A program made the position numbers and the translations under genes. This document shows positions 1-64,000 of a DNA stretch of 64,000 nucleotides, in pieces; the first letter of the stretch is position 1, and each line of letters opens with the position of its first letter. The notes beneath the pieces were generated by a model. The model made no database searches. It saw nothing but the letters and a program-made list of their open reading frames with translations, and was not told where the DNA came from. Origin of the DNA: Chrysemys picta bellii (Eukaryota); contig NC_088798.1 of assembly GCF_011386835.1 (NCBI RefSeq), positions 2,790,001 to 2,854,000 on the forward strand, in the 5' to 3' direction.

Positions 1-16277: not shown

Positions 16278-16742
16278 CTGAGCCTGAGCGCCCAGTGTGA
16301 TGCGGTGTCCAAAAGAGCTAATGTGATCCTGAGATGTATAAACGGGAATCTTGAATAGGAGCAGAGAGGTCAGTTATTTTCTCTCTGTATCTGGCCCTGG
16401 TGCGATCGCTGCTGGAATGCTGTGTCCACTTCAGGTGCCCACAATTCAAGAATGATGCTGATAAATTGGAGCGGGTTCAGAGAAGAGCCATGAGAATGTT
16501 TAAAGGGTTAGAAAACCTGCCTTGTAGCGATAGACTCAAAGAGCTCAATCTATTTAGCTTAACAGAGAAAGTTAAGCAGTGACTTGATTACAACCTATCT
16601 CCATGGGGAACAAATATGAATGGGCTTTTCAGTCTAGCAGAGAAAGGTCTATCATGGTCCAACGGCTGGAAGTTGAAGCCAGACACTTTCAGACGAGAGA
16701 TAAGGTGAGAGTAATAAACCATTGGAACAATTTACCAAGGCT
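16278..16742 (+). mobile_element. CR1 LINE ORF2 3' fragment
   Basis: Translates as LLECCVHFRCPQFKNDADKLERVQRRAMRMFKGLENL...DRLKELNLFSL; frameshifted. Confidence 0.9.
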
Positions 16743-17063
16743 TTACCCAAGCCTGTCACCCTTGAGCTTTGGCTTCAGCCCTGGGTCCTAGCAAGTCTAA
16801 TGCCAGACCTGGTGACCCCATTACAATGGGGTTTCAACTTACTTGGGGGTCCTGACCCACAGTTTGAGAACCACCGTGCTAGAGGATCACGATGGTCCCT
16901 TCTGGCCTTGCAATCTCTGAATTAATGTGAAGTTGGCACTTGATTAACTGGTCTCTTCATGTCCTGAGATGGGAGGGTATACAGGAGAGAGAATCCACCT
17001 CAGATTCCCCAAAGAGGCTTGGGAATTTGGAATGGGACCAGGCTGGTGCGGCTACTGCAGCAG

Positions 17064-17080
17064 CAGCCTCTAGGGGGCAC
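17064..17080 (+). promoter_or_regulatory. CTCF motif
   Basis: CAGCCTCTAGGGGGCAC. Confidence 0.45.
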
Positions 17081-17961
17081 ACTGTGCAGTTCCCGAAAGT
17101 CACACAATGTGTGTACCCTGTTGCAAACTGTAGGGGATGCTAGTTGATTAATAACGGAGCCTTGAAGTAGCCCTATACATTTACACACAGCCTGGGAAAA
17201 GAGACAGCTGCCCTGAAATGCTCTATGCTAGGAACCAAATGGAAATATTTTACCTTGTTACCTTTAAATGTTTGTAGCTTTTAAACAAATGGACCAGTTT
17301 TCTTCCAACGTGGCTTGTTTTTTGTAGATTTAATTGAGACTTTACAAAATCCCCTTTGGAGATTATGTCCTATCACCTGTGTAGCGATGTGTGGTTCTGG
17401 GGGTGGGTATTCCATACTGTATGCTAGAAAAATAGCTCATTTTAAGCTGGAGGGTGAGGGAGGGGGATTTTCAGCCTGAACTTTGCATTTCAAACGTTGA
17501 AGGCTTGATTTCTCATCCGTGATCACTGTGTTATTTTCATGGAACTTGTTCTGATCACTACGTCATCCCCTTACAAAAACACCAAATCACTTAAACCAGG
17601 TTGGAAAGTTTTTTTGTGTTTTTAAATATCATGTAAGCTGATCTGTGGGCTGGAATAGTTTGGTCTCATTCTGGTTGTGAGGCTAGTGGGTGGGTGCAGG
17701 TGCGCATGCTAGATAGTGGTCCCTTCTGACCTTACCCTCTCGGACCGAACAACTGCCTAGGCAGGTGTGAGGGAGGCGCAACTCAGTAAACGACGGCTCC
17801 AGCTGAAAGTCTGAATGATTCAGAAGAGAATCCCTCTTGCCTGTCTTATTTTAGCCCCACTGCTCCCCGTGTGCCATGCACGCTTGGTGTCCCTGCATTT
17901 GTATTGTTGAAAACGACTGACATCCGCAATAAAGGATCACACAGCTGAGGCTAGGGAGAGA

Positions 17962-17967
17962 TTTATT
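17962..17967 (-). terminator. Candidate BEST4 polyadenylation signal
   Basis: AATAAA on the minus strand ~400 nt past the BEST4 stop. Confidence 0.45.
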
Positions 17968-18366
17968 TACCCTCACGGGAGGCGTCTTGCAGCATTTTAA
18001 GTTCCCTGTATGAATATTTCTCCTGTGTCCCTCAGTTTGGTTCTTTGTCACCCAGTGAATCCAACAGTTGGGCCATGGCAACCAGAGGGGTGTGATGGGG
18101 AACTGGTGACGGGGCTTTCTGTAGAGCACGATCCTTCTCGAACCCTTTGCAGCGTTTGAGCTGATCGCTACAGTCTGGCTTCTGGCCCTGTGGGCCTGCT
18201 CCAATGCCCACTGAGTCAGGGGGAGTCTTGCCCTTCATTTCAGTGGGTTTTGGATCAGGCCCTTAGCTGACAGCACTATCACACGAGCTGCCAGGCCTAG
18301 AGGACAGATGCCGGGGCGCAGCTCGCACTGAGAGTGGAGTGACGAGGCACGCTGAGCTCGCTGCCT

Positions 18367-21300
18367 CTAGGCAGCCGACTGGTCGGTGGCAATGCTCTCG
18401 TCGGAGGGTTGCCTCACGCGGATCTGGGGGTTCTCCCTCTGAGGCCCCTGTGAGGCTTCCAGCCGGCTGGGTATCTTGAGGCGGGTGCCGGGTGTGGGGG
18501 GCTCGCTGGCCTCATCTTCCGTCTCTTCCTCCTCGATGCGGCCCACCGCTTCGGGGTCCTCGCCAGAGCGGGGGTTGGGAGAGGGGAAGCCGCCCTCACC
18601 CCTGAGGCGCAAAAGGTGGTGGTGGGCCCGGTTGCTCCTCCCGAAATTCTTCAGGCTGACAGCGGGGGAGGCGGCCGCGGTCAGGAAGCGGTTGAGCAAG
18701 GGCGTGTGCATGCGGGGCAGGCTGGGCGAGGCCTCCACCTGCTGGCTCTGCTCCGGGTCGTCGCTCATCCTGGGGAAGGAGCGTGGGATTAGGGCGCAGG
18801 CTCCGAGTCAGAGCCACTGGAAGGCAGGGGAAAAGGTCCCATTGATGTAAAAGGGCTTCAGATCGGCGTCAGATCGGCGTGCCTGGGACAGGCTCCTGGG
18901 ACCACAAGGCCCCACCCAGCACAGACCTTCAGCCAAGCTGCCCTGGACGCTCCTGGGAGCTTTGCCTCAGCAAGGGGGCTGAAAGAAAGCACTAAAACGT
19001 GGCTAGTGCATCAGCGTCCCCTGCTTTAATATCTGAGCTTGGGTTTGGTAACCAGAGCAAGGGCTGCTGTTGCCCTTCGCCTCACAAACCAAGTTCCCGA
19101 ACACAATTTAACGGGGTTCGCGTAAGAAAAATTGTTACTCGAAGTTAAGCTGACCAGACAGCAAATGTGAAAAATCAGGACGGGGTGGGGGGGGGTAATA
19201 GGAGCCTATGTAAGAAAAAGACCCCAAAATCAGGACAGTCCCTATAAAATCGGTAGGATGACATCTGGTCACCCTACGGGAAGTAGCCCCATCTCCCTCA
19301 CAGACCTGTTCCTGTGCATCCTGGAGCCAGAGCTGCTGCCTAGGAGACGGTCTTTACTCCTGTTAGCTCAACGCCGAGGGAGCTGGAGTCTCTTTTGGCT
19401 CATGCATCATCAGGAGTGAGACACTCCAAGTGCAGAGCCAGACGATTCTGCACCAAATTTGCTTGGTAAAGTAAGAGATGTTTTTCCCTGACGACAAGCC
19501 CAGCAATCTCACTGCAGGCTGGGTTCTTCCCAGTTCATGCAGCTTGGTAAGTAATTCAGATGATTCCGGCCAGAGTCTTCCCTCACTTACCTTAGTGCAC
19601 CCAATTGTCGTCATGTTCTGCCCTCAATTCCCCCTGCAGACAACGGGGTTCACTTAGGTGTAACTAAGGGCAGAATTTGACCTGCAGATCTTTAGAAATG
19701 GATGAGGCACAAGCTAGAACTTCCCACCCCCCAACTTGCCTCTTAGATTCCAGGATCAGTTTGTGACACAAGCAGTTATTAGACAAATCACCTTCCTACT
19801 TGTAAACTGAGTAAATTGATCTGGCGTGTCTGAGGGGCAAGAAAGGGGAGCCCGCCCGGCCCTTTTGAGAGTGGCTTTTCAGGTCCAAACCACCCTTCAG
19901 AGCAATCCCAGAGGCTCTCGGCCGTAGCGGCTGTTTTCGTTCGGAATGATCCCGCTGACCTTACCGCATATCGAAGGTGGATCCCAGGAAGGAGGGCTTC
20001 AAGGTCTCAGCAGCCGTGGCGATGGTGTATGGCGGCTGAGCTGTGGATTCATTCCAGTATTTGTCCTTCCCTGTTAGAGGCAGGTTCTGGTACATGTCAT
20101 CCACGGAGAGCAGGGACACCTAAGGGTGGCAAAGGGCAGGCTCAGAGGAACAGAGCATGCCACAGGCTGGTTGGGTCTTTCAGGGGAGTGGGGCGCAGTC
20201 TTGCCTGTGAGGGATCAGCTGATCTGATGCTCTGGCATCAGGGGTTTCAATTCAGTTATCAGAGCCAGCTGGGGAAGCATCGATTGAGTTCCAGAAAGGG
20301 GTTGGGGGGGGATTGTCCTCTGTGACTGGCCCTGAGGGAAGAGGGTAGCAGGAGGGAAAGAGGAGTGGGCCCAACCCTAGGCAGGGGGCCTGGAGAGAGA
20401 TTGGGAATAAGGATCTAGACTGGGGGAAAGACTCCAGGGAGGGAGCCGTGAGGATCAGCAGCTCGGGTAGGAAGTGGGGAGGGTCAGCACTCAGAGAGCA
20501 GGCGGAAGGGGATCTCGGGAGGGGCAGAGACCCTTCTATTTTACATGTCCCTTGGGACTATTGTCTAAGTTTGTTAGCGGTGCCCACGCGGGGGTGCTAC
20601 AGAGAAGGCAGGCAGGCCACGAGGGTGACCCTGACATGCGTTTCGTGCATCAAAGGCAAAACTCCCCCTCACTCCAGCGAGGATGTTGCCTGAGGGAGAG
20701 TCAGACCCGGAGGCTGCATTCGCACAGGGTCTCATCCTGTACCCACTCCAGCCAACTGCAGCAGGTGCAGAACTGGGCACCAGGGAGACGCATTCTGTGA
20801 TGGAACAATCCTCCGGCTCCACACTTTCCTAGCGTTTCTCCTTTATTTGTTTCCATTTCTCCTGTGGATTTTTTTATGGCTGGTGCATGGTGCCAGCCTA
20901 ATTAATCCCAGAGGCTGGTGTCTGCCACCCACCGCATGGGCGTTAGCAGCGCTAGCTTCTCCCTGTCACACGGGCACCATCCCCTGAGGCTCGGCTTCAC
21001 CCCTGTTCTGGAGAGACCCCAAAGTTGAAGTTCAGATACAGCCCATTCATTCTGTGTCTTCTCTACTGCAATGCCAATGAGGGTCACTTGTGATGTCAGT
21101 TTTGTGATGTGGACATCTGCCTGCGGAGAGCCCCAGTTCACTGGATCTAGGAACCTCGGAACACCTATACAAGGACTGGATTTGAATCTGACTTGGAGGC
21201 AAAAGACTCCCTGTCCTGCCCCTAATCCTGGCCTGTAGCATCTCTGTGCGGTCCTGATTATTCCAGTTTGATAGAACAGCCTCCGAGGCATCGAAGATGT

Positions 21301-24300
21301 GCTCCCGGCCGGCACACCTGTCTCTACACCACACCCTCTTTGGAGGGACGGGGCGCACCTGCAAGTTCCTGTCGATCAGCTTGTTAGTTTCAAAGTCATC
21401 GTCGTCCTCTCCAAATGGGTTAATGATCTGTTCTGCAACCTGGAGAACGAAGGCAGAAGACCCCATGAGACCCACACACTCAGACACCAGGCTAAGGGTT
21501 CTCCGGTGCTTGTGAAACACGCTACACTAACAGCGGTGGATTTTCACTTGAAGGCTTTACCGAAAAAGGAGCCTCGTAAGCAGGGATTTGCCGCCCTGGA
21601 GGCCTCTGCTTGCCCGCAGACGAGGTAGAGATGGGAAGCGGCGCTGTAAGGTGCCACAAGTCCTCCTGTTCTTTTTGCGGATACAGACTAACACGGCTGC
21701 TACTCTGAAACCCGATGCTGAGACACATCTGCCCTGAGCTGAAGCGACCCCTTCTAGGGCAGAGAGGGGAGCTCAGTCCCAGTGGCCCATTCTGTCATTG
21801 CTCAAAGGGTCCACAAGCGGGGGCCAGTCAGAGAATTCAGTTGTGTGAGGGGGACAGGTCTCTCACTGAGTCCATCAGCTGGGAAAGACTCACTCACCTG
21901 GGCTGCAACCACACCTGTGACTGTGAGACACAAGCTCATTGGTGCCAGTTGGCAAAGGGTTCACAGCTCTGTGTCAGCAACGCCTAACGGCTGAAAAACT
22001 CGCTGCGCCTAACAGATCGCTTTCATGGGATTTATCCCTAAACGACCGGCCCTTGCAGGGCTGTCCCTAGTCATTTGGGTGCCCTATGCAGCCCCCCCTC
22101 CCCCAGGGTCTGGGAGGCAGGAGCTGTGGGGGGGCACTTTTGGGAGCCCCACAGACTCAGAGTGGCCTGGAGGATTAGCGGGGGGCCAGGTAAGAGTCAG
22201 GATGGAGGGAGTTGTGCGGGGCCCCACACCCCCCTAGGGATGGCCCTTGCAGGGGGGGCCGGCCGAGGGATAGGGCTGGTCACCGGGGCTGGTGCAGCTG
22301 CGTATGCCTAAGGACGGCCCTGGGGCCTTGTAAGGTCTCCAGTGAAAGCCAGGATCATGTTGGTCCTTCATATCACTGTGAAATGCATATACCGATGTGA
22401 TTTTAATCCTTGTGTCTATATACTGAAAATCTGACCTGGTCACACTGGGGAATATCGCTGAAAGTGAGAAACTGCTTTAGACAAGGACGTGAGCAGTTAA
22501 AGTCGTTTTGACTTTGCTAAGCCTGGTATCCGGCTGTTTTCCATGTAACTGTTCTGCTGCTAATATTCTTGCTCATGACACATTTGGCTCTTTGGACCTG
22601 GGCTCTGTCAATAATCGTATTTGGGTTAGAAAGAACTCGTAGCGCTGTGGTGTCAAGTGAAGTGCGACGACTCGGCTGGATTCACCAAGGTGACGTGCGC
22701 ACTGTTCTCTTCCCGGGACAGCGAACTTGGGGCTGCAAGGAGCGCCGTGAGGACTTGGGGGTGGCTGTGTGTAAACCTAGCACTAGCCTGCACAGAGAGG
22801 GCGAGACTGCAGAGACCCAGAAGTATGGGCTTGCGGGGCCAGAGGTGGGTGGTTTCAGGGAGCTGAACCACGGCGGAGACAGACAAAGCTGCTTCGTGCT
22901 AAGGGCAGGCAGTGGGTGCGCCTGGGGAGCGTCACAGTGACCTAGAAGTGAAAAGCTCCTCACTGATTCCCCTGACATGCCCCAGTGCCCTACGTCACGT
23001 TCACAGAGGGGACAGGGGCTGCAGGGGAGTCCGACAACCGGGGGCAAGGTCAGCTCTCCCACCAAGCTGGTGCCCGGCAGGGTCCTGCGCCAGGAACGTG
23101 CTCACCTTCAGCCAGCCGGCATAGAAGAAGAACTGCAGGAGGGTGGTCAGAGGGACGTACAGATCCAGATACCGGTCCTGATCCTGCTCTGGGTCCAGGG
23201 GCTCCAGAAACTGCCGCCCAATCACACAGAAGGCGAAGAAGGAATAGACGGCGATTGTAACTACCTGCATCAGAGACACTCGGTTAGCCAGAGTTGGGTG
23301 TGGAGGAGCCACTGGCTAGTCCCAATGCACATGGGAAATCCTAAAAGGGGAACTAGTGCTTTGGAAAATGAGACTAGATACAGTTTGACAGACGGAGATA
23401 GATGAGAGTAACACTGAGATCCTGCCACTGGTGAGCGTGAAAGAGTCTTGTGGCACGTCTCACAAGAGTAGCCGTGCTGTGTAAGTTGGTATCCCTGCCA
23501 AATTCCAACTCGGGGTGATTCCATGCTGCCGCTCTACACTCTTCCTACAGTTTCATTAAGAAACGGGATCCTTCTTCCCTCCCTGTTTGAACCTCTCCTT
23601 GTCCAATGTTGCGGTGTGCTGTTAAACAGCTGCTGCACCCCACCCCAGAGGTGGATGCAGTGTAGTGGTGGGTGAAGCGCCAAGTGCTTTGAGATGAAAA
23701 GTGATAGAGAAACTCAAGTTGTATCTAGGAAGACATGGATCTACCTCACCATGGGTCAGCCGCCAGGGCCCCATAAGCTCTCTGCAGATGCTACATGTAA
23801 AAGGTCGTCTCTACCCTGTAGAACTAGCCCGAAGCGGCTTACATGTGAAGGGTGTGTGGTTGGCAGGGAAAGGAACTGTCACTGATTCCCTTGCTGTGAA
23901 GGGGCTGGAGGGGTCAGTTTCCACGGGCCATGTGGTTCCCACCTCCGGATGCCATTGGAGGGTTGGGAATGGAGGGTGAGCTGAAGGCTGGGCACTCACT
24001 GACCTGTGTGTACACCAGCGGGATGCTGATCCAGTCGTAATGGAACAGCATGCTGCATTTGGCACGGTACAGATTCAGCTCCTACGCAGAGAGGGGAAAG
24101 CGGGGTTATCACCTGGGTGATAGCAGCCTTGGACAAGCTCCCGCCACCAGCAGCTGACACCCCAGGTCCCAGCAACAAGCTCCCAGATCCACACTCCCTC
24201 CCATCCCTTGACCTTCCAGTCCCCCCCAAACTTACATCTATGAGTAAGCGGAGGGCCACGTCGTCCCTGACCCGCCCATCTCGCCTGGCCTGGGCAGCCA

Positions 24301-27300
24301 GGTTGGTGAACCACACGCAGGGGATCCAGTACTTGTTGAAGTCCGAGTGGAGGCTCTCAAACTTCTTGCGCTCTTCCTGTGTCATGAAGCCTGCAGCGTG
24401 GGAGACGGCAGGTAGGGGAGAGATTCAGGGTCCCTTCTTCACCCCCTTGCCTGGCCCCTGCTCAGCGGGTTCCTGGGTTTGCTTCCCATGAATCCAGCAC
24501 TGGTGAAAGGGACCAGACTGTCTGGCCTGGCTGCAGCAGCCCTCAGTCCTCAGAACAGATACGTCGCGGGCAGCAGCAGGGCAAGCCCCCCACACGGTGC
24601 CCCGTCAATATGCACCCATCTCGAGAGCGGGGACACCCGCTCCAGGAGGCAGATCAGTGTCCATGACCCGCTCAGTCCTTGAGCTCTCTGCTGATGCTGC
24701 CAGCAAGGGAGTTGGTTGTGTGGGGTGGGTTTTGTGATGGGCACCCCTGTTCTTAGCAGGAACCGGATTGAGACCAAAGCTCATTTCACACAGGCCACCA
24801 GGCAGCCATCAGCAACTCCCAGTTACTACCGACTTGGGCTGGATCTGAGCTCTGCCTCCCAGCACCACCCCCGGAGCTGTCCAGCCCCCTTTCTGCGACT
24901 CAGCCAGCCATGGGGAGCTCCTGGAACCATCTGCCTCAGTAACTGGTGACAAACTCCATGTGGTTTCACTGCTAACCTGGCCTCCTGGTTGCCCAGGAGG
25001 AAGCCGCTCAGGGTCACAGATTCCAGAGGAAGGCTCCACCCCTGGAGAAATGGCCCCTAGAGTCTCCGGTCAGTGGCGGGAGTAGGAGACTCCAAGGCCG
25101 TCACGGAGCACGGCATGACTTGCTGCTGGGATTGTAGCAGGGGAGGCCGATTCCCAGCAGGAGCCCCGAGATTTCCAATCCCACCCTGAAAGCCTGGCCC
25201 CGTGGAAGTCAAGGCGAGTTTTGCCATTAACTTCTGCCAGGCCCCACCCCACCCCGTTGCTCCCTGGGCTGGCGGGGGATGGGGGGCCCTGTGGCTAGCA
25301 TTCTGCTCAGCCACGTGGGCGACCTGGGTTCAGCTTCCAGTCCCTGCTGGCTCCGAGTCTGCAGCTGCCGCAGAGACTGCCTTGCGTGGCTCCACGGCTG
25401 ATGAAGGGCTGCTGGCAGGCGTCAAATCAGGCCTCACAAGAGTACGAAGCAGAGGGAGAAGTGGGTCCCTCAGGATGGGAGGGGGCCAGGAAATCATCCC
25501 TGCAAGAAAACACCCTGCCACGCTAGGCTTTCCCTGGACACTGACCTTAACTCCAGCCCTTGCTGCTCCGTAGGCAGAAGGCTGCTGGCCGTAGCCTGGA
25601 AACTAACCAACGCAGCAGTGCTCTGCCCCGGCCCTGAGACGAGCTCACCTGCTTCTACCACATGGTCCATGGTTGGAAACCTCTTGAGCACCCTGGTGCT
25701 GACCGAGCGCAGGATGAGCACGGAGGACAAGTTGGCGTAACGGATGAGCGAGCGCCGCAGGATCCTCCCCTTTTCATCCTTCCCGTGGACGGTGCTGGAG
25801 ATGACGCACATCAGCTGGTCAGGCAGTGGGATGCTGGTGTACTGGGCCCACCACCGGTTCACGATCAGCGTGACGTAAAAACCTGCCCACGGAGACAGCC
25901 CACGGGGGCACGGTTACCAGCTGGGGAGGCAGTGCCGGCAGCCGCAGCTGAGCGTCGGAGACCCAGCAATGAGAGGCAGGAGCAAACGGGGTCATTAACT
26001 AGGGATGGCGTCTGGTGACGTGCGGGTTGTGCTGAGCGTGAGGGGCTGGCAGAGCTGCAGTGGGGGACGTTGCTGCGTTGCCTTGTCTAGATGGGATGTG
26101 AGTGTGCGGGAGCTCGCGTGTGCTAACGGACGGGTTTTAAAAGACAAGTGCAGACAAGGCTCATGGGGCCCCATTTCCAAGGGGATCTAGGCCCCTAGAG
26201 AGACTGACAAGTGCTTCTGAAAATCCCACTAGGTCCCTCTCTCAAGCCCTTTGAAAATCTGGCCCATTGCCTTCAACATCCGCTAAACGAGGTGAGTGAA
26301 AACCTACCCTCCTCCACTGGCTTGAACGTGCCCCCTTCAGCATGTATGAGCCCGTCACCCTAGAAGACTTCTCCAATGCATTACTTGGAAGGTGTTAGCC
26401 CCCATGTTGAATCCAAGTCTAAGCCACGCCTGAGCAACAGCAGGGCGAAAACGCTCGTTGTTAAAGAATCACTATTCCCACCAAAGCCAGGGCAAAGCAG
26501 ACCTCGCATAGCTCATATTCCCAACGCAGAAACCAAGCTGGTGTTTGGGGGCAGGCCCAGGAGCTCTTTCCACCCTTTCTACACACGATAAAGAAGAGAC
26601 AGATTTTCCCCTCGGCAGGTAGTTTTCACCTGTGACAACTGTACCAGCACTCTGATCCCTGGACCACCAATGACAGCGCTCTGGAGGAAACCTGAGGGGC
26701 AAAGCTGGGCCTAACTGGGGATGGGCAGGAAATCACGACAAGGCTAATTAACCCATGAGCCCAGAAAGCTGAAGAGACACAGGAAGGAAGAACAGGGGGC
26801 CAGACTAGAGCAGAGAGAAGCAACATGACTGACCCACCCACCTACCCACTCTCCGAGCCAGAGCCCTCTGCCTCTCAGAAACCTTCTGTCTCCCCCCTCC
26901 ATGGCTGTGTGCGCTAAGGAGTGCATGCAGCTGTCAGTCCAGAGCTGCCCACGTTTGTAAGGTTGGTGAGGAGAACGCTGTATATAAATTGCACCCGGGA
27001 GGTAACCAGAAGACGGTCCCCGAGCGGTTTGTGGCTAGAAAAGAGACAGGAGTGGGAAGACACCCGGTCACCATGTTTGTCTGGTTTCCGTGGGAGACGG
27101 ATTTCTCTGTGGCAGGAGAGATAAAGAGTAGCTGAGCGGTTTGGAGGGACATTGTGCTTTTCCTTTGACTCATTTCCCCTGGCAATAGCGGAAGGCTCAG
27201 GACTGACATCCGATAACCTACAGCTGGGCTTGAGTGAACGGCTCAAGCAGTTAGCCAGACTCTGGCTGAATTCGTTAGAGGAGATTTTGTAAAGAGCAGT

Positions 27301-29215
27301 GAAAAGACCGGAATTCCCGAGGGAACAGCTGGTACTTTCAGGGATGCTCAGACAGGGTGAAATTCACCCTGTTGGTGCGCACGCCTTGTGCCAGCAAAGC
27401 TCTGCACAGGGGTGAATTTCTAGCTCTTGTGAATATCAGGCCTGGGCACCAGGGGGCAGCCGGAGGGCAGGCAGCCACCCCAGCCCATCAGGTTAGCTAC
27501 TGCAGGAGTCACCTCTCAGAAAGGAGCAAAGAAGTTCCTCATTTCTCCTGCACAAGGGAGGGGCAGGGGCCACTAAATAATGCACCAGTCATCTGTCAGA
27601 GATAACCCCGTTCCCAGGGCACAGCAGGGTGGGAGAGCTGTTGAGGAGTGCCACTGCATTCCCACAAACATCTCCCAGCTTGGGAAGCTTTGGCCGGGCG
27701 AGGGCTTGTTTTAGCCGGTAAATGTCTAATCATTAACTCCTTGCTCCAGTCTCCAGTCTCCCCACTCCTGCTTGGTGCCCTCTCCCACCCCTCCCTTCTA
27801 TCTGTGCCCTCTGCTCACACATACAACCGTCTCTCACGTTTTTGCAGGACTTCTCTTCCCCAGAGGATCCTAAATGTGCGGTACTTATCCACAGGGGTCG
27901 CTGAATTGCAGCCACCTCTGGGGCAGAACAGCAGTGCTACATAACAGCTTAGCAGAGTGTGTGAAGGAGAATGCAGCAGGGGGAATAGAGAGGCCGAATG
28001 GACTGTAGTGGGAGGAAGTGCGGTCAAGTGGCTGGAGGCAGGATGCCTGGGTTCTGTCCCTGGGTCTGCCCCTGGATATGCTGTGCGACTTTGGGCAAGT
28101 CATTTTCACCTGCCGGGGGCTCGGTTTGCTCATCTGTAATCTAATGGGGATGATAGTGCTGCCCCTCCTGTGGCAGGTGCTTTGAGATCCTGGGGTCAAA
28201 GGTGCAAATGATGCTGGAACTGAGCTAACTGCCCATGTGTTTCTGGGGCCTGGAGCCAAAGAATTGGGTCCCTTCCGAGACTCACGCCCTGGCCCATCTG
28301 ATCCATTCGCTCCAGCCTTAACCGGGCACTAAGGATGGAAAAGGAAGGAGAAGGAGACCCAGGAGGGGGCACTTTACCCAGGACAAAGGACATGGGGATG
28401 AGGTCCGTGGAGCGGTTGCAGTACTGAGCCACTTTCACATAGACACGCTTCTGCTCTTCGGTCAGCAACCGCCTGCAGGGACACAAAGAGCCAGGATCAG
28501 GCGCTCACCCCGGTGTGCGTTACTGCCTGGAACCTCCAACTCCTCTGCGCTCATCTTGAGATTCTTCTTCCCCTCACTGCCCTGCACAGGAGCGCTTACT
28601 TCTCCCGGCTCTATCCCTGCCCAAGTGACCCCCCCCCCCCACCAGCCTGCCTGTGGTATGTTTCTTAAAGAGTTCCCACTCCAGCTGTCACCCAAGCCAG
28701 GGATCTTCCACTGATGGGCGCCTGCAGGATCTCTCCAGTGACAGATTTTCCCTGAGACTAGCATTTCCAGATGTTCTCCAGCTAAATGGATGGATACTCT
28801 AATGGCAGGCACTGTCCATCAGCAGAAACGGGGTTAATAAAAGAGAAGCAGCAACAGCAAGTGGGTAAAGGACACAGGTATTTCCAGCAAGTCCATGTGC
28901 AAGTGAAACAGTCTGACTGCTGCACGAAAAGGGAACAGCCTACTACTGCTGCTGGCTCGTGAAATCAATCCTTTCTCCCAGGTGGCAGAGGGCTGCCATA
29001 GGTCCTGGGTTCTGTCCCTGGAGTGTGGACAGCCCATGTGGGGAAGCCGTTCCACATACTCACCGGTAAGTGATGCTCAGCATCGCGTACAGCATGACAA
29101 AGACAAGGAACTCCTTGTAGAGCAGTTTGTAGATGCTCCCCTTCCACCTGAAGAGCAGCTTGGAGAAGCCCCCGAACTGGGCATTGGCCACCTTCAGCGT
29201 GTAGGAGACTGTCAT
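18367..29215 (-). CDS. BEST4: Bestrophin-4, 503 aa; coding exons 29064-29215, 28378-28472, 25649-25882, 24236-24390, 24004-24081, 23106-23264, 21359-21439, 19965-20119, 18367-18769
   Basis: [11 protein letters not shown]...RFPT motif...[19 protein letters not shown] (Ca-binding acidic cluster)...[19 protein letters not shown], which are BEST4-type sequences. All introns GT-AG, phases consistent, total 1512 nt. Confidence 0.97.
19146..19276. mobile_element. hAT-like MITE (TAGGGTGACCAGA TIR family)
   Basis: Right TIR TCTGGTCACCCTA; degenerate left TIR TAAGCTGACCAGA. Confidence 0.7.
19568..19682. mobile_element. Short palindromic non-autonomous element
   Basis: ~31-bp imperfect inverted ends GGCCAGAGTCTTCCCTCACTTACCTTAGTG / CACTTAGGTGTAACTAAGGGCAGAATTTGACC. 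Confidence 0.55.
21647..21712 (+). mobile_element. Penelope-like element terminal fragment (BEST4 intron 6)
   Basis: TAAGGTGCCACAAGTCCTCCTGTTCTTTTTGCGGATACAGACTAACACGGCTGCTACTCTGAAACC; same sequence as at 33.5 kb and 49.5 kb. Confidence 0.75.
26166..26265. mobile_element. Short GGGCC...GGCCC-ended palindromic element
   Basis: Ends GGGCCCCATTTCCAA / TTGAAAATCTGGCCC. Confidence 0.5.
28015..28205 (+). mobile_element. MIR/CORE-SINE
   Basis: CTGTGCGACTTTGGGCAAGTCA...GGTTTGCTCATCTGTAA CORE-like sequence. Confidence 0.65.
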
Positions 29216-29586
29216 GGCTGCCTGCCTCCGCCCCCTCCGGGCTGCAGCGGGGAGAGACGGCGTTAGAGTGAGATTTCCCCTCCGCCTCGCTGGAGCTCCG
29301 CCTGCGAGTCTGAGGCAGCTCTGTTGTCTCCAGTGCCATGGCTGGAGGTCACAGACCGAGCCCGAGCCCACTTCGGGCCATCAGGCTGGGATCCAGCGGC
29401 CAGCACGCATTTCCAGTGCAGGCCCCATAATCATCCATGGCCGCAGACGCCACACTTGTCAGCCAACTGCGAGCCCATGCTCGTTCAGCCACCAAGGGGC
29501 AGCCGTGCGCCTCGATGCACACCGCCTGACACCCCCCATACAGTGGGTGGCGCATGTGTAAACCACGCTAGGCGTGCATGTCTCTG

Positions 29587-29603
29587 TCGCCCTCTAGTGG
29601 CTG
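29587..29603 (-). promoter_or_regulatory. CTCF motif upstream of BEST4
   Basis: Minus strand CAGCCACTAGAGGGCGA, a consensus match. Confidence 0.6.
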
Positions 29604-31708
29604 TTCCACATCAGAGGGTAAGAATCTACTACATCTACCATGTGATAGTTATTCTTTTAGCTCAGGTGGTAGAGGTCCTGTGTTCCATCCCATGGTGTTG
29701 GTGGGGAAACCATACCCGTGCAAGCGCATACACACCCAGAGCAACAACTGTTACTAGATGGCACCAGCTGATCGATACACGGGCGAGTGCATACGCCCAT
29801 TGTTAGTAGACAGTACCAGCTGAGCAGATGCGTCTCTTCATAATGCCAGTTTTATTAATACCGATTGGTTCCATTCAGCCCAGGTGTGATCCGATAGAAC
29901 TGGGCTGAGCTCAGTGGAGTTACAGCCACTCACCCCAGGTCTGGATTCGCACTATCCCATCTAACACGCCTATAATCGATCGCTCTAGGCTGCAGCTTGG
30001 CCCATTATAGAAGTGACACTCTCCCTGCTTAACATGTAAACCCACAGCTGGTGCAGGGCCCGGTGTGAACCGAATGGTTTGGAGGGAGGCTGGCGGGCAC
30101 AGAAGCCCTTAGTCTGGGGGTCTCTGCTCTGGGGAATACCCATGCTGTATGGTGCAGTTGGGTGAACACCTGCTCTTCAGGCAGGGTAAAAGTCAGCCCC
30201 TGCCGGGGATGGTTTAGCAGTATCCAGAGAAGGGGATGCAGCCCAAACAAGGTGGTGACCCCTCCACCTTCCCACCTTGCTTCCCAGAGTCCCCCTTGAA
30301 AACCATTGAAGGAAAACGGTGCTGCTTTGGCTCAGACACTAGCATGGAGAATACACACGATTTGTTTCTGTTCCACGAGCCGGTTCAGTGGTAACAGGTG
30401 ATTCTCCCATACGCTCCCCTACAAGACACTGCTAGTCCAGAACTACTTCAAGGGTGACATCCCCAAATGAGCAGCCTTCGCTCCCCCCGCTCCTACCCAC
30501 ACCAGTTGCTGCTCCCCTTGATGGGAGAGCCTCCTACCTGCACCAGGAGTCCAGCCTGTCCCTTTTTGTCCCACCAACGTCCAGGCAGCGAGAGAGCCTT
30601 TACGTTCTCCCTTTAAATACCTCCCCAGGGCCATAAACCACATTCCTCAGGGTGATGGATTGGGGGTTATCGCCAGGCAGAGAACAGGGAACTCACAGGG
30701 AGGGTCACACCAGCTATGCCTCTTCCACTGTAGAGCTGTGTCCTGAATTTAACTGAGCCCCTCTGGCGAGGTATAGCCAGCACTCCGACTCCCAGCGCTC
30801 CCAGCTCGTCCTGCTGTCCTCACGCAGGCCTGCCTGGCCCGTGGCACATGGCCGCTAACATCAAATGGGCATTGCCTGCTAACTCCCCGTGTAGCAGAGA
30901 TTCGGGAGAGATCCATGCACAGATGCATCCTGGGCTTCCTGCTCAACCTCCGCAGTAGCGCCTGGCATTGCTGCCAGGAACAGGGACCTCTGGGTCATTT
31001 GCACACATGAAGCGCTGCACTGTGGGTTGGCGTTGGGAGGACCAGCTGAACCTAACGCAGAGGCAATGCTTGGAGCTTCCATCCACGCTGGAGGGAAACC
31101 GTGGCAGCTGGCTCTGGTTATGGGGAACCCAGGCCTGGAAAACGCCTGGTTTTGATTGCGTGTGGTGTGCAGACAGTGCAGGCTCAAGGCATTCCAAGCA
31201 GGGTCATGCAGAGAGAGATCAGGCAACTGCTCTGTGCCACTGCGTCTCTTTGCTCCCATAAGATTCAGCAGAATTTAAGATGTGGGTGTTGTTGTTGTTT
31301 TAATTAAAGTTTCTAGCCTTTCTTGTTGCAAAGAAACCTTGTGAAGGTAACCTGACCCCCCCTCTATCTGCAAGGAGACAGAGACAATGGTTCTAAGGGA
31401 GTGAATGGGGGGTTTATTCTGGAGCCTAATGACAACAGTGAACATTGGAACATTAACTCTTTCATTGCTGACTAATGTAGCCAAAGCATCCAGCTCCTCT
31501 GGGGCTGTGGTGGATTTTGGGGTTAGGAGCAGAGCTGGAGTAGGTGACCAGCCCAATTTCCCCCCTACTCTGAGCCCTGGTTTTAAGCAATGATTTAAAA
31601 TTGCACCAGTTTAACCTACACTGAGAATTTCAATTGATTTAATTCAACAAACCTCTTATTCCAGACCAACCGTTTTGTGGTTGTTGCTGTTTGTTTTTTG
31701 TATTAGCT

Positions 31709-32085
31709 CAGGGGTTCTCAAACTTCACTGCAGCGCACCCCCTTTCTTACAACAAAAATCACTGCATGACCCCAGGAGGTGGGGACCGAAGCCTGAGCCC
31801 GCCCTGGGCAAAGGGGGCCAGGGCCAAAGCCCAAGCCCCATCACCCTGGGGTGGGGTGGGGGGGGAAGCCATAGCCCATGGGCTTCAGCCCCAGGCAGGG
31901 GGCCTGTAACCCTGAGCCACACCACCAAGGGCTGAAGTCCTCAGGCTGGGCTTTGGCCCCGGGCAGTGGGGCTTGGGGTTTGGCCCTGGGCCCCAGCAAG
32001 TCTAACGTCAGCCCTGGCACTTCCATTAAAATGGGGTCATGAGCGACCCACTTTGGGGTCCCAGCCCACAGCTGGAGAACTGCTG
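31709..32085. mobile_element. hAT-Charlie-like non-autonomous DNA transposon
   Basis: TIRs CAGGGGTTCTCAAAC / GCTGGAGAACTGCTG; 8-bp TSD TATTAGCT/TATTAGTT. Confidence 0.85.
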
Positions 32086-33535
32086 TATTAGTTTAATTCA
32101 AGTGAGAACAGGAATAAGCAAAAGCAAAATAAGTCCCTCTTATACTGAAGTAATTGTGCCCACACATGGGTTTGCATTGGTTTAAAAATGAGATCAGCTA
32201 AACCGGTGTAACGTTCCCATGTCGACAAGGCCTTAGAGAGAGAAAATGTACTAGTAGCATCCACAGCGTTAGCTCTAACGCACTAGGGCATATGATTCCT
32301 CAGTGTTGCCAACTCTCATGATTTTGTCAGGAGTCTCATGACCATTCTTGTTTTCCTTCAAGCCCCAGCGCCTGGAGTCAGGTGGATCTGTGACGGTTTC
32401 AGCCTCCATTCTTTAAGAAAAAGTAAGTTTCTAGCCCTCGTGGCTGAGGAGAAAGCTTCAAAATGTGACCCCCAGCACACCCTAAAGGGTCAAAAAGCAG
32501 AAGGCAAATAAAACAAACCCCCAAATCGATTATTTTTACATAATCTTGTGATTTTATAGCCAATCTCATGATTTTTGGTGAGCCTGAATCACCTCCCTTC
32601 ACTTCATTGAACACAAGAGAAAAACTCCAGCCAACCTCTCCGCTTCTCTGCCCGGGAACAGCGGATGGGGGAACCCTGAAGGCATTGAATTCTTCTGCAC
32701 TGTGCTGGGGCAGCCTGGCCCTTTAAGAGCTGGACCAGGCCTGTGTGACCCATCTAATTAGCCCTGCCTGTCACACCTGGGAGATTAATCAGCAGAACCA
32801 GCTGAGTCGGGAGGGGCTGGTTCCCCGAACTGCACAGAGCGGGAGGCCCAGGGAGAGAGAACTCGGGTGAGGGGGGCAGTGAGTAGGCTCCCCGTAGGGA
32901 GTCCTGAGTCTTCAGAAAGAGGCTGCAGGCCGGGAGAGCCTGGGTGACCCCCCTCCCCCTGTCATCATAGGAAAGATGGGGAGTACAGACTTGATGGGGA
33001 TTTTAAGAAACTTTGTTTGGGGAATGGTTTTGTTCTTTTAAGAAACCCAGCCTGGGGGGCAGGGCAGTAGCTGAACCAGAGAAGAGTTTGTTGGGTAGCT
33101 TGAGTGAGTGAGCGAGCCCTGAAAGTGGGGAAACCGAGGCAGGGTGCCAGCAGAGTGACCTCAGCCCATGAGGGAGTGCCCAAGAGGTGGCTGCTCTGTT
33201 CACAGGCAACCATTCCGCCTTTGAGACTCTGACCAGATCGGCGTTCCTCAAGCATCTCTTTATTGAATTACTGAGGTGAGTGCCCTTGGTGGGAACGTGA
33301 CCATGTTTGTTCAATGCTAGAAAGGAGCCAGTTTCTCACAGAATGGTGGATTTGAACTAACTTCCCTTGAGATTCAAAAGGAAAGCTGCAATGGGACGTA
33401 AAATAGTTTCCAGTCTCTTGAGTGAGGCTACCACACAGCTAAACTAGTTACAATGCTCTGTCTCTGCCGGGGCGGGGGGATAACAAAACACAAAGTCATG
33501 AAGCAGGCGTGGTGGAAACCTAACATGTCAAGCTA

Positions 33536-33773
33536 GGTTTCAGAGTAGCAGCCATGTTAGTCTGTATCCGCAAAAAGAACAGGAGTACTTGTGGCCCCTT
33601 AGCAACTACCACATTTATTAGAGCATAAGCTTTCGTGGGCTACAGCCCACTTCTGCGGATGCATATAGAGTGGAACATATATATGCATCCGAAGAAGTGG
33701 GCTGTAGTCCACAAAAACTTATGCTCTAATAAATGTGTTAGTCTCTAAGGTGCCACAAGTACTCCTGTTCTTT
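33536..33773. mobile_element. Penelope-like element termini in inverted (head-to-head) arrangement, with hammerhead-like motifs
   Basis: Arms ~33574-33666 and 33681-33773 are reverse complements; each carries C.G.AGAAGTGGGCTGTAG.CCAC.AAA.CTTATGCTC. Confidence 0.8.
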
Positions 33774-36700
33774 ATGTCAAGCTGGGATGACCAGCACTGC
33801 AGCTGCAGGCAGATGCACAAAGAACGTCCGGCCCTCCCAGGAGCTTTCTGGGGTTTGCTTTCGAGCGTGGCATCCATGTCCCGGTAATGCTCTCACCTTC
33901 CTGCCTGGATGTGTCCTCCAGCTGCATTTCCTGCTGGAATCCTCCCGGACCGCCCTCGGGGTACTGACCTGCTAGTCAGGGCGTGTTAATGAAGATATTT
34001 TGAAACATGTTAGATTAAAGCCTGATGTTCAATTTCTTTGTTTAATTTACATATGCAGATTAAGTATATTTTTCTGCAGCCCCTCTGGGTCTTCTATATT
34101 TAACTGGCATTGAGAAAACTAAATGCATTATCTTGTTAACCATTTTTTATTTCCACAAGGTGGGGAAGAGGCTGAGCTATCCAGGTGCTGTGGCTTAAAA
34201 GACTCTCCTTTCCTCAAACCCTTCTGGAAGGAAACCGTGTATCACCTGAGCGTCTTGGCTGTGCTAATCCCCCTCACTTTCATACCCCGGTGGATATTGA
34301 TCCCGCCTTGGTGTTGAGTAATTTAGAGAATTTTTTCACTTCAAGGTCCCAGAAGCAAAGGCAAGGTTTTCATCCCGAGGCCAAAAGACCAAAAACATCA
34401 AGACACTTGATCACGGCCTTGGATAGACCAAGAGACTACTAACACTTTGACCACAGCTCAAAGAGCCGAGAAGTTTGCTGCTGCGTGTTTCGGACTTACC
34501 CTGAAGTACCCCCCTGGAAGAAAGCATTGGTGGGATATAAATAAATGCTCAAATCAAAACAAAGCAACAACATATGGGGTGGGAGCTCCTTGCCAAGCAG
34601 AGATTTCGGAGCGATATTCTTTGCAGCAAATGCTGCTTCCTCTAACGGGGATATCAATGTGTTCCTTGGATCTCTTTCTCATCTCCCAGTCCTGCCTTAC
34701 CTCTAGTGCTGGTATGTCTGATAAGGCCAGTTATAGCATCCTGCACCCCTTTCTTCCCCGTCCCCACTCAGATCTTTGCACCCGCTGAAGCTGTGGTAGC
34801 TAGGGGAGAATCTGGCCTGACGGTTAGGGGAGATCCAGGCCACGCTGGAGCAGGTCACCTTGGGAGCTAGTCGGTTCCCAGGAGAGGGCGTCAGGTTTGG
34901 GGTGTGTCCGGTGAACCTGCTTGGCCTTCCAGTGCTGAGGCTGAGTGAATGTTAATGAAACGTTCCCCGTAACTCTGCCATTCCTTCCTGGGGCCAGTAC
35001 GTCCCTCCACAGAGGGTTAACGCCAGCCTAGACCGCTCCTTTCCCTGGCGTCCTGGGAAGTCTCAGTTCCCAGAGCCTGGTGACCTTGGAGAAAGGAAGG
35101 AATTAACTCCCTGCCACCCACTGCTCTGTCCCCCGCACAGCCCTTGCTCCCTCCCGTCTCATTTCAGCCTCTGCCTCCTTGAGCCTTTGTGTGCCCGGAT
35201 TCTTTCACTGGCCGCAGCGACTCTTCCAAGGAGGAGCTGTGGCAGCTGGAGTGAAGGACTCTGGGGTTCAGGGGGATCCCCAATGCTGCCCGGGGGTGGG
35301 GCTAGCTGGGCAGAAACTCCACAGGCAGAGGGCAGGGCCCTGGTGAGGGGCTGAGGTAGGAGTGTCAGCACTCATACAGCCTATGCTCACGTCTTCCTTT
35401 GCCTGCAGCGGACGTATCCCTTGAACTCTGCCTTGGCCCTGCACTGGGTAGGGGATGATTTACAACCCCTCTGCTCCCTTCTCCTCTTTCCCACTGGAGC
35501 CCAGCTCAGAGGAGAGGGTGGTAAACAGCCCTGATTTACAGCAGGCCTGCTCCGGTGACAGCTTCCCTGTGCAAAGGGTGCAAATCACCCACTGCAGGGC
35601 GGGGCCAGGCCGGGCTGGGCGGCCCAGGAGAAGTCCGCAGCGGTGGGAGGGATACACGGACACTGCTGACGCTGTCCCCCGAGAGGCCGAACCCCCTGTG
35701 AAAGCGTCGGCCTGGCTCTGGACGCTGCCCTGCACAGAGCGACGTGGGCTGGCCCGAGTGGAAACGGGGTTCCTCCACACGTCCCTGGGAAAGGAGGCGG
35801 GATCCCAGCAGCGGCCGCGGCTGTTACAGTGTCAGGGGCCTCATAAAGATAAGCTGTGGAGTCGATCGCCAGGAAAAGTTGGCCTCGGGTTGAAGCGATT
35901 ATGGCTGCTCATAAAACCATCCTTCATCCTCAGCTGCTTTGCCTGTGGGCCTCAGGGAGGGGTCCCCTTTGCTGGCTTGCCCTGGCTCCAGCAGCATGCC
36001 AGCTGGCTGCAGGCAGGGTTGGTTCACGGCGGGAAGGAAGTGGCAGCAAGGAGGGGTGGGCATGAGGCTGGGGTTCAAAGGAGGAAAACCAGGAGCTCCT
36101 CATTACTCCAACAAGGATAAAAATGCCCCTCACCAGCCGCCTGCCTCCCCACACAGCCAGCGGCCCTGACACAGCTCTGCACTGGGGCCCCTGGAAGCAT
36201 GAGCCAGAGAGGTCAGACAAGGGTTTGGGGACTGGGTGGTTGTGGCTGGATCTGGCCCTTTTCTGAGGCCGACACCCATGTGGTCCAGCAGCAGGGCCGG
36301 CCAGCTGCAAAGCCTGCTTAGCTCGGCACTTCTCAGCTTCACGCTGCGCTCTGCACGCTGAATGAAGCCTCCCACCCAGCCCCAGGGCCATGTCAGCTTT
36401 ACCCCACACAGCAGCTGGGGGCACAGAGAGGAGCAGACCTGCCCACAGCCCCCCAGACAGGAAGTGGCAGAAGAGGAATTAGACTGTGGCGTTCCTGGCT
36501 CCCACTCCTGTGCTCCGGCCACTAGCCCACACCCCTGCCATGCTCAGGCCTAGGGAGCCCTGGAGCCACAGGATGTGGGGCTGACGTCAGCGACCCTTGC
36601 GGCAGCAGGGTGGGCGTGGTGACCGGCTGCCTCATAAACAATACACGCAGGGCCAAATCCTGAGCTCCTTAGCCCGAGCCAAGGGGAGAGGGGAGCTGGC

Positions 36701-36822
36701 CTGTTCTGCTTTGCGTCTTCCCAGCGTTTTACGTCCCTGCAGCAATAACTGACTCGCCTCCCAGATGTTAAAGGGACAGGAGCTCAGCTCTGCGGCCGCC
36801 CTCGTGCCCCGGGACACTGTTC

Positions 36823-36828
36823 TTTATT
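36823..36828 (-). terminator. Candidate polyadenylation signal of the LRR gene
   Basis: First AATAAA on the minus strand after the stop at 37971 (~1.1 kb 3' UTR). Confidence 0.5.
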
Positions 36829-37970
36829 AGCGCCATTGGGTTTGGGGGCCCAGGAGCTGTGGCCGGTTCCCTCTCTGCCCTGCAGGGAAATGCAGGGACT
36901 CTGCCCGTCTCTGGACAGCAAGAGCCGCGAAGACACCTCACCGTTGGGTCCTTCCTCTTCCCCCAGTGACCCTGCTCTGTCCCCAGCAGCGCAGCCTTGG
37001 ATTTCCAGGGCCTGATTCTCCTCCCACTCATGCCAGTTTTGCTGCCGGGTCACCCCAGTGGCTTTGATGGAGATATTCCCGACCTGCACCCCGAAGGCAG
37101 GAGCAGAACCAGTGCCCTGGCCTCTACCCAGACCCCAGGCCAGGGGTGGGAGCGTGGCAGAGGCCTGCTTGGGTCTAATTTTCAAGCCTGAGGGAGACGA
37201 AAACCTGTCCCAAGCCTTTTTCAGACCCACCCCGTGTCAGTGCCACCACCTCGTTCTTGGGGCTCGGCTGGGCAAGGGCTTCCCGCTCCCCATGCCCGTG
37301 ACCTGTCTCCAGCTGCCTCCTGCCCACGGGGTCGCACTGACAGCTCCGTGCCCCCTGCTTGGTGCATATGCGGTGGAGCAAGAGGTGCTGCGGCTCCTCG
37401 ACACGCTTCCTCCGCTGCGTGCCCAGGCCGGCAGGAGCGGGGCACACAGCCGCTGCGGTGCCAACCCCCTGGGCAGGAGGAGGGGAGCCGCGCCGTGCCT
37501 GAGAGGGTCGGATAGTTTTCCAGGGCATTCAGGGAGCAGCACAAAGCCCTGCTAAGGACGGCTGGCCCTGAGCGCCAGTCGTGGGCGGCCGCGGGAGCCT
37601 ATGATGGGCTGGTGAGACTCAGGCTCCGCATTTGGGACAGACGGCGTTATACGCTCCTGCCTGGTGGGAGTGTGTGGGAAGACCGGACCGTGACAGGCCA
37701 AGGGGGTGGGAATTCGGAAGGCAGCACGTCCCGCTCTGCAATGAGCCAGCCGAAGTCATTTCCAGACATTTATACCTCACGTACAATCGCTCTCGCTCCA
37801 GTCCAATGGATCGACATGACAACGGTCGTTTGAGTGACAAGCTCAATTCACTGCCCTCCAGCCGCATCCCGCGCTAGCTCCCACCCTCTCCCACCCCTGG
37901 GAGCGCGCTGGGTGTCAGCAAGGGCAGGGTACGGCCCCAGGTTCCCGGGACACCCCTCACGGGCCAAGCC

Positions 37971-40900
37971 TCAGTGCAGGTCAATGGTCTCGTACTCCTG
38001 CTGGTCGGAGTCCTCCAGCTCGATGGCAGGCACCAGGTTGTAATAATCCACCGCCTGGCCCATGTAGAGCTTCTCTCGGTCCACCGAGTCCTTCAGCACG
38101 TCCGTCACGCTCACTGTCTCCGCTTCCGGGTCGCTGCCCGCCAGCTCCTCTGCCGCCGGTGCCCCCGCGGGGCCCGTCTCCTGGCTGAGGCTCCCTTGGT
38201 TGACCAGCACAAAGGAATCCTCCAAGGCCCCCAGCTTGATTTCCACCTCTTCGTAGAGGTCCCTGTTGCTCCCCAGCAGGGCGGTGGAGGGCTTCAGCAG
38301 GACCTGGTTCCTCAGCAGTGTGTTTTTCTCGCTCTCGGCTGGGGCAGTGGGCGGCTCACACTGGATGTAGCGGTGAGGCTCTGCCAGCCCCTTGGCACCG
38401 TTCCTCTCCACTGTGGCCAGGTGGCACTCCGGCCTGCGGCTGAGGGCGTAGCCCGTCTTTCTCTTCTGCCTGCAAAAGCACCAGGCGACCAGGGCTAAAA
38501 CGACCACCAGGGGCAAGCAGATGAACAGGGCGGTCAAGCTGTGGGCCCGGCAGAGCTCCTGCTTACGGATGTCTCGGAGGTCCATGCTGCGGTAACGCTC
38601 TGGGGTGCTGCACACCACGACAGGGCCCTGCATGTCCCCGCTGGGTGGCTCTGGGGGATACTTCTCCAGGTCACCAAGCAAGGCGCAGGTGCAATCCCAG
38701 CTATTGTTGGCGAGGCCGAGCCTGGTGAGAGAGGGCTTAAAGACACTGGCGGGAAGGGAGGCCAAGTCATTGAAGCCAAGGTGAATCTCTTGGATTTGGG
38801 TGGAAGCTCTCAGGAAGGATTTGGGCAGCTTGCGAAGCTTGTTGCTGTCCAAACGAAGGACCCTCAATCGCGGGGCGTCTTCTAGGAAACTTTCTGGAAG
38901 CTTTTCCAACTGATTGTGATCCAAGTGCAAGATCTCCAGCCTGCCGGGCGCACCGGGCGCATTGACAATGTCCACCACGCCGCAGTGCGAGAGGTATAGC
39001 TCTCTCAGGCCTGTTACTCCACCGAAGAGGCTCCAGTCCAGGGAGCCAATTTCAGCCCCGGTGAAGTTCAAACAGCATGTCTGGCGGGCCGGAGCTGCCT
39101 GAAAATCCGAGAAGGCCACGGCGGTACTGCAGTTGCAGGCTTCCTCCACAGTTCCTAGAGCAAGTTGCGTGGTGAGCAACAGCCCAGCCCAGAGGATGAA
39201 TGCCCACAGCTCGCGACCTAAAGCAAAGAGGAGAGGAAAATAGATTAGTGATTTCTTCTGAGTAAAAAAAGGTTTGTAACTAACTCACAACATTTCTTGT
39301 ACAGCAAACACCAATCGCTGAGTAAGCTGCAGTTCGATCCGTTTAATGCCGGGGTGGCCAACCTGCGGCTCCGGAGCCACCTGCGGCTCTTCAGAAGTTA
39401 ATGTGCGGCTCCTTGTCTAGGCACCGACTCCGGGGCTGGAGCTACAGGTGCCAACTTTCCAATGTGCGGGAGGTGTGGGGGTTGCTCACTGCTCAATCCC
39501 TGACCCTGCCACAGGCCCTGGCCCCACTCCACCCCTTCCTGCCCCCTCCCCTGAGCCTGCCGTGCCCTCGCTCCACCCCCCCCCCCCAAGCCTCCTGCAC
39601 GCCACAGAACAGCTGATGGGGAGGTGCGAGGAGGAAGGGGGAGGCACTGATCGGCGGGGCTGCCGGTGGATGGGAGGTGCTGGGAGAAGCTGCTGGGGGG
39701 CTGCTGACATATTACTGTGGCTCTTTGGCAATGTACGTTGGTAATTTCTGGCTCCTTCTCAGGTTCAGGTTGGCCACCCCTGCGTTTAATGGGTCAATTT
39801 AACTATTGGGGAATAGTTTCTCTCTTCAAAAACTTTCCAAACTTTATCTGTACAAGGGTCACTTCACCCAGCCCTGAAAAGTAGCCGTTTCTGGGGTGGA
39901 ACCCCACAGCGTACAGTCATTCTGCAAAGCGACTTAAGCTAGGCGGTGAAAAAGAATCCTACCCTAACTGAAATACAGGGAAACAGCCTGCAGGTACCCA
40001 GATGAGAACTTAGCAAAGGCCGGCCCTGCTGCTCTTCTGAAACCTGCCATGGGATCTTTAACAACAATGAATGTTCAGAGCCGCCGTTGTATGTGTCGTG
40101 GGAAAGATGGCACCCCCCAGCAGCAGCACACCGCCCCCTATTGGCAATGCATGTTTAGCCACTATCGCTACTTATAGGTAATTCGAGGGATTGTGCCACC
40201 TTTAGCATCTCACATTAAAACATCCTGCAGCAGGGGAGAGGAAAGGGTTGGGGTGACCCCCCCCCGTCCTTCTTTTGAGCCCTAAATATCTGTGACCCAC
40301 TAGCATCTCCCAGTTGCATCTGGCATGAAAGGAGGGAAGAGGTGAGGGGAGGGACTTTCCTTTTTCAGCCACTAACTAAATTCACCCACCCGCTCTAACC
40401 CCTTCCCGAGAATGAACCCGCCTGCCCCCCGCACGCTGCGTCCATCTAGGACTTCCCTCTGACTGAGCACGAGACCAGGGCTGATTCTGGCAGGCAGCTG
40501 ATGTCAAGCTTCTAATACAGTGTCTGAAGCAACCCAGCCCTGGCGCAAACAAACACGGGCAGGAGCCCTGCCTCTGAGCTGGCCAGATCCTGCTGCTCTG
40601 CGAAGGGTTACCTGCACCAGGTAATCAGCTCGGCGCTCAAGAGCACCCTGATTACACCTGCTCCAGAGGAGAGCAGTTCCCCAGGCAACGGCTGGGCAAT
40701 TGTCAGCTCTCGTACTGAAAAGGGGCGTGTGTTGGGCAAACCACCAAGGCGGCGTGTGGGAATCACCCGCCCTAAGGCACAGAGATTGACTGGGTACCCA
40801 CGACCCTGCAATACTTGGCCAACGAGTGATCCAGATTCCTAGGACGAGGGGTGTCGGCGGCGTCTATGCTGCACCGACAGGACCATGGACTCAAAGGGCT

Positions 40901-43900
40901 CATCCACACACACAGTAAATTGCAGAAAGATGCCAGGCTGAGTTAGTTCCTGCTGGGAGAGAAACCTTTGGTTTCAAGGAGTCCAGGGATTTCAGACTTG
41001 ATGCCCTCCACTATCCTCACCAGAGCCCCAGCTATCTGCCTGTTCCTCTTATGCCGCATAACCTCCTTCCCACGCCTATGGCCTTTCTTTCAGGTGGTTG
41101 GAGGCATCTCTCTAGGATACTTCCATACAGCACAGCCACTTCTCTGAAGGACAGCCAGCCAGGTTACTTCCCCACGCAGCCTACAGGGGGGAAATCCTGC
41201 TCCCCTTCCTTTGGTGCAGAGGGCCTTCACTACAGTGGAATCGGTGTGATCCTGCTGCACAGAGCCCGGGGCACAATATGGGGAACTGCACAGAGGGGTC
41301 TGCACCCCAAGAGTGTCCTGGATTGGGGCTCCCTGCACCCCAGCACGCAGGAGCGAGGGCGTAGGGGCAGGGATCTGGAACAGGTGAGCTTTCCTCCGGA
41401 GGTGACGTCACACTGTCTGCGTGTGCAACAACAGGACCAGAGAAATTAACAAAGCTCGTCTAACAAAAGTCCACCCAGGACTCCAGTCTGACAGGTCGGA
41501 CCCCAGTGACCCGGAGAAGAGCTCTGGGTAAGCTCGAAAGCTTCTCTCTCTTACCAGGCAGCTGGTCCCTTGAAAGATATGACCTCATCCCTCTTGAATC
41601 TCCAATATCCTGGGACCGACAACACTGCAAACAGGTCCGACCCTACCTTCTCTTCCACCCCACGGCCTGTTAGGACCGTGTATAGCTATCCCAGAATGCC
41701 CTGCTACGGACAAACTGCCAACTCAGTGGGCAGACCTTTGTACTGATGGGCCACGGCAGTGCAGCGGGGTAGGGGGTGTTGAAATCTACATGCCAGGCTT
41801 TATGCAGGACGAATCAATTCAGTGGAAATTTACTGGCAGGACAAGCTATGCAGGCTTTGCTGCAGGGTAAGAAAAAGTCAACCCCACCGGTCTCTGCCGG
41901 AGAGGGGGTTCGATCCACCCAGGAAGCGGCTGTATGCAGGGCTTGGAGTTAGATGGGCGCTGCTTGGTTCCCCTTGTCTGGAGTAATCGGCGACACCTAG
42001 TGGGTCCTCTGGTGCATTGCGACGGCTGTGGGGCGAGGGAGGCCCGTGCCCTGGCCTCGTTCCCCATTTAAGGGTCAGACGTTTACTGAGGAAGCATTCA
42101 GGGGGCTTGGGTGACTCAGGATTCCGCCTCCAGCTCCAATCCTGCCCAGATACCAGCCTGGGTACCTCCTGGAGACTGGTCAGCAGCTTGGGCAGAACAG
42201 GTTGGTGGGTGTTAGTCCAGAGTCCAGGAGCCTGAACTCCCCCCTCGGGTCAGGGTCGAGGGTGTGTGTGGAAAGCTCGTCCTGTCGCTACCCATGTCCT
42301 GGGGAGAAGCAGGGACTTCAGTTCCCTGGGCTGTCAGGCTGGGCTCCGGGGGAGCACGTGCCGAGGGAGGCGTCCAAATGCTTTACAATGCCCGAGATGC
42401 AGGAAAGGTTCAGGAGCCGAACCGCTGGAGGGCGAGGAGGGAGCTCCTTGGGAATCAAAGCCCCAGGCACCGGGACCTGTGGTGCATCCGCTCATTCCCC
42501 AGAGCCATCAGCACAGCTGGGGCCAGGGTGTCAGTCCCAGGGCTGGAGACAAAGACCAGCCACAGCTGCGGTGCTGAAGGTAACCCGAGCCCCAAGTCAC
42601 AGTCGCTGTTTCCTCTCTCCCGGCTCTCTCTCAGCCAGGAATGGCCCTCAGCAGTGGGGTTACCAGAGACCCCACTACGCCACCCCCAAATCCATGACTC
42701 CCTGGGCTGGTGGGACGGTGATTCTACCTGGCGGTCCTGGTTCCGCACTTGCCTCTCCTCCCCCACCCTGCAGTCATCTCTCACCCCTTCTTTCTCTCCT
42801 TCTGCTCCCAGCGCTTCCCTTCTCCCCTTGCCCCTCCCTCAGTTCTCATGCCCTCCCCCTTGACTCTCTGCCATGAGTCCATGACGCCTCCTTATGGCAA
42901 GGCTCAGAGGGCCTGGCAGCCCCAAGGCACAACAGGTGGAGGGAATTTTGACGGCAGGTCCACGCAGAATGTCTCTGATACACAACCCGGCCTGTGTCTT
43001 CAGGCCCTCAGCAGAGGTGCTGCCCATACAAGCTAGCGTTCAAATGAGGACCTGGGGATTTCCCCCAGGCTGCCCCTCGTGCTTAGGAGGAGCTCCCTGG
43101 AAACAGCTGCAAAACAAACTCATTCTCCCCCTTTAAGTCCCTCCCAGCTCTCCATTGCCATGATGCCTACGGACGACAGCTAATTCGCTGGTGTGCGGGG
43201 AGCCCTGCCTGTCACACGGGCCAGTGTTTCCTTTGTTCACCTGTTCCCCACCTGATGGCTCTTGGCTTACATTGTAAGCTCTCTGGGGCAGGGGCCGCCC
43301 CTTTGCTCTGCGTCTGTACAGCGCCTAGCACCATGGGGTCCCAGTCCTAGGCGCTACGGTAACGTGCATAGGAATAATACTGTATGCTGGAGACATTACA
43401 GGGCCCCGGGCTCCGTTCCCTGCCATTGTGCGGGACAGGAAACGGCAGCACTTTGGCCCGTGTTCCGGTTACCGTCAGTTGGTCTGAGCAGGGCTGGAAC
43501 AATGAACAATCTCTGCTTATCAGCCACGCCATCCCCAGCGGAACTCCTGCTCAGCCCGACACTCCCTGGGCCCTTCCTGGCCACTGCCCGTGACGTCGGC
43601 TTTACCTCCCCGCCCTGCTCTCCTTAAAGGCCCAGGCCTGGTTTTTAACCAAGAGCCTTGTACGGCTTAAACCCTGAGCAGGCCTGTTCTGGAAGCCGGG
43701 GTGACGAGGGCTCGGTCGTTCGATGTGGGAAAACGGGGCTCTGGTCCCAGCTGTGGGAAGGACTCTTGTGAGGGGGTCTCACGAGGGACCGTGTGTTGCT
43801 CAGCTAGTTAAGAGGCAGTGTGCATGGGGTGTGTGCATTTGTGTGTGCGCCTGGGGGGGTGGATGGCTCAGGGGACCAGGATGGGATGCAGAGACCTTCA

Positions 43901-46900
43901 CCTCCAACTCCAGTCCAGTCTGAGGCTGGGGGACATGGCATTTAGGCCGGGGGTCCCGGGGGTCTTTCACCACTAGGTGGCTTGTTCCAATCCAGCACAG
44001 GCCAATTGGCAATAACACCCCCTACCCCTCGCTGGTAGCCCCAGCAAAAGGCCAAGGAGAGCAACTGACGCTGTCACGGCTGGAGGGAGCCCACTTGCCG
44101 ATGCCCTGGCTGTACCTGGCCATGGATACCCCGAGACCCCCGGGCTGCCAGCGGAGCACCTTTCACCGGCAGGAAATTCACACTGAAAGCAGCCGTGGGG
44201 ATGGGCTCCAAAAGGGGACCCTGAGCTGCCTTCCTGGTGTTTTCCCCGCCCTGTCCTGCCCCTAAGAGAACCAGGCCCCATGGCCCAGCGCTGCTCTCTT
44301 CCTCTCTGGGCTGGATCTCGCAGGCTGTGACACAAATCTGTCAAAACTGAGGCTCTCCCAGGAAATGTGGGGCCCAGGGCAGCCTGTTAGCAGCTTTTCA
44401 AGGCGAGGCGCTTTCCCGGGAGGGGAGGGGAGAGCCAGCGGCAGCGCTGGAAGCCCTCTCAGCCACAAGGCATGTCCCTTTCATTGCACTGGCTTTCTGT
44501 TTGCTATAGTGACACTGTTGTGCTTTGGCGAGGCCTGTCCCCTGGCAACGGCCCAGGGCCGAGCACTGGATGTGATCACCTGAACGGGGCACTGTGCCGG
44601 CAGGACTGGTCACCCAGCTCAGCCGACAGAGCTAAGCCTGGCCCCTGGGATGCCAACTGCGCACCGGCCCTGCCTCGAAACATTTGTTTTCTGTGACTGT
44701 CCCAAACACGCGCTCTGTGCAGCTGGCACCTGGCAATGGTAGAGGCTGGTGCTGTGGCTTTCCAAGCAGTTACCGGCAACAAACTTCAGCCTTAACTCGC
44801 ATCCCCCCATCCCCAGTTCACTCAAGGGAGACTGCGTTACACGGCGGGGGAGATGTTTCTCGGCTGAGGCCTCCAAACTCGTTTCACTGGTGATACAAAG
44901 CAGACCTCCTGAAGGAAGGCTTTAGAACGCACCGGATACCGCAGGGAAATGGACGGGAGAAAGGTGCTTGTTACTGAGGGTCTGGTCAGACCATCTGGGC
45001 AGCCCTCCCCCGATCTTCTGTGACGCCGAGCGGCAGCTCAGCCTGGTTAGCAGCTTTCACCGAGGCCCCGCACCTAGTTTTAGTTCCTCTCTGAGCCCTG
45101 CTCATGAGAAGCCTGGAACTGCTATCCCCTCTCCTAGAGCCCAGGGACACCCCTGCCAATTCAACTCTCCCCCCATGCGTGGCACAGAGTGGCACACACA
45201 CCCAGCAGGGTCCTGGATGGCAGCAGCTACAAGCAGCTCGCTGACACAGCAGGAGAGAGTCCAGCAGCAACGGGGTATCCAGCCCGAGTGCAGCTGGACC
45301 CCAGCTCATGGTGATCAGCACAACTCCTGCTCTGTTCACAGTCCCTTCTGTCTCTGTAGGCCCCGTGTGGGGCTGTGTGCCACCGCTCCCCAGCACAGCC
45401 AGCCAGAGCAGGGGGAGTGGAGCCGGCTCCTGGTACCTTCCCTCCTGCCTCTGAAGCACCAACTGGAACTCCCACTCGCTCTGTGCAACTGCAGAACCGG
45501 CCCGTTCCCCTTGGCTGGTTACAGCATGCTGCGCTGCTGCTCCTCTCTCGGATCCCGGGGGGCCTGGGCGCTGAGCTGAGGAAAGCACTTCTTGCACTTA
45601 CTTTTCACTGCATCCCCTTCCCCCCCAGGCGCGCACCCATTGTTACAGAGGCTCTAGAGAAAACGTGGATCCTGGGTTCACACCAGTGTAGCTGAGAGCA
45701 GCGTTTGCCCGACTCGTGCATGGGTACACATGGAAAATCATTAAGGCGGTCACCCGGTTAGCGTCCGATTTCACAGACTCTGGGCAAGATTTTCAACAGT
45801 GACTAGGCCAGGGGTTCAGAGCCGGCCTTAGGGAAAACGGTGCCCCTGGCTCTTGGGCTCCCCTGCCCGTCACCCCCGGCCCCTGCTGGCTCCCTCATCG
45901 CCCCCAGGCTCTGCTGCCACCCCCACACATTGCCTCGAACTTCTTTCTGTGGCCTCGGAGCCCAGGCCTGCCCTATTTCTTGCCTCTTGACCACAGTGCC
46001 GTAAGGCCAGCCCAAACCTGTCGCCAGCATGACCCTGTTGCAATTCATTATTTCCTCCCGAGACCCCAGACACCATGGAGGACGCCATTTTGTAGAGCAG
46101 AATGGTCTCCTCCGTGCGCTGTGGTCTCACATGGATGGTGCGTGCGAGGTCACAAAATGGCGTCCTCCATACATGAGGGGCCGCCGCCACCCCATCTGCT
46201 GGTGGCACACTCTGGGAACTGCTGGACTCGTGATTTGGGCACCTAACTTGCAATTTCTTTGGAAGGGGCCAGTTTTTCACAGGGGCTGCTCAGCGCTTCC
46301 TGAGAAATAGGCCCCCTGAGGGGTTTCAGCTTGGGTCCCCAAAATCACTAGCCCCTTTGGAAAATCTGGGCCTCTGACAGCTCCATTCTTGCAGCCCGAA
46401 AGTCCCACATCCCTTTTCAGCCAGGATGCACTTTGCACGTCGCCAGCACCTTCCACCCAAGGGTCTCGAGGCACCTGACAAACATTCGCGAATTTAGCTT
46501 CAAATCCGCCTGTGACGTAGGAAATGAACAGACTTCCCACGTTCCTGGAGACTTGCTCCAAGTTACAAAATGAGTCAGCGGCAGAAGTGGGAGTGGGGCT
46601 TCATTTGTAATGAAAGAGGTGCCGGGGGCTCAAGCAATTTTTTGTTTTTACATTCATAACTGATGCAGCAAGTCCAGGGGCTCTGAACCGCCAGGCCCAG
46701 AGGTGCCGGGCTATGAACCCCCAGGCCCAGAGGTGCTGGGCCCTGGCACAAATTAAACCCCGCTGACGATCAGGAACGATTTTTTCCCATCTCCTCCCTA
46801 GCAGCAAACTACCCCCCGCTGGCCTGGGGCACTGAAGTCGGTATTGACGCCGGAGGAAGAGCGCCCCCTATTGAGACACCAGCCCAAACGCTGGGGCACC

Positions 46901-47261
46901 CGAGTGCCCAAGGGGGCCGTGCTGGGAAGGCAGGTGGTGCTCGGCTTGGGCAGGGGGCGCGGAGCGGACTCCCGGCCAGGGTGGCACGGGGGAGAGGGGG
47001 CTCCGCGCCGGGCTGCTGGAGGGACCCGGTGGCCCCTGCGAATGGAGCCCGGGGAACGCAGGCCCCTGCCCCGGGAGACCCAGCCAAGCCCCAGCGCACC
47101 CGCTCCCCGGCAGCCTGGCCCGAGCCAGTCCGCGCCCGCGGAGCCCCAGGCGGCGCGCAGTTCCCAGGCAGCCGGGGGAGATGGGGCTGGAGGGAGGCGG
47201 ACCCCGGTCCCGGGACAGAGCCCCCGGGCGGCCCTCACTCACCTCCCGCGGCGGGTCCCAT
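37971..47261 (-). CDS. Uncharacterised type-I transmembrane leucine-rich-repeat protein, 421 aa; coding exons 47243-47261 and 37971-39217
   Basis: The 1247-nt exon is open throughout and has a strong polypyrimidine-TAG acceptor at 39218. A phase-1 donor (ATGGGACCCGCCGCGGGAG|GTGAGT) in a CpG island supplies the start. Product: signal peptide MGPAAGGRELWAFILWAGLLLTTQLALG, Cys N-cap, ~5 LxxLxLxxNxL repeats, LRRCT (NSWDCTC...C.TP), TM ALFICLPLVVVLALVAWCFC, basic stop-transfer RQKRK and an acidic tail. The exon 1 join is inferred. Confidence 0.88.
39349..39782. mobile_element. hAT-like non-autonomous DNA transposon in LRR-gene intron
   Basis: TIRs CCGGGGTGGCCAACCTG / CAGGTTGGCCACCCCTG; flanked by direct repeat CGTTTAATG. 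Confidence 0.88.
41511..41630 (+). mobile_element. Second Penelope-like family terminal fragment
   Basis: GAAGAGCTCTGGGTAAGCTCGAAAGCTT...AAAGATATGACCTCA...TCCTGGGACC; related copy at ~52898-53030. Confidence 0.6.
43262..43382 (+). mobile_element. L2-like LINE 3' end
   Basis: TTGTAAGCTCTCTGGGGCAGGG...TGTACAGCGCCTAGCAC...TAGGCGCTAC...AATAATA tail; similar tail at ~7640-7727. Confidence 0.55.
46266..46372. mobile_element. Short GGGCC-ended palindromic element
   Basis: Ends GGGCCAGTTTTTCACAGG / CCTTTGGAAAATCTGGGCC; same end design as 26166-26265. Confidence 0.5.
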
Positions 47262-47450
47262 CCTCCCGCGGGGGCTCTCCGGGGAGCCGAGCGGCGGGGC
47301 CCCGTCTCAGGTGTCCATGCCGGGCTGCGCTCCGCGCTCGCTCGGGCCGGCCCTCCCGGGGTGTGGCTCCGCCTCGGCTCGGGCCGCCTGCGGAACAGAG
47401 GCAAGTAACTCCCCGCCCTCCGGGATTTCCCCGTCCCGTGCCCCAGAGCT
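46800..47450 (-). promoter_or_regulatory. CpG island / promoter and exon 1 of the LRR gene
   Basis: Dense CpG, GC-rich region containing the in-phase ATG and splice donor. Confidence 0.7.
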
Positions 47451-49003
47451 AGCCCCCTTCTCCTTCCCAGCCGCCCCTCTCCAGCCCCTTCTCCGCACTC
47501 CCCTTCTCCTCCCTAACCCTTCTCCCATCTAGCCTCCCCATATCCCCCCCTCAGTCCCCAGCACCCCCGGGATGCAGTCTTCCTCTGGTTCCCCAGCCCC
47601 TCAATATCCAGCCCCCTCCCTAATCCACAGCCCCACCACCCTCCTTTTTCAACCCCCCCATATCTTGCACCCTTTTTTCTTCCCAGCCCCCAGCATTCTC
47701 CTCTTCCAGCCCCCCCCCCCCGAATGCCTCAACTTCAGCCTCCAGCCCCCCAACTCTCCAGCCTCTCTCCCGCCAGCCCCCAGGGCCCTGCTAGGCACCT
47801 GGCTGAAGTCCCCCACCCCCTGTGGATGGTGGGAAGCAGCTGTGTGTGTTTCTGTGGGTCTGTTTCCCCTTCAGTGGAAACCCGCCTGGAGACACCAGCC
47901 CAGGCAACGCGCACAACTCCGTGACTGAGAGTGTGTGTAAAAACAGGAGCCCTGGAGAGAATCTGCCCCGGGGAGGCTAACTAACCCCCGGGGCCCCGCT
48001 GCCGTCTCTGTGTACACTGGTGTTCCTGTGCAAAGGGCCGTAACTAGGAACGATTAGGGTGGAATTGAGCAGGGGAACACTTACGCTGGGGCTTTGGGGT
48101 GTGGCAATAGCGGCCCTGTGGGAGGGCCTGGCTGGGACCCCATCACTTGGGATGGACCAACTGGATGGAGCACTTGTAATTGGGCTGTAGGGCCAGGAGG
48201 AGCTCCGAGGGGGGTTATCCATCTCTAGTTCCCTCCATTCCTGGTTCTGGGAAATGCAGGGGGGCAGGATCGGACTGGCTGCTGACCCAAGGGGTGTCCT
48301 TCTGTCTGTGGCCGTGATCCTGCAAACACCCACTTGCTTAACTTGGTGCACACGAGTATTTCTGTTGAGTTCAGTGGCACTAAGGCCTGAGTGGTATTTA
48401 GGTGCTGAGTGAAGAGAGTTAGGCCTTGTGAGGATCTGGGCCTAACTCCTGTGGGTAAAGTTAAAAGTGAATGTAAACGCTTGCCGGATCGGGGCCAAAT
48501 AGATCAAAGATTCTTCCTCCCGTTGTGTCTCTTGTGAATGTTCTTTTTCCCAGTACAAGCGAAAGCCCAGGGGCACTTGAAACCAGAGAGATAAAAGAGC
48601 CCCAGGCTGAGGAAACAAAGCAGAACAATAAGGAAAATTATTAATCCGTAATACTGAGGCTTGGCAACTAACATCTTTGAAACATCGGCCATGCTAACGA
48701 ATAAATCCTTGCTCCAGCAAGTCATAGAATGTTGATTCCCACCATGACTCTGGGTGGAGGCAGATAAAAATGACCATACAGCTAGGTAAACTGAGGCTCG
48801 GGGTGCCCCAGCGCCCTCAACCTTAAACCATCCTTTAAACCTGTGCAAAGTTTGTGCATCAAACCAGTAGCGTTTGACACCCACTTTGCACATACGTAAG
48901 TGACTGTGCAAGACTGGAGGGAATCAGATCTCGGTTGACTAGCCGGGGAGTGAGTGTGTGATGGAGCCCGTATAATACTGGTGTGGGTCTGACTGTACTC
49001 ACA

Positions 49004-49256
49004 GGCCTTGTCTGTACTTGAAAACACTGCCGCTGTCGCTGCACCTTCAAAATCCGGCTAGTGTAGCCACAGTTATACCAGCACAAAGGAGCTTTTGTTG
49101 GCACCGCTCATCCCAGTTTGAAATCAGACGAAAGCAGGTTTTTGCCAGTATAACTGCGTCTACACGAGGGCTTTTGCCGGCCCAGCTACATCATAAAAAC
49201 GATGGGACCCCAACCAGCACCGCATGCCGGCAAAACTTTTAAGTGTAGACCTGCCC
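49004..49256. mobile_element. PIF/Harbinger-like MITE
   Basis: Ends GGCCTTGTCTGTACT / AGTGTAGACCTGCCC, with internal GTCTACAC/GTGTAG repeats. Confidence 0.6.
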
Positions 49257-49468
49257 TAGCGTGAGATCTGTATCTGAGCATGCTCAGTGCAAGCTAAATG
49301 TTTCCAGAAGCCTGAGGAGACTTGGGGTGAGCTGAATGCTTCTACAGCTACTAATAAATGTATTCGGCCTTTTCTCCAACCCCTCTGCCTCCTGAGCTCC
49401 TAGTAAGCCTGCCAGAGATCACAGAACATGCCTGGAATAAACGGTGCCGTAAGATGTGCTGAGAGGTT

Positions 49469-49593
49469 GTTTCAGAGTAGCAACCATGTTAGTCTGTATC
49501 CGCAAAAAGAACAGGAGGACTTGTGGCACCTTAGAGACTAACACATTTATTAGAGCATAAGCTTTCGTGGGCTACAGCCCACTTCTTCGGATG
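49469..49593 (-). mobile_element. Penelope-like terminal fragment with hammerhead-like motif
   Basis: Same family as 33.5 kb; minus strand CATCCGAAGAAGTGGGCTGTAGCCCACGAAAGCTTATGCTC. Confidence 0.78.
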
Positions 49594-50544
49594 GCTCATC
49601 ATTTAAGACAAAGGTAGGTAGGGGCCAATATTTTAAAGGATTTATTTCTTTGCTTTTCTCACCTGACGTATGTGAGGTACCCCTGCAAGTTGTAATAGTA
49701 TTTAGCGCTTACGCTGGTTTGTTCGTCTTTTGAGCTTTTTACGATTAAAGGAATGTAACCCACTTAAAAAGGTGCAGTACCTGGAGATTTTGTTCCGTGT
49801 GTGCAGTGGGGCCATGGTCCATGGCTTCCCCCTCACTGCTGTTACAAGTGACAGCTAAGATCGCTATAACTGAAAGAGGTTGGGGGGGGAGGCAGAATCT
49901 CTCAGTTTTCCAGTGTGTTAGCTTTGTACATTGCCCTCGTGTTGGGTCTATTCAGTTTCACGGTTTCCTTTGCAGAGGCAGGTGGTTTGTCAGTTTCCCG
50001 TCTTGTCTGCATGGTTCTTTCTCACAGCAGTGAGGGTGAGAAAAACACTTTTGAAAAACAGGAAAATGTGGTTGTCAAGCCGCAGAAATTGGCAGGGAGA
50101 CCCCGGTCTCAAAACGGCGTTTAACTCATGTTTGAAAAGGGACTAGGTTTCATTACTGTAAGGAGTCCACTGGAGTCCCCCCCGCCTGCCTTTCCAGTGT
50201 TACTTCTCTTCCCGTTGCCTGAATGACCCTGTGCCTGTCCCCACGAGACTCTGCCGACACACCCGGAGCGATCCCCTCGTGAGCTCAGGTGGGTCAGCAG
50301 CGAGAGCTGAGTGCAGCAGATGAGCAACGGGCCTCGTGAAAAGGCAGCCGGGCTCTGTCTGCAGCAGGCAGCAAACAAAACAAACTCCATAGCAACAAAA
50401 GGCCGAGCGTGCCTGACTGGGGATTTCAGAGCGGGTGAAACAGAAACAGACACAGTTCCTTGTTGGGTGTGATGCAGGGAACGAGTGTTTGAAGGTTACA
50501 GGAAGAGGGTGCAGAGAGGAAGGGTGGTGCATGAGGTAGGGCGC

Positions 50545-50720
50545 TAGTGTGGGAAACCTGGTTTCAAGTCTCTGCTCTGCTACAGTCTCCCTGTGTGACC
50601 CAGGGCATGTCCCTTAGTCTCTGTTCTCCATCTGTACAACGAGGTCATAGCCCTGCCCTCCCTCCCAGGGGTCTTGCGAGGGTAAGAACACTACATTGTG
50701 AGGGGCTCAGATATTATGGA
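50545..50720 (+). mobile_element. MIR/CORE-SINE
   Basis: CTGTGTGACCCAGGGCATGTC...CTCCATCTGTACAA. Confidence 0.6.
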
Positions 50721-50857
50721 GAAGGGGACCAGACAAGGACTGCAGATGGACGGCTTTTGCTATGCAATACTCAGTGCTGGAAGCAGAGAGGCCTTCCCCA
50801 CAGCCCTGCAAACGTGGTCTAGTGGTCAGAGCCTGGCTGGGACTCCAGACCCTGGGT

Positions 50858-51490
50858 ATTTCTAGAGTTTAAGGCTAGAAGGGACCATTCAGATCATCCC
50901 GCCTGACCTCCTTGACAACACAGAGCTTAGAGCCTCGCCCAGCGATCCCGGCAGCGCGCGCACGCGACATGCGGTTGAGCTATCGCGGATCTTTTAGAAC
51001 AATATCTGGGTTTGATTTAAAGAATTAAAATGACAGAGACTCCTCCCCACCCTGAGGTCAGCTGTTCTGATGGCTAATTCCCATCACTGTTAGAAATCAG
51101 GCCTTATTTCTAGTCTGAATTTGTCTAGCTTCAGCTTCCAGCCACCGGATCTCGTTCTGCCTTTTCCTGCTAGGTTAAAGAGCCCTCGGCTGTCTCAGAA
51201 ATCTCCTCCCCTCTGAGGTACTTGTAGACCATGAGTAAGTCCCCTCTTAATTTTTTGGGGATTAGATTGAGTTTCTTCAGACCCTCATTGGAAGGCAGGT
51301 TTTCCAGACCTCAGATTGTCCTTGTAGCTGTTTCCTGAACCCTTTCCAATTGGTTCCCATCCTTTCTGAAGTGCGGATACCAGAGCTGGATGCAACAGCC
51401 AGTAATGGCCTCGCTGATGCTGTATCCGGAGGTGATGCCCACCCCTCTACTCTACCTGATTGGCCATTCCCAGCTCTGTCGCTGGGTGAC
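50858..51490 (-). mobile_element. Old CR1 LINE 3' fragment
   Basis: TCTAGTCTGAATTTGTCTAGCTTCAGCTTCCAGCCA...GGTACTTGTAGACC...CTTCAGACCCTCATTGGAAGGCAGGTTTTCCAG; antisense of the CR1 ORF2 3' region. Confidence 0.75.
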
Positions 51491-52897
51491 CCAGGAGAAC
51501 TCACACCCCGGCTGCAAAAGGGGGATAGTGACCCTGCCCCAACTTTGCAAGGGACGCTGAGCTCCGGGAGTGAAAAGCGCTGCATGAGTCCGGGTACTAC
51601 CCTCATTCTGTAGGCTGTCCTCCCAGCCAGAGGGGTTCCTGGTCGGCTCTCTCCATGACAGCTGGGCACTGAGACAGGGGCACTCCCTCCTGAAAACCTC
51701 AGCCCTGGTCTGTAATGCCCTGTGTCCTTCCCATGGAAATCGGGTGCCTGGAGGGGGGCTCAGAGTGGCTGAAACCACATCCTGTTGAAGGCCCCGACCG
51801 CCATTCTGCATGCACCGGGTGCGGGCAGCGTAGTGCTCCAGGCAGCTGTGGGTGGATCCCAGCCATGCCAAGGAGATGCACGCCCCCTTACCTGCCCCCT
51901 TGCGCTCATGGACACTTTCCCTTTCCTGTTTTCTTGGTCTCCCCTGACTCTAAAATAAAAGCTGGTCCCTGCCTCCTTTCAACCTGCGCCTTGGGATATT
52001 TAACTGCCCCCTGCATGGGCCCTGCTAAAGGCTGACAGGGTGGAGCTGGGCCCAATGGCTCATCTCTCTTACTCCTCCTTTCTTCCTCCCCCTTGTTACT
52101 ATCGCTGGCTTCGCTCAGGTCCCATGGTCTGGTGATGCTTGTGGCTCAGGCGAGGCCCCCCCTTCCCCCTGCGTTATGTCCCAGTTCTCCTGCCACAAAC
52201 TGATTGTAACACGGTTCTGCCCTCACGCCCTGGGGGCTGATGAACTGCAAGGGCCCTGCATGGGTTGGGATGGACCGTGTCCAGCAGAGGGAGCTAATGG
52301 TCACTGACCCTGGGGCCGATGCACGGATGTGTGGAAACTGGTGAAGCAAGAGCAAAGGTGGGTTATGAAATGGGGGCCGGTCCGACCAGGCCAGAGTCCA
52401 GGTCCAGCATACAACTCTGTAAACGCCCCTCCCAGGCCTAGGTGCTGGAACTCGGGGGGCTGCCGCACCCCTGGCTGGAAGTGGTCTCCATCATATACAG
52501 GGTTTACAGCTTAGTTCAATGGCTCTCAGCACCCCCACGATACAAATCGTTCCAGCCCCCCTGCTCCCCAGGGCACCTTCCAGCCGGTTGTTGCTACGTC
52601 TGAATATAGACATGGCCTGCTGGTGTACCGTGCAGCCCCTCGACCTCACGCGGGGGTCTTGTCCGCTCTCACAAGCTAAGCCGGCCTGGGCAGGGGCAGC
52701 CCTTGGATGGGAGATGACCAGGAGAATATTCAGGCTGCTGACGGGAAGGGGGTGGGTGACGCCACACGAGGCGCTGGCCCCTCTGAATCAATACAGACCT
52801 CACTGCCCCAGTGTGATGCCAGGGGGCAGAAAACCAAACCCAGCCTTACCCTCCCAGCTGCGGGGGCACCTCCCCAACAAGACAGGAGCTGGACTCG

Positions 52898-53030
52898 CGG
52901 GAGAAGAGCTCCGTGGAGCTCGAAGGCTGGTCTCTCTCCCCACCAGACGTTGGGCCCATTAAAGATATGACCTGACCCACCCGGGTTCTTTCGTTTCCTG
53001 GGACCAACACGGCCCCAGCAGCTCTGCAAA
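52898..53030 (+). mobile_element. Degenerate Penelope-like terminal fragment (family of 41511)
   Basis: GAAGAGCTCCGTGGAGCTCGAAGGC...AAAGATATGACCTGA...TCCTGGGACC. Confidence 0.5.
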
Positions 53031-53056
53031 CATACACTCAGCAGGTCAGAGTCCAT

Positions 53057-53099
53057 TCTCTCTCTCTGTGTGTGTGTGTGTGTGTGTGTGTACACACAC
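53057..53099. repeat. (TC)n(TG)n-TA-(CA)n compound microsatellite
   Basis: Direct reading. Confidence 0.9.
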
Positions 53100-53654
53100 G
53101 TCACATCTATGTCCCTCCACCAGAGGGCAGCAGTACCCACAAATATCAAGCAGGAGCAGAGTCCGCCCCGCATGCGGCCTATGTGCTGTCTCATGCATAC
53201 AATCGCCTACATGGTGTTATCCAGATGATACACTGCAAACCCCTATAGCAATGGAGATCGCAGTCAGGTGCTTTTGACCATCTCCTCTGCATCGCTCTGC
53301 CCACCCGTCCATTTCCCCTGGGACTTACTCTAACACCCCAAGCCTCTAAGCAGCCTTAGAGAACCAAGTGCCCTCACCCCAAGTCAGCCCACCAAAGAAA
53401 TTATTCCTAATGTGGAATTTGATAGTTACCCGACACTCAGGCCATGGGTCAAATCCAAATCCTTACTGCGAATCGGGGGGACAGACCTTGCTCCGAAGAC
53501 ATGGCGTGACCTCTGACCTTGGTGGGATTTACGTGTGACCCTTCAAACACTCAGACGTCACCTCCCGGTTCTGTGTTCCGGGTTCACTTAAAACATCATC
53601 AGATCTTTACACCTTCTGCCCTTGAGCTGTATGGGGAGGTGAGTCCTAGTGACG

Positions 53655-53835
53655 GGAGCCCAGGCCTGGCACTGGTCCCGCTTTGTCTTTGGGCAAATCA
53701 CTTCATCTCTTCATGCCTTATTGTCCCCTTCTGTCAAATGGAGACACTGATACTTACCTCCGAGGCGGCTGTGGGGTTGAATTAGGTAACACTTGTTCGG
53801 GGCTGGGAAGATGGAAAGTGCTTTGCAGGTGCTAG
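53655..53835 (+). mobile_element. MIR/CORE-SINE
   Basis: TTTGGGCAAATCACTTCATCTCT...TCTGTCAAATGG. Confidence 0.55.
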
Positions 53836-54424
53836 GCCCTGTGCTGGTACATGGATTGTCTAGACCCTTGTCTATTGTTCTCGTAGGACTCCTGGGTCAG
53901 CCATGCTTTGTCATGCGGCCCCTGGTTTATCTGAGCCTCCAGCCAGTTTGATCAAAACCTCAGGAACTGAGCATTTGCATCAATAATAATACAAACTCCA
54001 TCCTCTGTTTTCATTAGCTTGGACCCCTTTGATTCAATCAGTGAGCCTTTAATTCAATCTCTCTGTGGTCCCATCACCAGAGTAGCCAAATGCCTCACAA
54101 TTTCTAATGTATTTATCCTACCACCACCCCAGGGAGGAGGGCAGCGCAGTTATCCCCTTTGCACAGGCAGGGGACTTGGCCGAGGGAGTCTGTGGCTAGC
54201 AAGGACTTGAACCAAGATGGCTATAGTCAGAGGCTACTGTTCTAGCCGCTGGGCCACCCTTCCTCACAGTCTTAATGCCCCTTGGCATGTAACTAATGAA
54301 GAAGGGGCAAAGGTGCTGAATGAAAGGGTTCAACATAACCCAAGGGAAATCGACGTCGGGAACGAAACGCTGTCCATGGCATGTCGTTGACACATGAGCA
54401 CTGCCATGTGCCCTGCCGGCTGTG

Positions 54425-54443
54425 CCACGCCCCCTGCTGGTGG
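54425..54443 (-). promoter_or_regulatory. CTCF motif
   Basis: Minus strand CCACCAGCAGGGGGCGTGG. Confidence 0.6.
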
Positions 54444-55288
54444 GGTGGGTAACAACACGGCCCCTTAACTTGTGTCGATGGGAACCGATTGGACTAGTAG
54501 AAGGGGAGGCCGCAATGTAGCTTAAAAATGAACGAAAACTGGCTCCTAGGACAGAAAAAAACCTATTGACTAAACTAGAAGCCATATGTTTAAAGGCACT
54601 GCGGATCTCCGGGCTGCTCCCACTCCACAGAGCTTGCTGCCTATCTCCTGGTTCAGTCCTGTCGTGGCAGGGATCAGTGCAGTGACAACTCCATTGGCCT
54701 AGGGCTCCCCGCCGAGCTCTGTCCTCCTGCTTTCAGGAGCGGGATCCTCACCCAAACCGCCCCTTGTCATTCAGCCAGATTCCCAGGCCAAGTCATCCAT
54801 TGGCTAGTGTCTGCAGTATGCCTCGTGGTGGAAAAGCAACAGGATGCAGGTGGAGCGAATGCAAGAAGGGATCTTTCCTGAGGTTGCTGGATACGGGCCG
54901 ACCCTGTGGCGCTCTCTGAGTAGCCCATCTTGTGCTGCATGGTGGCACCACACAGCCTCTCTAAGTCCTGGTCTGGCCTCTGCAGTCAAGAACCGGCCCA
55001 CCCTAAATGAACCCAGCTCTGGCCTCTGGGCACGGCTGGCGTCTTTTAACTGGGGAGGCCACATTGCTGGGGGGCTGGAACTTCTCAGCCCTGGGGGGCG
55101 GCCCCAGACCTGCTGTCCTATCCTAGCACTGTCCAGGGTGCTCCCAGGGGAATTGCATGCCAGGGCCCCAGTGACACTCACGAATTGTCTCCAGCTTTCA
55201 ACCCCCAAGGGCAGGAGTCCAGAGCCAATGGCAAAATGCTGACACCAGCCTGCGTTATTGGGCTGTGCAGTCACAGATGCTGTTCTGG

Positions 55289-55446
55289 CAGGGCCGGCTC
55301 CAGGCACCAGCGGAGGAAGCACGTGCCTGGGGCGGCACATGCTAAGGGGCGGCACTCCGTCCATTCTTGGGGGGCACACTCCGGGCGGCTATTTTTTTTT
55401 TTTTTTTTTTTTGCTTGGGGCGGCAAAAATGGTAGAGCCGGCCCTG
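55289..55446. mobile_element. hAT non-autonomous MITE, intact
   Basis: TIRs CAGGGCCGGCTC / GAGCCGGCCCTG; perfect 8-bp TSD TGTTCTGG. Confidence 0.93.
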
Positions 55447-56239
55447 TGTTCTGGGGCCTGGTCCTGCTGCCGCTGACGTAAAGGATTGGGCCCCGGGGTT
55501 GGACACTCACTTCTGGCTGAGGCTCATGGTTTGCAGGGATGACTGGGGTGTGTGAAATTCTGCCATCCCCGGGGCTAAGAAACTGCTTCCCCAGCTGTGG
55601 CCGGGAGGAGAAGGGGAGCGTCCCGATTGCAAGCCAGGATCAGCGCCGACTGGCCAGCGGCTACGCCAGTGGGGCAAAGAGCAGAGCGGGGTGTTTCTGG
55701 GCTCCACGCACCCAGGAGGAAGGACCCCGAGCCGTGTGTGACTAGGAGACGGGGAGGCAAACCCGGAGCGCAGCTGCTGGGCTCTGAGCAGCCAGCAGAG
55801 GGCTCCCAAGGCCTGTGACTCAGAACCCAGCCCAGTTAGCCATGGTCAGGAAACAAACCGGGGGATGGTATCAGGGTCACCCCCTCCTGCCAAGTGGCCG
55901 ATTGACGGGGGCGTTGGGGGCTGCAGGCACCTGGCTGGCCAGCCTGTCTGGGGGCGGTTCCTGGGCTGGGCAAGCCAGGGCGATCCAGTGGCACCTTTTG
56001 CATTTCCCAAATGCTGCGACGTGAGGCTGGCTGGGCCCCTCCTCCTGCCTAGGCCTGCAGGGCTCCGACCTGAGCCCATGCCCTGGTGAGCCGCACCCCT
56101 GCCCCGGAGGAATCCCCACGAAAGGGAGAGGGAAGCTCGGTCTCCACGGCCCATCCACCTCCCTGCTGGGGACATTGGCGAACAAGCCTCCGGCTTAGGT
56201 ACTTCTCCGTGTACCCCCATTACTGGGGCATCTGAGCAC

Positions 56240-56465
56240 CTGACAGCTGTTAACCCTCCCACACCCCTGTGAGGCAGGGCAGTGGTATCATTGGCAGGGA
56301 ACAGATGGGGAACGGAGGCTAAACCCCAATGGGAGCTGGGCACCTAGTTACCTTGGAGGATCTGGGCTTAAGTAACTTGGCCAAGGTCACGCAGGAAGGC
56401 TGCAGCAGAGCAGGGATTTCAGCTCAGGTCTTTCCAGCCCTAGCTTAGTGCCTTAAGCACCAGGC
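56240..56465 (-). mobile_element. MIR/CORE-SINE
   Basis: CAGATGGGGAACGGAGGC...AAGTAACTTGGCCAAGGTCAC. Confidence 0.55.
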
Positions 56466-58599
56466 CATCCTTTCTGCTGCCCCTAGGTGCTGGCTTGTGA
56501 CCCCCTGTCTCCCATCCCCCACAGGCCACTGAGCAGCCACAGACATAGGCCCAACCTGAATGTAAGGGTGAAAGGCTCCAGCCCCCTTACGGCCAATCAA
56601 GCTCTACTGGGGCTCCTCCAGCGCTTGGGCTCTGTTGTCTTGTCTAGTCAGCTCCCTGTGGAGAAGGTTCCACGCAAGCTGGGGCTTCCAACGGAAAGTG
56701 CAGGGTTGCCCCGTGACGCCTCCTGCCCCCTCCCAAGCCTGGAAACAGGGGCTGGGGGTGGTTACGGCTGGGTGGAGAGGGTTAGTTTCTGTGAAGTGGT
56801 GAAGGTCCTCCCCTCGGCATCTGTTCTCACCAAGGGCGGAGCTCCCTTGTATTTGTTGTGGTGGTGGCTGGTATGTTTGTTTCCTGTGTGACAGCTGGAA
56901 ATGTGAGAGAAACAGAGCAAGGCGGAGAGACAGCAAGGAACCATTGCTAACGCTCAGTGCCTCGTTTTCTCCATCTCTAAAATGGGGGTGAGGCTAAATC
57001 CGTCTGTGCTTGTGAAGTGCTGAGCTCCTTGGATGCTGGAGCTGGGCAGAAAGTCGTTCTAGTATGTAGCTCTCTGCAGCCTCAAAGAACAGTGAAGCTT
57101 TCCCATCCCCTCTGGGAGGTGGGTGGGTAACATGTCCCTTAGTGGATAGGTGGGGAAACAGAGGCACAGAGCAGGGAAGAGGCATCACACAGGGAGTCAG
57201 GGGCAGAGCCTGGGAAAGACAAAGGAATTGGTTCTTTGCATTCGCTTGCATTAAGGGCCATTGGGCCACAACATTGGGTCTGTTTCTTTGGAGGGGATCC
57301 TTGGAGGGAAACTTGGGGTGGTCCAGGAAGGCGAGGAGAACAGCGGGGTTGGGGAGATGGGGGTGAAGTAAGTGATGCTCCCTTGAGAAGTCTTGTTTCT
57401 TTGAACCCTAGAAGAGAGATTCCTGGGACCCCACCAGCCCGCTCCCCATGTTGATACGTGACTGGGAAGCCAATTAAGCCCCTTTTGTCTCCTCTACAAC
57501 CTGCCACCCCCCTTTCCCTCTCTGATTCCTTCTGGAGGGTCATTAATCTCGAAGCCAGCTGTGGCAATTAGAAGTCCCACCAGGGTGCGAACTGCAGCAG
57601 CAGGAAAACCAGCCTGCCTGGGAAAGACAGCTCTTGATGGCAGGGAGGGCAATGCCTTGATTCGCTAGTGGAGGGCAGCATCTGCATGCCATCGTCAGCT
57701 CAGTGCATTGGAAGAATTGCTACTTGGGACTCTAGCTTTGCTGGTGACAAAATCTTGGGCCGGGTAGAGTAAGAACCCCCTGGAGATCTTGTACAACTCC
57801 CTAGCTGGAGAAGGAGGCAAGGAAGCGTCTGCCAGCAGGACACCAATGCTCGCGCCACCAAGAGATGTGTGAGTGTGTTACTGAGCCGGCAACACAGGGA
57901 TGGCAGCTAAGGCCTGGGCCCGTCAGACATTGGCCCGGATCCCAGTAGTTAGGTGCCTAAATACCTTTGAGCACCTGGGCCATTATCTTACCCGAATAGA
58001 CCCAAACGCAGCAGGTTGCAGGAGCGTTGCTGCAGTATTTGGGGCCATTGCTGCAGGATAGCGGAGTGATTTGGTTATAAAATACTTTTGGAAAGAAACC
58101 TCCATCTCTTGTTCGTCTAGGAAACAGGCCGGGGACAAGGAGGGCTCTGAGGGGCTGTGGCCGTTCCACCAAGGGAAGCAAACACCCGGCAGCCAGCGTT
58201 AGGGCCCAAAGGACTAAAACAAACAAATTAAAAACAAAACCAAAACCCTCCAGGGAACGAATCTGCAGCCTTTGTTGTGCTGGTTTCTGTGAAGTGGTTC
58301 AGAGTTTCCAGGCCTGCCCCTGTGAGCTGAACTGCCCTTCTTTGGGTTGGGGGGGGTGTCAGGTCAGATTTACCCCCCACCTGCAGGTTAGTTTGTTTAA
58401 CGCTTTTCTGAACATGCCAGTGGAAATACCCCGCGGGTTTTGCCACCCAAACCCCGCAGCACTTGCGCCAGGGCGGGCAGGAGACCCTGAGCAGGGACCC
58501 GGCTGCTCTGATTTCACCCCCAGCCGGGTCCAGGGGGAAGGGGAAGGAAAGCAGGGAGCAGCACAGCCAATGGAGGTTAACATTCCCGCCAGCTGTTCG

Positions 58600-58883
58600 A
58601 GGCGCGGGCGGGGGATTTTCGTGTCCCCGGGATAAGTCACATTCGGTCGGAATTCGAGGGAAACCCCTCTCCCCGCCCGTCCTCGGCCCCCGCCTGTGAG
58701 CGCAGCGGTCTCTTTAAGAGCCAGCCCCGCCCCCAGCGGGAGGGCGGGGCTCCGGGGGTGACGTCAGGTCCCTTCATTGATTAAAGCCTCCGGGGTTCCC
58801 TGGCTGCGCGGCGCCAGTGTGTGAAAGTTCCAGGGCGGCTCGCCACGTGTGAGGGGCTGGAGGCGGATCGGCCGGCGCCCCCC
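58600..58883 (+). promoter_or_regulatory. PLK3 CpG-island promoter (NF-kB-like sites, GC boxes, CRE)
   Basis: GGGGATTTTC 58611-58620, GGGAAACCCC 58658-58667, CCCCGCCC/GGGCGGGG boxes, TGACGTCA 58759-58766. Confidence 0.65.

Positions 58884-64000
<5,117 letters not shown>

Follow-up and report, generated by a model that had tools for sequence, protein, structure and literature searches.

The window analysed here, 64,000 nt of the Chrysemys picta bellii genome (GCF_011386835.1, NC_088798.1, positions 2,790,001-2,854,000; all coordinates below are window positions), contains a real, transcribed and spliced gene for a leucine-rich repeat (LRR) membrane protein, which by sequence comparison is the ortholog of an uncharacterised vertebrate gene called si:ch211-106k21.5 in fish. 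It is a single-copy receptor gene whose cytoplasmic tail is kept almost residue by residue between sharks and birds, and it has no stable name. With confidence a little better than even, we regard the product as a functional orphan type I receptor that most likely serves as a phosphotyrosine docking site for SH2 proteins in the manner of LRRC25. That no mammalian protein matches it probably explains why the gene has gone unstudied; no relevant paper was found in the literature on si:ch211-106k21.5, the LOC identifiers or a BEST4/PLK3-linked LRR gene.

The gene, with all its transcribed features given below, lies on the minus strand and consists of two coding exons encoding a type I membrane protein of 421 amino acids (six whole codons, a split Gly codon and 414 codons). 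The coding part of exon 1 (47243-47261) is an ATG plus 16 nt, giving MGPAAG and the first base of the Gly codon; read from 47261 to 47243 it is ATGGGACCCGCCGCGGGAG, followed by GTGAGT, with the GT donor at 47242-47241. The 5'UTR (47262-47383) was checked letter by letter at 47262-47274, and a 139-letter contig overhang suggests its extent to ~47383. A CpG island (47000-47399; GC 0.80, CpG observed/expected 0.66-0.85) covers the promoter and exon 1, GC being 0.776 in a 500-nt interval at this island. Intron 1 (39218-47242; 8,025 nt, GT...AG, phase 1) ends in the acceptor ctttgctttag, after which exon 2 begins at 39217 with GTCGCGAG. The coding part of exon 2 (37971-39217) is uninterrupted up to the TGA stop at 37973-37971. 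The original prediction of a 421-aa product built from a 19-nt coding exon with its own CpG island, an ~8-kb intron and one large exon is confirmed by the sequence and by transcript contigs. The AATAAA placed by it downstream of the gene is not there: a hexamer scan of the sense strand found neither AATAAA nor ATTAAA in the 970 nt after the stop, only TATAAA at 37774-37769, within a 3'UTR of ~209 nt (37762-37970) that is delimited by the ends of the longest RNA contigs (37762 and 37765). A very short first coding exon in phase 1 recurs in Caretta, Carettochelys and Buteo (19 nt each), Polyodon (13 nt) and Xenopus (7 nt); intron 1 of the ortholog measures ~265 nt in the hawk (Buteo) and ~8-9 kb in Caretta and Carettochelys. 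The alternative N-terminus of Malaclemys isoform X1, MRSYLLRDQLP, is absent from every minus-strand frame of the window.

RNA contigs from four runs in four studies give intron-less coverage starting at 37762, 37765, 37843 or 37954 and reaching 39219, and their loose ends beyond 39219 (101-139 letters) match exon 1 and its 5'UTR in reverse complement. Since the contigs run from exon 2 straight into exon 1 letters, the junction 47243->39217 is in use; exactly this junction, proposed earlier as a check on the gene model, is carried by contigs of all four studies. The contigs stop at ~37762, with no read-through toward BEST4. One further contig, at 36684-37030, was tested for read-through into BEST4; both its loose ends are missing from the window, and it is therefore probably a repeat copy from another locus.

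The architecture read from the sequence, namely a signal peptide, about five Cys-capped LRRs, an LRRCT and a single transmembrane segment, is borne out by Pfam matches, invariant cysteines and an AlphaFold helix. The signal peptide core GRELWAFILWAGLLLTTQLALG (39153-39218) continues from exon 1 and lies in a modelled helix of residues 2-20. Next come the N-terminal Cys cap, C28-x-C30 ... C48-C49, and the glycosylation sequon CCLN-F-T (39072-39137), whose columns are invariant across 28-29 aligned orthologs; CCLN[FLY][ST] is present in 163 of 165 full-length orthologs. Five LRRs (38697-39053) are supported by Pfam (LRR_8 at E 5.8e-15; LRR_4 and LRR_1 are the only other families matched) and by predicted beta strands at residues 73-75, 96-98, 120-122, 144-146 and 166-168 (AlphaFold, pLDDT >90). 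The C-terminal cap, LRRCT (38547-38696), has the invariant cysteines C176, C178, C203 and C223 and can be aligned with its counterpart in LRRTM, chondroadherin and TLR3 chains. The transmembrane helix (38472-38540) ends in the juxtamembrane cysteines WCFC, C249 being invariant in the ortholog alignment; the hydropathy maximum falls at residues 227-249 and the AlphaFold helix spans 227-254. With LRR Pfam families alone, Cys caps, one transmembrane segment and a tail outside Pfam, the protein belongs to the LRR_Only class, defined by a signal peptide, Cys-capped LRRs, one transmembrane segment and no other domain (Dolan et al. 2007, PMC2235866).

Searches with the exon 2 product (415 aa, without the six exon-1 residues) retrieved orthologs in more than 200 clusters, spanning cartilaginous fish to birds; no mammal is among the matches listed. 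The turtle protein shares 98% identity with a Malaclemys terrapin model, and the proteins named si:ch211-106k21.5 in Latimeria, Erpetoichthys, Pristis, Chiloscyllium and Cheilinus match it at 35-98% identity across 94-100% of the query; similarity to this orthogroup is full-length and includes the tail motifs and the CCLNF[TS]G signature. Orthologs behave as single-copy in sharks, rays, ray-finned fish, coelacanth, lungfish, amphibians, squamates, turtles, crocodilians and birds. Their gene tree agrees with the phylogeny of the species. The dN/dS ratio, suggested earlier as a test among turtles, is 0.36-0.40 both there and against a bird, and the frames are intact in related species, with none of the frameshifts that had been named as a possible refutation; by these measures the family is under purifying selection and deeply conserved. 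As had been anticipated, annotation is confined to LOC entries and generic LRR models, with conflicting automatic names: SLITRK1/3/5/6, TLR3, GP5, alcohol dehydrogenase, "bestrophin-4 isoform X4" and si:ch211-106k21.5, and in fish often LRRC26, LRRC38 or LRRC55. One orthogroup name should replace the SLITRK, TLR3, GP5, alcohol dehydrogenase and bestrophin-4 isoform labels.

An exhaustive search of 1.84 billion representative proteins with a family-specific tail profile gave 20 matches (E <= 0.001), of which 19 are orthologs. The remaining one, a 925-aa fish protein with Ig repeats, is spurious, as the match lies inside its repeats. No ortholog from a mammal, lamprey or invertebrate was found among these representatives, and all orthologs with an assigned species are non-mammalian. 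The taxonomic span of the orthologs and the tail profile support the earlier proposal, for which a one-to-one mammalian ortholog would have been fatal and among the protein collections none appeared, that the gene was kept in non-mammals and lost in mammals, where it was presumably deleted or decayed; the basis here is protein collections only. It would add one clean case of a vertebrate signalling gene lost in mammals.

The cytoplasmic tail (37974-38471) comprises 166 aa, in line with the ~170 aa expected, with a net charge of -13, and is mostly disordered in the model. Its conserved tyrosine motifs are YEEV (38255-38244), YMGQ (38066-38055), YYNL (38045-38034) and YETI (37994-37983); across the family, the four nearly invariant motifs read RDLYEEVE, REKxY[ML]xQ, [VT]xYY[NS]LVP and EYE[NS][VI]. 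Counted over 165 full-length orthologs, an RD[LIV]YEEVE-type motif is kept in 151, REKxY and YY[NS]LVP in 161 each, and EYE[NST][VI] in 153. In the alignment of 28 species Y322, Y385, Y392 and Y393 never vary and Y409 hardly does; every conserved tail tyrosine has acidic surroundings. Conservation reaches well past the tyrosines, as in LLKPSxALLGSxRDLYEEVEIKLG and ETVSVTEVLKDSADREKLY, and a helix is predicted at residues 371-393; this could mean a domain that folds on binding, with a different partner. Pfam searches with 26 ortholog tails gave only scattered chance matches (E >= 0.02), leaving the tail without a Pfam family, and the tail by itself brought no usable match from the Atlas. An ITAM is defined as YxxI/L, a 7-8-residue spacer and YxxI/L, and an ITIM as S/I/V/L-x-Y-x-x-I/V/L (both as quoted in PMC6107485). 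Between Y392-Y-N-L and Y409-E-T-I there are 13 residues, a spacing shared by all aligned orthologs and outside that of an ITAM; a canonical ITAM receptor was rejected on this ground. The sequence V-D-Y-Y-N-L matches the ITIM pattern in turtles and squamates; the residue at -2 of the YY motif is T in birds and teleosts (TNYYNL, TEYYSL) and A in sharks.

In the reading we favour, the small glycosylated, Cys-capped head of five LRRs would bind an extracellular ligand, the juxtamembrane cysteines after the transmembrane segment would probably be palmitoylated, and tyrosine kinases would phosphorylate the tail sites, which would then form a docking platform for SH2-domain proteins. By SH2 preferences, YEEV would suit a Src-family SH2 domain and, in tetrapods and sharks, YxN one of the Grb2 type. 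Since the Asn of YxN is replaced by Ser in most teleosts (YYSLVP, YESV) and by Thr in emydid turtles (YETI), Grb2-type binding cannot be what is conserved across the whole family. The protein would act, like LRRC25, as an LRR-headed immunoreceptor or transmembrane adaptor, and the defined set of tyrosine motifs is open to testing in chicken, Xenopus or zebrafish. LRRC25 (MAPA) is an LRR protein of mammalian leukocytes; in humans it probably lies on 19p together with BEST2 and PLK5, in a region paralogous to 1p34. PMC6107485 describes it as a type I protein with four LRRs and a tail that bears YENM and an ITIM within an ITAM; the turtle tail offers YE[NT][VI], the ITIM-pattern VxYYxL and YEEV. 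Both proteins are small and type I, with few LRRs, a C-terminal Cys cap, one transmembrane segment and several tail tyrosine motifs, and LRRC25 is the nearest named family outside the gene's own clusters by protein-language-model features (Atlas, score 0.95, 177 shared features). The two differ in length (305 versus 421 aa). Homology of the tails was not detected, the tail profile matching no LRRC25 among the 1.84 billion representatives; none of more than 230 retrieved relatives bears the LRRC25 name, and an ectodomain-only query and an ectodomain profile retrieved, besides orthologs, just a few unrelated LRR proteins and no named paralog. The palmitoylated transmembrane adaptors LAT and PAG/Cbp likewise combine juxtamembrane cysteines after the transmembrane segment with an acidic, disordered tail that bears several tyrosine docking motifs, YxN among them, features that the turtle protein shares; however, they have almost no ectodomain, whereas the turtle protein bears a complete LRR head, and the tail profile found no homology to them.

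The tail motifs can also be read as trafficking signals. YEEV, YYNL and YE[NT][VI] all fit the Yxx-hydrophobic pattern, YxxV/YxxL matching endocytic sorting signals, and a conserved acidic run, ELEDSD, with its invariant Ser-containing DSD cluster, lies between two of these motifs; adaptor-protein and acidic-cluster signals of this kind would suit an endocytic or sorting receptor, with the LRR head capturing a ligand for uptake or shuttling between compartments. We consider this possible but unlikely, as four tyrosine motifs with conserved upstream acidic residues and conserved +1/+2 positions are more than sorting normally requires, and E-E at +1/+2, as in YEEV, is typical of SH2 specificity.

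Bestrophin exons lie in the window downstream of the LRR gene on the same strand, in agreement with its predicted place directly upstream of BEST4. PLK3-like kinase exons, found by kinase motifs, lie upstream on the opposite strand (61700-62695); the proposed divergent orientation to PLK3 thus stands, but the two are not close neighbours, as the kinase exons begin ~14 kb from exon 1. A Pfam search with ten plus-strand ORFs at 47572-59267 gave no domain match. The LRR-to-Bestrophin tandem on one strand was found in the smelt Osmerus (2.8 kb gap), the paddlefish Polyodon (7.5 kb), the hawk Buteo (2.4 kb) and three turtles (the window, Caretta and Carettochelys). Because it is shared with a teleost and paddlefish, the LRR gene is ancestral at this locus, and the polarity implied by describing it as "inserted" between BEST4 and PLK3 was wrong. 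No bestrophin was found within 10 kb of the ortholog in Xenopus or the wrasse Cheilinus, and the record of the white-shark locus shows no neighbour within 10 kb. In Rhineura, Anolis and Scyliorhinus, annotation assigns the LRR protein to best4 gene models; one Anser model fuses the two.

This tight and ancient linkage provides a concrete hypothesis on the site of action. The protein might be a partner or regulator of the BEST4 anion channel, a single-pass LRR auxiliary subunit co-expressed from the tandem, as LRRC26, LRRC38, LRRC52 and LRRC55 are subunits of BK channels. The conserved gene order and the joint gene models agree with it, as do the frequent LRRC26/LRRC38/LRRC55 names of fish orthologs and the presence of LRRC26 (Slo1 complex) among the top Foldseek matches (target TM-score 0.55-0.61). 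We nevertheless think it improbable: linkage does not equal interaction, mammals retain BEST4 and the tail was found in no mammalian protein, Xenopus and the wrasse have no bestrophin within 10 kb, and the turtle contigs end without read-through. The BK gamma subunits, together with LRTM1 and LRTM2, resemble the turtle protein in having a signal peptide, a capped single LRR domain and one transmembrane segment; however, they have six LRRs and a short acidic tail (PMC2235866), unlike its five LRRs and 166-aa, tyrosine-rich tail with four conserved motifs. Membership in the LRRC26 family was rejected on these two features, the likeness to LRRC26 being structural only. A broader version seems to us just as doubtful: receptor and channel would be an old functional pair, in tandem for ~450 million years, with the LRR protein either an auxiliary or regulatory subunit of BEST4 or a signalling receptor found specifically on BEST4-expressing cells, and mammals would have done without it. 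If the pairing were true, it would define a new class of single-pass LRR regulators that act on bestrophins much as LRRC26 acts on BK channels.

The ectodomain, modelled with pLDDT >90, has the same capped fold as the Nogo receptor, LRRC26, GPIb-alpha, Slit D2, lamprey VLR, LRRTM2 and chondroadherin, and Foldseek matches to such capped extracellular LRR domains have E-values of 1e-7 to 1e-5 at ~25-30% identity. None of the Nogo receptor, GPIb-alpha, Slit D2, VLR, LRRTM2 and chondroadherin has the CxC...CCLNFTG signature or the tail. Fold searches against PDB and the Atlas returned generic capped-LRR matches; the Foldseek comparison suggested at the outset did place LRRC26 near the top, but as a fold-level likeness alone that leaves the families unseparated. 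A cell-adhesion or synaptic-organiser protein in LRRTM or SLITRK style, suggested by the top PDB sequence match (an engineered LRRTM, E 4.5e-30) and by the many NCBI names reading SLITRK1, 3, 5 or 6, is a reading to which we give little credence: the LRRTM and SLITRK matches reflect repeat-level LRR similarity only, the tail profile matched neither family, and the last residues vary among orthologs (DLH, DLS, NLS), with no conserved C-terminal PDZ-type motif seen. SLITRK proteins have two capped LRR domains and 700-1000 aa; SLITRK identity was rejected for a protein of 421 aa with a single LRR domain, the SLITRK names on orthologs being automatic labels. An annotation artefact or decaying pseudogene can be dismissed with near certainty, given the spliced transcripts, the intact frame, a dN/dS below 0.4, a conserved intron phase and motifs invariant over roughly 450 million years.

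By sequence reading, exon 1 of the LRR gene lies on the minus strand at 47261-47243 (...gggaggATGGGACCCGCCGCGGGAG, followed by the intronic GTGAGT), and exon 2 starts at 39217 on the same strand, with ...ctctttgctttag on the intron side of the acceptor and GTCGCGAGCTG... on the exon side. The 19-nt exon 1 leaves one base (phase 1), which together with GT forms a Gly codon; 414 further codons are open up to a TGA at 37973-37971. The originally predicted intact product of 421 aa, made from a very short first coding exon and one large exon, was thus recovered, and the predicted CpG island over exon 1 was found at 47000-47399 (GC 0.80, CpG observed/expected 0.66-0.85). The window contains no N.

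Exon 2 was present in 18 public runs from six studies. Contigs from four of these runs, one per study from four studies, were mapped onto 35500-40500, and each run yielded one exon-2 contig, extending from 37762, 37765, 37843 or 37954 to 39219. All four contigs end their genomic match at the acceptor without entering the intron and overhang it by 101-139 letters, the first 30 matching exon 1 and the pre-ATG bases exactly in reverse complement. As the intron is absent and the overhang matches exon 1, these contigs represent spliced RNA, and the proposed junction 47243->39217 is in use. The 5'UTR comprises at least 13 nt read directly, or about 120 nt to judge from the length of the contigs, and the 3'UTR about 209 nt. 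The downstream AATAAA of the original prediction was not confirmed: a hexamer scan of the sense strand within 970 nt 3' of the stop found neither AATAAA nor ATTAAA, TATAAA at 37774-37769 being the only such hexamer.

A very short first coding exon, followed by a phase-1 intron, was also found in other species (19 nt in turtles and hawk, 13 nt in paddlefish, 7 nt in Xenopus), and this arrangement is old; the wrasse ortholog has one coding exon only. The closest public model, Malaclemys isoform X1 (P0001), begins with MRSYLLRDQLP rather than MGPAAG, which implies an alternative first exon; this peptide is not encoded anywhere on the minus strand of the window.

Homology searches used the exon-2 part of the spliced protein, and residues are numbered by the exon-2 translation. 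The only Pfam domains in the protein are LRR_8, LRR_4 and LRR_1, and PDB sequence matches are to generic LRR proteins. An AlphaFold model based on a 28-ortholog alignment has a confident ectodomain (pLDDT above 90 over about 30-185) with five LRR strands, followed by a TM helix (227-254) and a tail in which only a low-confidence helix (371-393) interrupts the disorder. Fold searches matched the Nogo receptor, LRRC26, GPIb-alpha, Slit, VLRs and LRRTM2, and the ectodomain is therefore a standard capped extracellular LRR domain. Its invariant residues in the ortholog alignment include C28, C30, C48, C49 and the sequon of CCLN-F-T, as well as the LRRCT cysteines C176, C178, C203 and C223. The TM helix terminates in WCFC, with C249 invariant, and the tail (166 aa, net charge -13) alternates near-unchanging blocks with variable linkers. 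Nei-Gojobori dN/dS of exon 2 was 0.40 against Caretta, 0.36 against Carettochelys and 0.40 against Buteo, with similar values for the ectodomain and the tail. Exon 2 is under clear but moderate purifying selection.

Word-indexed searching yielded 121 relatives, about 390-480 aa long, in turtles (98% identity in Malaclemys terrapin), squamates, birds, alligator, caecilians, salamanders and frogs, and also in coelacanth, lungfish, bichir, paddlefish, gar, bowfin, teleosts, sharks and rays. Their source names are discordant: uncharacterized LOC, si:ch211-106k21.5, SLITRK1/3/5/6, chondroadherin-like, TLR3, platelet glycoprotein V, alcohol dehydrogenase and bestrophin-4 isoform X4, much as the original prediction of a LOC or generic LRR annotation had supposed. 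Because the claim of mammalian loss depends on absence, a profile of the tail alone (A2) was built and searched exhaustively against 1.84 billion representative proteins (E <= 0.001). Of the 20 proteins recovered, 19 were orthologs, ranging from 69 to 482 aa; among those newly found, the ten that were looked up belong to teleosts and a gharial, one 69-aa fragment lying outside the look-up. The twentieth, an Ig-repeat fish protein aligned within its own repeats, was regarded as a chance match. No mammal, cyclostome or invertebrate was among these tail-profile matches. Loss from mammals, as originally proposed, is shown at the level of protein collections only; the gene is retained from sharks to birds. 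A maximum-likelihood tree (28 sequences) contained clades of turtles with archosaurs, of squamates, of frogs, of chondrichthyans and of ray-finned fish, a pattern that fits single-copy orthology; Alligator was on a long branch (0.85). The crocodilian models, P0083 from Alligator (391 aa, odd composition, middle of the tail missing) and P0131 from Gavialis (285 aa), are unusually diverged yet keep DLYEEVE, YYSLVP and EYESVEL.

In a goose fusion model, the bestrophin part aligns to 29215-29063 (minus strand) and corresponds to where the called bestrophin genes begin in hawk and paddlefish; Bestrophin exons are also present at 25497-25862 and 23999-24385. PLK-type kinase exons at 61700-62695 on the plus strand fit PLK3 best (80 bits, against 60 for PLK2 and 42 for PLK1). 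About 14 kb separate exon 1 from these first recognisable kinase exons, compared with 4.8 kb in hawk, and ten plus-strand ORFs within 47572-59267 had no Pfam match. In the hawk Buteo buteo, a PLK gene (Pkinase and POLO_box, opposite strand) is followed after 4.8 kb by the LRR gene and after a further 2.4 kb by Bestrophin. The LRR-then-Bestrophin order is shared by Caretta, Carettochelys, paddlefish (7.5 kb apart, with a zinc-finger gene upstream) and the smelt Osmerus (2.8 kb), while in Xenopus and a wrasse neither neighbour was found within 10 kb. This tandem is therefore older than the split of ray-finned fish and tetrapods, and, contrary to the insertion originally suggested, the gene was not inserted in reptiles. 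In Rhineura (P0012), Anolis (P0026), Scyliorhinus (P0091) and Anser (P0062), public annotations label the LRR protein as a bestrophin-4 isoform or fuse it to the first bestrophin exon, a hint that some species may have read-through or shared transcripts; turtle contigs from the four mapped runs contained no read-through toward bestrophin.

Among extracellular LRR proteins, the turtle protein qualifies for the 'LRR_Only' type I class as that class is defined (PMC2235866). In kind, the described protein nearest to it is LRRC25, which is of type I, 305 aa long, and combines four LRRs with a tail bearing YENM and an ITIM within an ITAM (PMC6107485). Outside the gene's own clusters, LRRC25 was also the first named family that the Atlas feature search gave; membership is unsupported, as the tail profile recovered no LRRC25 from the 1.84 billion representatives. 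The locus itself is already known, being predicted in many genomes, and is not a new system; a literature search, supplementary tables aside, found no paper on it. The novelty lies in recognising a single orthogroup, coherent and deeply conserved, that has a distinctive tail, preserved linkage to BEST4 and no mammalian protein match.

Among 165 full-length orthologs, the tail motif RD[LIV]YEEVE is kept in 151, REKxY (mostly Y[ML]xQ) and YY[NS]LVP in 161 each, and EYE[NST][VI] in 153, every conserved tyrosine having acidic surroundings. YEEV is close to the Src-family SH2 optimum, and YxN is a Grb2-type SH2 site. Palmitoylated transmembrane adaptors share this protein's layout of juxtamembrane cysteines and, after them, a disordered and acidic tail rich in tyrosines. 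Given these motifs and this layout, we put at slightly better than even the chance that the protein is an LRR-headed receptor whose tail tyrosines would become phosphorylated and would then recruit SH2 proteins. In turtles and squamates, VxYYxL of the tail fits the ITIM pattern as quoted in PMC6107485; position -2 is T in birds and teleosts and A in sharks. Several features call for caution about SH2 docking: the conserved stretches reach well past the tyrosines; the YxN asparagine is replaced by Ser in most teleosts and by Thr in emydid turtles; and the two C-terminal motifs are 13 residues apart, beyond ITAM spacing, so that a canonical ITAM receptor is rejected. The tail motifs also match Yxx-hydrophobic sorting signals, and a rival reading is an endocytic or sorting receptor. 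The protein might also be a partner of BEST4, by analogy with LRRC26 on BK channels; a BK gamma subunit proper is ruled out by the five LRRs and the long tail. An adhesion-type LRR protein is a further alternative, SLITRK being ruled out by the single LRR domain in a short protein. The C-terminal motif reads YETI in emydid turtles, including the window (37983-37994), and hence lacks the Asn that a Grb2-type site requires; YEN[VI] is the form in most tetrapods and sharks, and YES[VI] is frequent in teleosts.

Some contigs near the gene probably have other sources. One run (X8) contained a contig matching only the 347-nt stretch 36684-37030, with no match for either flanking end anywhere in the window; probably it derives from a repeat copy that is transcribed at another place, or belongs to a transcript with other exons beyond the window. 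Within intron 1, just upstream of exon 2 (39341-39841), many contigs of 43-126 nt (95-99% identity) were found in all four runs, with a very high summed depth of up to about 2,470; their appearance is that of a dispersed repeat family, abundant in transcript data and outside the LRR-gene mRNA.
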